In this document: piece by piece, positions 1 to 33,905 of the stretch
Layout of the letters: every line of letters begins with the position of its first letter
How positions within the stretch are numbered: position 1 is the first letter of the stretch
Source: a virus
Taxonomy: Duplodnaviria; Heunggongvirae; Uroviricota; Caudoviricetes
Virus record (IMG/VR): IMGVR_UViG_2541047807_000007
Direction: 5' to 3' (one strand)
DNA length: 33,905 bases
Program-made: the position numbers and the translations under genes
Notes under the pieces: generated by a model
Told to the model about the DNA's origin: nothing
The model's input: the letters and a program-made list of their open reading frames with translations, nothing else
Databases searched by the model: none

Positions 1-996
1 TTATGGACGCATTATGGACATTCCTGACACCGGGTTAAGAGTCACAGCATCTTGTAAGAAATCCGGTGCAAAGTGTGCGTAGGTCATAGTTTGCTGAATG
101 TTAGAATGACCCAGGATGCGCTGCAATGTGATTATGTTACCTCCATTCATTATAAAATGTGTGGCAAATGTATGCCTCAAAACATGCACTGCCTGTCCGT
201 CAGGTAAATCGGGTTTTACTTCCCTGAGAGCGTTGCGCACTTTGTAGTAACTGGCATTAAAAAGCCTGCCAGAATTTTTGGTTTTGATCCGTTTAATCAA
301 GTCCTGCGAAACGGGAATTGTCCTGCGCTTTCCGTTTTTGGTTTTCATAAACGTAACCATTTGGTTAATGATGTGTTCAGCTTTTAAATTAGACACTTCA
401 CTCCAGCGTCCACCAGTAGAAAGGCAGACCAGAGTCGTATTTAATTCATCACCATCAAGCATGGATAGCAGCCGCGTAATCTCTTCACTGGACAAAAAAG
501 CCATTTCCGTAACAGCTTCACGTAACCGCTTCACCTCACGGAACGGGTTGTGAGAGTGATATTCACCGGCGTCAATTAACTTGGTGAACATCCCGCTCAT
601 TATTGCCAGATGCCGATTTACGCTGGCTGGTTTTAGACCGTCGTTCATCATTACAACGCGATAATCAGTTATCGTTTTCTTTGTTAGCTGGTCCGCCCTG
701 GACACTCCCATCTCAGCAAATTTGGCAATTATTGTCGTCAAACGCCCCCGTTCAATATCTCCACGCTCATGTGATTTTCCGTGATATATCCACCATCTGC
801 CTAACAACTCTGTAAGAGTTCGGCGGTCGGCCGGCTTCTCCAACCACTCTTTGTTGTGGTAGTTAACCAGGACATGACGCTCGAATGCCTGGGCTTCACC
901 TTTAGTTTTAAATTTCCGCCTGATACGTTTTCCATCTGCACCCTGCGGCCTGACGTCCACTTCATAACGACCATCATCGAGCTTTTTAATAGACAT
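1..996 (-). CDS. int: Tyrosine recombinase, P2-type prophage integrase (331 aa)
   Basis: Full ORF with SD (GGAGGG) before the ATG; C-terminal R..H..RHT..Y-type integrase catalytic region (HVLRHTFATH, TYAHF); first gene at prophage edge, transcribed with the repressor as in P2. Confidence 0.9.
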   Translation of the reverse strand: MSIKKLDDGRYEVDVRPQGADGKRIRRKFKTKGEAQAFERHVLVNYHNKEWLEKPADRRTLTELLGRWWIYHGKSHERGDIERGRLTTIIAKFAEMGVSRADQLTKKTITDYRVVMMNDGLKPASVNRHLAIMSGMFTKLIDAGEYHSHNPFREVKRLREAVTEMAFLSSEEITRLLSMLDGDELNTTLVCLSTGGRWSEVSNLKAEHIINQMVTFMKTKNGKRRTIPVSQDLIKRIKTKNSGRLFNASYYKVRNALREVKPDLPDGQAVHVLRHTFATHFIMNGGNIITLQRILGHSNIQQTMTYAHFAPDFLQDAVTLNPVSGMSIMRP

Positions 997-1089
997 AAAG
1001 CCCTCCGATGACGCTGTTTACTTCTACTACTTGAAAATTAATGCAATTTTCTTTCGTACATTTACTGCACACATATGCTGAATAAATCG

Positions 1090-1389
1090 TCAGCCAGTCT
1101 TTTGGTCTGAGTGGTGCAAGGTTGTTGAGTCTTGCCCAATGTGTGCGAGCGCCGGGGCTATTTGTCCGGCAGCGGGATCTGTCTCATCAAACATGAACCA
1201 GTCACGGTATTTTCTGAACCTTTCTACTTTAAAAAACTTCTTAGCATTTTCTAGGGACATCATAGCCTTACCTGATTCATAACCTGCATATGTGGTGTAG
1301 TTGATGCCAGCTAGTTCAGCTACCTCCTTCATTTTCAGACGTTCAGACTCACGGATAAGCTTCAAACGTTCGCTAGTGTCAGTTGACAT
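1090..1389 (-). CDS. C: Immunity repressor C-like HTH protein (99 aa from internal ATG; track ORF extends to 1440)
   Basis: HTH segment LKMKEVAELAGINYTTYAGYESGK; divergent from the early operon; the internal Met gives a P2 C-sized protein with an SD-like GAGGT upstream, whereas the upstream ORF start has none. Confidence 0.7.
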   Translation of the reverse strand: MSTDTSERLKLIRESERLKMKEVAELAGINYTTYAGYESGKAMMSLENAKKFFKVERFRKYRDWFMFDETDPAAGQIAPALAHIGQDSTTLHHSDQKTG

Positions 1390-1447
1390 AAATTCTCTAA
1401 CCTCGTATTCTTTTGCATAGTTGATATGATTTATCAGCATCTAACGA

Positions 1448-1468
1448 CTCTAAATCGCTCTAGATCGC
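1448..1468. promoter_or_regulatory. Tandem direct repeats CTCTAAATCGC / CTCTAGATCGC (10-bp period) in the C-cox switch region; candidate repressor operator
   Basis: Seen directly in the 103-bp intergenic between divergent C and cox; P2-type repressors are known to bind direct repeats flanking the early promoter. Confidence 0.5.
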
Positions 1469-1492
1469 TGACATCAATGTGAGGATAGCAAA

Positions 1493-1849
1493 ATGAATGT
1501 CGGATCTGAAATTTGTGACGAGAAAAGACAAGAAGTTTCTGCTCTTAAAAAAAACAAGCGTGATTCCATTAAGTTGGCTGCGGATCCGTCAGATTTACTG
1601 TCGAAAGAGGGTTTTGCTCTTTACATCGGTAAGACTCCTCGTGCGGTGGCTGAAATGGCACGAGCTGGAAAGCTGCCAGCATTCTATATGACAGACCCGT
1701 TAAAGCCGGGCGGTCACGCTGAGTTATGGATTAATCGTCGTGAGTGGGACAAATATGCAGCTCAACTAGTCGATGAAGCTCCGACAGAATGGCATGACTG
1801 GAAGAACCGCATAAGTTACAGCAAATCCAGACATGGCCACGCGGCCTAA
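1493..1849 (+). CDS. cox: Cox/Apl-type excisionase-like HTH early regulator (118 aa)
   Basis: First gene of the rightward early operon, SD GAGGA before the ATG; HTH-like YIGKTPRAVAEMARAGKLP; assigned by position and fold type. It is longer than my recollection of P2 Cox, so the immunity region may be a variant type. Confidence 0.6.
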   Translation: MNVGSEICDEKRQEVSALKKNKRDSIKLAADPSDLLSKEGFALYIGKTPRAVAEMARAGKLPAFYMTDPLKPGGHAELWINRREWDKYAAQLVDEAPTEWHDWKNRISYSKSRHGHAA

Positions 1850-1858
1850 GGAGGAGCC

Positions 1859-2323
1859 ATGAGGCAAGATTTAAATAAAACATCGGTGACTATCATCAGA
1901 GGAAACCTTGAAGATGCATCACCATCTAACAGCCTGACTATTACGTATAGTGAGTTTGCTAATAGTACGAAAGAGTATAAATCAGCCGATGAATTGAGAA
2001 AACAAAATATCATTTTGGATAATGATGAACTTGTTTTTATTAGTTCAGATGGTGATGAAGAAATTCTACGGCTGAATTTGAAATCTTTATTTCATGACTC
2101 TTTTTTGCGCATTAAATATGAATGCGTTGGTATGACCGTTCAAGAGCGCATGGAACTCGCTAAGGCTCTTCGTGAAACGATAATTTCTAAATCAGGCGAT
2201 ATAAATAGTATTAAATGGTCAATAGGGCTTGATGACTGGAAAAGTATTTTTGACATGATGACGCATCCGTATAAACAGCATACGGATGCAAGATGCTATT
2301 TTAAAAATGATTTATATCAATAA
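1859..2323 (+). CDS. Hypothetical protein (154 aa), AT-rich cargo ORF translationally coupled to cox
   Basis: Strong SD GGAGG 4 nt before the ATG, 9 nt after the cox stop; much lower GC than flanking backbone; no motif I recognise. Confidence 0.6.
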   Translation: MRQDLNKTSVTIIRGNLEDASPSNSLTITYSEFANSTKEYKSADELRKQNIILDNDELVFISSDGDEEILRLNLKSLFHDSFLRIKYECVGMTVQERMELAKALRETIISKSGDINSIKWSIGLDDWKSIFDMMTHPYKQHTDARCYFKNDLYQ

Positions 2324-2495
2324 AGCCTTTGAGTTGGACTGGCTTTTTAGGGTGAATGATCTCTCTTAATTGAATAGTTAATTCATCCACTTTTTTAGCG
2401 TCCTCAAAATCTCCCATTGGAGTTGGTAGGGTATTTGCTAATGCAACCGCTTTTTCGAGAGTGGTTATAAGTTCGTCAATATTTTGATTATTCAT
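2301..2495 (-). CDS. Hypothetical small protein (64 aa), convergent with and overlapping the 3' end of the 154-aa ORF
   Basis: Good SD (GAGGT, about 6 nt spacing) before the ATG; protein-like acidic/helical composition; the orientation is antisense to the early operon, so its reality is uncertain. Confidence 0.4.
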   Translation of the reverse strand: MNNQNIDELITTLEKAVALANTLPTPMGDFEDAKKVDELTIQLREIIHPKKPVQLKGFIDINHF

Positions 2496-2595
2496 TTATT
2501 ACCTCGCTTGTGGTTGGTTGTTTTTGGCGATTCGATCTTACCACAAGACCATGTGCCGGACATGGCTAAAAACCGGCTCTGTTTCAGGAGGAGTT

Positions 2596-2766
2596 ATGCA
2601 GGAACCTCGTTGTATTGCTCAGTTATTGCGTAACGAAAGCCCTAGGGCGATTGACTTCACCATCACCCACGGGAAAGGACGCAAGGGAATCATTATCCGC
2701 ACCAAAAAACAGAGTTCGTTAAAGAAGGCTCTGACCTTTCTGAAAAGCCGGAGGGTCTGGAAATGA
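2596..2766 (+). CDS. Small basic early protein (56 aa from internal ATG; track ORF starts 2518)
   Basis: Strong SD AGGAGG 5 nt before the internal ATG; ATGA overlap with the next gene; position of the small ORF preceding B in P2. Confidence 0.55.
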   Translation: MQEPRCIAQLLRNESPRAIDFTITHGKGRKGIIIRTKKQSSLKKALTFLKSRRVWK

Positions 2767-3263
2767 CAGTGATGACGCTTAATCTCGTTGAAAAACAGCC
2801 AGCAGCTATGCGCCGGATAATTGGTAAGCATCTGGCCGTCCCTCGCTGGCAGGATACATGTGATTATTATAATCAGATGATGGAACGCGAACGGCTAACG
2901 GTTTGCTTTCATGCGCAGTTAAAACAGCGTCACGCAACGATGCGTTTTGAAGAAATGAACGACGTCGAACGTGAACGGCTGGTTTGTGCAATTGATGAAT
3001 TGCGCGGGGCATTCTCAAAACGCCGTCAGGTTGGCGCAAGTGAGTATGCATATATTAGTTTTTTAACAGTCAGTCAGCGTCGCACTTTATTTATGCACGC
3101 ACGACTGACAGAAAAAGAATTTAACCAGCCATACTGGCGAATTAATGAAGAGTCATGTTACTGGCGTGATGCTTTATTCCGTGCATTACGTGAATTATTC
3201 AGTCTGTTTGAGTATGCACCGACAATTCTGACGTCGGTAAAACCAGAGCAATATCTGCATTAA
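2763..3263 (+). CDS. B: Replication gene B-like early protein (166 aa)
   Basis: Same length and map position as P2 gpB (after cox, before A); translationally coupled to the upstream ORF. Assignment is by synteny and length only. Confidence 0.5.
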   Translation: MTVMTLNLVEKQPAAMRRIIGKHLAVPRWQDTCDYYNQMMERERLTVCFHAQLKQRHATMRFEEMNDVERERLVCAIDELRGAFSKRRQVGASEYAYISFLTVSQRRTLFMHARLTEKEFNQPYWRINEESCYWRDALFRALRELFSLFEYAPTILTSVKPEQYLH

Positions 3264-3284
3264 GTAATTAACCAAAGTTTTTAA

Positions 3285-3312
3285 CGCACTTAATCGTGCG
3301 GGGCTTCTTTTT
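3285..3312 (+). terminator. Weak hairpin (CGCAC-N6-GTGCG) plus T-tract after B; possible attenuator
   Basis: Short 5-bp stem followed by CTTCTTTTTG; seen in sequence only. Confidence 0.25.
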
Positions 3313-3326
3313 GCCTGGAGAAAGTC

Positions 3327-3539
3327 ATGCATACAGTTTCTGAAAATCAGTGCGGTAAATACGCATTAATGCTGCAACAGGCCAGAACCGAAGCACAGGC
3401 TGACGCAGCAACGCGCTTTTCGTCTCATCTTGATGCCATGATTCGCCACATCACAAAGGCGGAGTTATCCCGCGTGGAGATAGTCGAGTTGCTCAGTCAG
3501 GAGTCTGCCAAATTCCATAATCTAGGACTCAATAAATAA
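3327..3539 (+). CDS. Small early hypothetical protein (70 aa)
   Basis: ATG with GGAG SD; in the P2 orf80-83 block between B and A. Confidence 0.6.
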
Positions 3540-3553
3540 CAGGAAAGTTGGAA

Positions 3554-3799
3554 ATGACAAATACAAAATGGTTAAGGAAACGCTTAACAGATTATCAACT
3601 TTCATTACTTAAAAAATTAGATGACAAGACTCCACTACATCCTTCAAGCGATGTCTTCCGCTCTTGGCCTAGCCGTGTGGAAAAAACATTTATAGCAATG
3701 GGGAAATGGGGACTTGTGACCAAATCAAGAGAAGGTTTCTGTATTACCGATAATGGCCGGGAAATGATTGATTCTGCGGAGAGGGCATACAGCGAATGA
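3554..3799 (+). CDS. Small early hypothetical protein (81 aa from first ATG; track ORF starts at a TTG at 3548)
   Basis: AGGAAAG SD before the ATG; part of the early gene block. Confidence 0.6.
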   Translation: MTNTKWLRKRLTDYQLSLLKKLDDKTPLHPSSDVFRSWPSRVEKTFIAMGKWGLVTKSREGFCITDNGREMIDSAERAYSE

Positions 3800-4086
3800 A
3801 AAATATATTGCTTAATAACTGGCTGAAGATTTCAGTTATGAAAAACGGTGATTTGTCGCTAGCTGATATTAAACGCGATAAAAACACTGGGGATATGGTG
3901 GAATCAACTATAGCCATTTATGCGGATAAATTAAACCTCCTGTCTGATGTGGTCAATTTACTTGTTAAACGCGCTGTATTCCACAAGCAAATTTCCTCCG
4001 TGGATGAACTGACGAAATTAACGACAGAAATCGCCAGCTATTGCGCTGATGAATTTAAAAAACTGAACGACAAAAGGAACTGGTAA
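3796..4086 (+). CDS. Small early hypothetical protein (96 aa)
   Basis: ATGA start/stop overlap with the upstream gene (translational coupling). Confidence 0.6.
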   Translation: MKNILLNNWLKISVMKNGDLSLADIKRDKNTGDMVESTIAIYADKLNLLSDVVNLLVKRAVFHKQISSVDELTKLTTEIASYCADEFKKLNDKRNW

Positions 4087-4310
4087 TGCCGGACAACGTA
4101 GATTTTATTCAGGAACAACAGGCTGAATTACTGGAGCGCCAGATTAACGCGGCAAGGGTAAAACATTGCGGTGCTTCTGCGCTGGTTTGCGAAGAGTGTG
4201 ATGCGCCAATACCTGCTGCCCGTCGTGCGGCTTATCCGTCAGCCACGCGTTGTGTTTCCTGTCAGTCAGTCTTTGAAGCAAAAAACAAACATTACCGGAG
4301 AACGGCATGA
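4086..4310 (+). CDS. TraR/DksA-family C4 zinc-finger protein (74 aa)
   Basis: CxxC-N17-CxxC motif (CEECD...CVSCQ) in a 74-aa protein; a typical small P2-like early-region Zn-finger protein. Confidence 0.7.
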   Translation: MPDNVDFIQEQQAELLERQINAARVKHCGASALVCEECDAPIPAARRAAYPSATRCVSCQSVFEAKNKHYRRTA

Positions 4311-4582
4311 GTATTCGTATTGAAATTGGCGAACGTTATGTCGTTACCAGTGACAGCTTTCAGTTTATTCTCCACGAGAAAAAGAGAGCGGAAAGCGGTA
4401 AAAACGCCGGTCAGGAATGGCTGGCGGTGGTTGGTTATTACCCGAAATTAAGCCAGCTCGTTTCCGGCCTGATGCATCACGATATTCTGACCGGAAGCGC
4501 AAAGTCTTTTGCTGATTTAAACGCGCAGGTTGAGCAACTCAGCAAGCGTTGCTCAGAGGCTTTTGGCTCATATGGCCGTTAA
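4307..4582 (+). CDS. Small early hypothetical protein (91 aa)
   Basis: ATGA overlap with the upstream gene; 11-nt overlap with the A start. Confidence 0.55.
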   Translation: MSIRIEIGERYVVTSDSFQFILHEKKRAESGKNAGQEWLAVVGYYPKLSQLVSGLMHHDILTGSAKSFADLNAQVEQLSKRCSEAFGSYGR

Positions 4583-6848
4583 AGCCTCCGGGCGTTTTGT
4601 CCCTCCGTCAGCATTTGCCGCAGGCACCGGTAAGGCGTTTACCGGTGCTTATGCATGGAACGCGCCACGCGAGGCTGTCGGGCGCGAAAGACCCCTTACA
4701 CGTGACGAGATGCGTCAGGTGCAAGGTGTTTTATCCACGATTAACCGCCTGCCTTACTTTTTGCGCTCGCTGTTTACTTCACGCTATGACTACATCCGGC
4801 GCAATAAAAGCACGGTGCACGGGTTTTATTTCCTCACATCCACTTTTCAGCGTCGTTTATGGCCGCGCATTGAGCGTGTGAATCAGCGCCATGAAATGAA
4901 CACCGACGCGTCGTTGCTGTTTCTGGCAGAGCGTGACCACTATGCGCGCCTGCCGGGAATGAATGACAAGGAGCTGAAAAAGTTTGCCGCCCGTATCTCA
5001 TCGCAGCTTTTCATGATGTATGAGGAACTCAGCGATGCCTGGGTGGATGCGCATGGCGAAAAAGAATCGCTGTTTACGGATGAGGCGCAGGCTCACCTGT
5101 ATGGTCATGTTGCTGGCGCTGCACGTGCTTTCAATATTTCCCCGCTCTACTGGAAAAAATACTGTAAAGGACAGATGACCACGAGGCAGGCATATTCTGC
5201 CATTGCCCGCCTGTTTAACGATGAGTGGTGGACTCATCAGCTTAAAGGCCAGCGTATGCGCTGGCATGAGGCGTTACTGATTGCTGTAGGGGAGGTCAAT
5301 AAAGACCGTTCTCCTTATGCCAGTAAACACGCCATTCGTGATGTGCGTGCACGCCGCCAGGCAAATCTGGAATTTCTTAAATCGTGTGACCTCGAAAACA
5401 GGGAAACCGGCGAGCGCATCGACCTTATCAGTAAGGTGATGGGCAGTATTTCTAATCCTGAAATTCGTCGGATGGAGTTGATGAACACCATTGCCGGTAT
5501 TGAGCGTTACGCCGCCGCAGAGGGCGATGTGGGGATGTTTATCACGCTGACCGCGCCGTCAAAGTATCACCCGACACGTCAGGTCGGAAAAGGCGAAAGT
5601 AAAACCGTCCAGCTTAATCACGGCTGGAATGATGAGGCATTTAATCCAAAGGATGCGCAGCGATATCTCTGCCGTATCTGGAGCCTGATGCGCACGGCAT
5701 TCAAGGATAATGATTTACAGGCCTACGGTTTGCGTGTCGTTGAGCCACACCACGACGGAACGCCGCACTGGCATATGATGCTTTTTTGTAATCCACGCCA
5801 GCGTAACCAGATTATCGAAATCATGCGTCGCTATGCGCTTAAAGAGGATGGCGACGAAAGAGGAGCCGCGCGAAACCGTTTTCAGGCAAAACACCTTAAC
5901 CGGGGCGGTGCTGCGGGGTATATCGCGAAATACATCTCAAAAAACATCGACGGATATGCACTGGATGGTCAGCTCGATAACGATACCGGCAGGCCGCTGA
6001 AAGACACAGCAGCGGCTGTTACCGCATGGGCGTCAACGTGGCGTATCCCGCAATTTAAAACGGTTGGTCTGCCGACAATGGGGGCTTACCGTGAACTACG
6101 CAAATTGCCTCGTGGCGTCAGCATTGCTGATGAGTTTGACGAACGCGTCGAGGCTGCACGCGCCGCCGCAGACAGTGGTGATTTTGCGTTGTATATCAGC
6201 GCGCAGGGTGGGGCAAATGTCCCGCGCGATTGTCAGACTGTCAGGGTTGCCCGTAGCCCGTCGGATGACGTTAACGAGTATGAGGAAGAAGTCGAGAGAG
6301 TGGTCGGCATTTACGCGCCGCATCTCGGCGCGCGTCATATTCATATCACCAGAACCACGGACTGGCGCATTGTTCCGAAAGTTCCTGTCGTTGAGCCTTT
6401 GACTTTAAAAAGCGGCATCGCCGCGCCTCGGAGTCCTGTCAATAACTGTGGAAAGCTCACCGGTGGTGATACTTCGTTACCGGCTCCCACACCTTCTGAA
6501 CACGCCGCAGCAGTGCTTAATCTGGTTGATGACGGTGTTATCGAATGGAACGACACGGAGGTCGTGAGGGCGCTCAGGGGGGCATTAAAACACGACCTGA
6601 GAACACCAAATCGTCAGCAAAGAAACGGAAGCCCGTTAAAACCACATGAAATTGCACCATCGGCCAGACTGACCCGGTCGGAAAGAATGCAAATTACCCG
6701 TATCCGCGTTGACCTTGCTCAGAACGGTATCAGGCCGCAGCGATGGGAGCTTGAGGCGCTGGCGCGTGGCGCGACCGTAAATTATTACGGGAAATCTTTC
6801 AATTATCAGGTCGCTGATGAGTGGCCTGGATTTTTGTTACCCATTTGA
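4572..6848 (+). CDS. A: Replication initiation endonuclease gpA (rolling-circle HUH/Y initiator; 758 aa from first ATG, track ORF starts at a TTG at 4530)
   Basis: HUH metal-binding motif (PHWHMMLF) and catalytic tyrosine motif (GYIAKYISKN); size and position of P2 gpA. Confidence 0.9.
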   Translation: MAVKASGRFVPPSAFAAGTGKAFTGAYAWNAPREAVGRERPLTRDEMRQVQGVLSTINRLPYFLRSLFTSRYDYIRRNKSTVHGFYFLTSTFQRRLWPRIERVNQRHEMNTDASLLFLAERDHYARLPGMNDKELKKFAARISSQLFMMYEELSDAWVDAHGEKESLFTDEAQAHLYGHVAGAARAFNISPLYWKKYCKGQMTTRQAYSAIARLFNDEWWTHQLKGQRMRWHEALLIAVGEVNKDRSPYASKHAIRDVRARRQANLEFLKSCDLENRETGERIDLISKVMGSISNPEIRRMELMNTIAGIERYAAAEGDVGMFITLTAPSKYHPTRQVGKGESKTVQLNHGWNDEAFNPKDAQRYLCRIWSLMRTAFKDNDLQAYGLRVVEPHHDGTPHWHMMLFCNPRQRNQIIEIMRRYALKEDGDERGAARNRFQAKHLNRGGAAGYIAKYISKNIDGYALDGQLDNDTGRPLKDTAAAVTAWASTWRIPQFKTVGLPTMGAYRELRKLPRGVSIADEFDERVEAARAAADSGDFALYISAQGGANVPRDCQTVRVARSPSDDVNEYEEEVERVVGIYAPHLGARHIHITRTTDWRIVPKVPVVEPLTLKSGIAAPRSPVNNCGKLTGGDTSLPAPTPSEHAAAVLNLVDDGVIEWNDTEVVRALRGALKHDLRTPNRQQRNGSPLKPHEIAPSARLTRSERMQITRIRVDLAQNGIRPQRWELEALARGATVNYYGKSFNYQVADEWPGFLLPI

Positions 6849-7107
6849 GTAAAAATGCAGCGTGATTTTATATGCCTTTGAATGGATTATGCGAAGCGCC
6901 TCTAAGGCAGATGAGGAGCAATAGCATGCTGAAGTAGAAGGCTAAATTGTATTGAATCGCTAGCATGTAATTTAAGGCAGCTATTTGATTCGAGTCATAA
7001 AAGAGCATCTATTTCGGCTAATAAAACCATTGCGAGTGACCTTTTGTCGAAGCATAATTCATCTCGAGCGAAGTCTTGCTAGTCTTTCATCGGAATGATG
7101 ACAGGCG

Positions 7108-7139
7108 CAAAAAAACCACCCTGGCAGGTGGTTTTTTTG
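7108..7139. terminator. Bidirectional intrinsic terminator (A7 - ACCACC-CTGGCA-GGTGGT - T7)
   Basis: GC-containing stem flanked by an A-tract upstream and a T-tract downstream, about 260 bp after the A stop. Confidence 0.7.
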
Positions 7140-7836
7140 TTTGAAGCATACTAAAGAATAATACTTACATGGATATTACTGACGTTTACTGACAAACCAC
7201 TTGGACTACCATATGGATAGCCAAAGAGGGCCAGAACGAGAATGCAGTAATAGCACTTCTTCATATCTCCTCCTGTAAGCAGAGGGCAATTTCCGCCGAT
7301 ATATGCGCTTCTGAGGCGGAGTTACTATTTAGCGAAGTCTTGCCCTGAAATAATGCTCTGTTTAAACGCAAAGTGATCTGGCATATCACCGAACAGAGAG
7401 CCTGAACAACACAACATATAGTATGTCGTTGTTTCTGGTTGCATTTTATGTTGTGTAATACTGGTTTTGCATCAAGGATGTTTGAGCTTTTTTTGATATA
7501 GCTCAAAGTAAAAAGCAGGGACTACGGATGATAAGGTATTGAAAGCAATGTAAATTTTTTAAAGTTATTAGTGGCTAAAAAATGCACGGTTTCAATATGG
7601 CGGACTTAAATAAGCAATTAAAAAAGTCATAAATATCACTAAAATCATGGTGTTACGTTTTTTTTGTGGGAGCTGCGGTGACGCTTAAGTTGATTTGTCA
7701 TTAAATAAGCCGTGCATGCAACAAGTGAATGTTTTTGCATGCGTCGGGGATGCCCGTTCCAGCTGCTCGCGGTCAGAGCTGGTGCGGATCCATAGTATCT
7801 ATGCAACTGCATTAAAACCGCCACATGAAGCGGGCG

Positions 7837-7855
7837 GGCGAGGCGGGGAAAGCAC
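7837..7855. other. cos cohesive-end site, 19-nt GGCGAGGCGGGGAAAGCAC
   Basis: Exact match to the P2/P4 cohesive-end sequence as I recall it, inside a local GC-rich island in otherwise AT-rich DNA, in the expected A...cos...Q interval. Confidence 0.65.
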
Positions 7856-7961
7856 CGCGCGTAAGATAAACAGAAGAGCGAAGGATTATGGTTGAGTATT
7901 TGTGTTTTTGTACATATGATAAAAAGGTGTTTACGCTTAAAAACACATCAAAGGAGATGAT

Positions 7962-9263
7962 ATGGAAAATATAAAGATTGATAAGTTTCTCACTATTCAA
8001 AAAGTTGATATTCCTCTTAAGAAAGTGAATATATTTATTGGGCCTCAGGCACAGGGGAAAAGTGTCATTGCAAAGCTAATAAAATATTTTAAAGATTATC
8101 CTATGGATATACTACGAGCTTCAACAGAGGGTAAAACTAAAAGAGATATATTGAAGGAGCAAAAGAATAAGTTTAGTAAAATTTTCCCTCAGCAGTATTG
8201 GGCTGATGATGAGTTTTTTATTGAGTATAGTAATAAGCACTATTGGGTGCGGATTACTAATCGAAAAAATAGCAAAGGGTCATTGAAAATAGACCTTTCT
8301 GAGAATTTAACGAAGACGATTGCTAAACTTCGTTTGATTGTACGAAAGGATTTAGATGAAAATATTGAGAATTCACTTGCAGAAAGCGTTACGAGAAGAC
8401 GTAAACGCGGAATTGAACATGAATTGCGAGTATGTCTTTCTCTAGGATTGTTTTCAGAACCAGAAACAAAGCTTGAAAGTGTTTTTTATATCCCCGCAGG
8501 GCGCTCTTTTTTTGCTAATTTGCAAAAAAATGTGTTTTCATTTTTATCCAGTAGTATAGAAATTGACTACTTTTTGACAGAGTTTGGTTCTCTGTATGAA
8601 CAAACAAAAAAATTATTTAACCAAGATTACATGATTAGGATGCTTAGGGGGGCTGTGCCTCAACATGTTAATAAACTTGTGGAGGAGTTGATTTGCGGAA
8701 AATATATAACAGAAAAGGGTGAGGATTTTATTCGTCATGCTGCTAAGAAGACGAATCTTAACAACTCGAGCTCAGGGCAGCAAGAAGCGTTACCAATGGC
8801 TTTAATGTTATCCTCATGGCCGTATTTACAGTCTGTGACTAGTAAGAGTTTTATTATTGAGGAGCCGGAGGCTCATCTGTTTCCTTCTGCCCAAGCAAAA
8901 GTTGTATCTTTAATAGCCTCAGCGTATAACCAAGCAGAAAGCTATTGTAGCTATACAATAACAACACATAGTCCATATATTCTAAGTGCCTTCAATAATT
9001 TGATTCAAGCAGGTAATGCATTAAAGTGTATTAAGGGCAAGAATAATACCGATATCGAACGCTTATATAAGCTTGTTCCAGAGTCTCAAATTATTGATTT
9101 TGATGATGTGACAGCTTATATGGTTAATGCTGGGAAAGTGACGGAAATACTGGATTCCGAACTAAATATATTAGATGCGAATGAAATAGATAGGATTTCC
9201 TCTATTTTTTCAGAGACTTTTGATGCATTGATTGATATCGAATATTCGGCTACTGTGAATTAG
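7962..9263 (+). CDS. OLD-like / AAA_21-type ABC ATPase (433 aa), no fused nuclease domain; cargo
   Basis: Walker A GPQAQGKS near the N-terminus, Q-loop-like YIPAGR, ABC signature-like SSGQQ, Walker B FIIEEPEAHLFP, H-loop TTHSP; SD AAGGAG; very AT-rich. Confidence 0.8.
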   Translation: MENIKIDKFLTIQKVDIPLKKVNIFIGPQAQGKSVIAKLIKYFKDYPMDILRASTEGKTKRDILKEQKNKFSKIFPQQYWADDEFFIEYSNKHYWVRITNRKNSKGSLKIDLSENLTKTIAKLRLIVRKDLDENIENSLAESVTRRRKRGIEHELRVCLSLGLFSEPETKLESVFYIPAGRSFFANLQKNVFSFLSSSIEIDYFLTEFGSLYEQTKKLFNQDYMIRMLRGAVPQHVNKLVEELICGKYITEKGEDFIRHAAKKTNLNNSSSGQQEALPMALMLSSWPYLQSVTSKSFIIEEPEAHLFPSAQAKVVSLIASAYNQAESYCSYTITTHSPYILSAFNNLIQAGNALKCIKGKNNTDIERLYKLVPESQIIDFDDVTAYMVNAGKVTEILDSELNILDANEIDRISSIFSETFDALIDIEYSATVN

Positions 9264-9271
9264 GTGATTGA

Positions 9272-9709
9272 ATGTGTAAAAATTGCAAAGGAAAAACAAA
9301 AAATAAAATCATTGTGCTATCTGATAAAGGAACATCAACGCAATTGTCAGTCACAAATGATAATGAGTTGGAAGTTGAGCATAAGTTAATAGATGGTTGC
9401 GCTATTGTTGTTGGAGAGCGGTGTGATCATTATTTGAAGATTTATAACAATCAGGATGTTTCACATCTTTTTGTTGAACTTAAAGGAAGTGATGTTGAAA
9501 AAGCTGTTAAACAGATAGTGACAACTTTAAAGTCAGGTGTGATTAATGTAGGTGCTAAAGAAAAAAAACATGGTGCTATTGTTAGCACTAGGAATCCGCT
9601 AAACTCAACAGAAACCAATAGGTTAAAGAAGAAAATTCTTTTGAGTGACGGAGTGAATTTGCATTTCTATAAAATGAAGGCGCAGCAAAAAATAACTTCT
9701 TTTACATGA
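9272..9709 (+). CDS. Hypothetical 145-aa Cys-containing partner of the ATPase (candidate effector)
   Basis: Starts 8 nt after the ATPase stop with SD AGGTGA; N-terminal CxxC (MCKNCKGK), C43/C51-DH, VELKGSD and LLSDG acidic motifs; same AT-rich composition as the ATPase. Confidence 0.65.
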   Translation: MCKNCKGKTKNKIIVLSDKGTSTQLSVTNDNELEVEHKLIDGCAIVVGERCDHYLKIYNNQDVSHLFVELKGSDVEKAVKQIVTTLKSGVINVGAKEKKHGAIVSTRNPLNSTETNRLKKKILLSDGVNLHFYKMKAQQKITSFT

Positions 9710-9722
9710 AGTGTTCTCTTGT

Positions 9723-9746
9723 ACAGGCATGCATTTGCATGCCTGT
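9723..9746. terminator. Perfect 11-bp-arm palindrome ACAGGCATGCA-TT-TGCATGCCTGT between the cargo operon and Q; likely bidirectional terminator
   Basis: Seen in sequence between convergent genes; T-rich run downstream on the plus strand. Confidence 0.55.
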
Positions 9747-9812
9747 CGTGTAATCTTTTACACTATATTTGTGTTGGTTCTAATCTTGTTATGTGTTTGT
9801 TTCGGTGATGGG

Positions 9813-10832
9813 TCATAATGAATAAGTTCGAAAGCGAAATACATCTTCGCCAACCCAACAGTTAATTTCTTTACATCGCTCTTGGAGGAACGTTAGCTCG
9901 TTGCGTACAAAGACTTGTGCTGCTTTTGTTACATCTCCAAATCCTCCTGTGTTGTTGGGCATCATTCCTATCATTTGGGGAGGCACGCGATGAGCACTCA
10001 TTAGATCTTCAGCACTTGCTTTTTTGATATTAAAAAAATCGTCCTTCGTCGCCACTTCACTGAGCGGGATAATTTTAATGCCGTCGGCTTTCCCCTGTGG
10101 GGCATAGAGAAACAGATTTTTAAAATTGTTGCGGCCTTTCGACTTCACCATGTTTTCGCGAAGCATTTCGATATCGTTGCGGTCCTGCACGGCATCGGTG
10201 ACGTACATGATGTATCCGGCATGTGCGCCGTTTTCGTAATACTTGCGGCGGAACAGCGTGGCCGACTCATTCAGCCAGGCAGAATTAAGGGCGCTGAGAT
10301 ATTCCGGCAGACCGTACAGCTCCTGATTGATATCCGGCTCCAGCAGGTGAAACACGGAGCCGGGCGCGAAAGGTGTCGGCTCGTTAAAGGACGGCACCCA
10401 CCAGTAAACATCCTCTTCCACACCACGGCGGGTATATTTTGCCGGTGAGGTTTCCAGTCTGATGACCTTACCGGTGGTGCTGTAGCGCTTTTCCAGAAAC
10501 GCATTACCGAACACCAGAAAATCCAGCACAAAGCGGCTGAAATCCTGCTGGGAAAGCCACGGATGCGGGATAAATGTCGAGGCCAGAATATTGCGTTTGA
10601 CGTAAATCGGCGAGCTGTGATGCACGGCAGCACGCAGACTTTTTGCCAGGCCGGTAAAGCTGACCGGTGGCTCATACCATCTGCCGTTACTGATGCACTC
10701 GACGTAATCCAGAATGTCACGGCGGTCGAGTACCGGCACCGGCTCACCAAAGGTGAATGCCTCCATTTTCGGGGCGCTGGCGGTCATTTTTTTTGCCGCA
10801 GGTTGCGGTGTTTTCCCTTTTTTCTTACTCAT
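9813..10832 (-). CDS. Q: Portal (capsid) protein gpQ (339 aa)
   Basis: P2 order and size; ATGA overlap with the P stop; first gene inside cos on the leftward late operon. Confidence 0.9.
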   Translation of the reverse strand: MSKKKGKTPQPAAKKMTASAPKMEAFTFGEPVPVLDRRDILDYVECISNGRWYEPPVSFTGLAKSLRAAVHHSSPIYVKRNILASTFIPHPWLSQQDFSRFVLDFLVFGNAFLEKRYSTTGKVIRLETSPAKYTRRGVEEDVYWWVPSFNEPTPFAPGSVFHLLEPDINQELYGLPEYLSALNSAWLNESATLFRRKYYENGAHAGYIMYVTDAVQDRNDIEMLRENMVKSKGRNNFKNLFLYAPQGKADGIKIIPLSEVATKDDFFNIKKASAEDLMSAHRVPPQMIGMMPNNTGGFGDVTKAAQVFVRNELTFLQERCKEINCWVGEDVFRFRTYSL

Positions 10833-12604
10833 CAGTAAAACTCCAGAATGGTGGATGTCAGCGGGGTGCTGATACCGGCGGTGAGTGGCTCATTTAACAG
10901 AGCGTGCATGGTCGCCCAGGCGAGGTCGGCGTGGCTGGCTTCCTCGCTGCGGCTGGCCTCATAGGTGGCGCTGCGTCCGCTGCTGGTCATGGTCTTGCGG
11001 ATAGCCATAAACGAGCTGGTGATGTCGGTGGCGCTGACGTCATATTCCAGACAGCCACGGCGAATAACGTCTTTTGCCTTGAGCACCATTGCGGTTTTCA
11101 TTTCCGGCGTGTAGCGGATGTCGCGCGCGGCGGGATAGAACGAGCGCACGAGCTGGAACACGCCGACACCGAGGCCGGTGGCATCAATACCGATGTATTC
11201 GACGTTGTATTTTTCGGTGAGTTTGCGGATGGATTCCGCCTGAGTGGCAAAGTCCATGCCTTTCCACTGGTGACGCTCAAGTATTCTGAATTTGCCACCG
11301 GCCACCACCGGCGGTGCCAGCACCACGCATCCGGCGCTGTCGCCACGGTGTGACGGGTCGTAACCAATCCATACCGGGCGGGAGCCGAACGGATTCGCGG
11401 CAAACGGCGCATAGTCTTCCCATTCTTCCAGCGTGTCGACCATGCAGCGTTGCAGCTCCTCGAACGGGAACACCGACGCCTTGTCGTCAACAAATTCACA
11501 CATGAACAGGTTTTTAAAATCGTCGGCGCTGTTTTCACGTTTGAGCTGCTCAATGTCGAACAGCGTGCAGCCACCTTTCAGGGCGTCCTCAATGGTGACA
11601 ATCTGCCGCCACTGGCCGTCCGCACAGAGAAGCCCACCGGCAAGGGCGTTATGACTGACGTCGATTTCCACGCGTTCGGCGGCGCTGGCGCGTCCCCGGT
11701 TGAACAGTTCACCTGACCAGAACGGGTAGGCGTCGTGCGCCAGCGTGGACGGGGTGGAGAAATAGGTCGAACGCAGGTGACTCTGTGAGGCCATACCTGA
11801 TGCCACCTTACGCAGTACCTGAAAATTCGGGATCCAGAAAATCTCGTCGACGTACAGGTCGCCGTTATGGCTCTGTGCGGTGTTGGAGTTGGTGCCGAGA
11901 AAAATCAGTTTTGCGCCGTTATTGCCCAGGACAATCGGGTCACCGGTCAGGTCAACGTCAACCAGACGGGCAAAGGCGATGATGTATTCGCGGAACACAT
12001 ACGCCTGCGTTTTACTGGCCGACAGAAAAATCTGGTTATGACCGGTTTTCAGGGCGCGCAGCAGCGCCTCGCGGGAAAAATAAAACGTCGCGCCAATCTG
12101 GCGGGATTTCAGGATATCGCGGATGCGGTGCTCAAGCCCGGCGCGATACCAGTGCAACTGATAGTCGAAAGACTGCTCAAAGAAAATCTGCTCCAGCTTT
12201 TCGATGGCCTCGTCACTGAAAAAATTCTTTTTCGGTTTGCGACGCCCGCCTTTGTTGCGGTTAGCGACGTTCGGATTAAGGTCTGCCTCGTTGCCGGTCT
12301 GACTGTAGCGGTTTACCCGTGCCAGTCGTTCAATCTGGCGTCCCAGCAGGTCAATTTCCTTGAAGTCACCGCCGGTTTTCTGCGGTTTGATGATGAGCTG
12401 GGTCAGTCGCGCTTCCAGACTCATTTCGACACGGCTGATGGGGGCAACGCTGTCCCAGCCGTCGCGCTGTTTCCAGCTCTGCACCGTCGGGCGTTTCATC
12501 TGCAACATGGCGGCAATCTGCGGCACGGAAAACCCCTGCCAGTACAGCAGCGCCGCCTGACGACGCGGGTCGTGTAAAAGAGTGGTGTCTGTGGTGATGG
12601 TCAT
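10832..12604 (-). CDS. P: Terminase large subunit (ATPase) gpP (590 aa from internal ATG; track ORF extends to 12634)
   Basis: The internal Met gives the P2 gpP length of 590 aa with SD GAGGT; position upstream of Q. Confidence 0.9.
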   Translation of the reverse strand: MTITTDTTLLHDPRRQAALLYWQGFSVPQIAAMLQMKRPTVQSWKQRDGWDSVAPISRVEMSLEARLTQLIIKPQKTGGDFKEIDLLGRQIERLARVNRYSQTGNEADLNPNVANRNKGGRRKPKKNFFSDEAIEKLEQIFFEQSFDYQLHWYRAGLEHRIRDILKSRQIGATFYFSREALLRALKTGHNQIFLSASKTQAYVFREYIIAFARLVDVDLTGDPIVLGNNGAKLIFLGTNSNTAQSHNGDLYVDEIFWIPNFQVLRKVASGMASQSHLRSTYFSTPSTLAHDAYPFWSGELFNRGRASAAERVEIDVSHNALAGGLLCADGQWRQIVTIEDALKGGCTLFDIEQLKRENSADDFKNLFMCEFVDDKASVFPFEELQRCMVDTLEEWEDYAPFAANPFGSRPVWIGYDPSHRGDSAGCVVLAPPVVAGGKFRILERHQWKGMDFATQAESIRKLTEKYNVEYIGIDATGLGVGVFQLVRSFYPAARDIRYTPEMKTAMVLKAKDVIRRGCLEYDVSATDITSSFMAIRKTMTSSGRSATYEASRSEEASHADLAWATMHALLNEPLTAGISTPLTSTILEFY

Positions 12605-12670
12605 GAATACCTCGCCGTGATGAATACACGGCAAGGCTACTGAGTCGCGCCCCGCGATTCGCTAAGGTGC

Positions 12671-12691
12671 TGTTGTGTCAGTGATAAGCCA
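12671..12691. promoter_or_regulatory. Candidate Ogr-dependent late promoter element (TGTTGT-N12-CCA) in the divergent P/O intergenic
   Basis: TGTTGT-N12-C(A/C)A recurs upstream of O, V and FI; P2 late promoters are known to carry a TGT-N12-ACA-type activator site near -55. Exact boundaries uncertain. Confidence 0.35.
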
Positions 12692-12777
12692 TCCGGGACT
12701 GATGGCGGAGGATGCGCATCGTCGGGAAACTGATGCCGACATGTGACTCCTCTAATCACTATTCAGGACTCCTGACA

Positions 12778-13632
12778 ATGGCAAAAAAAGTCTCAAAATT
12801 CTTTCGTATCGGCGTTGAGGGTGACACCTGTGACGGGCGTGTCATCAGTGCGCAGGATATTCAGGAAATGGCCGAAACCTTTGACCCGCGTGTCTATGGT
12901 TGCCGCATTAACCTGGAACATCTGCGCGGCATCCTGCCTGACGGTATTTTTAAGCGTTATGGCGATGTGGTCGAACTGAAGGCCGAAAAGATTGACGATG
13001 ATTCGGCGCTGAAAGGCAAATGGGCGCTGTTTGCGAAAATCACCCCGACCGATGACCTTATCGCGATGAACAAGGCCGCGCAGAAGGTCTATACCTCAAT
13101 GGAAATTCAGCCGAACTTTGCCAATACCGGCAAATGTTATCTGGTGGGTCTGGCCGTCACCGATGACCCGGCAAGCCTCGGCACGGAATACCTGGAATTC
13201 TGCCGCACGGCAAAACACAACCCCCTGAACCGCTTCAAATTAAGCCCTGAAAACCTGTTTTCAGTGGCAACGCCTGTTGAGCTGGAATTTGAAGACCTGC
13301 CTGAAACCGTGTTCACCGCCCTGACCGAAAAGGTGAAATCCATTTTTGGCCGCAAACAGGCCAGCGATGACGCCCGTCTGAATGACGTGCATGAAGCGGT
13401 GACCGCTGTTGCTGAACATGTGCAGGAAAAACTGAGCGCCACTGAGCAGCGCCTCTCTGAGATGGAAACTGCCTTTTCCGCACTTAAGCAGGAGGTGACT
13501 GACAGGGCGGATGAAACCAGCCAGGCATTCACCCGCCTGAAAAACAGTCTCGACCACACCGAAAGTCTGACCCAGCAGCGCCGCAGCAAGGCCACCGGTG
13601 GTGGCGGTGACGCCCTGATGACGAACTGCTGA
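12778..13632 (+). CDS. O: Capsid scaffolding protein gpO (284 aa from internal ATG; track ORF starts 12712)
   Basis: The internal Met gives the P2 gpO length of 284 aa; coiled-coil rich C-terminus; precedes the major capsid gene. Confidence 0.9.
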   Translation: MAKKVSKFFRIGVEGDTCDGRVISAQDIQEMAETFDPRVYGCRINLEHLRGILPDGIFKRYGDVVELKAEKIDDDSALKGKWALFAKITPTDDLIAMNKAAQKVYTSMEIQPNFANTGKCYLVGLAVTDDPASLGTEYLEFCRTAKHNPLNRFKLSPENLFSVATPVELEFEDLPETVFTALTEKVKSIFGRKQASDDARLNDVHEAVTAVAEHVQEKLSATEQRLSEMETAFSALKQEVTDRADETSQAFTRLKNSLDHTESLTQQRRSKATGGGGDALMTNC

Positions 13633-13690
13633 CCGGCGTCAGTCAGTCCGGGAAAACCTTCACGATTAACCCTTAATTTCAGGAAAAACT

Positions 13691-14764
13691 ATGCGCCAGG
13701 AAACCCGCTTTAAATTTAATGCTTACCTGTCCCGTGTTGCCGAACTGAACGGCATCGACGCCGGTGATGTGTCGAAAAAATTCACCGTTGAACCGTCGGT
13801 CACCCAGACCCTGATGAACACCATGCAGGAGTCCTCTGACTTTCTGACCCGCATCAACATTGTGCCGGTCAGCGAAATGAAAGGGGAAAAAATTGGCATC
13901 GGTGTCACCGGCTCCATCGCCAGCACCACCGACACCGCCGGTGGCACCGAGCGTCAGCCGAAGGACTTCTCGAAGCTGGCGTCAAACAAGTACGAATGCG
14001 ACCAGATTAACTTCGATTTTTATATCCGCTACAAAACGCTGGACCTGTGGGCGCGTTATCAGGATTTCCAGCTCCGTGTCCGTAACGCCATTATCAAACG
14101 CCAGTCCCTTGATTTCATCATGGCCGGTTTTAACGGCGTGAGGCGTGCCGAAACCTCTGACCGCAGCAGTAACCAGATGCTGCAGGATGTGGCGGTCGGC
14201 TGGCTGCAGAAATACCGCAATGAAGCCCCGGCGCGCGTGATGAGCAAGGTTACTGACGAGGAAGGTCACACGACCTCTGAGGTCATCCGCGTGGGTAAGG
14301 GCGGTGATTATGCCAGCCTCGATGCACTGGTGATGGATGCGACCAACAACCTGATTGAGCCGTGGTATCAGGAAGACCCTGACCTTGTGGTGATTGTGGG
14401 GCGTCAGCTACTGGCGGACAAGTATTTCCCCATCGTCAACAGGGAGCAGGACAACAGCGAAATGCTGGCCGCTGACGTCATCATCAGCCAGAAACGCATC
14501 GGTAACCTGCCGGCAGTGCGCGTCCCGTACTTTCCGGCGGATGCGATGCTCATCACGAAGCTGGAAAACCTGTCCATCTACTACATGGATGACAGCCATC
14601 GCCGCGTGATTGTGGAAAACCCGAAACTCGACCGCGTGGAGAACTACGAGTCAATGAACATTGATTACGTGGTGGAAGACTACGCCGCCGGTTGTCTGGT
14701 GGAAAAAATTAAGGTCGGTGATTTCTCCACACCGGCTAAGGCGACCGCAGAGCCGGGAGCGTAA
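13691..14764 (+). CDS. N: Major capsid protein gpN (357 aa)
   Basis: Length and position identical to P2 gpN. Confidence 0.9.
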   Translation: MRQETRFKFNAYLSRVAELNGIDAGDVSKKFTVEPSVTQTLMNTMQESSDFLTRINIVPVSEMKGEKIGIGVTGSIASTTDTAGGTERQPKDFSKLASNKYECDQINFDFYIRYKTLDLWARYQDFQLRVRNAIIKRQSLDFIMAGFNGVRRAETSDRSSNQMLQDVAVGWLQKYRNEAPARVMSKVTDEEGHTTSEVIRVGKGGDYASLDALVMDATNNLIEPWYQEDPDLVVIVGRQLLADKYFPIVNREQDNSEMLAADVIISQKRIGNLPAVRVPYFPADAMLITKLENLSIYYMDDSHRRVIVENPKLDRVENYESMNIDYVVEDYAAGCLVEKIKVGDFSTPAKATAEPGA

Positions 14765-14767
14765 CCG

Positions 14768-15511
14768 ATGACGAGTCCCGCACAGCGCCACATGATGCGG
14801 GTCTCGGCAGCGATGACCGCGCAGCGGGAAGCCGCCCCGCTGCGACATGCAACTGTCTATGAGCAGATGCTGGTCAAGCTGGCCGCAGACCAGCGCACAC
14901 TGAAAGCGATTTATTCAAAAGAGCTGAAGGCCGCGAAAAAACGCGAACTGCTGCCGTTCTGGTTGCCGTGGGTGAACGGCGTGCTGGAGCAGGGCAAAGG
15001 TGCACAGGATGACATTCTGATGACGGTCATGCTGTGGCGTCTGGATACCGGCGATATTGCCGGTGCGCTGGAGATTGCCCGTTATGCCCTGAAGTACGGT
15101 CTGACCATGCCGGGTAAACACCGCCGCACCCCGCCGTACATGTTCACCGAGGAGGTGGCGCTCGCGGCCATGCGCGCCCACGCTGCCGGTGAGTCTGTGG
15201 ATCCCCGCCTGCTGACGGAGACCCTCGAACTGACCGCCACGGCTGACATGCCTGATGAAGTGCGCGCAAAGCTGCACAAAATCACCGGTCTGTTTCTGCG
15301 TGACGATGGTGATGCCGCCGGTGCGCTGGCGCACCTGCAACGTGCGACACAGCTCGACTGTCAGGCAGGCGTCAAAAAAGAGATTGAACGACTGGAGCGG
15401 GAGCTGAAACCGAAGCCGGAGCCGCAGCCAAAAGCGGCCACCCGTACCCCGCGTAAGACCCGGAGCGTGACACCGGCAAAACGTGGACGCCCGAAAAAGA
15501 AAGCCAGTTAA
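14768..15511 (+). CDS. M: Terminase small (endonuclease) subunit gpM (247 aa)
   Basis: Length and position of P2 gpM; basic C-terminal tail. Confidence 0.88.
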   Translation: MTSPAQRHMMRVSAAMTAQREAAPLRHATVYEQMLVKLAADQRTLKAIYSKELKAAKKRELLPFWLPWVNGVLEQGKGAQDDILMTVMLWRLDTGDIAGALEIARYALKYGLTMPGKHRRTPPYMFTEEVALAAMRAHAAGESVDPRLLTETLELTATADMPDEVRAKLHKITGLFLRDDGDAAGALAHLQRATQLDCQAGVKKEIERLERELKPKPEPQPKAATRTPRKTRSVTPAKRGRPKKKAS

Positions 15512-15610
15512 CAACCGAATGCGCCCCGCGCCAGGGCGGCACGCCGGTCAGTGAGAGTGAATCACCTGACACTGTACCGGCGTCCACCGCCCGACTTTTC
15601 AGAGGTAGTC

Positions 15611-16120
15611 ATGATGACGCTGATTATTCCGCGAAAGGAGGCTCCTGTATCCGGTGAGGGTACGGTGGTCATCCCGCAACCGGCAGGCGACGAGCCGGTG
15701 ATTAAAAACACGTTCTTTTTTCCCGATATCGACCCGAAGCGCGTTCGGGAACGTATGCGCCTTGAGCAGACCGTCGCCCCCGCCCGTCTGCGTGAGGCCA
15801 TCAAGTCAGGCATGGCTGAAACGAATGCGGAGCTGTACGAGTACCGCGAACAGAAAATTGCCGCCGGTTTTACGCGTCTGGCGGACGTTCCGGCGGACGA
15901 CATCGACGGTGAAAGTATCAAAGTTTTTTACTACGAGCGCGCCGTGTGTGCGATGGCGACCGCGTCGCTTTATGAGCGTTACCGCGGCGTGGATGCCAGT
16001 GCGAAAGGAGACAAGAAGGCCGACAGCATTGACAGCACCATTGATGAGCTATGGCGGGATATGTGCTGGGCAGTGGCGCGCATCCAGGACAAGCCGCGCT
16101 GCATTGTGAGTCAAATCTGA
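15611..16120 (+). CDS. L: Capsid completion protein gpL (169 aa from internal ATG; track ORF starts at a GTG at 15551)
   Basis: The internal ATG with SD AGAGGT gives the P2 gpL length of 169 aa. Confidence 0.85.
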   Translation: MMTLIIPRKEAPVSGEGTVVIPQPAGDEPVIKNTFFFPDIDPKRVRERMRLEQTVAPARLREAIKSGMAETNAELYEYREQKIAAGFTRLADVPADDIDGESIKVFYYERAVCAMATASLYERYRGVDASAKGDKKADSIDSTIDELWRDMCWAVARIQDKPRCIVSQI

Positions 16121-16323
16121 TGAAGACCTTTGCGCTACAGGGCGACACGCTCGACGCCATTTGTGTCCGGTATTACGGGCGCACTGAGGGCGTGGTTGAG
16201 ACCGTGCTCGCCGCAAATCCGGGACTGGCTGAACTGGGTGCGGTGCTGCCACACGGCACCGCCGTCGAACTGCCCGACGTTCAGACCGCGCCCGTGGCTG
16301 AAACTGTCAATCTGTGGGAGTAA
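16120..16323 (+). CDS. X: Tail protein gpX, LysM-like (67 aa from internal ATG; track ORF starts 16051)
   Basis: TGATG stop/start overlap with L; 67 aa as for P2 gpX. Confidence 0.85.
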   Translation: MKTFALQGDTLDAICVRYYGRTEGVVETVLAANPGLAELGAVLPHGTAVELPDVQTAPVAETVNLWE

Positions 16324-16326
16324 CGC

Positions 16327-16608
16327 ATGACAGCAGAAGAAAAAAGCGTCCTGTCGCTTTTCATGATTGGGGTGCTGATTGTTGTCGGCAAGGTGCTTGC
16401 CGGTGGTGAACCCATCACCCCGCGTCTGTTTATCGGGCGCATGTTGCTCGGTGGTTTTGTCTCGATGGTTGCCGGTGTTGTTCTGGTGCAGTTTCCTGAC
16501 CTGTCACTGCCTGCGGTGTGCGGCATCGGCTCCATGCTGGGTATCGCCGGTTATCAGGTGATTGAGATTGCCATTCAGCGCCGCTTTAAGGGCAGGGGGA
16601 AACCGTAA
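16327..16608 (+). CDS. Y: Holin gpY (93 aa)
   Basis: Small protein with hydrophobic TM segments and charged C-terminus, immediately before the endolysin. Confidence 0.88.
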   Translation: MTAEEKSVLSLFMIGVLIVVGKVLAGGEPITPRLFIGRMLLGGFVSMVAGVVLVQFPDLSLPAVCGIGSMLGIAGYQVIEIAIQRRFKGRGKP

Positions 16609-17105
16609 TGCCGGTAATTAACACGCATCAGAATATCGCCGCCTTTCTCGACATGCTGGCCGTGTCCGAAGGGACGGCGAATCACCCGCTGACGAAAAAC
16701 CGGGGCTATGACGTGATAGTCACCGGACTGGACGGAAAGCCGGAAATATTCACCGACTACAGTGACCACCCGTTTGCGCATGGCCGACCGGCGAAGGTGT
16801 TTAACCGTCGCGGTGAAAAATCCACGGCCTCCGGTCGCTATCAGCAGCTTTACCTGTTCTGGCCGCACTACCGCAAACAGCTTGCCCTGCCGGATTTCAG
16901 TCCGTTGTCACAGGACAGGCTCGCCATTCAGTTGATCCGCGAACGCGGTGCACTGGATGACATCCGGGCGGGACGCATTGAGCGCGCCATTTCACGCTGT
17001 CGCAATATCTGGGCGTCCCTGCCGGGTGCCGGTTACGGTCAGCGTGAGCATTCACTGGAAAAACTGGTCACCGTCTGGCGTACCGCTGGCGGCGTACCGG
17101 CTTAA
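16608..17105 (+). CDS. K: Endolysin gpK (165 aa)
   Basis: Position after the holin with overlapping start; size of P2 gpK; soluble, no TM segment. Confidence 0.88.
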   Translation: MPVINTHQNIAAFLDMLAVSEGTANHPLTKNRGYDVIVTGLDGKPEIFTDYSDHPFAHGRPAKVFNRRGEKSTASGRYQQLYLFWPHYRKQLALPDFSPLSQDRLAIQLIRERGALDDIRAGRIERAISRCRNIWASLPGAGYGQREHSLEKLVTVWRTAGGVPA

Positions 17106-17119
17106 ACGGAGTAAACACC

Positions 17120-17545
17120 ATGAAGAAATTATCCCTTTCACTGATGCTGAACGTGTCGCTGGCGCTGATGCTGGCACTGTCCCTGATTTACCCGCAGAGC
17201 GTGGCCGTCAGTTTTGTCGCCGCCTGGGCGATTCTGGCGACGGTTATCTGTGTGGTTGCCGGTGGTGTCGGCGTGTATGCCACAGAGTATGTACTGGAAC
17301 GCTACGGGCGGGAGCTGCCGCCGGAATCGCTGGCCGTGAAGATTGTCACGTCGCTGTTTTTGCAGCCGGTGTCGTGGCGCAGGCGGTCAGTGGCTCTGGT
17401 AGTGATGGTGGCGACGTTTATCTCGCTGGTCGCTGCCGGGTGGATTTTTACCGCGCTGATTTATCTCGTGGCATCGGTGTTCTTCCGGCTGATACGTACG
17501 GCCTGCCGTCAGCGTTTTGAGGGGCGGGAACCATGTCAAAGCTGA
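17120..17545 (+). CDS. lysA: Lysis timing membrane protein LysA (141 aa)
   Basis: Multi-TM hydrophobic protein at the P2 lysA position, 141 aa. Confidence 0.8.
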   Translation: MKKLSLSLMLNVSLALMLALSLIYPQSVAVSFVAAWAILATVICVVAGGVGVYATEYVLERYGRELPPESLAVKIVTSLFLQPVSWRRRSVALVVMVATFISLVAAGWIFTALIYLVASVFFRLIRTACRQRFEGREPCQS

Positions 17546-17958
17546 TGATTGTGCTGGTTGTGTTGTTATCACTGGCGGTGGCCGGTCTGTTTCTGGTGAA
17601 ACACAAAAATGCCAGCCTGCGCGCCTCGCTGGACAGGGCGAATAACGTCGCCAGTGAACAGCAGACGACCATCACCATGCTGAAAAATCAGCTTCATGTT
17701 GCCATCACCAGGGCAGACAAAAACGAGCTGGCGCAGGTGGCACTGCGTCAGGAACTGGAGAACGCGGCGAAGCGTGAAGCACAGCGCGAGAAAACCATCA
17801 CGAGGTTACTGAATGAAAACGAAGATTTTCGCCGCTGGTACGGCGCTGGCCTGCCTGATGCTGTGCGCCGGTTGCACCAGCGCCCGGCCTGCACCGACGC
17901 CAGTGATTGTCGCCAACGCCTGCCCGAAAGTGAGCCTTTGCCCGATGCCGGGCAGTGA
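17533..17958 (+). CDS. lysB: i-spanin (Rz-like) LysB (141 aa)
   Basis: N-terminal TM anchor followed by a charged coiled-coil periplasmic domain; carries the embedded lysC. Confidence 0.8.
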   Translation: MSKLMIVLVVLLSLAVAGLFLVKHKNASLRASLDRANNVASEQQTTITMLKNQLHVAITRADKNELAQVALRQELENAAKREAQREKTITRLLNENEDFRRWYGAGLPDAVRRLHQRPACTDASDCRQRLPESEPLPDAGQ

Positions 17959-18103
17959 CCCGGAGACGAACGGCGATTTAAGTGCCGATATCCGACAGCT
18001 TGAGAACGCGCTGGCACGCTGTGCCAGCCAGGTAAAAATGATTAAACACTGTCAGGACGAAAACGATGCTCAAACCCGACAGCCTGCGCAGAGCGCTGAC
18101 TGA
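17813..18103 (+). CDS. lysC: o-spanin (Rz1-like) lipoprotein LysC, starting in an alternative frame inside lysB (96 aa)
   Basis: Signal peptide with lipobox (LCAGC), Pro-rich mature region; classic embedded Rz1 arrangement. Confidence 0.75.
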   Translation: MKTKIFAAGTALACLMLCAGCTSARPAPTPVIVANACPKVSLCPMPGSDPETNGDLSADIRQLENALARCASQVKMIKHCQDENDAQTRQPAQSAD

Positions 18104-18533
18104 TGCCGTCACGGTACTGAAAACTAACCCCGATATGCTGCGGATATTCGTGGATAACGGGAGTATTGCCTCCACACTGGCGACGTCGCTGTCATTCGAA
18201 AAGCGTTACACGCTCAATGTCATTGTGACTGACTTTACCGGTGATTTTGACCTGCTCATCGTGCCGGTGCTGGCGTGGCTGCGGGAAAATCAGCCCGACA
18301 TCATGACCACCGACGAAGGCCAGAAAAAGGGCTTCACGTTTTATGCAGACATCAACAATGACAGCAGCTTTGATATCAGCATCAGCCTGATGCTGACCGA
18401 GCGCACGCTGGTCAGTGAGGTGGACGGCGCACTGCATGTGAAGAATATCCCGGAACCCCCGCCGCCGGAGCCGGTCACCCGCCCGATGGAGCTGTATATC
18501 AATGGCGAACTGGTGAGCAAGTGGGATGAATGA
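18066..18533 (+). CDS. R: Tail completion protein gpR (155 aa)
   Basis: Length and position of P2 gpR. Confidence 0.85.
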   Translation: MLKPDSLRRALTDAVTVLKTNPDMLRIFVDNGSIASTLATSLSFEKRYTLNVIVTDFTGDFDLLIVPVLAWLRENQPDIMTTDEGQKKGFTFYADINNDSSFDISISLMLTERTLVSEVDGALHVKNIPEPPPPEPVTRPMELYINGELVSKWDE

Positions 18534-18978
18534 GTTTAAGCGTTTTGAAGACCGGCTGACCGGACTGATTGAGTCGCTGTCACCGTCAGGGCGTCGGCGG
18601 CTGAGTGCAGAGCTGGCGAAGCGTCTGCGGCAGAGTCAGCAGCGTCGGGTGATGGCACAGAAAGCCCCGGACGGCACACCCTACGCGCCACGCCAGCAGC
18701 AGAGCGCCAGAAAAAAGACCGGTCGTGTTAAGCGAAAAATGTTTGCGAAACTTATCACCAGTCGTTTTTTGCATATCCGCGCCAGCCCGGAACAGGCATC
18801 AATGGAATTTTACGGCGGGAAGTCGCCGAAAATCGCCAGTGTGCATCAGTTCGGTCTGTCGGAAGAAACCCGGAAAGACGGTAAGAAAATTGATTATCCG
18901 GCGCGTCCTCTGCTCGGCTTTACCGGTGAGGATGTGCAGATGATTGAGGAGATTATCCTGGCTCACCTTGAGCGTTAG
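18526..18978 (+). CDS. S: Tail completion protein gpS (150 aa)
   Basis: Length and position of P2 gpS; overlaps the R stop. Confidence 0.85.
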   Translation: MNEFKRFEDRLTGLIESLSPSGRRRLSAELAKRLRQSQQRRVMAQKAPDGTPYAPRQQQSARKKTGRVKRKMFAKLITSRFLHIRASPEQASMEFYGGKSPKIASVHQFGLSEETRKDGKKIDYPARPLLGFTGEDVQMIEEIILAHLER

Positions 18979-19008
18979 TTTTATCCAGGCAGAGGCTGAT
19001 GCGCAATT

Positions 19009-19043
19009 AAACATTGAGCGGCCATGCTGGTCGCTCAATGTTT
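19009..19043. terminator. 12-bp-stem hairpin (AAACATTGAGCG-N11-CGCTCAATGTTT) between convergent S and the cargo membrane gene; bidirectional terminator
   Basis: Perfect inverted repeat with A/T runs at the outer ends, in the 71-bp gap between two stop codons. Confidence 0.5.
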
Positions 19044-19049
19044 AGAGGT

Positions 19050-19835
19050 TTATGAATGATTTTTATTTGATGCTTTGTATTCTAAAACCTTCTTATTGGC
19101 GTAAAAGAATTTTGTATATGACAGGAATATAACCAGACCTGAAGTGAAATAGACGAGGGATAGTATTAATAATGCTTTTTTGTGACTGTTATTATCTTTA
19201 ATCTCCTGGCTTAACCATTCGGAGTCCTCCTCGTTTAGCTGTAAGAGCTTATTGCAGGCGATTTCAGGAAGTGTGTCTTTTATAAATACGTTTTGCAGTC
19301 TCTTGCAATCGGCAAGGCTATAAGTTTTATTAAATTCAACTGCTTTATTTTTGAAGGATAAAAGAACTTTGTCACTATAAACATAGTACATCATATTTTT
19401 ATATGGTATGCCTATGGCATCTCTTACTATAGCGGATTGTTTGTTGTGTATATAACATGCGAAGAGAATATAAATAATACTGGCCAGAATTACAATTATT
19501 GTTTTAATTATGTGTGGTGGTTTTGTTATGTCACCCCAGAAGCGAGTAAGGAAAAAATACGATGTTTTTAGTTTTCCATCAATCAGCCCCTGCTGTATCA
19601 TTCTCACATCTTCGATGCCTGATACATTGATTCCGTTAATTATTTTAAATAGTTGAATGTCGCGCCATTTTTTGTCGAGCATTTTTAACTTTCTGTCTGA
19701 ATACTCAAGATTGAAATGATGTGCAATAAACCTCATAAGATTACTTTTACCAAAGGTAACAAATGTTAATGCTATTAATAAAAATAGATACAAAGAGATA
19801 AACCACCACGCATTAGTCACATTATCACTGAACAT
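19050..19835 (-). CDS. Cargo integral membrane protein (261 aa, about 3 TM helices), AT-rich, antisense to the late operon
   Basis: SD GAGGAG before the ATG; hydrophobic segments near residues 10-30, 118-140 and 233-253; codon composition unlike the backbone. Confidence 0.7.
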   Translation of the reverse strand: MFSDNVTNAWWFISLYLFLLIALTFVTFGKSNLMRFIAHHFNLEYSDRKLKMLDKKWRDIQLFKIINGINVSGIEDVRMIQQGLIDGKLKTSYFFLTRFWGDITKPPHIIKTIIVILASIIYILFACYIHNKQSAIVRDAIGIPYKNMMYYVYSDKVLLSFKNKAVEFNKTYSLADCKRLQNVFIKDTLPEIACNKLLQLNEEDSEWLSQEIKDNNSHKKALLILSLVYFTSGLVIFLSYTKFFYANKKVLEYKASNKNHS

Positions 19836-19850
19836 TACGCTCTCCTCGAA

Positions 19851-19871
19851 TGTTGTATGGTCGTTCTACAA
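19851..19871. promoter_or_regulatory. Candidate late-promoter element TGTTGT-N12-CAA upstream of V
   Basis: Same motif as upstream of O and FI, but only about 50 bp before the V ATG, so the spacing to a transcription start is doubtful. Confidence 0.25.
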
Positions 19872-19918
19872 ATGAATCCAGATAGCATAACTTTTATATA
19901 TTGTGCAATCTCACACGC

Positions 19919-20554
19919 ATGAACACTCTCGCAAATATTCAGGAACTCGCGCGCGCACTGCGCAACATGATTCGCACCGGCATTATCGTCGAAACCGACC
20001 TTAACGCCGGTCGCTGCCGCGTGCAGACCGGCGGCATGTGCACCGACTGGCTTCAGTGGCTGACCCATCGCGCAGGACGTTCGCGCACATGGTGGGCACC
20101 TTCCGTGGGGGAACAGGTGCTGATTCTGGCCGTGGGTGGTGAACTCGACACGGCGTTCGTTCTGCCGGGGATTTATTCCGGCGATAACCCCTCGCCGTCT
20201 GTGTCGGCGGATGCCCTGCATATCCGTTTCCCTGACGGGGCGGTGATTGAATATGAACCCGAAACCAGTGCACTCACGGTAAGCGGAATTAAAACGGCCA
20301 GCGTGACGGCTTCTGATTCTGTTACTGCCACGGTGCCGGTGGTCATGGTGAAAGCATCAACCCGCGTCACCCTGGACACCCCGGAGGTGGTCTGCACCAA
20401 CAGGCTGATTACCGGCACGCTGGAAGTGCAGAAGGGCGGGACGATGCGCGGCAACATTGAACACACCGGCGGTGAACTCTCATCAAACGGTAAGGTACTG
20501 CATACCCATAAACACCCCGGCGACAGCGGCGGCACAACCGGGAGTCCTCTATGA
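19919..20554 (+). CDS. V: Baseplate spike/assembly protein gpV (211 aa from first ATG; track ORF starts at a TTG at 19901)
   Basis: 211 aa as P2 gpV; ATGA overlap with W downstream. Confidence 0.85.
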   Translation: MNTLANIQELARALRNMIRTGIIVETDLNAGRCRVQTGGMCTDWLQWLTHRAGRSRTWWAPSVGEQVLILAVGGELDTAFVLPGIYSGDNPSPSVSADALHIRFPDGAVIEYEPETSALTVSGIKTASVTASDSVTATVPVVMVKASTRVTLDTPEVVCTNRLITGTLEVQKGGTMRGNIEHTGGELSSNGKVLHTHKHPGDSGGTTGSPL

Positions 20555-20898
20555 CAGCGCGTTATCTCGGAATGAATCGCAGTGATGGCCTGACGGTCAC
20601 TGACCTCGAGCATATCAGCCAGAGTATCGGCGATATCCTGCGCACACCAGTCGGCTCACGGGTGATGCGTCGTGATTACGGCTCGTTGCTGGCGTCAATG
20701 ATTGACCAGCTGCAGACCCCGGCGCTTGAGTTGCAGATTAAGGTCGCCTGTTACATGGCGGTGCTGAAATGGGAACCCCGCGTCACCCTGTCATCCGTCA
20801 CCACTGAGCGCAGTTTTGACGGGCGAATGACGGTCACGTTAACCGGCCAGCACAACGACACCGGCCAGCCACTTTCGTTAACCATCCCTGTGAGTTGA
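20551..20898 (+). CDS. W: Baseplate wedge protein gpW (115 aa)
   Basis: Length and position of P2 gpW. Confidence 0.88.
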   Translation: MTARYLGMNRSDGLTVTDLEHISQSIGDILRTPVGSRVMRRDYGSLLASMIDQLQTPALELQIKVACYMAVLKWEPRVTLSSVTTERSFDGRMTVTLTGQHNDTGQPLSLTIPVS

Positions 20899-20902
20899 AA
20901 CC

Positions 20903-21811
20903 ATGCCGATTATCGACCTGAACCAGCTACCCGCACCGGATGTGGTCGAGGAGCTGGACTTTGAAACCATTCTTGCCGAACGCAAGGCGACACTGATTTC
21001 CCTTTACCCGGAAGACCAGCAGGAGGCGGTCGCCCGTACCCTGACGCTGGAATCCGAGCCTCTCGTCAAACTGCTGGAGGAAAATGCGTATCGCGAGCTT
21101 ATCTGGCGTCAGCGTGTGAATGAGGCTGCACGGGCGGTGATGCTGGCCTGGGCAGCCGGTAATGACCTTGATGTGATTGGTGTCAATTACAACACCACGC
21201 GCCTGACTATCACCCCGGCAGATGATTCGACTATCCCGCCGACACCGGCAGTGATGGAGTCTGACACCGATTATCGTCTGCGTATTCAGCAGGCGTTTGA
21301 AGGCTTAAGCGTCGCCGGGTCGGTGGGAGCCTATCAGTATCATGGTCGCAGTGCCGACGGGCGTGTCGCGGATATCTCTGTCACCAGTCCGTCTCCGGCC
21401 TGTGTCACCATCTCTGTGCTGTCACGTGAAAATAACGGTGTGGCATCTGAAGACCTGCTGGCTGTGGTGCGCAACGCCCTGAATGGCGAGGACGTCAGAC
21501 CGGTGGCCGACCGTGTGACCGTGCAGTCTGCCGCCATCGTTGAATACCAGATAAATGCCACGCTTTACCTTTACCCTGGCCCCGAAAGCGAACCCATTCG
21601 CGCTGCCGCCGTGAAAAAACTGGAAGCGTACATCACGGCACAGCACCGGCTGGGGCGCGACATCCGTCTGTCTGCCATTTATGCCGCCTTGCATGTGGAA
21701 GGCGTGCAGCGTGTCGAACTGGCTGCACCACTGGCCGACATCGTGCTCAACAGTACGCAGGCGTCTTTCTGCACCGAATACCGCGTCGTGACCGGAGGCT
21801 CGGATGAGTGA
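20903..21811 (+). CDS. J: Baseplate protein gpJ (302 aa)
   Basis: Length and position of P2 gpJ. Confidence 0.88.
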   Translation: MPIIDLNQLPAPDVVEELDFETILAERKATLISLYPEDQQEAVARTLTLESEPLVKLLEENAYRELIWRQRVNEAARAVMLAWAAGNDLDVIGVNYNTTRLTITPADDSTIPPTPAVMESDTDYRLRIQQAFEGLSVAGSVGAYQYHGRSADGRVADISVTSPSPACVTISVLSRENNGVASEDLLAVVRNALNGEDVRPVADRVTVQSAAIVEYQINATLYLYPGPESEPIRAAAVKKLEAYITAQHRLGRDIRLSAIYAALHVEGVQRVELAAPLADIVLNSTQASFCTEYRVVTGGSDE

Positions 21812-22334
21812 TTCGCGCCTGCTGCCGACCGGCTCATCACCGCTTGAAGTCGCTGCCGCGAAAGCCTGTGCGGAAATTGAAAAAACGCCGGTCAGTATTC
21901 GTGAGCTGTGGAACCCGGACACCTGCCCGGCAAATCTGCTGCCGTGGCTGGCGTGGGCGTTTTCGGTCGACAGGTGGGATGAAAAGTGGCCGGAAGCGAC
22001 AAAACGCGTCGTTATCCGCGATGCCTATTTCATCCACTGTCATAAGGGCACGATAGGTGCAATCCGACGTGTGGTGGAGCCGCTCGGCTATCTCATCAAC
22101 GTGACGGAGTGGTGGGAAAACAGTGACCCGCCCGGCACCTTCCGGCTTGATATTGGTGTACTGGAAAGCGGTATCACAGAGGCAATGTATCAGGAAATGG
22201 AACGGCTGATTGCTGATGCCAAACCTGCAAGCCGTCACCTTATTGGTCTGAACATTACCCGGGACATTCCCGGCTATCTGTTCGCCGGTGGTGTGGCTTA
22301 CGACGGCGATGTAATTACGGTTTACCCCGGATAA
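21804..22334 (+). CDS. I: Baseplate protein gpI (176 aa)
   Basis: Length and position of P2 gpI; overlaps the J stop. Confidence 0.88.
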   Translation: MSDSRLLPTGSSPLEVAAAKACAEIEKTPVSIRELWNPDTCPANLLPWLAWAFSVDRWDEKWPEATKRVVIRDAYFIHCHKGTIGAIRRVVEPLGYLINVTEWWENSDPPGTFRLDIGVLESGITEAMYQEMERLIADAKPASRHLIGLNITRDIPGYLFAGGVAYDGDVITVYPG

Positions 22335-22344
22335 GTGAGGAATA

Positions 22345-24594
22345 ATGAGCACAAAATTCAAAACCGTTATCACTACTGCCGGTGCAGCAAAGCTGGCAGC
22401 GGCAACCGCGCCGGGAGGGCGGAAGGTCAACATTACCACGATGGCCGTCGGGGATGGCGGTGGTAAATTGCCTGTCCCGGATGCCGGACAGACCGGGCTT
22501 ATCCACGAAGTCTGGCGACATGCGCTGAACAAAATCAGTCAGGACAAACGAAACAGTAATTATATTATCGCAGAGCTGGTTATTCCGCCGGAGGTGGGCG
22601 GTTTCTGGATGCGTGAGCTTGGCCTGTACGATGATGCGGGAACATTAATTGCCGTGGCGAACATGGCCGAAAGTTATAAACCCGCTCTTGCCGAAGGCTC
22701 AGGGCGTTCGCAGACCTGCCGCATGGTCATCATCGTCAGCAGTGTGGCCTCAGTGGCGCTGACCATTGACACCACAACGGTGATGGCGACGCAGGATTAC
22801 GTTGATGACAAAATTGCAGAACACGAACAGTCACGACGCCACCCGGACGCCTCACTGACTGCAAAAGGTTTTACTCAGTTAAGCAGCGCGACCAATAGTG
22901 AATCTGAAACGCTGGCTGCAACGCCGAAAGCGGTTAAGGCAGCGTATGACCTTGCTAACGGAAAATATACCGCTCAGGACGCCAGCACGGGGCGAAAAGG
23001 TCTTGTTCAGCTAAGTAGTGCCATCAACAGCGAATCTGAGACGCTCGCAGCAACGCCGAAGGCAGTTAAGACAGCATATGACCTTGCTAATGGCAAATAC
23101 ACCGCGCAGGACGCCACCACCGCGCGAAAAGGCCTTGTTCAGCTCAGTAGTGCCACCAACAGCGATTCTGAAACGCTGGCCGCAACGCCAAAGGCGGTTA
23201 AGACAGCGTATGACCTTGCTAACGGGAAATACACTGCACAGGATGCCACCACAGCGCGAAAAGGTCTTGTCCAGCTAAGTAGCGCCACCAACAGTGATTC
23301 TGAAACGCTGGCCGCAACACCAAAAGCGGTGAAGTCTGCCAATGACAATGCTGAAAAACGTCTTCAGAAAGATAAGAACGGTGCGGATATTCCTGATAAA
23401 GAACGCTTCCTGAGTAACATTAATGTTTACAGCAAAGGTGAAGTGGATAAGAAAAAGGGAATGCGAAAGTATTCGTTTGCAGCCCCTGCAAATGTCGTTG
23501 CCGGGAAGTGGTATCCCGTTATCTTTCGCCGTGCTGCCAGCCTTTCAGGAGAAATGGCATCCCGCGTCGTTATTTCCACTGGTTGTTATAACGGCGATTA
23601 TGTAATGAATAACTGCGAGTTTAATGGCATGGTTATGCCCGGAGGATGGACTGATCGCGGTTCATATGCGGCAGGCTATTTCTGGACGTATCAGACCAAT
23701 GAGCGTTCAATTCATTCCATTGTTACAAGCCTGAAAGATGATGATGTATGTAGTGTTTTTTATGTTGAAGCCAGAGCTTTCCCTGTGCAAATTCTTGCAG
23801 AGGAAGGGCTAACGGTTATTGTTCCGACAGAGGATTATGTCGTCGGTCAGACGACATATAAGTGGGGGGCAACTAATCCTGCCACAGAAAGCACGAATGC
23901 ACAGGCTATTCTGGATTTTAAAAATGGGCGCGGTTATTACTGCTCACATCCATTTATTTCCAGCCTTTCAGGAAATGCTGCAACAGCAACAAAGTTAGCG
24001 AACGCAAGAAATATTAATGGTGTCAGATTTGATGGCTCTGCCGATATAAATATTAATACACTGGTATCCAGAAACCGTGTTACTGCATTAGGTGGGAGCG
24101 CAAAGGGTACACCAGGTATTCAGATGTATGAGGCATACAACAATGGCTACCCAACAGCCTATGGTAATGTGCTTCATCTCACTGGCGTAACCGCAGTAGG
24201 AGAGGGTGAGTTACTTATTGGCTGGAGTGGAACCAGCGGTGCTCATGCTCCGGCATATATTCGCTCCCGACGAGATACCACAGATGCTAACTGGTCTGGA
24301 TGGGCGCAACTATATACAACTGCTCATAAACCCTCAGCGGGAGATGTTGGTGCATACACCAAAGCTGAGTCAGATTCACGTTATGTGAGAGACATGCGGC
24401 TGGGCGGTGCATCTACATATAAACCAGCAAATAATGGTATTACATGGACGCATCAGGCTCCGTCAGGTTGCGTATATACCGGCATTATTGTTCAGGATAC
24501 CGGCTCAAACTCTGCCGATAACATTGGTGGCGTATATTACAGACCGGTGCAGAAATACATTAACGGGACATGGTATAACGTGGCGCAGGTATAA
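22345..24594 (+). CDS. H: Tail fibre protein gpH (749 aa) with internal tandem repeats and a distinct distal domain
   Basis: Conserved N-terminal baseplate-attachment region, then repeats of the KGLVQLSSATNS-SETLAATPKAVK-AYDLANGKYTAQDA motif, then a distal domain. Confidence 0.88.
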   Translation: MSTKFKTVITTAGAAKLAAATAPGGRKVNITTMAVGDGGGKLPVPDAGQTGLIHEVWRHALNKISQDKRNSNYIIAELVIPPEVGGFWMRELGLYDDAGTLIAVANMAESYKPALAEGSGRSQTCRMVIIVSSVASVALTIDTTTVMATQDYVDDKIAEHEQSRRHPDASLTAKGFTQLSSATNSESETLAATPKAVKAAYDLANGKYTAQDASTGRKGLVQLSSAINSESETLAATPKAVKTAYDLANGKYTAQDATTARKGLVQLSSATNSDSETLAATPKAVKTAYDLANGKYTAQDATTARKGLVQLSSATNSDSETLAATPKAVKSANDNAEKRLQKDKNGADIPDKERFLSNINVYSKGEVDKKKGMRKYSFAAPANVVAGKWYPVIFRRAASLSGEMASRVVISTGCYNGDYVMNNCEFNGMVMPGGWTDRGSYAAGYFWTYQTNERSIHSIVTSLKDDDVCSVFYVEARAFPVQILAEEGLTVIVPTEDYVVGQTTYKWGATNPATESTNAQAILDFKNGRGYYCSHPFISSLSGNAATATKLANARNINGVRFDGSADININTLVSRNRVTALGGSAKGTPGIQMYEAYNNGYPTAYGNVLHLTGVTAVGEGELLIGWSGTSGAHAPAYIRSRRDTTDANWSGWAQLYTTAHKPSAGDVGAYTKAESDSRYVRDMRLGGASTYKPANNGITWTHQAPSGCVYTGIIVQDTGSNSADNIGGVYYRPVQKYINGTWYNVAQV
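22864..23334 (+). repeat. In-frame tandem repeat inside H: 3 full plus 1 partial copies of a 132-bp (44-aa) unit
   Basis: Repeat units begin at residues K174, K218, K262 and K306; nearly identical at protein level but with many synonymous DNA differences. Confidence 0.8.
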
Positions 24595-24597
24595 TTT

Positions 24598-25125
24598 ATG
24601 CAGCATTTAAAAAATATTACGGCGGGTAATCCAAAAACGGTTGAACAATATCAATTGACAAAGGACTTTGATGTTGTCTGGTTTTTTTCAGAAGATGGTA
24701 AGAACTGGTACGAAGAACAAAAGTATTTTGCTGATGACACGATAAAAATAGCGTACGACAAAGATAATATCATCCGCTATGTGGAAAAGGATGTGACAGC
24801 TATCAGACCGGATGGATTAAGTGTTGTTGAAGTGGCGGATATTACTGCTAACCGACGGGCGGACATTTCAGGGAACTGGATGTTTAAGGACGGCAAAGTG
24901 ATTAAACGCATTTATACGGCAGAGGAATTACAGCAGCAGGCAGAAATTCAGAAAGCCAGACTTCTTGCAGATGCTGAATCCGTGATTTTGCCGCTGGAGC
25001 GCGCGGTCAGACTGAACATGGCAACAGATGAGGAGCGCACACGGCTGGAGGCTTGGGAACGTTACAGCGTTGTGGTCAGTCGTGTGGATCCTACAAATCC
25101 TGAATGGCCGGAAATGCCGCAATAA
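24598..25125 (+). CDS. G: Tail fibre assembly chaperone gpG (175 aa)
   Basis: Length and position of P2 gpG, immediately after H. Confidence 0.85.
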
Positions 25126-25158
25126 GTTGTATGAGCTCTGGTGGGAGCTTACATATCT

Positions 25159-25202
25159 ATGGCACAGAGTAAAGCCTAATCTGACAGTCCGCTCTGTGCC
25201 AT
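25159..25202. other. 11-bp perfect inverted repeat ATGGCACAGAG-N22-CTCTGTGCCAT downstream of G
   Basis: Seen in sequence 34 bp after the G stop; no flanking T-tract; possible end of the late operon or a protein-binding site. Confidence 0.35.
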
Positions 25203-25318
25203 TACCGGACATACTGAGCAGAAGGCTAAAAAGGACGCTTTCAGGACATATAGCAAGGGAGCAAGGATGAAAGAATTAACCCAGTATATTTAATGTTTCA
25301 ATCATGATAGTTTCTGAA

Positions 25319-25347
25319 TTAAAGGGGGGGGTACCCACCCCCTTTAA
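25319..25347. terminator. G/C-rich hairpin (TTAAAGGGGGGGG-TAC-CCACCCCCTTTAA) immediately after the stop of the minus-strand 92-aa gene
   Basis: Near-perfect inverted repeat abutting the stop codon, with AT-rich flanks on both strands. Confidence 0.55.
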
Positions 25348-25626
25348 TTACTTGTTCCACTCAGTCAGAATTTGGTTACTAACTTCATCTGAGAGATTGT
25401 ACCAATAAGCTGAGTTATTGGTTGCATCTACAACAATAAGCTTATCATCACTATCCATGACCGCCCTCACAATTTTGGCTGCATCCTCGGCAGAGTAACT
25501 ACAGTTAACATACCAGTTCGATTCAGTTGTTAAAGCCCAATTTCCTAAAGATTTAATTGCATCATACACAGCCGCATAATCTTTCGTTTTAATGAGGTCG
25601 TAAGTAATAAATAAATTATTAGCCAT
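25348..25626 (-). CDS. Hypothetical 92-aa protein (cargo), downstream of the DUF3606-like gene
   Basis: SD GGGAG before the ATG; aromatic-rich small globular-looking protein; AT-rich; no family I can name. Confidence 0.6.
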   Translation of the reverse strand: MANNLFITYDLIKTKDYAAVYDAIKSLGNWALTTESNWYVNCSYSAEDAAKIVRAVMDSDDKLIVVDATNNSAYWYNLSDEVSNQILTEWNK

Positions 25627-25645
25627 AAATCATCTCCCAAAGGAC

Positions 25646-25672
25646 AAAGAAAAAAGCGCCTAGAAAGGCGCT
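25646..25672 (-). terminator. Intrinsic terminator (AGCGCC-TTTCTA-GGCGCT + T6) between the DUF3606-like gene and the 92-aa gene
   Basis: On the minus strand a GC stem is followed directly by TTTTTTCTTT; lies between two co-oriented genes, suggesting attenuation or independent expression. Confidence 0.6.
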
Positions 25673-25678
25673 CATATA

Positions 25679-25858
25679 TTAATGGTCTTTAAGCCATGCC
25701 TGTACTTTCTTAGCCGAATGACCTACAGCCTGTACGGCTTGAACAAGTTTGGCCTCGCTAACTCCAAACTTTTCAGCCCAATCACGTCTCTCGTAATCCT
25801 GTTTGATACTTATTAAATCATTGTCAGGGGTACCGATTTTGGTCTTATCATCAGCCAT
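25679..25858 (-). CDS. DUF3606-like small protein (59 aa from internal ATG; track ORF extends to 25897)
   Basis: Motif W.EKFGVSEAKL..AV.AVG.S...V..WL is typical of the DUF3606 family as I recall it; SD GAGGA before the internal Met. Confidence 0.55.
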   Translation of the reverse strand: MADDKTKIGTPDNDLISIKQDYERRDWAEKFGVSEAKLVQAVQAVGHSAKKVQAWLKDH

Positions 25859-26349
25859 TTTACTGATTCCTCGTGATACAGGCTTATACCTGCCCATTAG
25901 TTATATGGCTCCCGTGCTGCTTCGTAAACGTTCAATAATCAAACAATTGACACTGATCATAAAACCAGTTAGAGGATTTGACTCTAGCTTGGATATATGA
26001 TGATGCCACCCCCTTTATATTGTTGTCGGTAACTCACAGACATTGAACTCATGCTGGTGAGTGAAAGGCTACATAAACGCCCAACATTTAAACTGCCCTC
26101 AGCAGTGTTCGCGGAGCAATATACAGGCTTCGTATTCAATCCTTGCCCTACGAGAAACCCTAGCCGTTGCCTCGTTTTCAAGTGTCAGGAAGTTCTTTGT
26201 CAGACCTCATACAGTCTTGGGCTGGGTGAGGTGCATGGGGGAAGTTGAAGCCTTAACTGTTGAGGTAAATCGAACTATAAGTGTGCAATTTTTCAAGCTC
26301 GGCGCTATTTTAGTATTGAAAACAATTAGTACGCCCCCAAGGACAACTC

Positions 26350-27042
26350 ATGATCGAATTTATCGCAGAGCATATAAACACAGTAAGTACACTTATCTCC
26401 GCTTTGGCAGCATTGCTAACAGCAGTTGCTACATTTTTCTTGTGGAGAGTAACAAGGCTATTAGCAGACGAGACAAAAAGGATGGTTGACGCATCAGTTC
26501 AACCTCATGTCGTTGTGACTCTTGAACCAAATTCTTGGGCTGCTTTTTATTTTGATATCAATATTGCTAATACCGGAAATGCCCCAGCCTATGATATTGA
26601 AGTCGGATTTAATCCCCCACTGGTTAATGCAGAACATAGAAAAAATAAAGGTATACCATTTAGCAAGGTTAGCGTATTGAAAAACGGCCATTCCCTCAAC
26701 AGCAGTCTTTGTAAGTATGACCAGATTAAAGATCAAGTTTATTCTGTTAGTATTAGCTGGTCTAAACAGCCGGGCTCAACTGAAAGAGAGCGGAATGAGT
26801 ATTCTTATGATATGGCTTCTTTCGAGGGGGTTAGCTACTTAGGTGCAAGGAGTCCAATGACACAGATAGCTGAGCAGATGAAAAAGATTAGAGAAGACTG
26901 GAGGCCGATTTCCCAGGGAAGCAAAAAAATTAAAACAGACAACTATAATTCAAGTGACAGAGCCGAGGAACAACGAGCACGTGAAGAGTGGTATCAGACC
27001 ACTGCAAAGAAATGGGATAAAGAAAAGCAAAAAGATAACTAA
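26350..27042 (+). CDS. Cargo membrane-anchored protein (230 aa): N-terminal TM helix, central domain, highly charged K/E-rich C-terminal tail
   Basis: SD AAGGA; hydrophobic segment at residues 12-32 followed by RVTRLL (positive-inside); occupies the P2 Z/fun position between G and FI. Confidence 0.7.
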   Translation: MIEFIAEHINTVSTLISALAALLTAVATFFLWRVTRLLADETKRMVDASVQPHVVVTLEPNSWAAFYFDINIANTGNAPAYDIEVGFNPPLVNAEHRKNKGIPFSKVSVLKNGHSLNSSLCKYDQIKDQVYSVSISWSKQPGSTERERNEYSYDMASFEGVSYLGARSPMTQIAEQMKKIREDWRPISQGSKKIKTDNYNSSDRAEEQRAREEWYQTTAKKWDKEKQKDN

Positions 27043-27209
27043 TACAATTGACCTGCTCCCCATAAATTAGCATACCACAATCTCAGGTCCGCTCTTCGCT
27101 CAAAACAGGCTGTCAGATTTGACAGAATTTTGGTTACGTAATTTGTCAGTTGGAAACAGAGAGAGTACAAATCAAGGCAGGCAAGCTGATTGCCCGCCTT
27201 TTCTTTATC

Positions 27210-27230
27210 TGTTGTTTCATCCACTGACCA
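27210..27230. promoter_or_regulatory. Candidate Ogr-dependent late promoter element (TGTTGT-N12-CCA) upstream of FI
   Basis: Motif shared with the P/O and V upstream regions; centred about 80 bp before the FI ATG, compatible with a -55 activator site. Confidence 0.35.
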
Positions 27231-27302
27231 GCCAGGTCAAATAGCGTCTCATGCACTGCCCAACAGAAAATAGTTGCACCCATTAACCACGGAGTTAAAC
27301 GG

Positions 27303-28493
27303 ATGAGTGACTATCATCATGGCGTGCAGGTGCTGGAGATTAACGACGGCACCCGCGTCATTTCCACCGTATCCACGGCCATTGTCGGCATGGTCTGCAC
27401 GGCCAGCGATGCGGATGCGGAAACCTTCCCCCTCAATAAACCTGTGCTGATTACCAATGTGCAGAGCGCAATTGCAAAGGCCGGTAAAAAAGGCACGCTG
27501 GCGGCATCGTTGCAGGCCATCGCTGACCAGTCAAAACCGGTCACCGTTGTCGTGCGCGTGGAAGACGGCACCGGTGATGACGAGGAAACGAAACTCGCGC
27601 AGACCGTTTCCAATATCATCGGCACCACCGACGAAAACGGTCAGTACACCGGACTAAAAGCCCTGCTGGCGGCGGAGTCGGTAACCGGTGTTAAACCGCG
27701 TATTCTCGGTGTGCCGGGACTGGATACCAAAGAGGTGGCTGTTGCACTGGCATCCGTCTGTCAGAAGCTGCGCGCTTTCGGATATATCAGCGCATGGGGC
27801 TGTAAAACCATTTCCGAGGTGAAAGCTTACCGCCAGAATTTCAGCCAGCGTGAGCTGATGGTCATCTGGCCGGATTTCCTCGCATGGGATACGGTCACCA
27901 GTACCACCGCCACCGCGTATGCCACCGCCCGTGCGCTGGGTCTGCGCGCTAAAATCGACCAGGAGCAGGGCTGGCATAAAACGCTGTCCAATGTCGGGGT
28001 GAACGGTGTTACCGGCATCAGCGCCTCTGTATTCTGGGATTTGCAGGAGTCCGGCACCGATGCTGACCTGCTTAACGACTCAGGCGTTACTACGCTGATT
28101 CGCCGCGACGGTTTCCGCTTCTGGGGTAACCGTACCTGCTCTGATGACCCGCTGTTCCTCTTTGAAAACTACACCCGCACCGCGCAGGTGCTGGCCGACA
28201 CGATGGCTGAGGCGCACATGTGGGCGGTGGACAAGCCCATCACCGCAACGCTGATTCGCGACATCGTTGACGGCATCAATGCCAAATTCCGTGAGCTGAA
28301 AACAAACGGCTATATCGTGGATGCGACCTGCTGGTTCAGCGAAGAATCCAACGATGCGGAAACCCTTAAGGCCGGAAAACTGTATATCGACTACGACTAT
28401 ACCCCGGTGCCTCCTCTTGAAAACCTGACCCTGCGCCAGCGTATTACCGATAAATACCTGGCAAATCTGGTCACCTCGGTTAACAGCAATTAA
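27303..28493 (+). CDS. FI: Contractile tail sheath protein gpFI (396 aa)
   Basis: Length and position of P2 FI. Confidence 0.9.
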   Translation: MSDYHHGVQVLEINDGTRVISTVSTAIVGMVCTASDADAETFPLNKPVLITNVQSAIAKAGKKGTLAASLQAIADQSKPVTVVVRVEDGTGDDEETKLAQTVSNIIGTTDENGQYTGLKALLAAESVTGVKPRILGVPGLDTKEVAVALASVCQKLRAFGYISAWGCKTISEVKAYRQNFSQRELMVIWPDFLAWDTVTSTTATAYATARALGLRAKIDQEQGWHKTLSNVGVNGVTGISASVFWDLQESGTDADLLNDSGVTTLIRRDGFRFWGNRTCSDDPLFLFENYTRTAQVLADTMAEAHMWAVDKPITATLIRDIVDGINAKFRELKTNGYIVDATCWFSEESNDAETLKAGKLYIDYDYTPVPPLENLTLRQRITDKYLANLVTSVNSN

Positions 28494-28505
28494 GGAGCCT
28501 GACCG

Positions 28506-29024
28506 ATGGCAATGCCGCGCAAACTCAAGTTAATGAACGTCTTTCTGAACGGCTACAGCTATCAGGGCGTTGCAAAGTCCGTCACGCTGCCAAAACTGAC
28601 CCGTAAGCTCGAAAACTATCGCGGTGCGGGGATGAACGGCAGCGCACCGGTAGACCTCGGCCTTGATGACGATGCGCTGTCAATGGAGTGGTCGCTCGGG
28701 GGCTTCCCGGATTCGGTTATCTGGGAGCTTTACGCCGCAACCGGTGTGGATGCCGTACCGATTCGTTTTGCAGGCTCTTACCAGCGCGACGATACCGGCG
28801 AAACGGTGGCCGTCGAGGTGGTCATGCGTGGCCGTCAGAAAGAAATCGACACCGGCGAGGGTAAACAGGGAGAAGACACCGAGTCGAAAATCTCCGTGGT
28901 CTGCACCTATTTCCGGCTGACGATGGACGGTAAGGAGCTGGTCGAAATCGACACCATCAACATGATTGAGAAGGTGAACGGCGTCGACCGGCTGGAGCAA
29001 CACCGCCGTAATATCGGCCTGTGA
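28506..29024 (+). CDS. FII: Tail tube protein gpFII (172 aa)
   Basis: Length and position of P2 FII. Confidence 0.9.
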   Translation: MAMPRKLKLMNVFLNGYSYQGVAKSVTLPKLTRKLENYRGAGMNGSAPVDLGLDDDALSMEWSLGGFPDSVIWELYAATGVDAVPIRFAGSYQRDDTGETVAVEVVMRGRQKEIDTGEGKQGEDTESKISVVCTYFRLTMDGKELVEIDTINMIEKVNGVDRLEQHRRNIGL

Positions 29025-29032
29025 TTTTCATA

Positions 29033-29051
29033 CGGTCAGCCAGGCTGACCG
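29033..29051. other. 19-bp palindrome CGGTCAGCC-A-GGCTGACCG between FII and E
   Basis: Seen in sequence; possible attenuator hairpin or binding site; no T-tract. Confidence 0.3.
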
Positions 29052-29080
29052 GTTAACCCCGATTCAGAAGTGAGAAAACC

Positions 29081-29356
29081 ATGAACAAAGAAAATGTGAT
29101 TACCCTGGACAATCCGGTCAAGCGTGGTGAGCAGGTTATCGAACAGGTCACGCTGATGAAACCTAATGCCGGGACGCTGCGCGGTGTCAGTCTGGCTGCG
29201 GTCGCAAACTCCGAAGTCGATGCACTGATTAAGGTGCTGCCGCGCATGACGGCACCGATGCTGACCGAGCAGGAGGTCGCCGCGCTGGAACTGCCTGACC
29301 TTGTGGCGCTGGCCGGTAAGGTGGTCGGTTTTTTGTCTCCGAACTCGGTGCAGTGA
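29081..29356 (+). CDS. E: Tail assembly chaperone gpE (91 aa)
   Basis: Length and position of P2 gpE, immediately upstream of the tape-measure gene. Confidence 0.88.
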   Translation: MNKENVITLDNPVKRGEQVIEQVTLMKPNAGTLRGVSLAAVANSEVDALIKVLPRMTAPMLTEQEVAALELPDLVALAGKVVGFLSPNSVQ

Positions 29357-29508
29357 CGTTTCCGAAAAATCTGTCGGTCGATGACCTGATGGCAGATGTG
29401 GCAGTGATATTTCACTGGCCGCCATCAGAACTGTATCCCATGAGCCTGACCGAACTCATCACATGGCGCGAAAAGGCGCTCCGGCGAAGCGGAAACACGA
29501 ATGAGTAA
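29081..29508 (+). CDS. gpE+E' extended chaperone made by programmed -1 ribosomal frameshift at the slippery heptamer T_TTT_TTG (29329-29335)
   Basis: The slippery sequence lies in the E frame at codons G83-F84-L85; the -1 frame stays open for 59 codons to a TAA that overlaps the T start. This is the conserved tail-chaperone frameshift. Confidence 0.7.
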
Positions 29509-31948
29509 CAATGTAAAATTACAGGTATTGCTCAGGGCTGTTGACCAGGCATCCCGCCCGTTTAAATCCATCCGCACAGCGAGTAAGTCGCTGTCGGGGG
29601 ATATCCGGGAAACACAAAAATCACTGCGCGAGCTGAACGGTCAGGCATCCCGTATTGAGGGATTTCGCAAGACCAGTGCACAGCTCGCCGTGACTGGTCA
29701 TGCACTTGAAAAGGCTCGGCAGGAAGCCGAAGCCCTTGCCACACAGTTTAAAAACACCGAACGTCCGACCCGTGCTCAGGCGAAAGTGCTGGAATCCGCA
29801 AAGCGTGCGGCGGAGGACTTACAGGCGAAATATAACCGCCTGACGGATTCCGTTAAACGCCAGCAACGGGAACTGGCCGCTGTGGGAATTAATACCCGCA
29901 ATCTTGCACATGATGAGCAGGGACTGAAAAACCGTATCAGTGAAACCACCGCACAGCTTAACCGGCAGCGCGACGCGCTGGCGCGTGTCAGTGCGCAACA
30001 GGCAAAACTTAACGCAGTCAAACAGCGTTATCAGGCCGGAAAGGAACTGGCCGGAAATATGGCCTCAGTAGGCGCTGCCGGTGTGGGGATTGCGGCGGCG
30101 GGAACGATGACCGGAGTTAAGTTGCTGATGCCCGGTTATGAGTTTGCGCAGAAAAACTCAGAATTGCAGGCCGTGCTCGGAGTGGCAAAAGACTCCGCCG
30201 AAATGACCGCACTACGCAAACAGGCGCGCCAGCTCGGCGACAATACCGCCGCCTCGGCGGATGATGCGGCCGGTGCACAGATAATCATCGCGAAAGCGGG
30301 TGGAGATGCTGCGGCTATTCAGGCGGCAACGCCGGTCACGCTGAATATGGCACTGGCGAATCAGCGGTCGATGGAAGAAAACGCGCAACTGTTGCTGGGG
30401 ACTAAGGCATCCTTTCAACTGTCAAATGATGATGTCAGCCATGTGGGCGACGTGTTGTCGGCAACGATGAATAAGTCGGCGGCTGATTTTCAGGGGCTCA
30501 GTGATGCACTGACTTACCTCGGGCCGGTTGCGAGGACGGCGGGTGTAAGTCTTGAGCAGGCAGCGGCCATGACAGGTGTGCTGCATGACAATAACATCAG
30601 GGGGTCAATGGCGGGTACTGGTAGTAGTGCCGTTGTCACCCGATTACAGGCTCCGACAGGGAAAGCATGGGAAGCACTCAAAGAGCTTGGCGTTAAAACC
30701 TCGGACAAAAAGGGAAATATGCGTCCGTTGTTCACCATTCTGAAAGAGATTCAGGCCAGCTTTGATAAACACAAGCTGGGAACGTCTCAGAAGGGGGAAT
30801 ACCTTAAAACCATTTTTGGTGAGGAAGCCCTGAAATCAGCGAACGTTTTACTGGCAGCGGCTGCAAGCGGAAAACTGGATAAGCTGACCGCCACGCTGAA
30901 AGCCTCGGACGGTAAAACGGAAGAGCTGGTTAAAATCATGCAGGATAACCTCGGCGGTGACTTTAAGGAGTTTCAGTCTGCTTATGAGGCGGTGGGGACT
31001 GACCTGTTTGACCAACAGGAAGGCGCACTGCGTAATCTCACGCAGACGGCCACAAAGTATGTGTTAAAACTCGACGGCTGGATCCAGAAAAACAAATCAC
31101 TGGCGTCAACCATCGGCCTTATTGTCGGTGGCGCACTGGCGCTTATTGGCATCATCGGTGCAATTGGTCTTGTAGCCTGGCCGGTTATCACCGGCATTAA
31201 TGCCATCATCGCGGCAGCAGGCGCAATGGGGGCAATCTTCACGACGGTTGGCAGTGCTGTTATGACGGCCATCGGGGCGATTAGCTGGCCGATTGTGGCT
31301 GTGGTGGCCGCCATTGTCGCCGGGGCGTTGCTTATCCGTAAATACTGGGAGCCTGTCAGCGCATTCTTTGGTGGTGTGGTTGAAGGGCTGAAAGCAGCAT
31401 TTGCGCCGGTGGGGGAGCTGTTCTCGCCACTGAAACCGGTGTTTGACTGGCTGGGCGAAAAGTTACAGGCCGCGTGGCAGTGGTTTAAAAACCTGATTGC
31501 CCCGGTCAAAGCCACCCAGGACACCCTGAACCGTTGCCGTGATACTGGCGTCATGTTCGGGCAGGCACTGGCTGACGCGCTGATGCTGCCGCTTAATGCG
31601 TTCAACAAACTGCGCAGCGGTATTGACTGGGTACTGGAAAAACTCGGCGTCATCAACAAAGAGTCTGACGCACTTGACCAGACTGCCGCCAGAACTCATG
31701 CCGCCACGTATGGCACAGGTGGTTATATTCCGGCGACCAGCTCTTATGCAGGCTATCAGGCTTACCAGCCGGTCACGGCACCGGCTGGTCGCTCTTATGT
31801 GGACCAGAGTAAAAACGAATATCACATCAACCTGACGGGCGGTACTGCGCCGGGGACACAGCTTGACCGCCAGTTACAGGATGCGCTCGAAAAATACGAG
31901 CGGGATAAACGTGCGCGCGCCCGTGCCAGCATGATGCATGACGGTTAA
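29501..31948 (+). CDS. T: Tail tape measure protein gpT (815 aa)
   Basis: Long coiled-coil-rich protein with Gly/Ala-rich hydrophobic segments; 815 aa as P2 gpT. Confidence 0.9.
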   Translation: MSNNVKLQVLLRAVDQASRPFKSIRTASKSLSGDIRETQKSLRELNGQASRIEGFRKTSAQLAVTGHALEKARQEAEALATQFKNTERPTRAQAKVLESAKRAAEDLQAKYNRLTDSVKRQQRELAAVGINTRNLAHDEQGLKNRISETTAQLNRQRDALARVSAQQAKLNAVKQRYQAGKELAGNMASVGAAGVGIAAAGTMTGVKLLMPGYEFAQKNSELQAVLGVAKDSAEMTALRKQARQLGDNTAASADDAAGAQIIIAKAGGDAAAIQAATPVTLNMALANQRSMEENAQLLLGTKASFQLSNDDVSHVGDVLSATMNKSAADFQGLSDALTYLGPVARTAGVSLEQAAAMTGVLHDNNIRGSMAGTGSSAVVTRLQAPTGKAWEALKELGVKTSDKKGNMRPLFTILKEIQASFDKHKLGTSQKGEYLKTIFGEEALKSANVLLAAAASGKLDKLTATLKASDGKTEELVKIMQDNLGGDFKEFQSAYEAVGTDLFDQQEGALRNLTQTATKYVLKLDGWIQKNKSLASTIGLIVGGALALIGIIGAIGLVAWPVITGINAIIAAAGAMGAIFTTVGSAVMTAIGAISWPIVAVVAAIVAGALLIRKYWEPVSAFFGGVVEGLKAAFAPVGELFSPLKPVFDWLGEKLQAAWQWFKNLIAPVKATQDTLNRCRDTGVMFGQALADALMLPLNAFNKLRSGIDWVLEKLGVINKESDALDQTAARTHAATYGTGGYIPATSSYAGYQAYQPVTAPAGRSYVDQSKNEYHINLTGGTAPGTQLDRQLQDALEKYERDKRARARASMMHDG

Positions 31949-31962
31949 GGAGGTAACGAAAA

Positions 31963-32442
31963 ATGATGCTCGCGTTAGGTATGTTTGTTTTTATGCGCCA
32001 GACGCTGCCACACCAGACCATGCAGCGTGAATCAGATTATCGCTGGCCGTCAAATTCCCGTATCGGCAAACGGGATGCCTTTCAGTTTCTCGGTGCGGGT
32101 GAGGAAAACATCACGCTTGCCGGTGTGCTTTATCCTGAACTGACCGGCGGAAAGCTGACGATGACCACGCTCAGACTGATGGCAGAGGAAGGCCGGGCGT
32201 GGCCGTTGCTGGATGGCACCGGCATGATTTACGGCATGTATGTCATCAGCAAGGTGAGTGAAACAGGGAGTATTTTCTTTGCAGACGGCACACCCCGGAA
32301 AATTGATTTTACGCTGTCGCTCACCCGCGTTGATGAATCACTGGCCGCGCTTTATGGCGATATCGGTAAACAGGCGGAATCGCTCATCGGTAAGGCTGGC
32401 AGTATGGCGACTAAATTCACGGATATGACGGGGGCGGGATAA
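31963..32442 (+). CDS. U: Tail protein gpU (159 aa)
   Basis: Length and position of P2 gpU. Confidence 0.88.
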   Translation: MMLALGMFVFMRQTLPHQTMQRESDYRWPSNSRIGKRDAFQFLGAGEENITLAGVLYPELTGGKLTMTTLRLMAEEGRAWPLLDGTGMIYGMYVISKVSETGSIFFADGTPRKIDFTLSLTRVDESLAALYGDIGKQAESLIGKAGSMATKFTDMTGAG

Positions 32443-33605
32443 TGCTGGATGCACTGACATTTGATGCAGGCAGTACGCTGACGCCGGATTACATGCTGAT
32501 GCTCGACAGTAGGGATATTACCGGCAATATCAGCGACCGTCTGATGAGTATGACCCTGACGGATAACCGGGGCTTTGAGGCTGACCAGCTTGATATTGAA
32601 CTGAACGATGCCGACGGGCAGGTCGGGCTGCCGGTTCGTGGCGCTGTCCTGACGGTGTATATCGGCTGGAAAGGTTTTGCCCTGGTATGCAAAGGGAAAT
32701 TTACCGTTGATGAGGTTGAACACCGGGGCGCACCGGATGTGGTCACCATCCGCGCCCGGAGTGCAGATTTTCGCGGGACGCTCAATTCCCGCCGGGAAGG
32801 CTCCTGGCATGACACCACGCTCGGTGCGATTGTTGAGGCGATAGCCACCCGTAACAGGCTGGAAGCCAGTGTCGCTCCGTCACTGGCCGGAATTAAAATC
32901 CCGCACATCGACCAGTCGCAGGAGTCCGATGTGAAATTCCTGACCCGTCTTGCTGAACGCAACGGCGGCGAGGTGTCGGTAAAAATGGGAAAACTGCTGT
33001 TTCTCAAAGCGGGGCAGGGGGTGACGGCCAGCGGTAAAAAAATCCCGCAGATCACCATCACCCGCAGCGACGGTGACCGTCATCATTTTGCGATTGCTGA
33101 CCGTGGAGCCTATACCGGCGTAACGGCAAAGTGGCTTCACACCAAAGACCCGAAGCCGCAAAAGCAGAAGGTAAAACTGAAACGCAAAAAGAAAGAGAAA
33201 CACCTGCGCGCACTGGAGCACCCGAAAGCGAAACCAGTCACGCAGAAGAAAGCGCCAAAAGTACCGGAAGCGCGCGAAGGTGAATACATGGCCGGTGAGG
33301 CTGACAACGTTTTTGCCCTGACCACGGTATATGCCACGAAAGCGCAGGCCATGCGCGCCGCTCAGGCGAAGTGGGATAAGCTGCAACGGGGCGTGGCGGA
33401 GTTCTCCATCAGCCTGGCTACCGGTCGGGCAGATATTTACACGGAAACACCGGTCAAAGTGTCAGGCTTTAAGCGCGTCATAGACGAGCAGGACTGGACA
33501 ATCACTAAGGTGACACATTTTCTGAATAATAGCGGCTTCACGACGTCCTTAGAGCTTGAGGTCAGGCTTTCTGATGTGGAGTACGAAACAGAAGATGATG
33601 AGTGA
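32442..33605 (+). CDS. D: Tail protein gpD (387 aa)
   Basis: Length and position of P2 gpD; overlaps the U stop. Confidence 0.88.
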   Translation: MLDALTFDAGSTLTPDYMLMLDSRDITGNISDRLMSMTLTDNRGFEADQLDIELNDADGQVGLPVRGAVLTVYIGWKGFALVCKGKFTVDEVEHRGAPDVVTIRARSADFRGTLNSRREGSWHDTTLGAIVEAIATRNRLEASVAPSLAGIKIPHIDQSQESDVKFLTRLAERNGGEVSVKMGKLLFLKAGQGVTASGKKIPQITITRSDGDRHHFAIADRGAYTGVTAKWLHTKDPKPQKQKVKLKRKKKEKHLRALEHPKAKPVTQKKAPKVPEAREGEYMAGEADNVFALTTVYATKAQAMRAAQAKWDKLQRGVAEFSISLATGRADIYTETPVKVSGFKRVIDEQDWTITKVTHFLNNSGFTTSLELEVRLSDVEYETEDDE

Positions 33606-33686
33606 TGTTTTTATTTTATCTATTTGTTTTATAAGGATAAATTAACTAGAATGGCACCATCAACAAAACCGGAAGAGGTGCTCGCG

Positions 33687-33905
33687 ATGTTTCATTGTCC
33701 TTTATGCCAGCATGCCGCACATGCGCGTACAAGCCGCTATATCACTGACACGACAAAAGAGCGTTATCACCAGTGTCAGAACGTGAATTGCAGCGCCACG
33801 TTCATCACTTATGAGTCGGTACAGCGATACATCGTGAAACCGGGAGAAGTCCACGCCGTAAGGCCGCACCCGTTGCCGTCAGGGCAGCAAATTATGTGGA
33901 TGTAA
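33687..33905 (+). CDS. ogr: Late transcription activator Ogr, zinc-finger protein (72 aa from internal ATG; track ORF starts 33624)
   Basis: CPLC...CQNVNC four-Cys zinc-finger pattern; SD GAGGTG before the internal ATG; last gene before the prophage end, as in P2. Confidence 0.9.
   Translation: MFHCPLCQHAAHARTSRYITDTTKERYHQCQNVNCSATFITYESVQRYIVKPGEVHAVRPHPLPSGQQIMWM

Follow-up and report, generated by a model that had tools for sequence, protein, structure and literature searches.

Introduction

About a third of complete E. coli genomes carry P2-like prophages. The accessory positions that have been described in P2 are A-Q, G-FI (Z/fun) and tail/ogr-int (PMC3573123, PMC9122126, 10.1101/2024.10.15.618418). 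The A-Q and Z/fun hotspots have already been the source of many new defence systems. The interval between cox and orf78 is not among the P2 accessory positions described in these three studies (PMC9122126, PMC3573123, 10.1101/2024.10.15.618418), and the sole related mention is that of a minor 'integrase-primase' region (PMC13586616). In the P2-like prophage of CFT073, the gene neaT faces against the operon (PMC3573123). In the early lytic operon of phage 186, the genes fil and dhr immediately follow the switch genes, and they are annotated as non-essential, host-acting genes that block cell division and DNA replication.

Here we describe two genes, ORF154 and ORF64, located between cox and orf78 in the early operon of a P2-like prophage. 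On the basis of sequence comparison, we would classify them as a phage accessory or moron cassette which is made distinctive by a recurring architecture. Like the morons of P2 (old/tin, Z/fun and orf30), the cassette is AT-rich, lies between conserved genes and is absent from most relatives. ORF64 may also resemble morons in its own predicted promoter and 3' hairpin, and it faces against the operon as neaT does. The cassette differs from morons in that there are always two genes, one of them is wired into the early operon, and a non-coding block is common to unrelated cargo. Its position between cox and orf78 is also different from the A-Q (old/tin), Z/fun and tail/ogr-int hotspots of P2. It is equivalent to the position of fil and dhr in 186, where, unlike in the cassette, neither a convergent small gene nor the block is found. 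Homology of the cassette proteins to Fil and Dhr was considered and rejected, as no significant BLASTP match was obtained.

The cassette shares with toxin-antitoxin and C-terminus/immunity modules a two-gene unit, a small partner and joint swapping onto different N-terminal parts. In type II toxin-antitoxin systems, however, the two genes are co-transcribed, whereas here they are convergent with overlapping 3' ends, and neither cassette protein is homologous to a known toxin or antitoxin family in Pfam, PADLOC, PHROG or PDB. Compared with toxin/immunity modules, both cassette proteins are acidic, and one fusion protein has no ORF64-type partner. The small protein of type I systems is a hydrophobic membrane peptide, while ORF64 is hydrophilic and acidic. 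Face-to-face units which are expected to interfere, with RNAs overlapping at their 3' ends, are a likeness to the convergent-promoter switches (186 pR/pL and P2 Pe/Pc), lambda oop-cII and IS10 RNA-IN/RNA-OUT. In contrast to the convergent-promoter switches, the promoters here, that of ORF64 being a predicted one, are about 1.1 kb apart, both transcripts are protein-coding, and the overlapping genes are accessory rather than switch genes.

Organization of the cox-orf78 region

The window analysed, a stretch of 33,905 nucleotides (IMG/VR record IMGVR_UViG_2541047807_000007), is a P2-like (Peduovirus) prophage, and its left end was resolved by ORFs together with Pfam and PHROG matches. The integrase (1-996) and a C-type repressor (1090-1389) are encoded on the minus strand. 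The first gene of the early operon is cox (1493..1849, plus strand, 118 aa), identified by Pfam Phage_Cox (8.6e-29) and phrog_1831 (1.2e-60), and it forms the conserved upstream flank of the cassette. The conserved downstream flank is a 56-aa homologue of orf78 (2596..2766, plus strand), which matches the P2 orf78 family phrog_273 (5.9e-40). The operon then continues into gene B (2763-3263, plus strand) and gene A (4530-6848, plus strand); related B genes at other loci match Pfam Phage_RepB.

Three elements are located between the two flanks. The ORF list places ORF154, an accessory early-operon gene with an ATG start, at 1859..2323 on the plus strand. ORF64, supported by the ORF list, homologues and dN/dS, also starts with ATG and occupies 2301..2495 on the minus strand, convergent with the early operon. 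It is followed by the non-coding block (2496-2595) that separates it from orf78. The ribosome-binding site of ORF154, AAGGAGG (1847..1853, plus strand, read from the sequence), overlaps the stop of cox, with the TAA codon (1847-1849) inside the motif, and is spaced 5 nt from the ATG at 1859, a placement suited to translation of ORF154 immediately behind cox. ORF64 has the SD GAGGT (2505->2501, minus strand) 5 nt ahead of its ATG, and the 3' ends of the two genes overlap by 23 bp. The two genes form an island of 33% G+C; the G+C content is 0.325-0.38 over 1901-2500 and 0.42-0.50 in the flanks. These features agree with the original prediction, which had described an insertion carrying a strongly AT-rich 154-aa ORF with a perfect SD and a minus-strand 64-aa ORF with a good SD and a 23-bp overlap.

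ORF154 and ORF64 are conserved genes

A single-sequence, word-indexed protein search returned near-identical copies only, and an exhaustive phmmer search followed by a profile search was needed to recover the family. About 20 clusters of ORF154 homologues were found in this way, with lengths of 136-154 aa and identities of 32-43%, from E. coli, Citrobacter, Salmonella, Kluyvera, Yersinia ruckeri and metagenomes. Two phmmer matches were discarded as spurious or marginal: P0005, which is a low-complexity repeat, and the repeat protein P0007. At all readable loci the ORF154 homologue is located directly 3' of cox and ahead of an orf78-like gene and B, and the neighboring cox genes are of several different types (88-90 and 118 aa). 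The homologues of ORF64 (62-64 aa, ATG or GTG start, 51-67% identity) are convergent and adjoin the ORF154 homologues, except at the Kluyvera locus L105.

The dN/dS values of ORF64, calculated between the homologues and the window copy, are 0.10-0.29, with dS near saturation. Together with the conserved pairing, these values indicate that ORF64 is a protein-coding gene under purifying selection. The possibility raised earlier, that the 64-aa ORF is spurious, is ruled out by the homologues and these ratios. ORF154 and ORF64 are real genes, and they are inherited together. The pN was 0.39-0.46 for the large protein and 0.19-0.29 for the small one, showing that the large protein evolves about twice as fast.

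All of the cassette proteins are soluble and mildly acidic. ORF154 has a pI of 5.2, and ORF64 is hydrophilic, with a GRAVY of -0.28 and a pI of 5.1. No significant match to Pfam, PADLOC or a PHROG of known function was obtained for ORF154, ORF64 or the other cassette types scanned (described below); the type-2 proteins belong to PHROGs of unknown function. The defence models of PADLOC did not match ORF154, ORF64 or most other cassette proteins, and two sub-threshold matches concerned type 4, whose large protein matched JAB (E 1.4e-3) and whose small protein matched Cyclase (E 4.2e-3). When the family profiles of ORF154 and ORF64 were compared with PDB sequences, nothing was found below E = 0.1, and the AlphaFold2 models of ORF154 were poor.

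The cassette is rare and mobile

The segment 1859-2595 makes up an accessory cassette of two genes, acquired horizontally, which is both rare and mobile. The segment represents an insertion directly after cox relative to P2, as originally predicted. The cox-orf78 site is empty in P2-type phages, and among the IMG/VR loci recovered with orf78 it was empty in 72 of 79, with the cox stop 2-10 nt from the orf78 ATG. The 662-bp segment of the type-1 cassette, the type found in the window, was present in only 4 of the 5426 complete E. coli genomes. In the same genomes the block was found at 61 places (60 genomes) and gene B at 1903 places (1669 genomes), so that roughly 3% of gene-B prophages carry the block and about 97% are without a cassette. 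Both ORFs are annotated as hypothetical by the NCBI pipeline in the 4 E. coli genomes, ORF64 being WP_001064716.1 (PGAP), and a literature search using RefSeq protein accessions returned nothing. E. coli strains that carry this prophage include A3024, DAX4, EA2 and BUCT2930. E. albertii was the sole organism returned by a scan of genome contigs.

Cassettes in phages with an 88-90-aa cox keep, on their left side, a remnant of the 3' end of the 118-aa-type cox. The presence of this remnant beside a different cox gene points to spread by recombination. A related left junction (...GCGGCNTAAGGNG) was seen in other cassettes and also in empty sites.

Cassettes with a common layout carry unrelated proteins

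When the non-coding stretch that separates ORF64 from orf78 was used to search public collections, cassettes with other cargo were recovered. By this comparison, the ORF154-ORF64 pair counts as one of at least seven cassettes with a common layout, consisting of a plus-strand gene joined to the early operon, a small convergent minus-strand gene and the conserved non-coding block. In P2-like phages the cassettes follow cox, in 186-like phages they follow cII, and in phage SEN5 the cassette precedes cox. Type 1, found in the window and its relatives, encodes a large protein of 139-154 aa and a small protein of 62-64 aa on the plus and minus strands, respectively. In type 2 the corresponding lengths are 62 and 58 aa, and this type was found in the Yersinia phages vB_YpM_115 and vB_YpM_117 and in many avian E. 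coli, e.g., BEN2908. Type 3 (198 and 68 aa) is carried by P2-like prophages. Type 4 (199-203 and about 62 aa) follows cII in 186-like phages, and in one P2-like phage it follows cox; type 5 (134 and 68 aa) follows cII in a 186-like prophage. Type 7, from metagenomic prophages, combines a 79-aa protein on the plus strand with an ORF64 homologue on the minus strand, and the metagenomic prophage locus L136 combines a 284-aa protein with the small protein of type 3. In the Salmonella phages SEN5 and SEN4, a cassette encoding proteins of 158 and 60 aa is located, together with the block, between the early promoter and cox. The block of SEN5 stays with the small gene and not with orf78, which indicates that the block travels with the leftward gene.

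No single-gene version was found among these cassette types, apart from ambiguous ORFs at L110 and L114. The plus- and minus-strand genes meet end to end or overlap closely (by 23, 4, 0 or 2 bp), an arrangement that is conserved.

Several of the large proteins are related by domains. The 216-aa Kluyvera protein P0020 consists of a complete type-1 domain followed by a C-terminal domain of roughly 75 aa, which is homologous to the C-terminus of type 3 (P0017 versus type 3, E = 7e-10). The convergent small gene at the P0020 locus (L105) belongs to the type-3 family and not to the ORF64 family. The 284-aa protein of L136 also ends in this C-terminal domain, and its small partner is likewise that of type 3. 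Thus the same C-terminal domain was observed on three N-terminal parts, i.e., those of the 198-aa type-3 protein, the 284-aa L136 protein and the type-1 domain (P0020 and P0017), and in the recovered loci (type 3, L136 and Kluyvera L105) it adjoins one family of small genes. The genes of the ORF64 family, in turn, pair with type-1 proteins and with the unrelated 79-aa type-7 protein, which corresponds to the C-terminal domain of the type-4 proteins. A domain common to type 1 and to the 79-aa type-7, type-4 C-terminal and SEN5 proteins was considered and rejected (hhalign probability 0.8%). Likewise, a resemblance of the type-7/type-4 C-terminal/SEN5 domain to FlbD or LytTR is not claimed, as no Pfam match was found at E values up to 10.

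A conserved non-coding block contains a predicted promoter and a two-stem element

The block at 2496-2595 is better conserved than its coding flanks. The motif TGnTAnnnT was kept in all block variants (TGGTAAGAT, TGGTAGGAT, TGGTACTAT, TGATATGCT, TGGTAATTT and TGATAGGAT), and its columns are invariant in the alignment. In the window it reads TGGTAAGAT from 2543 to 2535 on the minus strand (2535..2543), with a conserved leader and ribosome site downstream. We predict this motif to be the extended -10 promoter of ORF64. The predicted 5' leader of the ORF64 mRNA, with a putative start, would then cover 2496..2528 on the minus strand and include the SD. The leader is common to cassettes with unrelated proteins, and both the -10 element and the leader are conserved even where neighboring synonymous sites are saturated. 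Candidate signals for a promoter and a transcript end (TGnTAnnnT and the 3' hairpin described below) were found for ORF64 only. A generic scan for -35/-10 promoters and terminators called neither a -35/-10 pair nor a canonical terminator for ORF64, and its sites were no more numerous than in shuffled sequence.

Upstream of the -10 element in the leftward sense, a conserved two-stem element (2549..2577) was detected by covariation, in a single copy in the window. Stem A pairs CCATG (2549-2553) with CATGG (2561-2565), and stem B pairs GCCGG (2555-2559) with CCGGC (2573-2577). The two stems interleave, with an AAAA-containing spacer between them. Pairing was kept in 100% and 98.8% of the cells in the two stems, and none of 500 shuffles reached the covariation score. 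Among 20 distinct variants, compensatory changes were seen at four positions (CCACG/CGTGG, GCCGA/TCGGC, GTCGGG/CCCGAC, and a sixth stem-B pair that is A.A or G-C), with most stem positions invariant and the covariation resting on single lineages. A third stem, C (2507-2513 with 2541-2547), was paired in only 70% of the cells and was dropped. The element may be an H-type pseudoknot in the plus-strand RNA, a pair of alternative hairpins or an operator/UP-like element, and with its compensatory changes it is a candidate for a new cis-regulatory RNA. Rfam contained no family that matched at the gathering threshold, the best match being RNA-OUT with 20.2 bits against the 41 required, and no riboswitch was found even at E values up to 10. 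Inspection of the block by eye for sigma-54, LexA, CRP, IHF, Cox-box and Ogr-type (TGT-N12-ACA) sites found none.

One explanation of the block is that it acts in the rightward mRNA as a pseudoknot or hairpin which protects or processes the message, or controls translation of the next gene, against damage from the antisense gene. This function, which would be compatible with any of the protein roles discussed below, is possible but in our judgment rather unlikely. It is favoured by the four compensatory changes with almost no disrupted pairs in the 20 variants, and by the position of the block, which is always just upstream of the next plus-strand gene (orf78, cox or a 186-type ORF). The loops of 1 nt, 0-1 nt and 7-9 nt (the last with AAAA) presumably fit an H-type pseudoknot only on the plus-strand, rightward RNA, judging from general pseudoknot geometry. 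However, most of the stem positions do not vary and the covariation comes from single lineages, the evidence from wobble pairs as to the strand is contradictory, and the folding energy of the block is not unusual (z = -1.0 and -0.6), in addition to the absence of an Rfam match. Moreover, relative to the predicted leftward promoter these bases occupy positions of about -20 to -50, where they could serve as an operator or UP-like element.

The leftward transcript probably ends within ORF154

A repeat search identified a perfect 10-bp inverted repeat (12 bp as minus-strand RNA) at 2263..2289. It lies within the 3'-terminal part of ORF154, 11 nt beyond the ORF64 stop on the minus strand. Its folding z was -3.2 for the minus strand and -3.0 for the plus strand. 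All type-1 loci have a hairpin of 8-12 bp at the same place, with differing stem sequences, and at the Kluyvera type-3-like locus the hairpin resembles a terminator and runs into a U-run. The conservation of a hairpin after the ORF64 stop suggests that the leftward transcript ends there, well before cox, and 2263-2289 is probably its 3'-end or terminator hairpin. From the predicted end, about 400 nt would remain to cox and about 850 nt to the C/Pe region. Together with the conserved predicted -10 element, this hairpin past the ORF64 stop would fit the suggestion that the small gene is a moron expressed in the lysogen.

Possible roles of the two proteins

We propose, as a tentative model held with somewhat less than even confidence, that ORF154 is an early-lytic effector and ORF64 its lysogen-phase antagonist, the two being expressed in opposite phases. 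Having no promoter of its own, ORF154 would depend entirely on firing of the early promoter Pe, i.e., on infection or induction. ORF64 would be transcribed leftward from the extended -10 element of the block to an end at 2263-2289, and could be made in the lysogen while Pe is repressed. Once Pe fires, rightward transcription would have to cross ORF64 and its promoter in order to reach the essential genes B and A, and this read-through is expected to silence ORF64, both through transcriptional interference and because the two RNAs would pair. As a result, one protein would be present in the lysogen and the other in lytic growth. The weakest steps of the model are the protein roles themselves, in which ORF154 might act in host take-over or counter-defence and ORF64 might be an immunity-like partner that neutralises leaky ORF154 and is removed at lytic commitment.

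Several observations are consistent with the antagonist model. The genes are real and co-inherited and form a rare AT-rich insertion, and their layout is repeated with unrelated proteins at three positions of the early operon. The -10 element and the leader are conserved upstream of the small gene, the 3' hairpin is kept, and the SEN5 block has stayed with the small gene. The C-terminal domain of the large protein and the small gene change together, which resembles the swapping of toxin C-termini with their immunity genes, and the rate of the large protein is about double that of the small one. In addition, the equivalent position in phage 186 is taken by fil and dhr, which serve host take-over. 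On the other hand, the promoter, the transcript end and the interference have the status of predictions, and the -10 element was not among the calls of the generic scan. The cassette proteins have no recognisable fold or family and are all mildly acidic, unlike the usual pair of basic toxin and acidic antitoxin. L105 has a complete type-1 domain without an ORF64-type gene, so ORF64 cannot be the obligatory antidote of that domain. ORF64-family genes are also found beside the 79-aa protein, which showed no shared domain in the profile comparison, and physical linkage alone could explain why the small gene co-varies with the adjacent 3' part of the large gene.

A variable site in the early operon is a natural place for counter-defence or host take-over proteins, because such proteins need early expression. 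The fixed wiring, in which one gene is part of the lytic transcript while the other opposes it and has a conserved promoter block, is unusual and suggests a simple means by which a prophage may restrain a harmful early protein until lytic commitment. More broadly, the cox-orf78 cassettes and their 186-like and SEN4-like equivalents may constitute a previously unrecognised class of phase-switch cassettes, in which effector and antagonist would be made exclusive by head-on transcription, the block would contain a new structured RNA in the form of a compact pseudoknot with an A-rich loop, and the large proteins, among them the C-terminal domain of roughly 75 aa and a domain of roughly 70 aa common to several cassette types, would be new effector folds directed at the host or at defence systems. 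We regard this broader proposal as speculative and doubtful.

Apart from the antagonist model, the two genes may have independent functions, ORF154 as a defence inhibitor or host take-over factor and ORF64 as a lysogen moron, for example in phage exclusion, so that they are merely linked and do not interact. We consider this the main alternative, though somewhat less likely than the antagonist model. Pairing of the ORF64 family with both type-1 and the unrelated 79-aa type-7 proteins, which have no detectable domain in common, is what it would lead one to expect, as is the type-1 domain without ORF64 at L105. The proteins are also acidic and soluble like many phage inhibitor proteins, and the predicted promoter, hairpin and AT-richness of the small gene fit a classical moron. 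Less easily explained by independent functions are the presence of both a plus-strand gene and a small minus-strand gene in every cassette found (with the ORFs of L110 and L114 being ambiguous), the tight and conserved junction of the gene ends, and the joint change of the C-terminal domain and the small gene.

The roles could also be reversed, with ORF64 as a lysogen effector that, for example, blocks a step needed by superinfecting phages, and ORF154 as an early antidote that lifts the block. The wiring would be the same as in the antagonist model, the small protein is the more conserved one and falls into few families while its large partners are diverse, and the large protein would be made first once Pe fires. 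However, ORF64 should already be silenced by read-through from Pe, leaving less need for a protein antidote, and L105 keeps a type-1 domain without an ORF64-type gene. We consider reversed roles improbable.

Finally, the leftward gene or its transcript might modulate lysis-lysogeny through antisense conflict or through action on C/Cox, as the original prediction had suggested, and ORF64 is indeed convergent with Pe, leftward firing could lower the expression of B and A by collision, and the leftward promoter pE inside the early operon of phage 186 establishes lysogeny; yet nothing was found in favour of such modulation, and it is very improbable given the predicted antisense end inside the 3' end of ORF154, far from cox, the several unrelated C/Cox types (and Apl/CII in 186-like phages) that the cassettes adjoin, which also speak against an immunity-specific role, the great majority of related prophages that manage without a cassette, and the purifying selection on the small ORF, which is thus not merely an antisense RNA.

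Elsewhere in the same prophage, the A-Q site of the window carries cargo of its own, separate from the cassette.

Domains of the plus-strand cassette proteins

Two short domains recur among the proteins encoded by the plus-strand genes of the cassettes, in which a gene joined to the early operon is followed by a small convergent gene and a conserved non-coding block. One is a C-terminal domain of about 75 aa with the motif ...FGDL..I.G....P......Y.R..Y.N..F.G.V.YG.S..., found in a Kluyvera intermedia locus (L105, 3001-3884), in the protein P0017, and in locus L136. The domain is joined to three unrelated N-terminal parts. Among the loci recovered, the small convergent gene of type 3 (68 aa) comes after the gene encoding this domain.

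The other domain, of about 70 aa with the motif GC.R..T...R..I...S..AI.E......V..HL.SG..F......YE, was found in metagenomic loci (L126-L134 and L138), in L113 and L118, and probably in Salmonella phage SEN5 (L123). It occurs alone as a 79-aa protein and as the C-terminus of the type-4 proteins (199-203 aa), and it probably also forms the N-terminus of the 158-aa protein of SEN5. A Pfam search with this domain returned no match. In SEN5, the entire cassette and block (L123, 1756-2551) are located directly after the early promoter, with cox downstream, and the two convergent genes are separated by a GC-rich hairpin, GGCCGG-ttcc-CCGGCC.

Deviating loci and the leader of ORF64

In one type-3 locus from IMG/VR (L006, about 940-1550 of the extracted segment), no intact 198-aa plus-strand ORF was found (no ATG-initiated ORF of at least 45 aa). 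The small minus-strand gene and the block are both intact, and the large gene may have decayed. The layout beside the block differs in two 186-like prophages (L110 and L114), with an 87-aa leftward ORF and, likewise beside the block, overlapping putative ORFs of 79 aa (plus strand) and 65 aa (minus strand).

In the window, the stem opposite the leader of ORF64, the small convergent gene, is covered by a sub-threshold Rfam match to IS10 RNA-OUT (2504-2551, plus strand; 20.2 bits against a gathering score of 41, E = 0.086), which is probably due to chance.

Other accessory sites in the window

The classical A-Q hotspot carries two plus-strand genes (7962-9709), the first for an AAA_15 ABC-type ATPase of 433 aa and the second for a protein of 145 aa. 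In PADLOC, the ATPase matched PDC-M29A (1.9e-31) and AriA (7e-26), and the 145-aa protein matched PDC-M29B (1.6e-4). Together, the two genes are a candidate defence system.

Plus-strand ORFs of 142 aa and 230 aa (26061-27042) occupy the Z/fun position, which is flanked by tail-fibre and sheath genes; the former had no match in a Pfam scan and the latter none in Pfam or PADLOC. Pfam and PADLOC scans also returned no match for a 261-aa leftward ORF among the tail genes (19050-19835, minus strand). Located at the P2 orf30 position, it is a further accessory gene that opposes the direction of its own operon.

Follow-up and report, generated by a model that had tools for sequence, protein, structure and literature searches.

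The par locus of the Enterococcus faecalis plasmid pAD1, which encodes Fst RNA I and RNA II, has convergent promoters, a common bidirectional terminator and direct repeats that give rise to complementarity between the two transcripts (PMC7472228). The enterobacterial pairs tisB/istR-1, dinQ/agrB, zorO/orzO and shoB/ohsC are divergently encoded (PMC7667032), whereas in both their case and that of the locus described here the hosts are enterobacterial and a structured mRNA with restrained translation is combined with a short complementarity in the leader, far 5' of the ribosome-binding site. In timP/timR (ryfA) of Salmonella and E. coli, a core-genome locus in which timR is divergent and upstream, a small RNA also pairs with the leader (PMC7667032). 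Here we propose that a segment of about 570 bp, at approximately 6985-7557 of the window (the whole 33,905-nt stretch of DNA analysed), is probably a type I toxin-antitoxin-like two-gene module with a layout like that of pAD1 par. As in type I systems, a small (<60 aa), genuinely coding ORF for a hydrophobic peptide of membrane type, as judged from its sequence, neighbours a predicted small RNA that is complementary to the peptide mRNA in silico. Similar to par, two convergent promoters face a common bidirectional intrinsic terminator, and a direct repeat, one instead of two, would let the small RNA pair through its 5' part with the 5' region of the peptide mRNA. However, par is Gram-positive and shares no sequence similarity with the module. 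The peptides and RNAs of tisB/istR-1, dinQ/agrB, zorO/orzO and shoB/ohsC are unrelated to it as well, with no NCBIfam or Rfam match, and the module differs from these pairs and from timPR in being convergent with a common terminator and, compared with the latter, mobile.

The module lies between gene A, whose stop is at 6848, and the 19-nt cos cohesive end GGCGAGGCGGGGAAAGCAC (7837..7855, plus strand), which is identical to the annotated cosR of P2 (NC_001895). An earlier note had described this interval as an AT-rich tract without ORFs, and its location and composition were confirmed (GC 33-45% versus 50-57% in gene A), as was the presence of orf91, tin and old at the same position in the P2 annotation (NC_001895). 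The tract is part of the known variable A-Q hotspot of P2-like phages (PMC9122126). No PGAP annotation was found on it in any of the 183 E. coli genomes matching the tract, and no annotated CDS covers any part of it in any E. coli genome. The note had suggested decayed cargo or a remnant of defence genes. Such an origin from old/tin pseudogenes, or an identity as plain spacer, would suit the hotspot location, the AT-rich composition and the two portions to which no function is assigned (6849-6984 and 7558-7684), but it seems scarcely credible to us for the tract as a whole. No trace of Orf91, Tin or Old was found at the protein or nucleotide level: tblastn of the three P2 proteins against the 988-bp target returned noise only (best E 0.086), and the sole blastn match of the P2 A-cos interval was the final 29 bp before cos. 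No annotated CDS underlies any homologue. In addition, conservation of the core is punctuated, its ORF is under purifying selection and its RNA shows covariation, and the core is sharply bounded and kept at 75% identity on unrelated plasmids, while decaying DNA would behave otherwise. Therefore, the decay reading is unsupported, and for the module core it is already contradicted.

Homology among carriers starts near 6985 and stops near 7557, delimiting a self-contained unit. About 150 of 5,426 complete E. coli genomes carry the module, every time within a P2-like prophage. In addition, 7050-7435 matches approximately 400 Klebsiella, Enterobacter and Citrobacter plasmids (392 of them from Klebsiella) with about 75% identity, and these copies have no phage context, unrelated gene surroundings and adjoining IS elements. 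A further copy was found on a Citrobacter contig, and one contig carries two. Judged by this spread, the module is autonomous and horizontally mobile. Its left edge (6985..7029, plus strand) comprises TTGAT-N4-GTCAT (6985-6998) and the A/T-rich GCTAATAAA just 5' of the -35 hexamer of the small-RNA promoter. The plasmid and Citrobacter copies retain this edge, which might act in the manner of an UP element. An activator site of the small-RNA promoter at TTGAT-N4-GTCAT was considered and rejected, as the spacing varies and one copy (L009) has a 14-nt deletion.

The flanks of the module behave differently. The portion 3' of gene A (6849..6984) is P2-backbone spacer seen only in P2-like prophages and never under an annotated CDS, and 6888-6975 also follows gene A in P2-like elements without the module. 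A 46-aa ORF (6868..7008) falls mostly within this P2-specific flank. On the other side, 7558..7684 is an AT-rich spacer specific to the P2 lineage, which only 65 E. coli genomes carry, in none of them under a CDS, with 2% of columns invariant and no homology with the plasmid copies. It is followed by the conserved right-end side of cos (7685..7836), which shares 80-93% identity with the genome right ends of P2, 186 and Yersinia phages and is presumably the packaging/terminase recognition side; linear P2/186-type genomes terminate at window 7835-7836.

The claim that the tract holds no plausible ORF did not survive: the minus strand carries an ORF of 37 codons plus stop (7264..7151; MKKCYYCILVLALFGYPYGSPSGLSVNVSNIHVSIIL), which is conserved, shows purifying selection and encodes a candidate small membrane toxin. 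The Shine-Dalgarno sequence (A)GGAGGAG (7267..7274) is located 4 nt 5' of the ATG, and its GGAGG is present in all copies with the sole deviation of GGAGA in L007. All 12 peptide variants, in 17 nucleotide versions, have exactly 37 codons with zero indels. The dN/dS values are 0.08-0.38, and 15, 12 and 26 variable sites fall on the first, second and third codon positions, the third being the most variable. The viral and metagenome sequences were fetched by a peptide-core pattern, which enriches intact cores but leaves start, stop and length free; three plasmid copies were found by nucleotide similarity, and their intact ORFs are therefore no product of the selection method. By its pattern of substitution, the 37-codon ORF is a real coding sequence. 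Alternative ORFs of 37 aa (6985..7098), 81 aa (7261..7506) and 39 aa (7325..7444) were discarded, being broken or changed in length in diverged copies, for example by the deletion in L009. Two small repeats listed in the earlier note, the 10-bp-period repeat TTACTGAC (7176-7196) and the two ATGGATA copies (7170-7176 and 7213-7219), are indeed present; both lie inside the ORF and neither is kept as a DNA repeat in diverged copies. On this pattern they reflect the peptide sequence (..SVNVSN..) and form no separate element.

The N-terminal half of the peptide is hydrophobic, with the pattern [KR]xxxCILVL[AT]LFGYP, and no variant contains Asp, Glu, Lys or Arg beyond residue 3. Some 13-15 hydrophobic residues are present, without a long transmembrane stretch or a charged C-terminal tail. 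Because both of these features are missing, the peptide is, from its sequence, not a textbook type I toxin. Its length agrees with the ~33-37 aa of the peptides of par systems, which are also carried on plasmids and phages (PMC7472228), but the Fst/Ldr signature, which combines a transmembrane helix with a conserved Trp, a strongly charged C-terminus and PXXXG, is absent from the peptide, and no Pfam or NCBIfam match was obtained. Trp24 occurs only in the plasmid and Citrobacter types, and in place of PXXXG the spacing is P17-x-G19. TimP is broadly similar in architecture, its 38-41 aa comprising a hydrophobic N-terminal half and a polar tail rich in Ser, Asn and Val (compare MKIRCFCIVLIV... 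with MNRLCLCILVLT...). Homology with TimP, suspected from the CxCI(V/L)(L/V) start, was rejected, as BLASTP gave no alignment and the profile-profile comparison by hhalign a probability of 11% over 11 residues; homology with ryfA (RF00126) was rejected too, as the RNA gave no informative alignment and no ryfA match was seen in the Rfam scan up to E = 10 within 6700-8000. Searches of the peptide against Pfam, NCBIfam and PADLOC returned zero family matches, and PHROGs a single match with E = 0.41. Exact look-up revealed the peptide only under the name 'hypothetical protein', in one phage record and some GenBank submissions, and a literature search found no published papers on the peptide, the seed sequence or the locus tags. 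A single-sequence AlphaFold model gave two short helices with a pLDDT of 70, a moderate-to-low confidence. The speculation that a cleaved signal peptide frees an amphipathic beta-strand was set aside in view of these helices, which are themselves predicted with low confidence.

On the plus strand, the promoter scan predicted a sigma-70 promoter at 7030..7058, with -35 TTGCGA, a 17-bp spacer and -10 CATAAT. Among the 41 unique module sequences, the -10 hexamer is 100% invariant, the -35 hexamer 83% and the spacer sequence 24%, while the spacer length is constantly 17 bp; the consensus TTGCGR-17-CATAAT looks constitutive. Transcription from it would yield a small RNA of about 75 nt (7066..7141), a candidate antitoxin whose start was placed 7 nt 3' of the -10 hexamer. 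The predicted RNA begins with a seed at its 5' end, followed by a hairpin, an A-rich linker and, with a U tail, the terminator hairpin, and it folds with a minimum free energy of -31.9 kcal/mol (z-score -5.1; none of 200 shuffles was as good). The middle hairpin (7082..7106) is variable in sequence and conserved in structure: 15% of columns are invariant, but 95.5% of cells are paired, compared with 81% in shuffles and 38-65% when the structure is slid by 1-3 columns. Compensatory changes were found in 4 of its 6 pairs, and its U-G pairs are valid only on the plus strand, since they would be A-C mismatches on the opposite strand. These patterns indicate that the hairpin and the promoter of the small RNA are under selection.

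The strong bidirectional terminator described in the earlier note is borne out. Its arms (7108-7120 and 7127-7139) are 13 nt long and 100% complementary, the inverted repeat folds as a 14-bp hairpin, and the element (7108..7139) is nearly invariant in all copies, those on plasmids included. It is common to both predicted convergent transcripts and provides a second complementary region between the two RNAs. No Rfam family matched at gathering thresholds across the whole window, and a permissive scan of 6700-8000 gave only sub-threshold matches driven by the terminator, namely RNAI (26 bits versus a threshold of 47) and Phe_leader.

The 13-mer AGCGAAGTCTTGC, which had been noticed as a repeat, is found at two places in the window and no more (7067 and 7331, plus strand in each case); shuffled sequence averages 0.03 matches, and two matches were seen in none of 100 shuffles. 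Copy 1, (G)AGCGAAGTCTTGC (7066..7079, plus strand), sits exactly at the 5' end predicted from the -10 hexamer and would be the 5'-terminal seed of the small RNA. Copy 2 (7330..7343, minus strand), GCAAGACUUCGCU(C/A) in the mRNA, is the predicted target of the small RNA and lies 56 nt 5' of the Shine-Dalgarno sequence. As the repeat is direct and the genes are read from opposite strands, the predicted RNAs can pair at this point, over 13-16 bp; the repeat reaches 16 nt in the plasmid type. The repeat and the terminator recorded in the earlier note thus form key parts of the predicted small-RNA/mRNA pair, and its option of an sRNA locus fits. Compared with par, in which the repeats DRa and DRb cover the fst initiation region, the single repeat of the module is placed well 5' of the ribosome-binding site.

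The conservation of the repeat bears on whether it acts in RNA. In copy 1, 13 of 14 columns are invariant in the 41 sequences, and the only change, C14 to T, which was seen in two lineages, leaves a U:G pair with the target. The internal changes of copy 2, T9 to C in the L039 group and G13 to A in L007, each result in a G:U pair with the small RNA. All four kinds of internal substitution thus lead to G:U pairs, which by a rough estimate, assuming that about one third of random substitutions keep pairing through G:U, has p ~0.01 for four events. From this pattern, the two copies are co-conserved so that RNA pairing is kept. The evidence for pairing amounts to four or five wobble-type changes in a highly conserved seed, with no full compensatory swaps. 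The C to T change of copy 1 also fits a small intramolecular hairpin. Very improbably, in our estimation, the small ORF lacks a regulatory RNA pair and the 13-mer is a DNA-level feature, such as a protein-binding site or a recombination scar, the plus-strand region being only the downstream side of the bidirectional terminator. Near-invariance of both copies is what a protein-binding site would show, and the want of an Rfam match agrees with it; however, recognition of DNA would not predict substitutions that all preserve wobble pairing. Nor does such a feature account for conserved -35 and -10 hexamers that are constantly 17 bp apart and whose distance from copy 1 is exactly as expected of a promoter, or for a hairpin between copy 1 and the terminator that is kept through compensatory, strand-specific G-U changes.

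The peptide mRNA has a structured 5' leader of 171 nt (7265..7435, minus strand) with conserved helices. These are a nested hairpin at 7356-7398 (CUCUGUU/AACAGAG around GGUGAU/AUCACU) and a helix UCCGCC/GGCGGA, which together are 97.6% paired, compared with 38-53% in slid controls. Compensatory changes occur in two pairs; since most pairs are invariant, the helices give little covariation evidence. The predicted folds of the leader vary among homologues. A helix takes up the 5' part of copy 2, with the sequence AGGGCAA/UUGCCCU in the P2 type; the plasmid type has GGUGGC/GCCGCC instead. In the predicted fold of the full-length mRNA, most of the Shine-Dalgarno sequence is base-paired, which resembles the intramolecular sequestration described for par (PMC7472228). 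With the near edge of the target 56 nt upstream, direct occlusion of the ribosome-binding site by the small RNA is impossible. Pairing of the small-RNA arm AAGAGG with the leader segment CCUCUG, examined by RNAduplex, was rejected, being weak, confined to plasmid types and absent in the P2 type.

The promoter of the peptide gene resembles that of the E. coli nrdDG operon, with 78-82% identity over ~118 bp. Window 7466-7583 matches the region upstream of nrdD in all of the 5,426 E. coli genomes, and a 59-bp core that spans both mapped FNR sites is nearly identical to the nrdDG promoter. The -10 hexamer TAAAAT (7443..7448, minus strand) aligns with that of nrdDG, and every copy has either TAAAAT or TAGAAT. 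The mapped nrdDG promoter, through its homology, places the predicted mRNA start at 7435/7436, and its FNR sites are located at -33.5 and -64.5 (PMC10425943). The module has a predicted FNR box 1, TTGATGCAAAACCA (7462..7475, minus strand; centre -33.5), homologous to nrdDG site 1, which reads TTGATGCAAATCAC in the plasmid and Citrobacter copies with 9 of 10 consensus positions. Predicted FNR box 2, TTGAGCTATATCAA (7493..7506, minus strand; centre -64.5), has 9 of 10 consensus positions as well and is 31 bp from box 1, a distance equal to that in nrdDG; its half-sites TTG..(N8)..TCAA are present in all copies, while the sequence between them varies. Thus, the boxes agree with TTGAT-N4-ATCAA at 8-9 of 10 positions and have the correct distance to the -10 hexamer. 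All diverged copies retain the two boxes at a spacing of 31 bp, as well as the -10 hexamer, against changing flanks. Further upstream, 7507..7557 contains the GTAAAAAG and ATGTAAATTT blocks shared with nrdDG and forms the right edge of the module, since at 7557 homology stops with both the plasmid copies and the K-12 nrdD-treC intergenic region. We infer that the module promoter is homologous to PnrdDG, either copied or of common ancestry, and FNR-type anaerobic control of the peptide gene is probable from these features. Unlike PnrdDG, the module promoter drives a 37-codon ORF and not nrdDG, and the leaders are unrelated. A stress regulator at the toxin promoter is a trait shared with tisB and dinQ, whose promoters are under LexA (PMC13159721), but the boxes of the module are those of FNR, possibly also NrdR, and not LexA.

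Based on these features, we propose how the module might work. The PnrdDG-like promoter would start an mRNA of ~330 nt at about 7435 on the minus strand, which would end at the terminator (7139-7108), while the promoter at 7030-7058 would start the ~75-nt RNA at about 7066, directed toward the peptide gene and stopping at the common terminator. Upon pairing with the mRNA leader 5' of the ribosome-binding site, the small RNA may open the leader helix that holds a C-rich segment, and the freed segment could pair with GGAGG, so that translation stays off. Alternatively or additionally, the small-RNA/leader duplex might block a ribosome standby site or trigger cleavage. The peptide would be made once the mRNA exceeds the small RNA, for example by FNR activation without oxygen or when the element is lost. 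On this model, both RNAs would be transcribed, the peptide would be toxic, the small RNA would repress and not activate, and the peptide gene would depend on FNR. The same genes might also operate without forming a toxin-antitoxin pair, the product being a harmless anaerobic membrane or secreted peptide that modulates host or phage function, and the small RNA only tuning its translation or even activating it by opening the leader. The target overlaps an arm of the leader helix, and anti-antisense activation fits this as well as repression does; many type I toxins have a charged tail, unlike this peptide, and cells tolerate native levels of TimP, an enterobacterial small protein of broadly comparable type (PMC7667032). 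We nevertheless regard a harmless product as rather unlikely, as the locus combines a strong Shine-Dalgarno sequence, predicted to be sequestered, with a convergent small RNA of its own, which is the standard way of restraining a harmful product. Moreover, addiction-type modules typically spread as self-contained units, as this one does across plasmids, prophages and IS-rich regions.

If the toxin-antitoxin reading is true, the module would be a new peptide/small-RNA family among the enterobacterial type I systems and would extend the convergent par layout to Gram-negative bacteria. We know of no earlier case of such a toxin behind an FNR-type anaerobic promoter, and control by oxygen would bear on how prophages and plasmids are maintained and perhaps on the exclusion of phages in the gut. 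In ~150 complete E. coli genomes, among them those of E. coli W and ST131 strains, the stretch of about 1 kb passes for empty, and the module is also unannotated on the ~400 large Klebsiella plasmids. Surveys of the P2 A-Q hotspot list protein-coding cargo only (PMC9122126, PMC13586616). A bolder and quite doubtful proposal is that the module is a small-RNA-gated, physiology-sensing abortive-infection or maintenance toxin in the defence hotspot of P2-like prophages and on Klebsiella plasmids. Release of the membrane-active peptide would then be confined to anaerobic conditions, and possibly to a change in the dNTP/ATP signal read by NrdR, as during replication of an infecting phage, and the module would represent a class of defence with a non-protein sensor, invisible to protein-centred hotspot surveys. 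Palindromes resembling NrdR boxes are found in several module variants, as in the nrdDG promoter, where they are 31 bp apart compared with 41-43 bp in the module; NrdR-like box 1 is degenerate in the P2-type copy.

The window is a complete P2-like prophage, in which the integrase occupies 1-996 and replication gene A 4530-6848, and portal Q and terminase P are encoded on the minus strand, starting at 9813. The 19-nt cohesive end of cos, GGCGAGGCGGGGAAAGCAC (7837-7855), is the same as the annotated cosR of P2, and positions 7835-7836 are the end point of linear P2/186-type phage genomes. The tract between A and cos is AT-rich as the earlier note described (33-45% GC versus 50-57% in gene A), and carries no PGAP annotation in any of the 183 matching complete E. 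coli genomes. Based on sequence comparisons, we propose that its core is rather likely a new, widespread and unannotated type I toxin-antitoxin-like module, probably under anaerobic control.

The tract had been described as free of ORFs, which turned out to be wrong. A 37-codon ORF lies on the minus strand (7264..7151), with AGGAGGAG 4 nt upstream of its ATG and its end 11 nt before the terminator. Searching with a degenerate pattern of the peptide core yielded 29 loci from viral and 30 from metagenome collections, and all of them have the 37-codon frame with start, stop and Shine-Dalgarno sequence, features outside the peptide core that alone was constrained by the pattern. Three plasmid copies were retrieved by nucleotide similarity, and therefore their intact frames are independent evidence. 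The ORF encodes 12 distinct peptides in all, sixteen positions being invariant, including C7-I-L-V-L, L13-F-G-Y-P, G19, S22-G23, S25 and V28. Pairwise dN/dS values range from 0.08 to 0.38, and the variable sites at codon positions 1, 2 and 3 number 15, 12 and 26, respectively. The coding status of the ORF is well supported by these comparisons. The TTACTGAC repeat of 10-bp period and the repeated ATGGATA are present as reported; both fall within the ORF, and diverged copies do not preserve them as DNA repeats. No family in Pfam, NCBIfam or PADLOC matched the peptide, and PHROGs gave a single non-significant match (E = 0.41). Homology to TimP, which has a similar composition, failed all tests. 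Public databases name the peptide only 'hypothetical protein' (E. coli W, for instance, has it as ECW_m2278), and no paper mentioning the peptide, seed or locus tags was found.

Convergent to the peptide gene, the plus strand carries a predicted small RNA (7066-7141). Its promoter-like sequence TTGCGA-17-CATAAT (7030-7058) is kept across 41 unique module sequences, with an invariant -10 hexamer and a -35 hexamer invariant at 5 of 6 positions; the spacer is always 17 bp, yet only 24% of its columns are kept. The start predicted from this promoter, 7065-7067, coincides with the first base of repeat copy 1. The RNA would extend about 75 nt to the U tract, with a predicted folding energy of -31.9 kcal/mol (z = -5.1). 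It would end at the strong terminator noted earlier, whose two 13-nt arms are perfectly complementary, with 6 nt of loop between them, an A run on one side and a T run on the other. Nowhere in the module is conservation lower than between the seed and this terminator (15% invariant columns), yet a hairpin forms there in every copy, with compensatory changes in four of its six pairs. Pairing in this middle hairpin is 95.5%; the value is 81% for shuffled sequence and 38-65% with the partner columns shifted, and on the other strand the U-G pairs would become A-C mismatches. Promoter conservation, fold, covariation and strand-specific U-G pairs together indicate a structured plus-strand RNA under selection, a conclusion well supported at the sequence level. 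Among the explanations offered earlier, the sRNA locus is the right one; decayed cargo is wrong for the tract, whose core is a discrete module with a conserved ORF. The earlier observation as a whole is partly confirmed.

The 13-mer AGCGAAGTCTTGC occurs, as claimed, at exactly two sites in the 33.9-kb window, 7067 and 7331, both on the plus strand, whereas shuffled sequence gives 0.03 matches on average. Because the peptide gene and the small RNA converge, their transcripts are complementary at this direct DNA repeat: the 5' end of the small RNA reads GAGCGAAGUCUUGC and the mRNA leader GCAAGACUUCGCU(C). The match measures 13 nt in the window; it is longer in close relatives (14 nt) and in the plasmid type (16 nt). 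Thirteen of 14 positions of copy 1 are invariant. All internal substitutions in either copy convert a Watson-Crick pair of the predicted duplex to G:U, namely copy-1 C14 to T, which is seen twice (in a plasmid copy and in the O121-type P2 lineage), copy-2 T9 to C in one group of homologous loci (L039) and copy-2 G13 to A in a further homologous locus (L007); the window's own copy-2 change, G1 to T, affects the terminal pair alone. This G:U-preserving bias is not predicted if the repeat is a DNA-binding site. Pairing of the small RNA with the mRNA through the repeat is moderately supported. The shared terminator gives the two RNAs a second stretch of full complementarity.

In the mRNA leader, an invariant nested hairpin (7356-7398) and the helix UCCGCC/GGCGGA are jointly 97.6% paired, with two compensatory events and most pairs without any variation. 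The 5' part of the target site sits in a lineage-specific helix (P2 type, AGGGCAA/UUGCCCU; plasmid type, GGUGGC/GCCGCC), the C-rich 3' arm of which is immediately upstream of GGAGG. Predicted leader folds vary among homologues, and in partition-function folds of several of them this arm is the chief alternative partner of the Shine-Dalgarno sequence. Binding of the small RNA to the leader target would release the C-rich arm, which might then sequester the ribosome-binding site.

Each of 5,426 E. coli genomes contains a single match to window 7466-7583, located in the intergenic DNA that precedes nrdD, and a 59-bp core of it is almost identical. This region is the nrdDG promoter, which has two FNR sites centred at -33.5 and -64.5 (PMC10425943). 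By homology, FNR boxes are predicted on the minus strand at 7475..7462 (TTGATGCAAAACCA) and 7506..7493 (TTGAGCTATATCAA), followed by the -10 hexamer TAAAAT (7448..7443), and the start is placed at 7435/7436, facing the small ORF. In the plasmid and Citrobacter copies the intervening sequence is altered, but the -10 hexamer is retained and so are the two boxes at a spacing of 31 bp; FNR box 1 of these copies, TTGATGCAAATCAC, is nearer to consensus. We infer that the peptide is toxic, that regulation runs in the proposed direction and that expression depends on FNR. Alongside the FNR boxes, several variants (window 7409-7456; L007, L039 and another locus, L009) retain palindromes resembling the nrdDG NrdR boxes. 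One of them, CTATATATAG, is found in L007 and L039 in the interval from FNR box 1 to the -10 hexamer. Cores like NrdR box 2 (CTATATGTTG, CAACATATTG, CAATATGCTG) lie downstream of the hexamer; the spacing of the NrdR-like boxes is 41-43 bp, whereas that in nrdDG is 31 bp. A perfect 10-nt inverted repeat occurs here in the window (7409-7418/7447-7456).

Of 5,426 complete E. coli genomes, about 150 have the tract, at 85-100% identity and with a P2-type gene A upstream of it in every case. Matches to nucleotides 7050-7435 were also found in 408 plasmid records (392 from Klebsiella); about 396 of the 408 are at ~75% identity, mostly large conjugative IncF plasmids, and a Citrobacter freundii contig carries one more diverged copy. 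In three plasmids inspected, the neighbours are non-phage: ABC transporter genes, IS66/IS110/IS3 elements and a RES-domain gene. Homology among the P2-type, plasmid and Citrobacter copies starts near 6985 and stops near 7557, whereas the flanks (6849-6984 and 7558-7684) are confined to P2-like phages and in no case overlap an annotated gene. The tract core is a discrete mobile module. Plasmid pJ53-KPC_Vir (locus L008) has an annotated dinQ type I toxin gene (4401-4538 of L008), flanked by IS elements, some 1 kb away from the module. One metagenome contig (L058) holds two diverged copies 2.9 kb apart (3516-3550 and 6436-6470) beside an IS110-family transposase. At the left edge of the module, TTGAT-N4-GTCAT (6985-6998), which resembles an FNR or CRP site, is conserved, but it stands at varying distances from the small-RNA promoter.

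The published description of the par locus of pAD1 matches the module layout (PMC7472228). However, the peptide fails the Fst/Ldr signature and shows no sequence similarity, and therefore the module would be par-like in working and is not a par member. Two of its predicted features, a pairing site at a long distance upstream of the ribosome-binding site and a toxin promoter under stress control, are reminiscent of tisB/istR-1 and dinQ/agrB, but those pairs are divergent and the module is convergent. Surveys of P2 hotspots analysed protein-coding cargo alone (PMC9122126, PMC13586616).

The closest public match to the tract (99.8%) is in E. coli E24377A (NC_009801), whose prophage is degraded, with portal, tail assembly and tape-measure pseudogenes beside an IS21-family element; unlike it, the prophage of the window appears intact. 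Within the final codons of gene A, a terminator-like hairpin followed by ATTTTTGTTA (6806-6829, plus strand) may be the end of the early operon. The cos-proximal segment has two 11-nt inverted repeats, both 91% complementary (7582-7592/7707-7717 and 7714-7724/7732-7742), and a promoter-like TTAAAA-16-TAAAAT (7618-7645) directed towards cos. Phage P2 itself does carry orf91, tin and old between A and cos, as the earlier note stated, whereas the only annotated cargo here lies beyond cos. It comprises an AAA ATPase (7962-9263, plus strand; PADLOC PDC-M29A, E = 1.9e-31; also AriA-, GajA- and PtuA-like) and a 145-aa partner (9272-9709, plus strand; PDC-M29B, E = 1.6e-4), a candidate two-gene defence system between cos and Q.

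What the first reader, a model, noticed from the sequence alone, without database searches (positions are those of the whole stretch)
7837..7855. cos lies upstream of the cargo operon, placing the cargo on the Q side of cos (the extreme left end of packaged DNA)
The 19-mer GGCGAGGCGGGGAAAGCAC (P2/P4 cohesive end as I recall it) sits 106 bp before the ATPase start. In P2 the old/tin cargo is on the A side of cos and Q follows cos closely. Here the A side is gene-less and the cargo is between cos and Q, so these genes would be at one terminus of the virion DNA.
Basis: partly seen in the sequence, partly recalled or inferred. Interest (0 to 1): 0.4.

Follow-up and report, generated by a model that had tools for sequence, protein, structure and literature searches.

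The report
P2-type cos with left-end cargo
The 19-base sequence is the genuine packaging cut site (cos) of a P2-like prophage, and the two accessory genes do sit right next to it at what would be the left end of the virion DNA, but this cos-to-portal position has been a recognised cargo slot in P2-like phages since the 1990s, so the finding is correct but ordinary.

Summary
Window 7837-7855 is an exact, single copy of the P2 cosL 19-mer. It lies in a ~62-bp conserved cos core (7801-7862), between replication gene A and portal gene Q, in the P2 orientation. The AAA_15 ATPase starts 106 nt after it.

The prophage carries every essential P2 gene intact. The A side has no gene: it is an unoccupied slot, and relatives carry ~2.5 kb inserted at about 7688.

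The arrangement is not unusual. Cargo of more than 400 bp lies between cos and Q in 31 of 76 P2-like prophages from different species, and in 6 of 79 close E. coli-type relatives. Variability always starts 8 bp after the 19-mer, the same junction as the P4 satellite hotspot.

There are precedents:
- phiCTX has cosL, then ctx, then the Q homologue.
- E. coli phage pro147 has a reverse transcriptase plus AlkB between Q and cos.
- Dodd & Egan 1996 and Nakayama 1999 named cosL-Q an insertion hotspot.
- Rousset 2022 lists this cargo in the gpA-gpQ hotspot.

The module (~7863 to ~10040) is AT-rich and includes a foreign 3' end of Q. This suggests replacement by recombination between the cos core and Q. 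Virion ends were not tested.

The parts
4572..6848 (+). Replication endonuclease gene A, the left boundary of the gpA-gpQ hotspot
   Evidence: Pfam Phage_GPA 1e-122; 97.6% aa identity to P2 gpA; RefSeq CDS boundaries transferred from NC_009801
6849..7800 (.). A-side spacer with no gene: an unoccupied A-side ('tin-old') cargo slot. It consists of backbone segments 6849-~7688 and ~7685-7800, with the insertion point used by relatives at about 7688
   Evidence: No CDS in RefSeq on near-identical or homologous DNA in the rows listed; GC 0.33-0.43; the small ORFs have no PHROG hit; L097 and Peduovirus OU784750 carry ~1.5-2.5 kb inserted at about 7688
7801..7836 (+). Conserved right-end half of the cos core (GCAaCTGCATTAAAACCGnnnnnnnAAGCGGGCg), presumed to be terminase recognition sequence
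   Evidence: Near-invariant across 150 unique P2-like cos regions; also present in P4 and in P4-like satellites
7837..7855 (+). cosN: the 19-nt cohesive-end sequence, identical to P2 and P4
   Evidence: Exact single match; identical to AF063097 1-19 'cosL' and to X51522 1-19
7856..7862 (+). Conserved heptamer on the left-end side of cos (CGCGCGT here; consensus TGCGCGC). It is the last conserved bases before the variable cargo
   Evidence: Information content is ~2 bits at +1..+6 and falls to ~0 from +8 in loci with Q-side cargo; P4-like satellites show the same boundary
7892..7920 (+). Promoter-like site (TTGAGT-17-TATGAT) for the cargo operon, inside the imported module. Inferred only
   Evidence: Consensus scan, 9/12 matches and no better than the shuffle background; AGGAG lies 7 nt before the ATG
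7962..9263 (+). Cargo gene 1: a 433-aa AAA_15/AAA_21 (OLD/ABC-type) ATPase and candidate defence protein
   Evidence: Pfam AAA_15 4.7e-21; PADLOC PDC-M29A 1.9e-31 and AriA 7e-26; only weak NCBIfam hits
9272..9709 (+). Cargo gene 2: a 145-aa protein of unknown function (WP_000335230)
   Evidence: PADLOC PDC-M29B 1.6e-4 only; no Pfam, PHROG or NCBIfam hit; listed with an AAA_15/AAA_21 partner in the P2 hotspot table of Rousset 2022
9721..9763 (.). Two adjacent hairpins between the convergent cargo operon and Q, a putative bidirectional terminator that replaces P2 tQ
   Evidence: MFE -23.5 and -23.1 kcal/mol on the two strands, z = -6.0 and -7.2; no similarity to P2 tQ
9813..10832 (-). Portal gene Q. 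Its last ~230 bp (9813-~10040) are heterologous and AT-rich and belong to the imported module
   Evidence: Pfam Phage_portal; DNA identity to P2 is 95-100% down to about 10055, then 52-60%; this tail variant occurs only with this cargo
10832..12634 (-). Terminase large subunit gene P (annotated start about 12604), the enzyme that would cut at cos
   Evidence: Pfam Terminase_6N, Terminase_6C and Terminase_5; 100% aa identity to P2 gpP
14768..15511 (+). Terminase small subunit gene M
   Evidence: 98.4% aa identity to P2 gpM

Best explanation
Window 7837-7855 is the functional-type cos cleavage sequence of an apparently intact P2-like (Peduovirus) prophage. The gpA-gpQ accessory region of these phages consists of two cargo slots separated by a ~62-bp conserved cos core.

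- The A-side slot is the classical tin-old region. It is empty in this prophage.
- The cosL-Q slot is filled with a two-gene candidate defence operon: an AAA_15 ATPase plus a 145-aa partner. The operon has its own promoter region, is transcribed away from cos toward the 3' end of Q, and ends at a hairpin pair.

After induction, terminase (gpM/gpP) would nick on either side of the 19-mer. The virion left end would then be a 5' single-stranded GGCGAGGCGGGGAAAGCAC, followed by 7 bp of conserved duplex and then the cargo module.

The module (about 7863-10040, AT-rich) was most likely acquired from another P2-like phage by replacement recombination, with one crossover in or at the cos core and the other inside Q.

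Shown here: the sequence identity of cos, the conserved core and its sharp +8 boundary, gene order and intactness, how often the arrangement recurs, and the mosaic joint in Q. Inferred: cleavage at this site in this phage, the promoter and terminator roles, the defence function, and the recombination route.
For: - cos identity: exact single P2 cos 19-mer.
- Conserved core: 36 + 19 + 7 bp across 150 unique P2-like loci, with variability starting at +8. This fits the 55-bp P2/P4 core of Ziermann & Calendar as cited in PMC5694545.
- Intactness: all essential P2 genes are present at 90-100% aa identity.
- Cargo composition: GC 0.31-0.39 against 0.52-0.60 in the core genes.
- Cargo distribution: present in only 10 of 5426 E. 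coli genomes, always next to the portal gene.
- Independent assortment: the same cargo is combined with different A-side DNA.
- Empty A-side slot: relatives carry inserts at about 7688.
- Mosaic joint inside Q.
- Recurrence: 31/76 species representatives and 6/79 close relatives have cargo between cos and Q. Of the ORFs there, 56/70 are convergent with Q, and 8 of the 10 largest match defence families such as Avs5, LmuB and OloB.
- Precedents: phiCTX cosL-ctx-Q, pro147, the P4 gop/beta operon at the same junction, and literature statements.
- Prior listing: the cargo appears in the Rousset 2022 P2 hotspot table.
Against: - No virion DNA data exist for this prophage.
- The heptamer after the 19-mer is CGCGCGT rather than the near-invariant TGCGCGC. 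An effect on cleavage cannot be excluded, although P4 itself has C at +1.
- The copy of this A-cos-cargo region in E. coli E24377A (100% identical over 7700-9900) lies in a degraded prophage, so some carriers are certainly non-inducible.
- The promoter call is no better than shuffle background.
- The PDC-M29B match is weak.
Confidence: 0.88

Rival explanations
1. The 19-mer is a relic or chance copy, and the working cos of this element lies elsewhere or is absent because the prophage is defective. In that case the cargo is not at a virion terminus.
For: No experimental ends are available. The +1 and +7 bases of the flanking heptamer deviate from consensus. The same region occurs in a degraded prophage in E24377A.
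Against: It is the only match in 33.9 kb even at 3 mismatches. It sits in the full conserved core at the canonical A-Q position and in the canonical orientation. All P2 morphogenetic and terminase genes are intact in this window. P4, which is packaged efficiently, also has C at +1.
Confidence: 0.07
2. The cargo and its cos-proximal flank were captured from a P4-like satellite. The P4 hotspot lies on the same side of the shared cos, so recombination at the cohesive end could have moved it. This is the P2-P4 shuttling idea.
For: The P4 hotspot begins at exactly the same +8 junction on the left-end side. The rare CGCGCG variant after the 19-mer is shared by this cargo type and by P4 itself. In IMG/VR the 25-mer occurs only in 3 P4-like satellites and in 4 P2-like prophages with this cargo.
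Against: C at +1 is rare in P4-like satellites too (3 of 71). None of 38 Q-side cargo segments shares 200 bp or more with 70 P4-like cargo segments, and the ATPase has no real homologue there. The module includes a divergent 3' end of portal gene Q, which P4 lacks, so the donor was a P2-like phage.
Confidence: 0.04
3. cos, rather than the cargo, has moved. On this view a rearrangement relocated the cos core to the A-proximal side of a formerly A-side (tin-old type) cargo.
For: The total A-Q interval (2964 bp) is similar to that of P2 (~3460 bp).
Against: The A-side backbone segments on both sides of the usual A-side insertion point (~7688) are retained next to the cos core, exactly as in phages that have A-side cargo. 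The variable DNA starts at the canonical +8 junction used by 37 other Q-side cargos and by P4-like satellites. The module extends into Q.
Confidence: 0.01

Closest known systems
Bacteriophage P2 cos region and tin-old ('TO') locus (AF063097)
   Same: The 19-nt cohesive end and the flanking core are identical. The position is the same, between A and Q. The terminase and portal genes are the same (P 100% and Q 90.6% aa identity).
   Different: In P2 the cargo (orf91, tin, old) lies between A and cosR, and Q ends 167 bp after cosL. Here the A side is empty, and 1957 bp with two genes lie between cos and Q. P2's tQ terminator and the last ~75 codons of Q are replaced.
Pseudomonas phage phiCTX (AB008550): cosL, then ctx, then orf1 (Q homologue)
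   Same: The layout is the same: cos, then a promoter, then a lysogenic-conversion gene transcribed away from cos, then terminators, then a convergent portal gene. The cohesive ends are annotated in the record.
   Different: The genus is different (Citexvirus), the cos is 21 nt with another sequence, and the cargo is a pore-forming cytotoxin rather than a candidate defence ATPase.
Retrons Ec67/Ec86 in 186-related prophages (Dodd & Egan 1996, title cited) and E. coli phage pro147 (KR073660)
   Same: Accessory DNA replaces the stretch between cos and the end of the portal operon in E. coli P2/186-like prophages. In pro147 a reverse transcriptase plus AlkB lie between Q and cos and are convergent with Q.
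   Different: The cargo is different. In pro147 the A side is also filled. In the present window the replacement runs past the terminator into Q.
P4 satellite hotspot (gop-beta-cII, between cos and int; Rousset et al. 2022)
   Same: It uses the same cos and the same junction (19-mer plus 7 bp, then variable DNA), on the same left-end side. The first genes are transcribed away from cos.
   Different: The element is different: the right boundary is int rather than Q. No cargo was shared in the samples compared.
gpA-gpQ defence hotspot of P2-like prophages (Rousset et al. 2022; NAR 2026 gkag898)
   Same: This locus falls inside that hotspot. The AAA_15/AAA_21 plus WP_000335230 arrangement is listed in their Table S5A.
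   Different: Those papers treat gpA-gpQ as one hotspot 'adjacent to cos'. The texts read here do not say on which side of cos the cargo lies.

Membership tests
P2/P4-type cos site (Peduoviridae) | 19-nt cohesive-end sequence GGCGAGGCGGGGAAAGCAC or a close variant | tested here: met
   Exact match at 7837-7855, unique in the window; identical to P2 1-19 and P4 1-19
P2/P4-type cos site (Peduoviridae) | Embedded in the ~55-bp core conserved among P2-family phages and P4 (Ziermann & Calendar 1990, as cited in PMC5694545) | tested here: met
   36 bp upstream and 6-7 bp downstream are conserved across 150 unique P2-like and 71 P4-like loci. The window matches except at +1 (C for T) and +7 (T for C)
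P2/P4-type cos site (Peduoviridae) | Located between replication gene A and portal gene Q, with the 19-mer reading toward Q, and with cognate terminase genes present | tested here: met
   Gene order and strands; gpP 100% and gpM 98% identical to P2
P2/P4-type cos site (Peduoviridae) | Cut by terminase to give 5' 19-nt overhangs in virion DNA | not testable with these tools
   Needs induced virions and end sequencing
cosL-Q cargo slot of P2-like phages (Dodd & Egan 1996; Nakayama et al. 1999) | Non-core genes between cosL and the Q homologue, absent from close relatives that share the flanks | tested here: met
   The two genes occur in 10 of 5426 E. coli genomes, while the cos core occurs in more than 2000. 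73 of 79 close relatives have only 94-185 bp there
cosL-Q cargo slot of P2-like phages (Dodd & Egan 1996; Nakayama et al. 1999) | Foreign composition and its own transcription signals | tested here: inconclusive
   The GC drop to 0.31-0.39 is clear. The promoter-like site is no better than background. The hairpins are strong but lack a T-run
P2 tin-old (A-side) cargo region | Accessory genes between gene A and cosR | tested here: not met
   No annotated CDS and no ORF with a family hit in 6849-7836. Relatives show the insert site at about 7688 is unoccupied here
PADLOC candidate system PDC-M29 (cargo identity) | Both components match the A and B models | tested here: inconclusive
   A: 1.9e-31, with the best stretch covering only the C-terminal third. 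B: 1.6e-4
PADLOC candidate system PDC-M29 (cargo identity) | Confers phage resistance | not testable with these tools
   No experiment was possible. PDC families are themselves only candidates

The most novel reading that the evidence does not exclude
The gpA-gpQ 'hotspot' of P2-like phages is really two independently assorting cargo slots pivoting on the cos core. The two slots share a length budget: the A-side gap is significantly shorter when the Q-side slot is filled. The left slot uses the very same +8 junction as the P4 satellite hotspot. If this partition has not been described, it gives a concrete handle on the Rousset et al. hypothesis that the cohesive ends themselves seed cargo exchange. 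That hypothesis predicts one breakpoint fixed at the cos core and a second at variable depth in Q or A, as seen here inside Q.
Probability: 0.3. Interest if true: 0.35.

Novelty: already known. Interest (0 to 1): 0.15.

Why it matters
The direct value is for annotation. It fixes the cos of this prophage and the exact limits of its accessory module, about 7863-10040, which includes a swapped 3' end of Q. It also shows that the A-side slot is empty.

More generally, surveys that treat gpA-gpQ as one hotspot could separate cargo by its side of cos. In this sample the two sides behave as alternative slots with a sharp, satellite-shared boundary on the left-end side. That is relevant to how defence genes move between P2-like phages.

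It does not reveal a new kind of element or mechanism.

Tried and rejected
1. 'C at +1 after the 19-mer marks a P4 origin.' This was prompted by P4's CGCGCGC and by the 25-mer occurring in IMG/VR only in 3 satellites plus 4 carriers of this cargo. I rejected it for three reasons: 68 of 71 psu-anchored satellites have T at +1, no cargo DNA is shared, and the module carries a Q tail.

2. A non-coding RNA in the gene-less A side. The Rfam E-value scan gave only sub-threshold hits: RNAI at 26 bits against a gathering score of 47, plus Phe_leader and mir-363. I treated these as chance.

3. Hidden small genes on the A side. Six ORFs of 37-81 aa had no PHROG hit, and the two longest had no Pfam hit.

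4. Packaging direction and cos sub-site roles in P2. I looked for text on these, but the Christie & Calendar review is not held and the other papers only cite Ziermann & Calendar. I therefore make no claim about which end enters the capsid first.

5. The P2 tQ terminator next to Q. It is not present; different hairpins replace it.

6. An E. coli-wide count of Q-side occupancy from the E. coli genome collection. I did not attempt it, because P4 satellites share the cos core and would confound place counts. I used the IMG/VR and GTDB locus samples instead.

Full report
**1. The observation**

The 19-mer GGCGAGGCGGGGAAAGCAC is present once in the window, at 7837-7855 on the + strand. No other site matches even with three mismatches, and shuffled sequence gives a mean of 0.01 matches. 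It is identical to bases 1-19 of the P2 genome AF063097, annotated 'cosL; left cohesive end', and to the first 19 bases of satellite P4, X51522. The ATPase ORF starts at 7962, exactly 106 nt after the 19-mer.

In P2, Q ends 167 bp after cosL behind the tQ terminator, and orf91, tin and old lie between A and cosR.

**2. Context**

The window is a P2-like prophage in prophage order, running from int to ogr. Every essential P2 gene is intact at 90-100% amino-acid identity: Q, P, O, N, M, L, X, Y, K, R, S, V, W, J, I, H, G, FI, FII, E, T, U, D, ogr, B and A. The P2 accessory genes orf91, tin, old and fun(Z) are absent.

The terminase genes are essentially P2's own: gpP is 100% identical and gpM 98%. 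The 19-mer has the same orientation relative to Q as in P2. By the P2 map convention, the DNA to its right (toward Q) would therefore be the left end of the virion chromosome.

**3. The extent of cos**

I collected 80 loci from one genome per species and 80 IMG/VR loci, anchored on Q. In each I located cos, the end of Q and the end of A.

Across 150 unique cos regions, the conserved block consists of three parts:
- about 36 bp on the A side (GCAnCTGCATTAAAACCGnnnnnnnAAGCGGGCn);
- the 19-mer;
- 7 bp on the Q side (TGCGCGC).

In loci that have extra DNA between cos and Q, information content falls from about 2 bits to about 0 at position +8 after the 19-mer. The window fits this picture, since homology to other phages stops at 7861-7867. 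Its heptamer, however, is CGCGCGT, deviating from the consensus at +1 and +7.

**4. The cargo**

- 7962-9263 encodes a 433-aa AAA_15/AAA_21 ATPase. PADLOC matches are PDC-M29A at 1.9e-31 and AriA-like at 7e-26.
- 9272-9709 encodes a 145-aa protein with only a weak PDC-M29B match at 1.6e-4.
- GC is 0.31-0.39, against 0.52-0.60 in A, Q and P.
- The pair occurs in 10 of 5426 complete E. coli genomes, always beside the portal gene. The cos core is found in more than 2000 genomes.
- In 8 of those 10 genomes homology begins only at 7802, so the same Q-side cargo is joined to different A-side DNA (also L168 and L171 against L169 and L173).
- The RefSeq protein WP_000335230 (the 145-aa product) appears with an AAA_15/AAA_21 partner in the P2-hotspot table of Rousset et al. 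2022.

**5. The limits of the module**

On the left, the module begins at +8 (about 7863).

On the right, DNA identity to P2 is 95-100% through P and Q down to about 10055. It then drops to 52-60% for the last ~230 bp of Q, and there is no similarity beyond that. This Q tail is AT-rich. Among 156 loci it is found only with this cargo. P2's tQ is absent; instead two strong hairpins lie at 9721-9763.

The imported segment is therefore about 2.2 kb and includes a foreign C-terminal coding part of the portal gene. This points to replacement recombination with another P2-like phage, with one crossover at the cos core and the other inside Q. That route is an inference.

**6. The A side**

The stretch 6849-7836 has no annotated CDS on near-identical DNA (99.8% over 6849-7800) in E24377A, nor on the homologous stretch that 148 E. 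coli genomes carry at >=80% coverage, none annotated in the rows listed. Its small ORFs have no family hits, and there is no credible Rfam match.

Relatives show the insertion point. L097 and Peduovirus OU784750 contain the same 6849-~7688 and ~7685-7800 segments with roughly 1.5-2.5 kb inserted between them. In this prophage the classical A-side slot is simply unoccupied.

**7. How unusual the arrangement is**

| Sample | Loci with >400 bp between cos and Q | Size of that interval | Remaining loci |
|---|---|---|---|
| Species representatives (76 loci with a cos) | 31 (41%) | median 1780 bp, maximum 3977 bp | 161-386 bp |
| IMG/VR loci closest to this Q (79 loci) | 6 (8%) | 1454-2103 bp (median ~2010) | 94-185 bp |

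- The A-side gap is shorter when the Q side is filled. Medians are 1450 against 2673 bp in the species set and 1368 against 2837 bp in the IMG/VR set, with Mann-Whitney p of about 5e-4 in both. This is not corrected for phylogeny.
- The Q-side segments carry real ORFs, and 56 of 70 are convergent with Q, as in this window.
- Eight of the ten largest match defence families: Avs5, Lamassu LmuB, Olokun OloB, NsnA, HEC-02/PD-T4-4-like and PDC candidates.
- P4-like satellites, anchored on psu, show the same +8 boundary on the same side of cos, with 48 different flanks among 71 elements. In P4 itself gop and beta start 247 bp from the left end.

**8. Precedents**

- phiCTX is annotated as cosL 1-21, promoter, ctx 362-1222 (+), terminators, then the Q homologue 1417-2469 (-).
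- E. coli phage pro147 has AlkB and a reverse transcriptase between Q and cos. These are convergent with Q, and other genes lie on the A side.
[quoted passage not shown] - Rousset et al. 2022 and the 2026 NAR study define the hotspot as gpA-gpQ 'adjacent to cos'. The text read here does not say which side.

**9. Rivals**

- *Relic or non-functional cos.* This cannot be fully excluded without virion DNA. Against it are the uniqueness of the site, the complete core, the canonical position and the intact packaging genes. I note that E24377A carries this A-cos-cargo region (100% identical over 7700-9900) in a degraded prophage, with a truncated portal and an IS21-family insertion.
- *Origin from a P4-like satellite.* I tested and rejected this.
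- *Relocation of cos.* The retained A-side backbone and the canonical +8 junction contradict it.

**10. Verdict**

Observation and interpretation are correct, but the arrangement is an established feature of P2-like phages, and the cargo itself is already catalogued. The modest additions from this analysis are:
- the exact module limits, including the mosaic joint inside Q;
- the empty A-side slot;
- the quantified split of the gpA-gpQ hotspot into two slots around a sharply bounded cos core, whose left junction is shared with P4-like satellites.

Interest is low.

Noticed in passing
window 9813-10055: Portal gene Q is a mosaic. It is 95-100% identical to P2 at the DNA level down to about 10055, but only 52-60% identical in its last ~230 bp. 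That tail is AT-rich and, among 156 loci, occurs only with this cargo.
   Followed up: yes
window 7856-7862: The conserved heptamer after the 19-mer is CGCGCGT instead of TGCGCGC. C at +1 is seen only with this cargo among 150 unique P2-like cos regions, and in P4 plus 3 of 71 P4-like satellites. Its functional effect is unknown.
   Followed up: yes
window 6849-7690: An ~840-bp AT-rich stretch downstream of gene A is conserved at 86-99% in about 150 E. coli genomes with no annotated gene in the rows listed and no ORF family hits. A sub-threshold Rfam RNAI hit (26 bits, gathering score 47) lies at 7107-7217 on the - strand. Why it is conserved is unexplained.
   Followed up: partly
window 25125-27300: The position of P2 fun(Z), between G and FI, holds three different small genes instead: 25348-25626 (-) phrog_1090, 25679-25897 (-) DUF3606/phrog_10779, and 26350-27042 (+) phrog_11802. 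All are of unknown function.
   Followed up: partly
window 1-2323: The integration and immunity module is heterologous to P2 (int 53%, C 44%, Cox 35% aa identity). An extra 154-aa ORF at 1859-2323 has no Pfam hit. The phage is probably heteroimmune to P2 and uses another att site.
   Followed up: no
window 22345-24594: Tail-fibre gene H is a mosaic. Residues 1-251 are 94% identical to P2, a second copy of residues 168-251 follows at 81%, and the rest is diverged. G is only 75% identical.
   Followed up: no
L003 (NC_009801 1003429-1013629): E. coli E24377A carries this A-cos-cargo region (100% identical over window 7700-9900), but its portal gene is truncated and fused to tail genes, and an IS21-family ISEc62 interrupts the tape-measure gene. 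That copy is a dead prophage which retains the cargo.
   Followed up: partly
loci L004-L163: Across P2-like prophages the A-side gap is significantly shorter when the Q-side slot is filled (Mann-Whitney p about 5e-4 in two samples). This suggests a shared cargo length budget or alternative use of the two slots. The test is not corrected for phylogeny.
   Followed up: partly
L009, L041, L072, L091 (Q-side segments): The cosL-Q slot in other genera holds recognisable defence genes: Avs5 in Phytobacter, Lamassu LmuB in Citrobacter, Olokun OloB in Mixta, and NsnA in an IMG/VR contig.
   Followed up: partly

Follow-up and report, generated by a model that had tools for sequence, protein, structure and literature searches.

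The locus was analysed in a stretch of 33,905 nucleotides (the window) from the IMG/VR virus record IMGVR_UViG_2541047807_000007 (Caudoviricetes). The following features were assigned, with positions numbered from the first nucleotide of the window.

7837-7855, no strand assigned: P2-type cos site, exact match to the 19-mer GGCGAGGCGGGGAAAGCAC; left edge of the cargo
7862-9812: cargo interval between cos and portal gene Q
7892-7920, + strand: candidate sigma-70 promoter-like site TTGAGT-17-TATGAT, 9 of 12 positions matched
7962-9263, + strand: wonA homologue, OLD-type ABC ATPase of 433 aa and 49.6 kDa (ORF, family matches, conservation)
9272-9709, + strand: wonB homologue, predicted minimal PD-(D/E)xK nuclease of 145 aa and 16.1 kDa (conservation, AF2 model, homology)
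9721-9763, + strand: two adjacent hairpins after wonB, the first a perfect palindrome (9723-9746) and the second small
9813-10002, - strand: 3' end of portal gene Q (C-terminal ~63 codons; whole gene 9813-10832)

The 19-mer at 7837-7855 was taken to be the P2 cohesive end, and this reading is backed by several P2-like phage records that end within, or align up to, the cos stretch. The GC content of the cargo (7862-9812) is 0.343, compared with 0.504 for the window and 0.549 for the neighbouring portal/terminase genes. On the left-hand side, likeness to other P2-like phages stops at approximately 7861-7864, and the distance from cos to the ATG of wonA is exactly 125 nt in all five E. coli/IMG-VR copies. 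On the right-hand side, a match to 75 P2-like phage records starts at position 10003. The 3' end of Q (9813-10002) is a low-GC zone for which no megablast-level match was found in other P2-like phages, and the right-hand boundary of the swap was therefore placed inside Q. The P2-like phage P24E6b is free of the cargo, with ~1.75 kb missing there, and none of the INPHARED phage records was found to carry it, their matches being limited to the cos flank and the portal gene. The A-cos-Q region of P2 is a hotspot in which tin and old are known and in which several newly identified defence systems have also been found. The data support the view that the pair is a horizontally acquired AT-rich two-gene cargo of this hotspot, which extends from replication gene A through cos to portal gene Q. 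The original prediction of such a cargo between cos and the portal gene was borne out by the ORFs, the GC content and the location of cos; the span that it gave (7856-9812) fits the whole cargo interval, the genes themselves occupying the narrower range 7962-9709. The pair is rare, being present in 10 of 5426 complete E. coli genomes, and relatives also sit in other prophages.

The two genes are both on the + strand, start with ATG and are separated by 8 nt; this gap and the product lengths of 433 and 145 aa agree with those given previously. Ribosome-binding sites were found at 7951-7956 (AAGGAG, wonA) and 9263-9267 (GGTGA, wonB). One promoter-like site lies between cos and the ATG of wonA, a frequency not above that in shuffled sequence, and a promoter at 7892-7920 is only weakly suggested by its match to the consensus. 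The hairpin pair after wonB has a minimum free energy of -23.5 kcal/mol (z = -4.5), and none of 200 shuffled sequences folded equally well. Located between the convergent wonB and portal genes, it is likely to be a transcription stop or an RNA-stabilizing element. The palindrome reported earlier is present as ACAGGCATGCA-TT-TGCATGCCTGT at 9723-9746; its designation as a terminator was reduced to a plausible one because no canonical U-tract stands directly behind it and the terminator scan did not flag it. The order of the two genes is strictly maintained: each of the 45 loci compared (the window, E. coli, Enterobacter, Pseudomonas, Nostocales and 38 viral contigs) has a WonA-family gene directly upstream of, and on the same strand as, a WonB homologue.

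The translation of the first gene contains the motifs GPQAQGKS (residues 27-34), YIPAGR (176-181), SSGQQ (270-274), FIIEEPEAHLFP (297-308) and TTHSP (334-338), each of which coincides with invariant columns in an alignment of 43 family sequences. The key residues are Lys33 of Walker A (K33), R181 in the Q-loop region, S270-Q274 of the signature, E300/E301 of Walker B and H336 of the H-loop. Two Pfam families were matched, AAA_15 (4.7e-21) and AAA_21 (5.8e-9), and no others. The protein has no fused nuclease; helical/beta inserts occupy residues ~45-170 and a C-terminal extension residues ~345-433. The earlier description of an OLD-like ATPase with this motif set and with no fused Toprim or other nuclease domain was thus upheld by both the translation and Pfam. 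The AF2 model (pLDDT 85.7, pTM 0.87) predicts an ABC fold, the nearest solved folds being those of PtuA and Rad50 (TM 0.4-0.49). A sequence/profile search of the PDB yielded remote PtuA/OLD matches only (E ~1e-7), confined to the signature/Walker B region.

For the second protein no family was found in Pfam, NCBIfam or PHROGs, and Toprim, HNH and DUF4435 were absent from both proteins in Pfam. A sequence/profile search of the PDB gave nothing significant, with Rai1 as the best match at 0.21. The AF2 model (pLDDT 83, pTM 0.83) predicts a restriction-endonuclease-like fold, for which the best Foldseek matches were BamHI, EcoT38I, Mus81, PaqCI and FokI (probability up to 0.91). Catalysis is predicted to depend on D52, E69 and K71; in the model D52 opens the strand 53-59 and E69 closes the strand 62-70, with K71 next to it. 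D41, D52, E69, K71 and Q81 are invariant across 41 diverse homologues, as is P109, and a Cys triad (C5, C43, C51) is conserved in more than 90% of the family sample. The family comprises 2311 cluster representatives in a full HMM scan, the 18 clusters of a word-indexed protein search having understated its size. On the basis of the model and of this conservation, the wonB product is predicted to be a nuclease effector.

The ATPase was matched by the PADLOC models PDC-M29A, AriA, PtuA, GajA, Old and PD-T4-4_A, the match to PDC-M29A and PD-T4-4_A being strongest in the C-terminal extension (~345-433). Together with PtuA as the nearest solved fold and the alignment of the C-terminal region to PD-T4-4_A (6.5e-17), these matches could suggest that the pair belongs to PARIS, Septu, Gabija, OLD or PD-T4-4, all of them named systems built around an ATPase. 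Such membership is scarcely credible. The AriA models, with lengths of 373 and 304, approximate Pfam AAA_15 (374) and AAA_21 (304) and appear to be generic, the PtuA/OLD matches are restricted to the short region noted above, and in the small partner no signal for Toprim/DUF4435, HNH or a helicase and no match to PD-T4-4_B was seen. PARIS (AriAB) was rejected because the partner showed no DUF4435, Toprim or AriB match (Pfam/PADLOC, E up to 1) and is a 16 kDa PD-(D/E)xK protein, compared with ~35 kDa for AriB. Septu (PtuAB) was rejected because HNH and PtuB matches were lacking in the partner and the ATPase is only remotely PtuA-like. OLD and Gabija GajA were rejected because the 433-aa ATPase has no Toprim, the Old/GajA matches cover the ATPase core only and no helicase gene is adjacent, and PD-T4-4 because PD-T4-4_A was matched over residues 234-426 only and PD-T4-4_B was not matched at E up to 1. 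PARIS, Septu, Gabija and P2 Old resemble the pair in coupling an OLD-clade or related ABC ATPase as infection sensor to a nuclease, and PARIS and Old likewise occur as cargo of P4/P2 hotspots. These four systems use Toprim (AriB, GajA, Old) or HNH (PtuB) effectors, either fused or of ~300 aa, whereas the effector in the window is a separate 145-aa predicted PD-(D/E)xK protein.

The characterized system that the pair does resemble is WonAB (WASA OLD-ABC ATPase nuclease) of the V. cholerae WASA-1 prophage, an experimentally demonstrated two-gene abortive-infection defence (Adams et al., Nat Microbiol 2025; PMC12137116). Over 412 aa, the ATPase shares 37% of its residues with V. cholerae WonA (BLASTP, E 1e-75; near-full-length), the comparison sequence being the 399 residues given in the supplement, and the partner is 39% identical to V. 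cholerae WonB (E 1e-12). The mutated WonA sites K34, R182, E300 and H333 correspond to K33, R181, E301 and H336 here, all of them family-invariant. In the partner FVELKG aligns with FIELKG, so that K71 corresponds to the K71 that was mutated in V. cholerae WonB. The proteins in the window are moreover 100% identical to RS06440 and RS06445 of E. coli E24377A, and in Supplementary Table 4 of the WonAB paper ECE24377A_RS06440 appears as WonA and RS06445 as WonB (hit No. 2), this identical pair having been recovered by the authors' MacSyFinder WonAB model (PMC12137116).

Both systems are two-gene operons carried on a prophage, with the ATPase gene first and the small nuclease gene second. Each encodes an OLD-type ABC ATPase of ~430 aa with matching motif residues, followed by a 16.1-kDa variant of the PD-(D/E)xK type with the catalytic Lys at position 71. 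The small size of the partner relative to AriB, PtuB and GajB, on which the original prediction had relied, is correct as a measurement and is not diagnostic, the WonAB partner having 140 aa compared with 145 aa here. There are also differences. Sequence identity is just 37% (ATPase) and 39% (nuclease). The V. cholerae operon belongs to the 48-kb WASA-1 element and is preceded there by a putative regulator gene, whereas the operon described here lies in the cos-Q hotspot of a P2-like prophage with only cos and non-coding DNA upstream. The Cys triad C5/C43/C51 is complete here, whereas V. cholerae WonB retains C51 alone, a possible sign that the two nucleases differ in structure.

Taken together, the organization of the genes, their homology and strict linkage, the predicted folds of the products and the conservation of their catalytic residues, the setting in prophage cargo and the identity with a published hit make it highly probable, in our view, that a WonAB-family anti-phage operon is present here as cargo of a P2-like prophage, in its defence hotspot. 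The pair is thus defence cargo that is already known. The original prediction was incorrect in calling it undescribed and in matching it to no named system, in that the pair is homologous to WonAB and the identical E. coli pair had been listed (PMC12137116). Clear homology to a characterized system, which the prediction itself had named as evidence against its claim of novelty, was found with V. cholerae WonAB. Its assignment of the pair to the anti-phage type is supported. The effort that a 'new system' would call for can accordingly be spared. What is gained is the placement of a WonAB-family operon in the classic E. coli P2 A-cos-Q defence hotspot, at a fixed 125 nt from cos; no discussion of this location was found in the available sections of the WonAB paper (PMC12137116). 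A term search of a 2026 P2/P4 hotspot preprint yielded no passage on the pair, nor is it mentioned in the main text of Rousset et al. (2022).

In V. cholerae, protection requires both genes, and defence is lost in ATPase mutants and in K71A (PMC12137116). Production of WonB is toxic only together with functional WonA, translation halts while genomic DNA remains intact, and the system when placed in E. coli protects against Vequintavirinae phages (PMC12137116). For ICP1, selection of escaper phages yielded none. These genetics bear on the reading of the pair as a prophage-stabilizing toxin-antitoxin or addiction module, with WonB as toxin, WonA as antitoxin and no dedicated anti-phage role. Such a module would be consistent with the layout (an operon of two genes, one of them for a small nuclease that could be toxic), with the Pfam annotation of AAA_21 as 'putative AbiEii toxin, Type IV TA system' and with the E24377A copy, which is intact inside an otherwise decayed prophage. 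Overproduction of V. cholerae WonB is harmless without WonA or with ATPase-dead WonA, which rules out simple sequestration, deletion of either gene abolishes defence, and the rarity of the pair in E. coli does not suggest a successful addiction element. The toxin-antitoxin reading is very unlikely and was rejected on the published genetics of V. cholerae WonAB.

For the preferred WonAB reading the following mechanism is proposed. WonA (7962-9263) would act as sensor and regulator in the form of a head-to-head dimerizing OLD-type ABC ATPase, and WonB (9272-9709), a 16-kDa minimal PD-(D/E)xK nuclease, would be the effector. [quoted passage not shown] Infection by a susceptible phage would switch the complex on, and the activated nuclease would stop translation, leaving the chromosome undegraded. 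Because translation stops without degradation of the chromosome, suspicion falls on rRNA or tRNA; the RNA target is an inference in V. cholerae as well (PMC12137116). The infected cell would then arrest its growth and release no progeny, a lysis-independent abortive infection that would protect the lysogen population and hence the prophage. Defence by the E. coli copy, its abortive-infection phenotype, an RNA target and the phage range would all follow by homology to the V. cholerae system. The native E. coli copy offers a convenient system in which to find the trigger of WonAB and the substrate of its nuclease.

An operon of 'OLD-ABC ATPase + novel REase' was described in silico in a 2020 survey of ABC ATPases, as cited in the WonAB paper, and this broader family occurs in 0.96% of genomes and covers all of the WonAB hits (PMC12137116). 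Among the system-specific PADLOC models, the window pair fitted best to PDC-M29A (1.9e-31) and PDC-M29B (1.6e-4), the former matched in three partial stretches and the latter with 19.8 bits, so that both matches are weak and partial. PDC-M29B was matched by 35 of the 41 diverse WonB homologues. V. cholerae WonA and WonB match PDC-M29A/B at similar strength, these being their best system-specific PADLOC matches; the generic AriA model scores slightly above PDC-M29A for V. cholerae WonA. The pair shares its architecture and the superfamily of both proteins with PDC-M29 and with the 2020 family. Since the model matches are weak and partial, the sequences suggest that the pair is probably a sister clade of PDC-M29 in the same superfamily, and PADLOC would probably not call it as PDC-M29. 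The PDC systems of PADLOC, including PDC-M29, are explicitly predictions (Payne et al., bioRxiv 10.1101/2024.01.29.577857). Nothing on 'PDC-M29' came up in a search of the literature, and PDC-M29 is not among the candidates tested in a cold-seep study of PDC systems. With WonAB now linked to this PADLOC candidate, tools that still annotate these genes as 'AAA family ATPase / hypothetical protein' could be brought up to date.

These relationships allow the pair to be read as a member of the same broad family of OLD-ABC ATPase and restriction-fold nuclease that cuts invading phage DNA in a restriction-like (or PDC-M29-type) manner and spares the cell, rather than acting on RNA in an abortive infection. 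The nearest folds of the WonB homologue are indeed DNA restriction endonucleases (BamHI, FokI, EcoT38I and PaqCI), identity to the tested system is as low as stated above, V. cholerae WonB is without the full conserved Cys triad, the top PADLOC models are PDC-M29A/B and the RNA target of WonAB is itself inferred only. We nevertheless regard DNA targeting as unlikely. The similar matches of the V. cholerae proteins to PDC-M29 argue for one family and not two. Catalytic residues and ATPase motifs are shared, and the authors' WonAB model recovers the pair; in addition, PD-(D/E)xK folds include RNases, so that likeness of fold does not set the substrate.

Within the WonAB family, an identity of only 37-39% leaves room for differences from V. 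cholerae WonAB in trigger, phage range and even target. That the P2-borne E. coli clade forms a functionally distinct subtype, with another trigger, phage range or nucleic-acid target, is a tentative and rather doubtful proposal, based on this low identity to the sole tested member, the lack of the Cys triad in V. cholerae WonB and the lack of an adjacent regulator gene here. If it were true, the small, E. coli-native pair could be a tractable model for the trigger and target of WonAB.

Two further validated phage-defence systems, PD-T4-4 (Vassallo et al., 2022) and HEC-02 (an ABC ATPase with a NERD nuclease; Payne et al., 2024), likewise place an ABC ATPase sensor beside a separate PD-(D/E)xK-type nuclease effector, and the C-terminal region of PD-T4-4_A is common to the ATPase described here. 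[quoted passage not shown] V. cholerae WonB touches the PD-T4-4_B model weakly (0.006).

The window was a P2-like prophage, and the features around the cargo were arranged as follows.

4530-6848, replication endonuclease gene A
7837-7855, cos 19-mer GGCGAGGCGGGGAAAGCAC, which we take to be the P2 cohesive end
7962-9263 (+), ATPase ORF (protein A, 433 aa)
9272-9709 (+), partner ORF (protein B, 145 aa)
9813-10832 (-), portal gene Q, convergent with the two preceding ORFs
10832-12634, terminase gene, likewise convergent with them

The two ORFs were AT-rich and 8 nt apart, as the original prediction had it: GC content is 0.343 in the island, 0.549 across the portal and terminase genes and 0.504 in the window as a whole, and a Shine-Dalgarno sequence precedes each ORF. 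Bracketing by cos and a palindromic terminator was upheld in part. Both cos and a perfect palindrome (9723-9746) are present, the latter giving -23.5 kcal/mol together with a second small hairpin (z = -4.5, far better than shuffled sequence), but the palindrome has no U-tract and was not flagged by a terminator scan. About 1 kb between replication gene A and cos contained no convincing ORFs. Within it, positions 6849-7587 (~740 bp after gene A) were 93% identical to a P2 record in which no gene is annotated there. The side of cos towards A, where tin and old classically lie, thus appears to be empty, and the cargo is found on the Q side.

The cargo boundaries were located by comparison with other P2-like phages. 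Similarity ended at ~7861-7864 on the left and restarted on the right at 10003, within the portal gene; in megablast, the low-GC 3' end of Q (9813-10002, - strand) had no match in 75 P2-like phage records. The exchanged segment therefore takes in the last ~63 codons of Q, so that the portal C-terminus moves with the cargo. Relative to the cargo-less phage P24E6b, the extra DNA amounted to ~1.75 kb. The distance from cos to the ATG was 125 nt and the position was constant in five E. coli/IMG-VR copies; this constant placement in the P2 cos-Q hotspot and the swap boundary within the portal gene are of modest interest.

The pair was compared with WonAB ('WASA OLD-ABC ATPase nuclease'), an operon of the WASA-1 prophage of pandemic Vibrio cholerae described as encoding an OLD-type ABC ATPase and a 16.1 kDa variant PD-(D/E)xK nuclease (Adams et al., Nat Microbiol 2025; PMC12137116). 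V. cholerae IEC224 references were taken from Supplementary Table 4 of that paper (WonB, 140 aa, 16.11 kDa; WonA, residues 1-399). In BLASTP, A aligned with these WonA residues over 412 aa at 37% identity (E = 1e-75), and B was 39% identical to WonB (E = 1e-12), with K71 aligned on K71. The WonA sites K34, R182, E300 and H333 correspond to K33, R181, E301 and H336 in A, all of which are family-invariant. Entry No. 2 of the same table is NC_009801.1 ECE24377A_RS06440 + RS06445 (PMC12137116), to which A and B, respectively, are 100% identical. At the level of sequence, this identity is decisive for membership, and these same two genes are already on record as a homologue of WonAB, a known kind of system. 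The suggestion of a defence module is thus well supported. That of an undescribed system falls, homology to a characterised system being what the original prediction had itself named as its refutation.

All five ATPase motifs that the original prediction named for A were found (residues 27-34, 176-181, 270-274, 297-308 and 334-338). Pfam assigned AAA_15 (4.7e-21) and AAA_21 (5.8e-9) to A and detected neither Toprim nor HNH nor any further nuclease domain in it, in agreement with the predicted lack of a fused nuclease. The AlphaFold2 model was confident (pLDDT 85.7, pTM 0.87). The nearest solved structures were PtuA, from Septu and retron complexes, and then Rad50 (TM 0.4-0.49); among PDB sequences, matches of the A profile to PtuA and a class 2 OLD protein were confined to the signature/Walker B region (E ~1e-7). 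Membership in another ATPase-centred system is less likely, and PARIS, Septu, Gabija, OLD and PD-T4-4 were rejected because their defining partner domains were absent in Pfam and PADLOC searches.

Protein B had no family assignment in Pfam, NCBIfam or PHROG. A word-indexed search returned only 18 clusters; scanning all 1.84 billion representatives with an HMM returned 2311 relatives at E <= 1e-3 and 957 at E <= 1e-10. The best 150 of the 2311 were all stand-alone proteins, mostly of 130-150 aa (range 102-169). In an alignment of 41 diverse members D41, C51, D52, E69, K71, Q81 and P109 were invariant, and C5, N29, C43, L70, G72 and A78 were at least 90% conserved. In the AlphaFold2 model (pLDDT 83, pTM 0.83) D52 starts one strand of a beta-hairpin, E69 ends the next and K71 follows directly, which in this model is the canonical PD-(D/E)xK geometry. 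The best Foldseek matches were nearly all restriction-endonuclease folds (BamHI, EcoT38I, Mus81, PaqCI and FokI; probability up to 0.91, E = 0.015-0.1). From motif conservation, model geometry and fold matches, B is predicted to be a minimal PD-(D/E)xK nuclease, the motif evidence being strong and the fold scores moderate. The cysteines C5 (40/41), C43 (38/41) and C51 (41/41) may form a disulfide or a structural site for metal. The V. cholerae protein, the sole WonB studied experimentally, lacks equivalents of C5 and C43 and would do without such a site. This family-conserved triad, incomplete in the one tested protein, is of modest interest.

Full-length relatives of A (40-52% identity) occurred in Enterobacter, Pseudomonas, Serratia, Kosakonia and Nostocales. 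In every context inspected, including an Enterobacter lambdoid prophage, a Pseudomonas prophage beside an S24 repressor and a Nostocales chromosome, a 138-145-aa gene directly followed the A relative, and its product was alignable with B and kept the same invariant residues. When the B alignment was used to scan IMG/VR, 38 viral loci were recovered. In all 45 loci examined by hmmsearch, the B homologue was directly preceded by a WonA-family ATPase ORF in the same orientation; A and B are a conserved module. The cargo is rare in E. coli (10 of 5426 complete genomes), where RefSeq names the products 'AAA family ATPase' and 'hypothetical protein'. In E. coli E24377A (L001; NC_009801.1 998629-1018489) the P2-like prophage is decayed, with a truncated portal, most structural genes missing and a tape-measure gene interrupted by an IS21-family element; its wonAB is intact and encodes proteins 100% identical to those of the window. 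At the Nostocales locus (L007; GCA_017355725.1), the WonAB homologues are followed by two more genes in the same orientation (6846-7682), one for a 134-aa protein of unknown function and one for a 141-aa HNH nuclease, which may represent a stacked or extended defence locus.

The best specific PADLOC matches were to a paired candidate family, PDC-M29: A matched PDC-M29A (1.9e-31, three partial stretches) and B matched PDC-M29B alone (1.6e-4), as did 35 of the 41 diverse B homologues. The PDC set comprises 145 predicted systems, explicitly described as untested, drawn from genes within BREX, DISARM or type I RM loci (bioRxiv 10.1101/2024.01.29.577857). For V. cholerae WonA and WonB the best system-specific matches were likewise PDC-M29A (3.7e-23) and PDC-M29B (1.2e-9), the generic AriA model being marginally ahead for WonA (7.8e-25). 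WonAB, the window pair and PDC-M29 therefore form one broader family, a link of modest interest. [quoted passage not shown]

The mechanism is most likely that of WonAB. The analysis established how the operon is built, its homology, the conservation of the catalytic site, the linkage of the two genes and their setting as cargo; for any phenotype of the E. coli copy we infer from a homologue at 37-39% identity. As reported for V. cholerae, wonA and wonB are both needed and together sufficient for defence against ICP1, which is abolished by WonA K34A, R182A, E300A or H333A and by WonB K71A; the phenotype is lysis-independent abortive infection, and the paper records that no ICP1 escapers were obtained (PMC12137116). 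V. cholerae WonAB also protected E. coli against Vequintavirinae. Overproduced WonB arrested translation and compacted the nucleoid but did not damage genomic DNA, which points to rRNA or tRNA as the suspected target (PMC12137116). A restriction-like, DNA-targeting action is less likely. Excess WonB was toxic solely alongside functional WonA, and WonB was unstable, with Lon-dependent degradation (PMC12137116); a toxin-antitoxin addiction module is also less likely. Under the WonAB mechanism, a WonA dimer would hold and license WonB, and sensing of infection would lead to ATP-dependent activation of the nuclease. Translation would then be blocked and the infection aborted, protecting the lysogen population and the P2-like prophage.

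Other AT-rich regions were observed in the window. In the early region, a 154-aa ORF (1859-2323, +) in an AT-rich patch (GC 0.338 at 2001-2500) had no Pfam or PADLOC match. A 261-aa ORF (19050-19835, -), also without Pfam or PADLOC match, lies on the opposite strand among tail/baseplate genes, where GC falls sharply to 0.34-0.37. This is the position of the non-essential orf30 of P2, and the ORF may be another cargo gene, as yet uncharacterised. A further AT-rich stretch (25130-27300, GC 0.39-0.46) lies between the tail-fibre assembly and sheath genes.

24598-25125, tail-fibre assembly gene (Caudo_TAP)
25348-25626 (-), ORF
26061-26489 (+), ORF
26350-27042 (+), ORF
27303-28493, sheath gene

The three ORFs had no Pfam or PADLOC matches; the stretch occupies the Z/fun position, which Vassallo et al. 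noted as a second hotspot in P2.

What the first reader, a model, noticed from the sequence alone, without database searches (positions are those of the whole stretch)
19009..19918. AT-rich 3-TM membrane protein gene inserted antisense between tail-completion gene S and baseplate gene V
A 261-aa minus-strand ORF with three predicted TM helices, a strong SD and strongly foreign base composition sits inside the otherwise co-directional late operon, insulated from S by a 12-bp-stem hairpin. Small membrane proteins at such moron positions often mediate superinfection exclusion or abortive infection. I recognise no family.
Basis: partly seen in the sequence, partly recalled or inferred. Interest (0 to 1): 0.6.

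Follow-up and report, generated by a model that had tools for sequence, protein, structure and literature searches.

The report
Phage P2 orf30 membrane-protein gene
The flagged gene is a variant of orf30, a long-catalogued but still uncharacterised non-essential gene of phage P2. It encodes an inner-membrane protein that P2-type prophages across enteric bacteria carry in the same slot and that hosts keep after the prophage decays, so it probably serves the lysogen, perhaps by excluding other phages.

Summary
A 261-codon minus-strand ORF (19050-19835, 32% GC against about 57% in the flanks) lies between tail gene S and baseplate gene V. It has three hydrophobic helices, a GAGGAG ribosome-binding site and a strong hairpin on the S side.

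It is not new. It is phage P2 orf30 (88% amino-acid identity, PHROG 2407), annotated "nonessential" with unknown function. It lies between two late operons, not inside one: the hairpin is P2's annotated O-operon terminator, and the Ogr-activated pV promoter lies between orf30 and V.

New here:
- Orf30 belongs to a family of about 250-residue proteins in Enterobacterales, distantly linked to Pfam DUF6216.
- In Escherichia, Serratia, Yersinia and Pectobacterium it occupies the same S|V slot, head-to-head with V.
- It diverges much faster than its neighbours.
- It stays intact in decayed prophages and stands alone at a P2 integration site in Enterobacter cloacae.
- In Pantoea it follows int in the repressor-int gene string.

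These points suggest a lysogen-expressed envelope protein, most plausibly for phage exclusion. No homology, fold match or experiment shows that function. The gene is a known object with an open function, and interest is moderate.

The parts
19050..19835 (-). orf30 coding sequence (261 aa), an allele of phage P2 orf30
   Evidence: ORF list. 88% aa identity to P2 Orf30 across the full length, in the same slot. PHROG 2407, E 5e-145. dN/dS 0.29-0.54.
19749..19811 (-). TM1 (aa 9-29). The N-terminal tail (aa 1-8) is predicted periplasmic.
   Evidence: Hydropathy. The N tail has essentially no K/R in 26 family members. This is the most variable segment among close alleles (pN/pS 1.15).
19524..19676 (-). 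Core of loop 1 (aa 54-104), predicted cytoplasmic and the most conserved part of the family. Motif: D.QLF(K/R)..NG(I/V)NV....DA..I....G.L...F.F..FFG..G
   Evidence: Alignments A3 and A4. Mean loop charge is +12.7/-7.6. pN/pS 0.36.
19446..19520 (-). TM2 (aa 106-130)
   Evidence: Hydropathy. AF2 helix 109-134 with pLDDT about 90.
19179..19445 (-). Loop 2 (aa 131-219), predicted periplasmic domain. It has four beta strands plus helices and a conserved Cys pair (C177, C194).
   Evidence: AF2 secondary structure. The Cys pair is present in 26/26 family members and the loop has net charge about 0. pN/pS 0.32.
19113..19178 (-). TM3 (aa 220-241), followed by a Lys-rich cytoplasmic tail (aa 242-261; 19053-19112)
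   Evidence: Hydropathy. C-tail mean charge is +4.5/-2.3.
19842..19847 (-). Shine-Dalgarno GAGGAG, 6 nt upstream of the ATG
   Evidence: Read from the sequence. AAGGAG is conserved in the Serratia homologues.
19008..19044 (.). Hairpin between the convergent S and orf30 3' ends. This is P2's annotated putative rho-independent terminator of the O operon and probably also terminates orf30.
   Evidence: Identical to the P2 feature at 9397-9433. dG is -28.4 and -21.6 kcal/mol on the two strands. The simple terminator scan did not call it because only 3 U follow the stem.
19850..19877 (+). Ogr/activator-binding site of the late promoter pV, by homology to the P2 annotation. It lies within what must be the orf30 5' leader or promoter region.
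   Evidence: P2 misc_feature 10239-10266. 26/28 identical in the window.
19836..19918 (.). 83-bp divergent control region between orf30 and V. It contains pV. No consensus sigma-70 promoter for orf30 was found.
   Evidence: It is unrelated to the 66-bp S-V spacer of the empty-site phage Wphi.
18526..18978 (+). Gene S (tail completion), last gene of the O operon; left boundary of the slot
   Evidence: PHROG 26. P2 annotation.
19919..20554 (+). Gene V (baseplate spike), first gene of the V operon; right boundary of the slot
   Evidence: PHROGs 6142 and 11. P2 annotation. The correct ATG is at 19919.

Best explanation
Shown: the ORF is the P2 orf30 gene, an AT-rich, non-essential accessory cassette. 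The cassette replaces the whole S-V spacer of P2-type phages and lies between the O-operon terminator and the Ogr-dependent pV promoter. Inferred from sequence: it encodes an inner-membrane protein of about 30 kDa with three TM helices. The predicted topology is N-terminus in the periplasm and C-terminus in the cytoplasm. A conserved, basic cytoplasmic loop of about 75 residues sits between TM1 and TM2. A periplasmic beta/alpha domain of about 90 residues sits between TM2 and TM3 and is probably held by a C177-C194 disulfide. Inferred from comparative genomics: the protein works for the lysogen, not for virion assembly or lysis. It is probably made from the prophage, and RNA polymerase recruited by Ogr to the overlapping pV promoter may shut it off late in lytic growth. 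My best guess at the mechanism is a single-component envelope block to incoming phage. The variable periplasmic domain and TM1 would meet a component of the infecting phage's DNA-delivery apparatus, or the host factor that apparatus uses, at the inner membrane. The conserved cytoplasmic loop would provide the common structural or effector part. The result would be superinfection exclusion at or after adsorption, at the DNA-entry step. The confidence given refers to this functional claim. The identity as P2 orf30 is essentially certain.
For: Identity. Accessory status: the gene is 'nonessential' in the P2 record. It is present in only 461-464 of about 1585 E. coli genomes that carry the S-V junction, and most of the rest have an empty site. 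Other unrelated single genes can occupy the slot. Same slot over deep divergence: homologues in Serratia, Yersinia and Pectobacterium P2-like prophages sit antisense and head-to-head with V. Fast evolution: 24% identity between E. coli and Serratia, against V 63-67%, R 57%, W 54% and S 43%. Among close alleles dN/dS is 0.29-0.54, against 0.09-0.22 for V and 0.02-0.06 for S. Retention by hosts: the gene is intact where R, S and V are frameshifted or truncated, in S. odorifera, S. rubidaea and locus L017. E. coli B's defective prophage also keeps it. In Enterobacter cloacae it is a lone gene directly after the CyaR sRNA between yegQ and yegS, with 23 similar places; this is the site where the E. 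coli STEC2017-197 P2-like prophage carrying an identical orf30 is integrated. A tandem duplication occurs in L017. Link to lysogeny: in a Pantoea 186-like prophage a clear family member (profile E 7e-61) lies on the same strand as cI-yebY-int, and its ATG overlaps the int stop by 8 nt. Topology. The two loops are the most constrained parts and TM1 the least.
Against: There is no experimental phenotype. P2's known exclusion phenotypes are all assigned to old, tin and fun, and papers that mention orf30 call it unknown. The two systematic P2 defence-hotspot studies do not treat this slot. No PADLOC model matches any of the 26 family members at a meaningful E-value. There is no fold relative in PDB or BFVD, and the AF2 model has only moderate confidence (pLDDT 77, pTM 0.55). 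No recognisable sigma-70 promoter lies upstream in the window, so expression in the lysogen is unproven for this copy. The promoter-occlusion idea is inference only. Retention in decayed prophages and fast evolution fit any host-beneficial envelope function, not specifically phage exclusion.
Confidence: 0.35

Rival explanations
1. Abortive-infection effector. Orf30 sits idle in the inner membrane and, on sensing infection, depolarises or permeabilises the membrane and kills the cell before phage release.
For: It is a polytopic membrane protein in a prophage accessory slot. Membrane effectors are common in Abi systems (general knowledge; also discussed in PMC9122126). The conserved cytoplasmic loop could act as a sensor.
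Against: It is a single gene with no sensor partner in the slot. There is no PADLOC match. It is stably kept as a lone chromosomal gene in E. cloacae. No pore-forming or channel fold was detected.
Confidence: 0.12
2. A lysogenic-conversion envelope protein unrelated to phage defence. Examples would be immunity to tailocins or colicins, modulation of an LPS or envelope machine, stress tolerance or colonisation fitness.
For: The same comparative evidence shows host benefit without saying which benefit: retention in decayed prophages, the lone E. cloacae gene, and a periplasmic disulfide-bonded domain. Three-TM inner-membrane immunity proteins exist for pore-forming colicins (general knowledge).
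Against: There is no enzymatic domain and no homology to any such protein. The family was found only in or next to P2/186-like prophages and their remnants, and never on plasmids, where colicin-type immunity genes usually travel.
Confidence: 0.25
3. A lytic-cycle accessory protein that tunes lysis timing, tail or baseplate assembly at the membrane, or DNA ejection. It would be expressed with the late genes via the shared Ogr-controlled region.
For: It is always head-to-head with V and shares the 83-bp Ogr-controlled region. P2 encodes other non-essential membrane proteins that affect lysis timing, such as lysA.
Against: It is absent from about two thirds of otherwise near-identical E. coli P2-like prophages and from Wphi. 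It is antisense to all late genes. It stays intact where the neighbouring tail genes are pseudogenes, and stands alone in E. cloacae. In Pantoea it follows int in the repressor-int gene string. The Ogr site lies 3 nt upstream of the SD and 14 nt from the ATG, which is the wrong geometry for activating orf30.
Confidence: 0.08
4. A neutral or selfish passenger. The AT-rich, H-NS-silenced cassette would persist by hitch-hiking with the pV promoter it carries, without a function of its own.
For: The cassette carries the pV promoter and the O terminator, so a clean deletion could be deleterious to the phage. No own promoter was detected. dN/dS is relatively high.
Against: dN/dS is well below 1 and lowest in the two soluble loops. 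The frame is intact in 461 E. coli genomes. The family is conserved down to 22% identity with invariant Gly and Cys positions. The gene is retained where there is no V gene left to serve.
Confidence: 0.08

Closest known systems
Phage P2 orf30 (AF063097 / NC_001895; AAD03281.1), PHROG 2407
   Same: Same gene. It is 88% identical over all 261 residues. It sits in the same slot between S and V on the opposite strand, with an identical terminator hairpin and a near-identical pV control region.
   Different: Only allelic differences, concentrated in the N terminus and TM1. The rest of the window's prophage carries different cargo at the other P2 hotspots.
Pfam DUF6216 (PF19723), an uncharacterised family
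   Same: Length of about 250-270 residues. Distant family members align collinearly with the model (for example residues 17-226 to model positions 21-242). An Erwinia protein annotated DUF6216 scores E 2.8e-44 against a profile built from the Orf30 family.
   Different: The window protein itself does not reach the DUF6216 threshold, or even E <= 1. Only 5 of 26 members hit it, and the hits seen individually are below the gathering score. DUF6216 has no known function, so the link gives no mechanism.
Single-protein inner-membrane superinfection-exclusion proteins (T4 Imm, P22 SieA, HK97 gp15; recalled from general knowledge)
   Same: Small prophage- or phage-encoded inner-membrane proteins with no enzymatic domain, encoded as stand-alone accessory genes. 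The proposed mode of action is the same: blocking genome entry.
   Different: No sequence or fold similarity was detected. Orf30 is larger, with two folded loops of 75-90 residues. No exclusion phenotype is known.
P2 accessory exclusion genes old, tin and fun(Z), and the A-Q and Z/fun defence hotspots of P2-like phages
   Same: AT-rich, non-essential, horizontally exchanged cargo at fixed slots between conserved P2 genes. The S-V position is listed with them as a site of foreign genes (PMC3091744; PMC2771037).
   Different: old, tin and fun have defined phenotypes and their slots hold hundreds of different systems (PMC9122126; PMC9519451). The S|V slot holds mostly one protein family across genera, and that family has no phenotype.
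Lambda RexB (membrane partner of the RexAB abortive-infection system, in the cI operon; recalled from general knowledge)
   Same: A polytopic inner-membrane protein encoded by a prophage. The Pantoea family member lies in the repressor-int gene string, as rexB lies in the cI operon.
   Different: RexB needs RexA and has four TM helices and no large loops. Orf30 has no partner gene and no sequence similarity to it.

Membership tests
Phage P2 Orf30 / PHROG 2407 | Full-length sequence match to the family profile | tested here: met
   phrog_2407 E 5.2e-145, residues 1-261 to profile positions 1-261. All 26 aligned relatives hit it. 88% identity to AAD03281.1.
Phage P2 Orf30 / PHROG 2407 | Position between S and V of a P2-like genome, on the opposite strand | tested here: met
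Pfam DUF6216 (PF19723) | Score at or above the gathering threshold (27.3 bits) | tested here: not met
   The window protein has no hit at E <= 1. The best individually inspected relative scored 24.3 bits (P0035). The link is only transitive, through P0035 and P0102, which carry a precomputed PF19723 label, and through profile E 1e-44 to 1e-61.
Integral inner-membrane protein, N-out/C-in, 3 TM | Three hydrophobic helices of about 20 residues, positive-inside charge bias and periplasmic cysteines | tested here: met
   This is a prediction only. No dedicated topology predictor and no experiment were available.
Superinfection-exclusion protein | Expression from the prophage blocks infection at or before genome entry without cell death | not testable with these tools
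   No phenotype data were found in the literature searched.
Known anti-phage defence systems (PADLOC-DB v2) | Match to a defence-protein model | tested here: not met
   0 families for the query. Only isolated chance-level hits, one member each, for the 26 relatives.
RexAB-type two-component Abi | Membrane protein encoded next to a cytoplasmic sensor partner | tested here: not met
   The slot holds a single gene in E. coli, Serratia and Yersinia.
Holin / antiholin | Small (usually under 150 aa) TM protein within the lysis cassette, co-transcribed with the endolysin | tested here: not met
   The protein is 261 aa with two large loops. It is antisense and lies outside the Y-K-lysA-lysB-lysC cassette.
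Intrinsic (rho-independent) terminator | GC-rich stem-loop followed directly by a U tract | tested here: inconclusive
   The hairpin is strong on both strands and is identical to P2's annotated putative terminator. Only UUU follows the stem on either strand, and the consensus scan did not call it.

The most novel reading that the evidence does not exclude
Orf30/DUF6216-like proteins are a previously unrecognised family of envelope-acting exclusion or lysogenic-conversion proteins restricted to P2/186-type prophages and their remnants. They would define a third, family-dedicated accessory slot (S|V) of P2-like phages. Hosts would repeatedly domesticate them, and they would be expressed from the prophage and silenced when Ogr fires the overlapping pV promoter. 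Their rapidly evolving TM1 and periplasmic domain would track the DNA-delivery machinery of competing phages.
Probability: 0.3. Interest if true: 0.6.

Novelty: already known. Interest (0 to 1): 0.38.

Why it matters
Going by the literature retrieved here and my own recollection, orf30 is the one classical AT-rich accessory gene of the model phage P2 (alongside old, tin and fun) that still has no assigned function. It sits in about 8.5% of complete E. coli genomes, including E. coli B laboratory strains. The comparative pattern found here turns "unknown ORF" into a specific hypothesis that is cheap to test. The pattern has four parts: the same slot across genera, fast evolution, survival in decayed prophages, and a copy following int in the repressor-int string. 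If the protein blocks phage entry, it would add a new single-gene exclusion family. It would also add a third defence position in P2-like phages, one that the recent hotspot surveys (PMC9122126, PMC9519451) did not cover. If it has no such role, it is simply a known hypothetical gene.

Tried and rejected
- **Family and defence libraries.** Pfam on the query gave only a weak TM-only hit to DUF6535. PADLOC gave nothing.
- **Solved structures by sequence.** A profile search of PDB sequences gave only chance hits to an NDH subunit.
- **Related loci.** The search for related loci with the family alignment failed because no stretch was conserved enough.
- **Promoter search.** No sigma-70 consensus was found for orf30 within 300 nt upstream, only a poor GTGAGA-N19-TATGCT. 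The Serratia homologues show TGnTACAAT or TGnTAATAT extended -10-like motifs. The E. coli counterpart, TGCTATCTG, is weak, so I do not claim a promoter.
- **RNA families.** Rfam found nothing in the window.
- **Plasmids.** No homologues.
- **Literature.** No paper assigns a function. The Christie and Calendar P2 review is not held.
- **Rejected readings.** A spurious ORF (conservation, dN/dS). A holin (size, position). A two-component Abi (no partner gene). A recent E. coli-specific insertion (same slot in four genera at about 24% identity).

Full report
**1. The observation**

The window is a P2-like prophage that runs from int (1-996, minus strand) to gene D (32442-33605). At 19050-19835 on the minus strand there is a 261-codon ORF.

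- Its GC content is 0.32, against 0.55-0.60 for R, S, V and W. An open frame of this length at this composition has a chance probability of about 1e-9.
- Three hydrophobic segments lie at about aa 9-29, 106-130 and 220-241.
- A GAGGAG ribosome-binding site sits 6 nt before the ATG.
- A strong hairpin lies at 19008-19044, with folding energies of -28.4 and -21.6 kcal/mol on the two strands and z about -4.7 and -4.1.

V starts at the ATG at 19919, not at the TTG that the ORF list reports. The 128-codon ORF at 19835-20221 (minus strand) lies antisense inside V and was not examined further.

**2. What it is**

Megablast of 18900-20000 matches phage P2 across its full length at 94.4%. It matches other Peduovirus isolates at 89-97%. 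In the P2 record the gene is orf30, "nonessential". The proteins are 88% identical, and PHROG 2407 (unknown function) matches end to end at E 5e-145.

S is the last gene of the O operon, and the hairpin is the annotated putative rho-independent terminator of that operon. An activator (Ogr) binding site and the pV promoter lie between orf30 and V, and V begins a separate operon. In the window the terminator is identical to P2's and the 86-nt control region is 82/86 identical. The gene therefore sits between two late operons, not inside one.

The empty-site phage Wphi has an unrelated 66-bp S-V spacer. The cassette thus spans exactly from the S stop to the V start, about 940 bp, and carries pV with it.

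Papers that mention orf30 call it unknown and list its position among sites of horizontally acquired genes (PMC2771037, PMC3091744, PMC6823313). The recent P2 defence-hotspot studies cover only the A-Q and Z/fun loci.

**3. Distribution in E. coli**

Of 5426 complete E. coli genomes, 1585 carry the S-V junction. Of these, 460 carry it with orf30, and most of the rest have the empty 1155-bp arrangement. A search with orf30 alone finds 464 genomes, 461 of them full length, all on chromosomes.

A few genomes carry other cargo in the slot:
- an antisense, AT-rich, soluble 247-aa protein (L003);
- a sense-strand 246-aa protein with weak HNH-like hits (L004), and a truncated form of it (L005).

E. 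coli B's defective P2-like prophage has lost the region from Q to S but keeps orf30 intact.

**4. The wider family**

A word-indexed search found only five close clusters. An exhaustive HMMER search of 1.84 billion representative proteins found 41 clusters at E <= 1e-3. Many are full-length proteins of about 250 aa at 22-33% identity. They come from Escherichia, Enterobacter, Serratia, Yersinia and Pectobacterium, and all are annotated hypothetical.

The alignment shows the same three TM helices in all members. It also shows:
- a highly conserved loop 1: D.QLF(K/R)..NG(I/V)NV....DA..I....G.L...F.F..FFG..G;
- invariant residues G68, G87, C194 and I212;
- a Cys pair in loop 2 in 26 of 26 sequences.

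Five of 26 members hit Pfam DUF6216 below threshold but collinearly. An Erwinia protein annotated DUF6216 and its Pantoea relatives score E 1e-44 to 1e-61 against a profile of the family. Orf30 is therefore a divergent relative of DUF6216, which is itself uncharacterised.

**5. Genomic context of the relatives**

This is the informative part.
- In Serratia nevei and S. ureilytica, Yersinia enterocolitica and Pectobacterium, the homologue lies in an intact P2-like prophage. It occupies the same S|V slot, on the opposite strand, head-to-head with V. It is AT-rich in the six homologues measured, from Serratia, Enterobacter cloacae, Pantoea, Erwinia and locus L017 (0.30-0.38).
- Between E. coli and Serratia the protein is 24% identical. 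V is 63-67%, R 57%, W 54% and S 43% identical.
- In S. odorifera, R, S and V are frameshifted but the homologue is intact. In S. rubidaea only fragments of S, W and J remain beside an intact homologue. In locus L017 a J fragment, W and V are followed by two tandem paralogues and an S fragment.
- In Enterobacter cloacae the homologue stands alone, directly after the CyaR sRNA and between yegQ and yegS. There is no trace of S, V, W, J or R, and 23 similar places were found. This is the site where the E. coli STEC2017-197 P2-like prophage, whose orf30 is 100% identical to the window's, is integrated.
- In a Pantoea 186-like prophage a family member lies immediately after int. It is on the same strand as cI-yebY-int, and its ATG overlaps the int stop codon by 8 nt. 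In Erwinia the DUF6216 copy lies beside a decayed prophage at the corresponding chromosomal site.
- No homologue occurs on plasmids. Among 50,697 phage records, only 21 P2-type records carry one.

**6. Selection**

Among six alleles, dN/dS is 0.29-0.54. It is 0.09-0.22 for V and 0.02-0.06 for S in the same genomes. By domain, pN/pS is 1.15 for the N terminus and TM1, 0.36 for loop 1, 0.66 for TM2, 0.32 for loop 2, and 0.68 for TM3 plus the tail. The gene is under purifying selection, so it is a real protein. It evolves several-fold faster than its neighbours, and the two soluble loops are its most constrained parts.

**7. Protein architecture (inferred)**

Across the family the charge pattern is as follows:
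- the N tail has no K/R;
- loop 1 carries +12.7/-7.6;
- loop 2 is neutral (+12.0/-12.2) and holds exactly two Cys on average;
- the C tail carries +4.5/-2.3.

This fits an N-out/C-in topology with loop 1 in the cytoplasm and loop 2 in the periplasm, where a C177-C194 disulfide could form.

AF2 with 15 sequences (pLDDT 77, pTM 0.55) gives three long TM helices. Loop 1 is helical. Loop 2 has a four-stranded sheet (residues 141-173) followed by helices. No fold search returned a meaningful relative.

**8. Mechanism**

Shown: identity, position, accessory status, family, contexts and selection pattern.

Inferred: the protein benefits the lysogen. The argument rests on four points.
- It is kept when the phage genes around it decay.
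- It is a lone chromosomal gene in E. cloacae.
- It is sometimes duplicated.
- In Pantoea it follows int in the repressor-int gene string.

A virion or lysis role does not fit these facts.

The most likely specific function is exclusion of incoming phage at the inner membrane. The fast-evolving TM1 and periplasmic parts would face the invader, and a conserved cytoplasmic loop would complete the protein. I put this at about 0.35. Other envelope-related lysogenic conversion is nearly as likely. Abortive infection is less likely because there is no partner gene.

Regulation is unresolved. I found no consensus promoter. Whatever promoter exists must lie within or beyond the pV region, because the Ogr site starts 14 nt from the orf30 ATG. 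Activation of pV would therefore probably occlude it. That step is inference.

**9. Verdict**

The feature is real, but it is a known gene (P2 orf30) of unknown function. Interest is moderate. A specialist would not be surprised by the gene, but the family-wide pattern makes a long-standing unknown directly testable.

Noticed in passing
L016:7769-8765 (Enterobacter cloacae GCA_034107775.1): A lone orf30-family gene (254 aa, GC 0.36 against 0.57 for the locus) lies directly after the CyaR sRNA, between yegQ and yegS. No other phage gene is left, and 23 similar places were found. It looks like a domesticated remnant at a P2-type integration site.
   Followed up: partly
L022:5759-8777 (Pantoea sp. 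S-LA4): A family member sits at the end of a 186-like prophage on the same strand as cI-yebY-int. Its ATG overlaps the int stop by 8 nt, so the family uses a second accessory position that is tied to the lysogeny operon.
   Followed up: partly
L017:9001-10658: Two tandem paralogues of the family (256 and 252 aa) lie in the S|V slot of a decayed P2-like remnant.
   Followed up: partly
window 18979-19918 versus L002:880-945 (phage Wphi): The orf30 cassette replaces the whole S-V spacer, including the pV promoter. The empty-site spacer (66 bp) is unrelated and contains a GC-rich hairpin (GCCGCCGG...CCGGCGGC). A similar hairpin lies next to the V start in the Serratia loci. How pV is organised in empty-site phages was not examined.
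   Followed up: no
window 7962-9709 (+): The A-Q (old/tin) hotspot of this prophage holds a 433-aa AAA_15/AAA_21 ATPase (E 5e-21) followed by a 145-aa ORF with no Pfam hit. This is probably a defence system. It differs from the cargo of strain STEC2017-197, whose S-orf30-V segment is 100% identical to the window.
   Followed up: partly
window 26061-27042 (+): ORFs of 142 and 230 aa lie in the region between the tail-fibre assembly gene and the sheath gene (the Z/fun hotspot). They have no Pfam hits.
   Followed up: partly
L003:966-1709 (-), L004:771-1511 (+), L005:771-1277 (+): Alternative cargo occupies the S|V slot in a few E. coli genomes. One is an antisense, AT-rich, soluble 247-aa protein with no family. 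Another is a sense-strand 246-aa protein with weak HNH-like hits, possibly matching the 741-bp ORF16 reported for phage R18C in PMC6823313. The third is a truncated copy of the second.
   Followed up: partly
L027:7800-9440 (Pectobacterium brasiliense): Here the S|V slot is expanded. An ORF6N-domain gene and two small ORFs lie between the orf30 homologue and S.
   Followed up: no
L020 (E. coli B derivative AS19, NZ_CP027430): A defective P2-like prophage has a deletion fusing Q and S fragments but retains an intact orf30. An ABC-three-component system sits at its A-Q hotspot. Public E. coli B omics data could show whether orf30 is expressed.
   Followed up: no
PMC6823313 (text): The paper calls P2 ORF30 'short, 261-bp-long'. 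The gene is 786 bp and the protein 261 aa.
   Followed up: yes

Follow-up and report, generated by a model that had tools for sequence, protein, structure and literature searches.

Four tandem PF03406 repeats in the tail-fibre gene of a P2-like phage

Introduction

Why does a phage tail fibre carry tandem repeats that are nearly the same in protein and clearly different in DNA, and is the difference itself maintained by selection? The question is raised by gene H in a 33,905-nucleotide stretch of Caudoviricetes DNA (IMG/VR record IMGVR_UViG_2541047807_000007), which we call the window. In phage P2, according to the literature, gpH is a homotrimeric fibre that is attached to gpI and binds the host surface. 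A role of gpI in holding gpH has been described, and a model of the P2 fibre places 'two repeat domains (RBPseg-D19)' after the adaptor domain (bioRxiv 10.64898/2026.09.14.750843). A first-pass annotation of the window had proposed that selection keeps the repeat number or the fibre length, and that synonymous divergence limits the recombinational collapse of the array. We examined the array, its relatives and these proposals.

Gene H and its repeat array

The gene had been assigned to the P2 H type, and this assignment is borne out by the PF12571 N-terminal domain, the J-I-H-G gene order and the Caudo_TAP chaperone gene downstream (Table 1). The PF12571 match spans profile positions 1-150 of 150, and gpI lies upstream, a layout as in P2. 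From nt 9000 onward the window is ~96% identical to Peduovirus genomes, and the dS of the N-terminal domain against other E. coli Peduovirus H genes is 0.08-0.14. The whole protein matches Mu S/S' (8ju3) with E = 1.7e-35, and the C-terminal tip also matches the short tail fibre 9cuy.

Table 1. Features of gene H and its surroundings (positions in the window)
Feature	Position	Strand	Details
gpI baseplate protein, attachment partner of H	21804..22334	+	PF09684 Tail_P2_I, E = 5.2e-55
Tail-fibre gene H, P2 gpH type, 749 aa	22345..24594	+	PF12571 and four PF03406 matches
N-terminal tail-collar / baseplate-adaptor domain, aa 1-151	22345..22797	+	PF12571, E = 2.6e-58
Repeat unit 1	22864..22995	+	aa 174-217; 26-aa core KGFTQLSSATNSESETLAATPKAVKA and 18-aa linker
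Repeat unit 2	22996..23127	+	aa 218-261; minority core allele
+1-frame ORF inside H, 86 aa, artefact	23018..23278	+	no Pfam or PHROG match
Repeat unit 3	23128..23259	+	aa 262-305
Antisense ORF inside H, 69 aa, artefact	23139..23348	-	no Pfam match; two PHROG matches
Repeat unit 4, core only, array end	23260..23337	+	aa 306-331
Mu gpS-like linker after the array (NDNAEKRLQKDKNGADIPDKERFLSNI)	23338..23430	+	aligns with Mu tail fibre protein S 99-173
C-terminal fibre tip, aa 638-747	24256..24585	+	matches Mu S/S' tip, 8ju3 residues 385-486
Tail-fibre assembly chaperone, gpG type	24598..25125	+	PF02413 Caudo_TAP, E = 2.4e-34; G's place in P2

The 3.5 tandem 44-aa repeats that had been read at 22864-23334 are real. 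Tandem Repeats Finder places them at 22863-23334, with a period of 132 nt, 3.6 copies, 85% matches, no indels and a score of 650. Self-comparison of 22864-23334 gives an identity of 0.858 at lag 132 and 0.821 at lag 264, against a mean of 0.256 (maximum 0.33) at other lags; the lag-132 signal stands at z = 23.8 against codon-shuffled controls (mean 0.283 +/- 0.024). Successive units begin exactly 44 aa apart, and three full 44-aa units are followed by the 26-aa core alone, which ends near 23337. Each unit consists of a conserved core, KGxVQLSSATNSxSETLAATPKAVK, and a linker, xAYDLANGKYTAQDATTAR. A weak echo of the tail of the linker is also seen upstream of the array, at 22832-22843.

The repeat belongs to a catalogued family. 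The PF03406 (Phage_fiber_2) profile has four matches in H, with 263.6 bits against a cut-off of 22; all four units match it end to end, the best stretch being profile positions 1-41 of 42. The array is thus a plain member of PF03406 / InterPro IPR005068 'phage tail fibre repeat', with four copies and no notable difference. The same family appears as 'Pf2' in prophage collagen-like fibre proteins (PMC3368898). GenBank records label such genes 'tail fiber repeat protein'.

P2 gpH (AAD03286.1, 669 aa) has the same N-terminal domain (dS 0.12 and dN 0.018 against the window), and its J-I-H-G neighbourhood and repeat start at aa 174 are both as in the window. It has two motif copies, whereas H has four. 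The first-pass annotation had presented the repeat as a feature that makes H longer than P2 gpH. The length difference is true (749 against 669 aa), the two extra units adding 88 aa, but the repeat went unrecognised as a catalogued one that is present in P2 gpH too. Behind the final core, P2 reads VMDETNKKAPLNSPALTG... and then has a distal part of its own, while the window has a Mu S-like linker and another distal region. The region beyond the repeats in H is a different module from that of P2.

The motif and linker of Mu tail fibre protein S (5yvq, 8ju3, 9ki1) align at residues 99-173, as taken from the PDB sequences 5yvq and 8ju3, to the last unit and the linker of the window, and the C-terminal tip of Mu S is related to that of H. 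On the other hand, Mu S has a single motif copy and an N-terminal attachment region unlike that of H. Searched against solved structures, the repeat region alone found nothing but Mu gpS; matches to penicillin-binding proteins in this search (E near 0.5-1) were dismissed as noise. An AlphaFold2 monomer model of aa 1-400, made with 35 homologues, had a mean pLDDT of 49 and of ~40 across the repeats; the shaft is trimeric, and the model was unusable.

Closest relatives of the allele

Four motif copies in proteins of 748-749 aa are also found in phage 9W, Peduovirus P22H4 and the E. coli prophages KSC207, APEC O78 and F374. Nucleotides 1-1643 of H have 96.3% nt identity to the tail-fibre genes of P22H4 and 9W. 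The 9W tail fibre has 87.6% protein identity to H over the full length, with units 3 and 4 identical, and the KSC207 tail fibre has 96.5% DNA identity over the full length. Full-length matches at 96.2-96.5% occur in 64 complete E. coli genomes, and none of the full-length matches listed is at >96.5%.

The H gene is itself mosaic, with a unit 1-2 allele as in APEC O78/F374 and a KSC207-type segment at nt 1585-1980. The stretch of units 1 and 2 is identical in APEC O78 and F374. The unit 1 core is 100% identical to that of the first unit at locus L080 and 89% to the next-nearest first units. For the unit 2 core, the values are 100% in L080, 97% in unit 2 of an E. albertii locus (L014) and <=88% elsewhere. 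The unit 3 core matches unit 3 of phage 9W (L001) and of L086 at 100%, and unit 4 is 100% identical to the last unit in 9W and in L080.

Synonymous divergence between units

The full-unit pairs share 38/44, 38/44 and 42/44 amino acids and 108-116 of 132 nucleotides. Their differences at the first, second and third codon positions number 4, 4 and 16; 4, 3 and 17; and 0, 1 and 15, respectively. Since third-position differences dominate and protein identity is high, the description of the units as conserved in protein and diverged at synonymous sites was correct. With a dN/dS of 0.02-0.11 and a dS of 0.6-1.3 between units, the unit protein is under strong purifying selection. The unit-to-unit nt identity of the window (79-88%) is typical, next to a median of 84% (range 41-100%) in 94 distinct arrays.

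It had further been suggested that the synonymous divergence is itself selected, removing DNA homology for unit deletion and thereby protecting repeat number or fibre length. RecBCD-dependent recombination in E. coli needs roughly 23-27 bp of exact homology to be efficient. The longest exact runs between the window units, of only 11-23 nt, are about at or below this need and therefore count in favour of the suggestion, as do the rarity of near-identical adjacent units among relatives and the stability of array positions within the E. coli Peduovirus group. However, at positions with the same amino acid, we observed 8-17 codon differences where 14-27 are expected with random codons, so that no pair reaches the divergence expected of random codons. 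Moreover, in relatives the units share exact runs of 44-132 nt, distant lineages have homogenised arrays, and both copy number and length are variable. The same pattern would be expected from plain neutral drift following an old duplication. We thus regard selection for the divergence itself as improbable, and the claim that it serves to limit collapse is not supported by the codon counts.

Copy number and fibre length

The repeat number in homologous H genes is not invariant: 1-6 motif copies are found, and the units are 44 aa apart in nearly every relative. At one locus (L103), two motif matches are separated by an 88-aa gap. The gpH proteins of P2, R18C and Wphi have two copies, at aa 174 and 218; three copies are found in P37, fiAA91-ss and PSP3, and four in 9W, YpM46, 12474II and P2DC1. 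The best 120 protein matches have 2-6 copies with a spacing that is always 44 aa. In the 80 closest viral contigs, two copies occur 14 times, three 3 times, four 49 times and five 14 times. One genome per species gives another distribution, with one copy in nine of the 22 genomes, two in seven, three in five and four in one. These samples are biased, since the contigs were ranked by the closeness of their N-terminal domain to that of the window and the protein matches by their score to a four-copy query; that four copies are commonest therefore applies to close relatives only.

Protein length climbs with copy number (Spearman rho = 0.56, p = 2e-9). The distal part shows no compensating shortening (rho = -0.14, not significant). 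With copies varying from 1 to 6 and length following them uncompensated, neither repeat number nor fibre length appears to be kept by selection as had been proposed. Copy number does track the distal module, since P2-type fibres have two copies and Mu S-like fibres mostly three to five.

A different adaptive reading is that the number of PF03406 units is a length setting, units being gained or lost so that fibre reach suits the thickness of the host surface layer; only arrays drifted in DNA would then persist, identical-unit arrays collapsing quickly. The 1-6 copies, the link with the distal module type and the rarity of near-identical neighbours are compatible with this reading, which we nevertheless consider rather unlikely.

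Unit turnover

Almost every unit (291 of 303) is nearer to a unit of another array than to any unit of its own array. The counterparts also agree in position: first units pair with first units in 92/93 cases, middle with middle in 132/135 and last with last in 71/84. Within the E. coli Peduovirus group, other phages hold a separate counterpart for each array position. Arrays of more distant lineages have been rebuilt or homogenised. Thus, in Buttiauxella, Scandinavium and PSP3, the units are 83-93% alike within an array and 61-79% like the units of the window, which indicates that units keep being duplicated or exchanged.

Near-identical units are rare. Among 439 unit pairs in the 94 arrays, 221 of them adjacent, only five are at least 95% identical, and all five are adjacent. 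This rarity may be compatible with a fast loss of identical arrays. Adjacent units in three loci (L053, L078 and L110) are 99-100% identical in DNA, and such arrays therefore do exist in database sequences.

Could the array be a recent, unstable expansion that changes length frequently by slippage, in the style of a contingency locus? Copy number does differ between close relatives, and in some five-copy arrays the extra unit is 92-99% identical to its neighbour. The units of the window, however, are only 79-88% identical, with a dS of 0.6-1.3 and exact runs of 11-23 nt; the same four-copy allele recurs unit for unit in phage 9W and in many E. coli genomes, and the units have stable, position-specific counterparts. 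Such an expansion is very unlikely here.

The array end and the distal modules

In Megablast comparisons, the matches to relatives break off at gene nt 594, 728, ~860 and 990, positions at which successive cores end. The arrays always close with a core, and unrelated distal sequence comes next, either P2-type (VMDETNKK...) or Mu S-like (DNAEKRLQKD...). The Mu S-like linker of the window is also found behind arrays of 1-5 copies in relatives.

These observations raise the possibility that the cores persist mainly as shared homology for swapping distal receptor-binding modules, being recombination linkers first and structural spacers second. Matches ending exactly at core ends, 132 nt apart, and the unrelated P2-type or Mu S-like sequence behind a closing core speak for it. 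So do the mosaic H gene of the window and the occurrence of the motif in Mu S and in the side tail fibres of P1-like and lambdoid phages. The idea of cores as recombination linkers reportedly appears in Haggard-Ljungquist et al. 1992, and is said to appear in Sandmeier 1994 as well. On the other hand, the protein is conserved (dN/dS 0.02-0.11) while the DNA diverges, which is the opposite of selection for DNA homology, and matches that end at core ends are a trivial outcome of each phage's array ending there. We therefore take a primary linker role to be a serious candidate, though one that is somewhat less probable than not.

Open reading frames in other frames

Two ORFs overlap the array in other frames and had been called repeat artefacts. 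In 86 distinct related arrays, the +1 frame has 329 stops in 12040 codons and the antisense frame 181 stops in 12040 codons; each is fully open in 2/86 arrays, whereas the H frame is open in 86/86. Because these frames are closed in 84/86 related arrays, both ORFs are artefacts. The one point in favour of real overlapping genes is a pair of PHROG matches of the antisense ORF, to phrog_26766 (E = 2.4e-13) and to phrog_24241 (E = 1.1e-8). Such matches are expected, however, if the same antisense frame has been annotated elsewhere over the conserved repeat, and neither ORF has a Pfam match. There is next to no chance that these ORFs are genes. The two PHROG families have no assigned function and probably owe their existence to spurious gene calls of this kind. 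A 'hypothetical protein' under some E. coli matches was considered as an annotated antisense ORF and rejected, as it turned out to be a piece of a disrupted H pseudogene.

Discussion

The window carries four PF03406 copies, very probably in the proximal part of the shaft of a P2 gpH-type trimeric fibre and as an ordinary allele of middling age. The N-terminal baseplate adaptor precedes the array, and the distal receptor-binding part follows it. Judging from sequence patterns, each unit would add a fixed stretch to the fibre shaft. The synonymous differences between units are of the sort that builds up after duplication. Units are occasionally gained, lost or exchanged, giving the 1-6 copies among relatives, and the array fits duplication, loss and exchange under purifying selection on the protein. 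The core that ends the array may be the junction at which recombination joins distal modules of the P2 or Mu S-like type.

The finding is ordinary and already known, as the repeat is a Pfam family, is present in P2 gpH and is labelled in GenBank. The copy-number survey adds modestly to the description of the repeat, with 1-6 copies, position-specific counterparts in close relatives and homogenised arrays in distant ones; we did not find its result stated in the literature open to searching. Across the repeat, gene callers can yield spurious other-frame ORFs, and calls of this kind seem to have found their way into PHROGs. In this phage group, part of the length variation of H genes comes in steps of whole 44-aa units. 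The core at the array end marks where the distal receptor-binding modules diverge, which is useful for the design of chimeric fibres.

The fibre gene and its repeat array

From nt 9000 onward, the window shares about 96% identity with the genomes of Peduovirus (P2-like) phages, R18C and vB_EcoM-12474 among them. The tail-fibre gene H is preceded by homologues of gpJ and gpI, the latter matching PF09684, and is followed by a tail-fibre assembly chaperone (PF02413 match), in the J-I-H-G order of P2. The H protein is longer than P2 gpH (749 against 669 aa), as the first-pass annotation had supposed. Four matches to PF03406 (Phage_fiber_2, 'phage tail fibre repeat') were found in H (263.6 bits against a cut-off of 22).

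Features of the H gene and its surroundings
Feature	Position	Strand	Remark
H tail-fibre ORF	22345-24594	+	
N-terminal tail-collar domain	H aa 1-151		PF12571
Linker-like residues	22832-22863		ahead of unit 1
Tandem array	22863-23334		Tandem Repeats Finder
Repeat unit 1	starts 22864	+	
Cores of units 1-2	22873-23095		minority allele
Repeat unit 2	starts 22996	+	
Repeat unit 3	starts 23128	+	
Repeat unit 4	starts 23260	+	26-aa core only
Out-of-frame ORF	23018-23278	+	within H
Antisense ORF	23139-23348	-	within H
Divergent distal segment	23929-24325		H nt 1585-1980
Small ORF	25348-25626	-	past chaperone gene
Small ORF	25679-25897	-	past chaperone gene

Tandem Repeats Finder detects a single strong array in the window (period 132, 3.6 copies, 85% matches, no indels, score 650). 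Identity at a lag of 132 nt is 0.858, compared with a mean of 0.256 at other lags and 0.283 +/- 0.024 in codon-shuffled controls (z = 23.8). Full units share 38-42 of 44 residues and 108-116 of 132 bases, and most differences lie at third codon positions; units 2 and 3 differ at 0, 1 and 15 sites of codon positions 1, 2 and 3, respectively. The earlier description of a repeat conserved in protein and diverged at synonymous sites is thus correct as written. With dN/dS of 0.02-0.11 and dS of 0.6-1.3 among the units, purifying selection clearly acts on the unit protein sequence. Ahead of unit 1, eleven residues (RHPDASLTA) look like the end of the linker between units (AQDATTAR); in effect, a degenerate partial linker opens the array.

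The two ORFs in other frames within H are artefacts, as had been proposed: neither has a Pfam match, and each frame is closed in 84 of 86 distinct related arrays and fully open in only two, while the H frame stays open in every one of them. Stops number 329 in the plus-strand frame and 181 in the antisense frame. For the antisense ORF, two PHROGs of unknown function were hit, phrog_26766 (E = 2.4e-13) and phrog_24241 (E = 1.1e-8); both families probably consist of antisense ORFs wrongly called across PF03406 repeats in the records of other phages.

Directly past the chaperone gene, two small minus-strand ORFs occupy the fun(Z) site of P2; one (92 aa) is without a Pfam match and the other (72 aa) matches DUF3606. 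Because a counterpart of the 92-aa ORF, equal in size, strand and position, is annotated in R18C, APEC O78 and F374, this region looks like a variable cargo spot of P2-like phages.

A known repeat family

PF03406 is a long-catalogued family, and the window holds an ordinary, known member of it, carried by a common allele of the P2-type H gene. A study of prophage fibre proteins lists the family as 'Pf2' (PMC3368898), and in 2021 it was among the repeat families without a solved structure (PMC8078820). P2 gpH carries the same repeat in two copies, at aa 174 and 218. In a 2026 preprint (bioRxiv 10.64898/2026.09.14.750843), the modelled P2 fibre has an adaptor domain, then 'two repeat domains (RBPseg-D19)', and beyond these the extension, anchor, knob and tip domains. 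Among sequences with solved structures, the motif occurs only in Mu tail fibre protein S, in one copy; residues 99-173 of this protein align to the last unit of the window and the linker after it, and the C-terminal tip of Mu S/S' is similar to that of H. Structure prediction of H gave no usable model. We infer a structural role for the unit.

Copy number and turnover

The first-pass annotation had also suggested that selection maintains repeat number or fibre length while limiting recombinational collapse. Its protein-level constraint is borne out by the low dN/dS; upkeep of number or length and divergence against collapse were not supported by the tests run. Relatives carry one to six copies.

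PF03406 motif copies in related fibre proteins (number of sequences in brackets)
Sequences	Copies
P2, R18C, Wphi (669 aa)	2
P37, fiAA91-ss, PSP3	3
9W, vB_YpM_46, 12474II, P2DC1	4
Best 120 protein hits	2 to 6
80 viral contigs closest in N-terminal domain	2 (14), 3 (3), 4 (49), 5 (14)
22 genomes, one per species, mostly Enterobacteriaceae	1 (9), 2 (7), 3 (5), 4 (1)

Four copies, as in the window, are commonest among close relatives and P2 has a shorter minority form, both larger samples being skewed towards query-like sequences. In almost every locus, aa 173-174 marks the start of the array, and copies are spaced by 44 aa everywhere except in one locus (L103, one 88-aa gap). Total length increases with copy number (Spearman rho = 0.56, p = 2e-9), and no significant compensating shortening of the distal part was found (rho = -0.14).

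Among the 120 protein hits, most database homologues carry the label 'partial' and stop within about 600 aa, and some E. coli genomes have up to nine matching sites. Assemblies from short reads appear to be broken in or close to H, and repeat counts from draft assemblies need care. An H gene of enterobacterial P2 type (74-78% protein identity in the N-terminal domain) is present in records titled Vagococcus sp. WN89Y and Chryseobacterium sp. 18061, most likely through contamination or mislabelled assembly.

The view that selection favours DNA divergence of the units, preventing collapse, is not supported. At same-amino-acid positions, two units differ in 8-17 codons, with 14-27 expected when codons are drawn randomly from the codon usage of the window, and every pair falls below expectation. 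One point favours the earlier reading: the longest exact matches between units are 11-23 nt, and efficient homologous recombination in E. coli needs a length near or above this, so the allele in the window should be fairly stable; however, this stability follows from its age and is not in itself a sign of selection for it. DNA identity among its units (79-88%) is typical of related arrays (median 84%, range 41-100% in 94 distinct arrays).

Adjacent units are 100% identical in one related locus (L053) and 99.2% in two others (L078 and L110), and five-copy arrays often have an additional unit with 92-99% identity to the one beside it. Of 303 units compared in the E. coli Peduovirus group, 291 are nearer to a unit of another array than to any of their own, and units pair by position (first with first, 92/93; middle with middle, 132/135; last with last, 71/84). 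In Buttiauxella, Scandinavium and PSP3, units are 83-93% alike within an array, compared with 61-79% to those of the window. The arrays turn over in the long run. Together, the copy-number, length, divergence, identity and position-pairing results form a pattern in which units duplicate, are lost and are occasionally exchanged, with silent sites drifting in between.

A mosaic gene with putative junctions at the cores

The H gene is mosaic. Its first 1650 nt show 63 differences from phage 9W; the unit 1 and unit 2 cores account for 27 of these, and none lies in units 3 or 4. Strain KSC207 gives the same pattern. Sixteen complete E. coli genomes, including APEC O78 and F374, have the window's unit 1-2 sequence at 99-100% identity (at least 14 at 100%). 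Another 317 genomes match it at 80-90% only, indicating two discrete alleles. Genomes with the window's allele diverge strongly from the window in the distal segment, which holds 225 of their 236-247 differences and in which the window matches KSC207. In three related hospital isolates, E. coli Z142-2 (NZ_CP159698.1) among them, an H gene otherwise 96.3% identical has been annotated as a pair of pseudogene fragments; thus, the prophage fibre gene is disrupted there.

Megablast matches to relatives stop at gene nt 594, 728, ~860 and 990, which are successive core ends 132 nt apart. Every array terminates in a core, beyond which the sequence continues in one of several unrelated ways: the P2 type is found in 14 of the 22 distinct two-copy proteins, and the Mu S-like type comes after arrays with one to five copies. 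Because the protein is conserved and the DNA is not, selection for DNA homology as such is disfavoured. According to Haggard-Ljungquist et al. (1992) and Sandmeier (1994), the motif reportedly marks where fibre modules are joined. The match ends and varied continuations fit this old idea, and the core may serve as such a junction.

What the first reader, a model, noticed from the sequence alone, without database searches (positions are those of the whole stretch)
25348..25897. Minus-strand DUF3606-like plus 92-aa gene pair, separated by an intrinsic terminator, at the P2 Z/fun hotspot
Between G and FI (where P2 carries the Z/fun phage-exclusion gene) lie two co-oriented small genes: a DUF3606-like protein and an aromatic-rich 92-aa protein. 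A clean terminator (GC stem + T6) sits between them only about 20 nt before the second gene's start, suggesting differential expression of the two. Both are AT-rich. The function of DUF3606 is unknown to me, so the pair may be an uncharacterised small defence or toxin-antitoxin-like module.
Basis: partly seen in the sequence, partly recalled or inferred. Interest (0 to 1): 0.6.

Follow-up and report, generated by a model that had tools for sequence, protein, structure and literature searches.

The report
Mosaic phage cargo with Cas2-like gene
Two small genes carried as cargo in a P2-like prophage are real and conserved, but they were joined by recombination and are not a matched pair; the second encodes an unstudied small protein with the fold of the nucleases Cas2 and VapD, whose function is still unknown.

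Summary
Two co-oriented minus-strand genes lie between tail-fibre assembly gene G and sheath gene FI. One is a DUF3606 gene, whose real product is 59 aa (25679-25858), not 72 aa. The other is a 92-aa gene (25348-25626). A strong terminator-like hairpin (25654-25673, then U6CUUU) separates them, and the region is AT-rich.

The 92-aa protein models confidently as a Cas2/VapD-type fold, closest to BPSL1038 and Cas2. It belongs to a large unannotated family of about 2,500 clusters found across many phyla.

The pair is not a fixed two-component system:
- DUF3606 accompanies the 92-aa gene in only 1 of 50 species loci and in none of 22 distant phage loci.
- In Enterobacterales the upstream slot holds DUF3606, a 42-aa gene or DUF2188.
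- A near-identical DUF3606 segment is joined to 92-aa alleles that are only 67-72% identical in DNA.
- A remnant of an integrase gene shows the module was captured from the end of a small prophage-like island.

Within Enterobacterales, however, the layout "intact small ORF, hairpin, 92-aa gene" is always kept, so a looser functional coupling remains possible.

No known defence or toxin-antitoxin model matches. Function is inferred, not shown. Interest is moderate.

The parts
25679..25858 (-). DUF3606 gene, 59 aa. The longest ORF reaches 25897 (72 aa), but that start is not supported.
25900..25928 (-). Putative sigma-70-type promoter of the DUF3606 gene: -35 TTTACG (25923-25928), 17-nt spacer, -10 TATAAC (25900-25905).
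   Evidence: Read from the sequence. Both hexamers and the spacing are conserved in the island copy, in phage L094, in Pantoea and in the otherwise diverged Y. ruckeri upstream region (TTGACG / TATAGC). The strict consensus scan did not call it because the -10 lacks the final T. Inferred, not shown.
25868..25872 (-). GAGGA ribosome-binding site, 9 nt before the ATG at 25858.
   Evidence: Read from the sequence. Invariant in the alignment of window, P2-EC53, R18C and island copies.
25644..25673 (-). Intergenic intrinsic-terminator-like hairpin: GAGCGCCT-TTCT-AGGCGCTT (25654-25673) plus a T-run (25644-25653).
   Evidence: Terminator scan. -13.3 kcal/mol, z = -4.7. The same GCGCC/GGCGC stem precedes the 92-aa gene in all Enterobacterales variants, whatever the upstream gene. 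It is present in 20 of 20 P2 cassettes, 0 of 38 other genomes and 0 of 22 distant phages; the background rate is 2%.
25634..25638 (-). GGGAG ribosome-binding site of the 92-aa gene.
   Evidence: Read from the sequence. A GGAGA-type site is conserved at this position in all variants. Only about 15 nt separate the T-run from it, which leaves no room for a promoter.
25348..25626 (-). 92-aa gene encoding a protein with a Cas2/VapD-type ferredoxin-like fold (family phrog_1090; no Pfam family).
25317..25349 (.). G-run/C-run palindrome after the 92-aa gene, terminator-like on both strands.
   Evidence: -20 kcal/mol on either strand. In the source islands the same element lies between the 92-aa gene and the convergent integrase gene.
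25195..25293 (+). Remnant of the 3' end of a DUF6538-type tyrosine integrase gene (last ~32 codons plus stop, cut off upstream).
   Evidence: tblastn with the island integrase gives E 5e-12: AITGHTEQKAKKDAFRTYSKGARMKELTQYI*. DNA homology of window 25198-25969 to island L004 4654-5425.
26350..27042 (+). Neighbouring cargo gene in the same hotspot: a 230-aa protein with a hydrophobic N-terminal segment ('ORF1, putative lysogenic conversion protein' of P2-EC53).
   Evidence: phrog_11802 at E 3e-147; no Pfam, PADLOC or NCBIfam hit. AJ512682 annotation. Always with the pair in P2-type contigs, but truncated or frameshifted in 4 of 20.
25178..25210 (.). Left arm of a weak inverted repeat flanking the cargo; the right arm is at 27087-27119.
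   Evidence: 33 nt, 73% complementary. Corresponds to the repeat_regions annotated in AJ512682. The Pantoea copy of the cassette spans window 25195-27102, i.e. the DNA between the arms.

Best explanation
The locus is a mosaic accessory ("moron") module, not a dedicated two-protein system.

Anatomy. The module's constant part is the 92-aa gene, preceded by a conserved GC hairpin with a U-run and by its own ribosome-binding site, and followed by a bidirectional terminator. Upstream of the hairpin is an exchangeable small-gene unit that supplies the promoter. Here that unit is DUF3606. In other enterobacterial copies it is a 40-42-aa Lys-rich gene or a DUF2188 gene.

Expression (inferred). Transcription starts at the promoter-like site at 25900-25928. 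Most transcripts should stop at the hairpin, giving abundant DUF3606 mRNA. The 92-aa gene has no room for a promoter of its own, so it would be made only from the fraction that reads through, keeping its product at a low dose.

Product (inferred). The 92-aa protein has a Cas2/VapD-type fold and probably acts as a dimer. By the topology of the sheet it should present an acidic/Ser cluster at one edge (D10 at the end of strand 1, S36 in the b2-b3 turn, D58 and D61 before strand 4). The most likely activity is cutting or binding nucleic acid, as in BPSL1038, VapD and Cas2. This would be used for the benefit of the mobile element or its lysogen; the target is unknown.

DUF3606. It is a small three-helix protein of a family otherwise found in chromosomal stress-gene clusters. 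It most likely acts on its own.

Origin (shown). The module was captured, together with about 100 nt of the neighbouring integrase gene, from the integrase-proximal end of a small prophage-like enterobacterial island. It now sits beside a 230-aa protein gene with a hydrophobic N-terminal segment in the P2 Z/fun hotspot.

Shown: the anatomy, the fold, the mosaic history, purifying selection on both genes, and the origin.
Inferred: promoter use, read-through, dimerisation, the active site, nuclease activity and the biological role.
For: - Anatomy and hairpin.
- The hairpin is constant upstream of the 92-aa gene while the upstream gene varies.
- Conserved residues: D10, S36, D58 and D61 are invariant among close relatives. 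In 99 diverse representatives D61 is 100% conserved, D/E10 87% and S/T36 88%. VapD catalysis uses an Asp and a Ser (PMC11980593). In BPSL1038 and Cas2 the Asp lies at the end of strand 1 (PMC10491678).
- Dimer: tandem-duplicated fusions of the domain exist.
- No fixed partner.
- About half of VapD homologues are also stand-alone.
- Mosaicism: upstream region plus DUF3606 are 88-98% identical, against 67-72% for the 92-aa gene. dS is 0.41 against saturated.
- Capture from the island.
- The composite cassette also occurs outside P2, in Pantoea.
- DUF3606 elsewhere sits in stress-gene clusters. A DUF3606 protein has been detected by proteomics in S. maltophilia (PMC10178689).
- The pair is intact in 20 of 20 P2-type viral contigs, while the 230-aa gene is damaged in 4.
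Against: - No expression data were available. The promoter has a non-canonical -10 (TATAAC), and the consensus scan found no promoter at all.
- No sequence search reaches significance against Cas2, VapD or BPSL1038.
- The best-conserved residue, D61, has no known counterpart in Cas2 or VapD.
- One homologous domain pair is embedded in a Baseplate_J-like structural protein, which fits a binding module as well as it fits an enzyme.
- All 24 Enterobacterales loci keep an intact small ORF 52-60 nt upstream. That is more than a mere promoter donor needs and hints at functional coupling.
Confidence: 0.5

Rival explanations
1. A VapD-like type II toxin-antitoxin or abortive-infection pair. The 92-aa protein would be a nuclease toxin. 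The small upstream protein (DUF3606 here; the 42-aa protein or DUF2188 elsewhere) would be its neutraliser, made in excess because of the terminator between the genes. Antitoxin families would be swapped as is known for other toxin families.
For: - VapD-like fold, with the Asp and Ser retained.
- Location in a hotspot that holds fun(Z) and three PD defence systems (PMC9519451).
- In 24 of 24 Enterobacterales loci an intact small ORF ends 52-60 nt upstream.
- The terminator would give a high upstream-to-downstream expression ratio.
- Neighbours of distant homologues include defence and mobile-element genes.
Against: - Outside Enterobacterales there is no recurrent partner, and many loci have no co-oriented upstream gene.
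- DUF3606 is a three-helix bundle, unlike VapX and VapY (SH3 fold) or VapW (VapD-like).
- DUF3606 genes elsewhere lack the 92-aa partner.
- The two genes do not co-diverge.
- A 52-nt spacer with a strong terminator is atypical for type II operons.
- The 92-aa family is 45-60% identical across phyla, which is unusually conservative for a toxin.
- PADLOC gives no hit.
Confidence: 0.2
2. An element-encoded Cas2 mimic that interferes with, or modulates, CRISPR adaptation, for example by binding Cas1 of the host type I-E system. DUF3606 would be unrelated cargo.
For: - Structural similarity to E. coli type I-E Cas2 (5dlj_E, 4qdl_E).
- In two genomes the gene sits between cas3 and cse1 of a type I-E locus.
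- The gene is carried by phages and islands of Enterobacterales, which often have type I-E systems.
Against: - Only 2 of 50 loci are next to CRISPR genes.
- Identity to Cas2 is 8-15%.
- The family is widespread in genomes and contexts with no CRISPR link.
- There is no evidence of a Cas1-binding surface.
- The conserved acidic/Ser cluster points to an enzyme rather than a decoy.
Confidence: 0.05
3. Passenger DNA: the pair was dragged into the P2 hotspot with the 230-aa gene, or by illegitimate recombination, and has no selected role in the P2 context.
For: - The integrase remnant shows a sloppy capture.
- The cassette is a patchwork.
- No functional annotation exists for any of the three genes.
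Against: - Both genes are under strong purifying selection.
- Both are intact in 20 of 20 P2-type viral contigs, while the 230-aa gene is damaged in 4.
- Promoter, ribosome-binding sites and terminators are all preserved.
- The cassette is present in about 100 of 5,426 complete E. coli genomes and in the viable phage R18C.
Confidence: 0.1

Closest known systems
BPSL1038 of Burkholderia pseudomallei (PDB 7vxr), a stand-alone Cas2/VapD-type nuclease sub-family (PMC10491678)
   Same: - A small stand-alone protein of about 90 aa with a b-a-b-b-a-b(-a) ferredoxin-like fold and no CRISPR context.
- An Asp at the end of strand 1 and a Ser/Thr in the b2-b3 region.
- Function in the cell is unknown.
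   Different: - No significant sequence match (HMMER E 0.5).
- The motif differs: D10...TES(34-36) plus D58/D61, instead of D11(X20)SST.
- An extra strand 5 and a C-terminal helix.
- The window family is phage- and island-borne and spans many phyla. BPSL1038 homologues are reported from seven genera.
VapD toxins of the VapXD, VapYD and VapWD type II toxin-antitoxin systems (PMC11980593)
   Same: - Cas2-like fold, about 90-110 aa, with catalytic Asp and Ser.
- About half of VapD homologues are stand-alone.
- A small upstream neighbour in some lineages.
- 9kan chains appear among the Foldseek hits.
   Different: - No sequence-level membership (no Pfam or NCBIfam hit).
- The upstream partners (DUF3606, the 42-aa protein, DUF2188) are unrelated to VapX, VapY or VapW.
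- A terminator lies between the genes.
- Toxicity is untested.
CRISPR adaptation protein Cas2 (Pfam PF09827)
   Same: - Fold and strand order.
- The Y-D-[IL] end of strand 1.
- Weak full-length profile hits in 24 of 49 members.
- Two homologues lie inside type I-E cas loci.
   Different: - Scores are below the Pfam gathering threshold (12.7 against 23.8 bits).
- The prophage has no cas1 and no CRISPR array.
- Identity is 8-15%.
Cargo of the P2 Z/fun hotspot: fun(Z) of P2 and the three PD systems found there by Vassallo et al. (PMC9519451)
   Same: - Same insertion point, between G and FI.
- AT-rich foreign DNA.
- Flanked by the weak inverted repeats annotated in AJ512682 for the P2-EC53 Z region.
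   Different: No homology to any PADLOC model, a set that includes the PD systems. No defence phenotype is known.
Phage morons (promoter-gene-terminator units such as lambda bor/lom or the HK97 morons; from general knowledge)
   Same: An independent transcription unit with its own promoter-like site and terminators, deviant base composition, placement between conserved late genes, and presence or absence among close relatives.
   Different: There are two genes with an internal terminator. The same module also sits at the integrase end of an unrelated prophage-like island.

Membership tests
DUF3606 (Pfam PF12244) | Profile match above the Pfam gathering score. | tested here: met
   65.3 bits against 24.3, covering profile positions 1-54 of 54.
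DUF3606 (Pfam PF12244) | Conserved Arg and Trp, in a protein of about 57-72 aa (Pfam description, recalled from memory). | tested here: met
   R25 and W27 are invariant in 24 relatives; the product is 59 aa.
Cas2/VapD superfamily | Ferredoxin-like b1-a1-b2-b3-a2-b4 fold. | tested here: met
Cas2/VapD superfamily | Significant sequence-profile match (Pfam PF09827 at or above its gathering score, or HMMER to solved members). | tested here: not met
   12.7 bits against 23.8. Best of 49 members is E 0.0011. PDB profile searches are not significant; BPSL1038 gives E 0.5.
Cas2/VapD superfamily | Acidic catalytic residue at the C-terminal end of strand 1, and Ser in the b2-b3 region. | tested here: met
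   D10 and S36 are invariant in 49 close relatives. D/E is 87% and S/T 88% in 99 diverse representatives. Their positions follow from the model's secondary structure. Spatial proximity is inferred from topology, not measured.
Cas2/VapD superfamily | Homodimer with nuclease activity. | not testable with these tools
   Only indirect: tandem-duplicated fusions of the domain exist.
CRISPR-Cas adaptation module | Adjacent cas1 and a CRISPR array. | tested here: not met
   A near-identical prophage has no cas gene annotated. Rfam finds no CRISPR-related hit in the hotspot.
Type II toxin-antitoxin system (VapD type) | The same partner family is conserved next to the toxin across its relatives. | tested here: not met
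   DUF3606 is adjacent in 1 of 50 species loci and 0 of 22 distant phage loci. No recurrent partner.
Type II toxin-antitoxin system (VapD type) | Antitoxin of the VapX/VapY (SH3) or VapW (VapD-like) type. | tested here: not met
   DUF3606 models as a three-helix bundle. The definitions come from PMC11980593.
Type II toxin-antitoxin system (VapD type) | Tightly coupled bicistronic operon (overlap or a few nt, with no internal terminator). | tested here: not met
   A 52-nt spacer holding a -13.3 kcal/mol hairpin plus a U-run.
Type II toxin-antitoxin system (VapD type) | Toxicity of one product, neutralised by the other. | not testable with these tools
   Needs expression experiments.
Known anti-phage defence systems (PADLOC-DB v2.0.0) | A match to any defence-protein model. 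| tested here: not met
   Only E 0.019-0.027 noise-level hits (Cas2_II, PDC-M03B).
P2 Z/fun hotspot cargo | Non-core DNA between tail-fibre assembly gene G and sheath gene FI of a P2-like phage. | tested here: met
Intrinsic terminator | GC-rich stem-loop directly followed by a U-run. | tested here: met
   Termination efficiency in vivo was not tested.
Phage moron | Own promoter and terminator, deviant composition, variable presence among related phages. | tested here: inconclusive
   Terminators and composition are met, as is variable presence. The promoter is only a conserved promoter-like site with a non-canonical -10.

The most novel reading that the evidence does not exclude
The 92-aa protein founds a large, unannotated branch of the Cas2/VapD superfamily (about 2,500 clusters, with no Pfam family). 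It would act as a mobile-element-borne nuclease effector in conflicts between genetic elements, either as a minimal anti-phage or abortive-infection toxin, or as a modulator of CRISPR adaptation. In Enterobacterales it would be kept in check by an unusual design: an exchangeable small protein (DUF3606, DUF2188 or the 42-aa peptide) encoded upstream, and an intercistronic terminator that sets the dose. That would also give DUF3606 and DUF2188 their first function, as neutralisers or sensors.
Probability: 0.15. Interest if true: 0.75.

Novelty: new member of a known kind. Interest (0 to 1): 0.4.

Why it matters
P2-like prophages are among the best-mapped carriers of anti-phage genes. Most cargo in their hotspots is still unnamed, and about 100 of 5,426 complete E. 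coli genomes carry this cassette.

This work adds four things:
- The 92-aa gene belongs to a very large, unannotated family with the fold of Cas2 and VapD, which gives a concrete biochemical hypothesis to test.
- DUF3606 is an exchangeable neighbour and not a cognate partner, which steers experiments away from a simple toxin-antitoxin design.
- The integrase remnant and the mosaic break at the hairpin give a clear example of how hotspot cargo is assembled from pieces of other mobile elements.
- If the 92-aa protein proves to be an active nuclease with a role in phage-phage or phage-host conflict, it would add a widespread new branch to the Cas2/VapD superfamily. It would also give DUF3606 its first functional context.

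Tried and rejected
- Known-family scans: PADLOC, NCBIfam and Rfam found nothing real. The Rfam matches are only sub-threshold hits on the GC palindrome.
- HMMER profiles of the 92-aa family against PDB sequences, with both 49 and 99 members, gave no significant hit.
- The AlphaFold-database fold library was unavailable.
- Literature: only two papers mention DUF3606, and neither gives a function. The P2-EC53 paper is not in the library. The supplements of the 2026 P2/P4 hotspot paper are not held. A search for stand-alone Cas2 in prophages gave nothing specific.
- The apparent disruption of DUF3606 in AJ512682 might have argued against an essential antitoxin. I rejected it, because the differences are single-base drop-outs in short homopolymer runs of a 2002 sequence.
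- The 234-aa gene next to DUF3606 in Y. ruckeri is unrelated to the window's 230-aa ORF.
- The 42-aa family search found only 9 enterobacterial clusters, so it gave no outside context.
- The idea that the hairpin is a family-wide 5'-UTR element was rejected, because it is confined to the Enterobacterales module.
- The idea that the 92-aa gene replaces cas2 in the two type I-E loci could not be settled. cas1 is present, but the cas2 position lies beyond the fetched DNA.
- The domain fusions gave no enzymatic partner, only tandem copies and one Baseplate_J-like protein.
Full report
**1. Observation**

The window is a complete P2-like prophage. A near-identical one lies between pflA and pflB in E. 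coli APEC O78.

Between the tail-fibre assembly gene (24598-25125, Caudo_TAP) and the sheath gene (27303-28493) lie 2.2 kb of AT-rich DNA, with GC about 0.39-0.46 against 0.52-0.60 in the flanking structural genes. It holds two minus-strand ORFs, 25679-25897 and 25348-25626, and one plus-strand ORF, 26350-27042.

The first minus-strand ORF is a clear DUF3606 protein: PF12244 at 65.3 bits against a cut-off of 24.3, and phrog_10779. Its true start is the internal ATG at 25858, giving 59 aa.
- Every relative starts at MADDK.
- A GAGGA site lies 9 nt upstream of that ATG.
- RefSeq annotates that start.
- The conserved promoter-like -10 element lies downstream of the longer ORF's ATG.

Between the two genes is an 8-bp GC-rich hairpin (25654-25673) followed by U6CUUU. 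It folds at -13.3 kcal/mol, z = -4.7, and 0 of 200 shuffles fold as well. A G-run/C-run palindrome follows the 92-aa gene.

**2. Prior knowledge**

The same cassette is 98% identical in the viable phage R18C. The R18C paper already noted two short hypothetical ORFs at the fun(Z) position, one of them "DUF3606", and could not assign a function (PMC6823313).

It is also the "Z region" of P2-EC53 (AJ512682), where only the 230-aa "ORF1, putative lysogenic conversion protein" and flanking inverted repeats were annotated. That 2002 sequence has single-base drop-outs inside the DUF3606 gene, which explains the omission.

About 100 of 5,426 complete E. coli genomes carry the cassette.

The G-FI site is a recognised second defence hotspot of P2-like phages (PMC9519451). 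None of the three proteins matches a PADLOC model, and that set includes the PD systems found at this site.

**3. The 92-aa protein**

It matches only phrog_1090 (unknown function) and has no Pfam family.

- *Model.* With a 49-member alignment AlphaFold gives pLDDT 95.7 and the topology b1-a1-b2-b3-a2-b4-b5-a3.
- *Foldseek.* Against the PDB it ranks BPSL1038 first, then many Cas2 chains and VapD.
- *Sequence.* 24 of 49 members give weak full-length hits to Pfam Cas2, best E 0.0011. BPSL1038 appears at E 0.5 in a profile search. Nothing is significant.
- *Conserved residues.* Close relatives keep D10 (end of strand 1), S36 (b2-b3 turn), D58 and D61 invariant. Among 99 diverse representatives D61 is 100% conserved, D/E10 87% and S/T36 88%.
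- *Comparison.* Asp at the end of strand 1 plus a Ser are the catalytic residues of VapD and Cas2-type nucleases (PMC11980593; PMC10491678).
- *Active site.* By the topology of the sheet these residues should cluster at one edge. That is inference; I could not measure it.
- *Family size.* An exhaustive profile search finds 2,493 representative clusters, 415 of them at E <= 1e-10. Nearly all are stand-alone proteins of about 92 aa.
- *Fusions.* A few members are tandem duplications, and one Baseplate_J-like protein has two copies.

My reading is a probable new stand-alone branch of the Cas2/VapD superfamily. The fold is met; sequence membership is not.

**4. DUF3606**

Other DUF3606 genes lie in chromosomal clusters of small stress-type genes. 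None has a 92-aa neighbour.
- Pseudomonas: KGG proteins, hemerythrin and CinA.
- Pseudorhodoferax: Ku/LigD.
- A Burkholderiales genome: small unknown genes.
- Y. ruckeri: unrelated neighbours.

A DUF3606 protein has been detected by proteomics in S. maltophilia.

**5. Is it a pair?**

*Against a fixed pair*
- Among 50 species-representative genomes with a 92-aa homologue, spread over many phyla, only one has DUF3606 adjacent. That one is Pantoea leporis, which carries the same cassette.
- Among 25 non-P2-type phage contigs, one has DUF3606, two have a 42-aa gene, and 22 have neither.
- No other partner recurs. Neighbours are heterogeneous, with a mobile-element and defence flavour: Thoeris TIR/SIR2, BfiI, YhaV, TniB, integrases, and twice cas3/cse1.

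*For an architecture kept within Enterobacterales*
- In the usual enterobacterial context the 92-aa gene is the last gene of a small prophage-like island. The order is major head protein, tape-measure-like protein, small gene, 92-aa gene, then a convergent DUF6538-type integrase.
- In all 24 such loci an intact small ORF ends 52-60 nt before the 92-aa start. It is DUF3606, a 40-42-aa Lys-rich protein, or DUF2188.
- The same GCGCC-loop-GGCGC hairpin plus T-run always lies between the two. Outside Enterobacterales that hairpin is absent: 0 of 38 genomes and 0 of 22 phages, against a 2% background.

*Mosaic history*
- Among three lineages the promoter region plus the DUF3606 gene are 88-98% identical. 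The 92-aa gene is 67-72% identical, with the break just inside its 5' end.
- dS is 0.41 for DUF3606, against saturated (pS about 0.8) for the 92-aa gene between the same two loci.
- Both genes are under strong purifying selection: dN/dS about 0.03 for DUF3606, and pN 0.14 for the 92-aa gene.

So a nearly identical DUF3606 unit has been recombined onto at least three old 92-aa alleles.

**6. Origin of the P2 cargo**

Window 25198-25969 is homologous to the island. The homologous stretch runs from 110 nt upstream of DUF3606, through both genes and both hairpins, into the 3' end of the integrase gene.

Window 25195-25293 on the plus strand still encodes the last ~32 residues of that integrase, cut off by an upstream stop. 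The module was therefore captured from such an island.

The composite 1.9-kb cassette consists of the 230-aa gene, DUF3606, the 92-aa gene and the integrase remnant, and corresponds to window 25195-27102. It also occurs in Pantoea beside acetoin genes, with no P2 genes nearby. It lies between the weak inverted repeats at 25178-25210 and 27087-27119.

**7. How it most likely works**

A promoter-like site is conserved even in Y. ruckeri: -35 TTTACG at 25923-25928, a 17-nt spacer, and -10 TATAAC at 25900-25905. It should drive DUF3606.

The hairpin should stop most transcripts. The 92-aa gene has a good GGGAG site but no space for a promoter, so it is probably made from read-through at a low dose.

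Its product is most likely a dimeric nucleic-acid-cutting or -binding protein of the Cas2/VapD type, serving the mobile element or the lysogen. DUF3606 most likely acts independently.

All of this section is inferred. I put confidence at about 0.5.

**8. Rivals**
- *VapD-like toxin-antitoxin or abortive-infection pair with exchangeable antitoxins (0.2).* It is favoured by the fold, the hotspot and the always-intact upstream ORF. It is disfavoured by the lack of co-occurrence and co-divergence, the internal terminator, the non-VapX/Y/W partner, and the family's unusually high conservation across phyla.
- *Cas2 mimic acting on CRISPR adaptation (0.05).* It rests only on the fold and on two loci next to cas genes.
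- *Passenger DNA (0.1).* It is contradicted by purifying selection and by the pair being intact in 20 of 20 viral contigs, while the 230-aa gene is damaged in 4.

**9. Verdict**

The feature is real and correctly described, and it had already been noticed in the literature as "hypothetical morons". The pair is a recombinant cargo module, not a demonstrated system.

The new points are:
- the Cas2/VapD-type fold and the size of the 92-aa family;
- the exchangeable upstream slot with its conserved terminator;
- the capture from an integrase-bearing island.

I rate the novelty as a new member of a known kind, namely stand-alone Cas2/VapD-like proteins carried as phage cargo. Interest is moderate (0.4).

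Noticed in passing
window 25195-25293 (+): Remnant of the last ~32 codons of a DUF6538-type tyrosine integrase gene (AITGHTEQKAKKDAFRTYSKGARMKELTQYI*), left over from the island from which the cargo was captured.
   Followed up: yes
window 7962-9263 (+) and 9272-9709 (+): The other P2 hotspot (the old/tin position, between replication gene A and the portal gene) carries a 433-aa AAA_15/AAA_21 ATPase (PADLOC PDC-M29A at 1.9e-31; AriA-like at 7e-26) and a 145-aa partner (PDC-M29B at 1.6e-4). This is a candidate two-gene defence system.
   Followed up: partly
window 19050-19835 (-): A 261-aa ORF on the opposite strand at the P2 orf30 variable spot, with no Pfam or PADLOC match.
   Followed up: partly
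window 26350-27042 (+): The 230-aa protein with a hydrophobic N-terminal segment that shares the hotspot (phrog_11802; 'lysogenic conversion protein ORF1' of P2-EC53) has no family or defence match. It is truncated or frameshifted in 4 of 20 P2-type viral contigs, while the neighbouring pair stays intact.
   Followed up: partly
L023 6001-6273 and L061 6001-6279: In two genomes the 92-aa homologue lies between cas3 and cse1 of a type I-E CRISPR-Cas locus. L023 also has a 281-aa gene inserted between the last Cascade-operon ORF and cas1. The cas2 position lies beyond the fetched DNA.
   Followed up: partly
P0242 (1,507 aa), residues ~365-540: A Baseplate_J-like protein with a CBM_5_12 module contains two tandem copies of the 92-aa domain. 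Several ~240-aa proteins are tandem duplications of it.
   Followed up: partly
L001 (AJ512682) 520-815: The 2002 P2-EC53 record shows several single-base drop-outs in GG and AAAA runs inside the DUF3606 gene and the hairpin. These are most likely sequencing errors, and they explain why only ORF1 was annotated.
   Followed up: yes
L014 4209-6428 (Pantoea leporis): The whole 1.9-kb cassette (230-aa gene, DUF3606, 92-aa gene, integrase remnant) occurs at 94% identity outside any P2 context. It lies beside acetoin-pathway genes and integrase fragments, and has a ~310-nt insertion between the 230-aa gene and DUF3606.
   Followed up: partly
L064 4814-4942, L015, L016, L017, L069 (upstream of the 92-aa gene): A 40-42-aa Lys-rich protein (MAKKTVVRSAITGQFVKPIEAKRHPDTTITETIKIPTKKAKK) is the commonest occupant of the slot upstream of the 92-aa gene in Enterobacterales. 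It has no Pfam or PHROG family, and gene callers often miss it.
   Followed up: partly
window 25178-25210 and 27087-27119: The inverted repeats annotated around the P2-EC53 Z region are weak here (33 nt, 73% complementary). The left arm overlaps the integrase remnant.
   Followed up: partly
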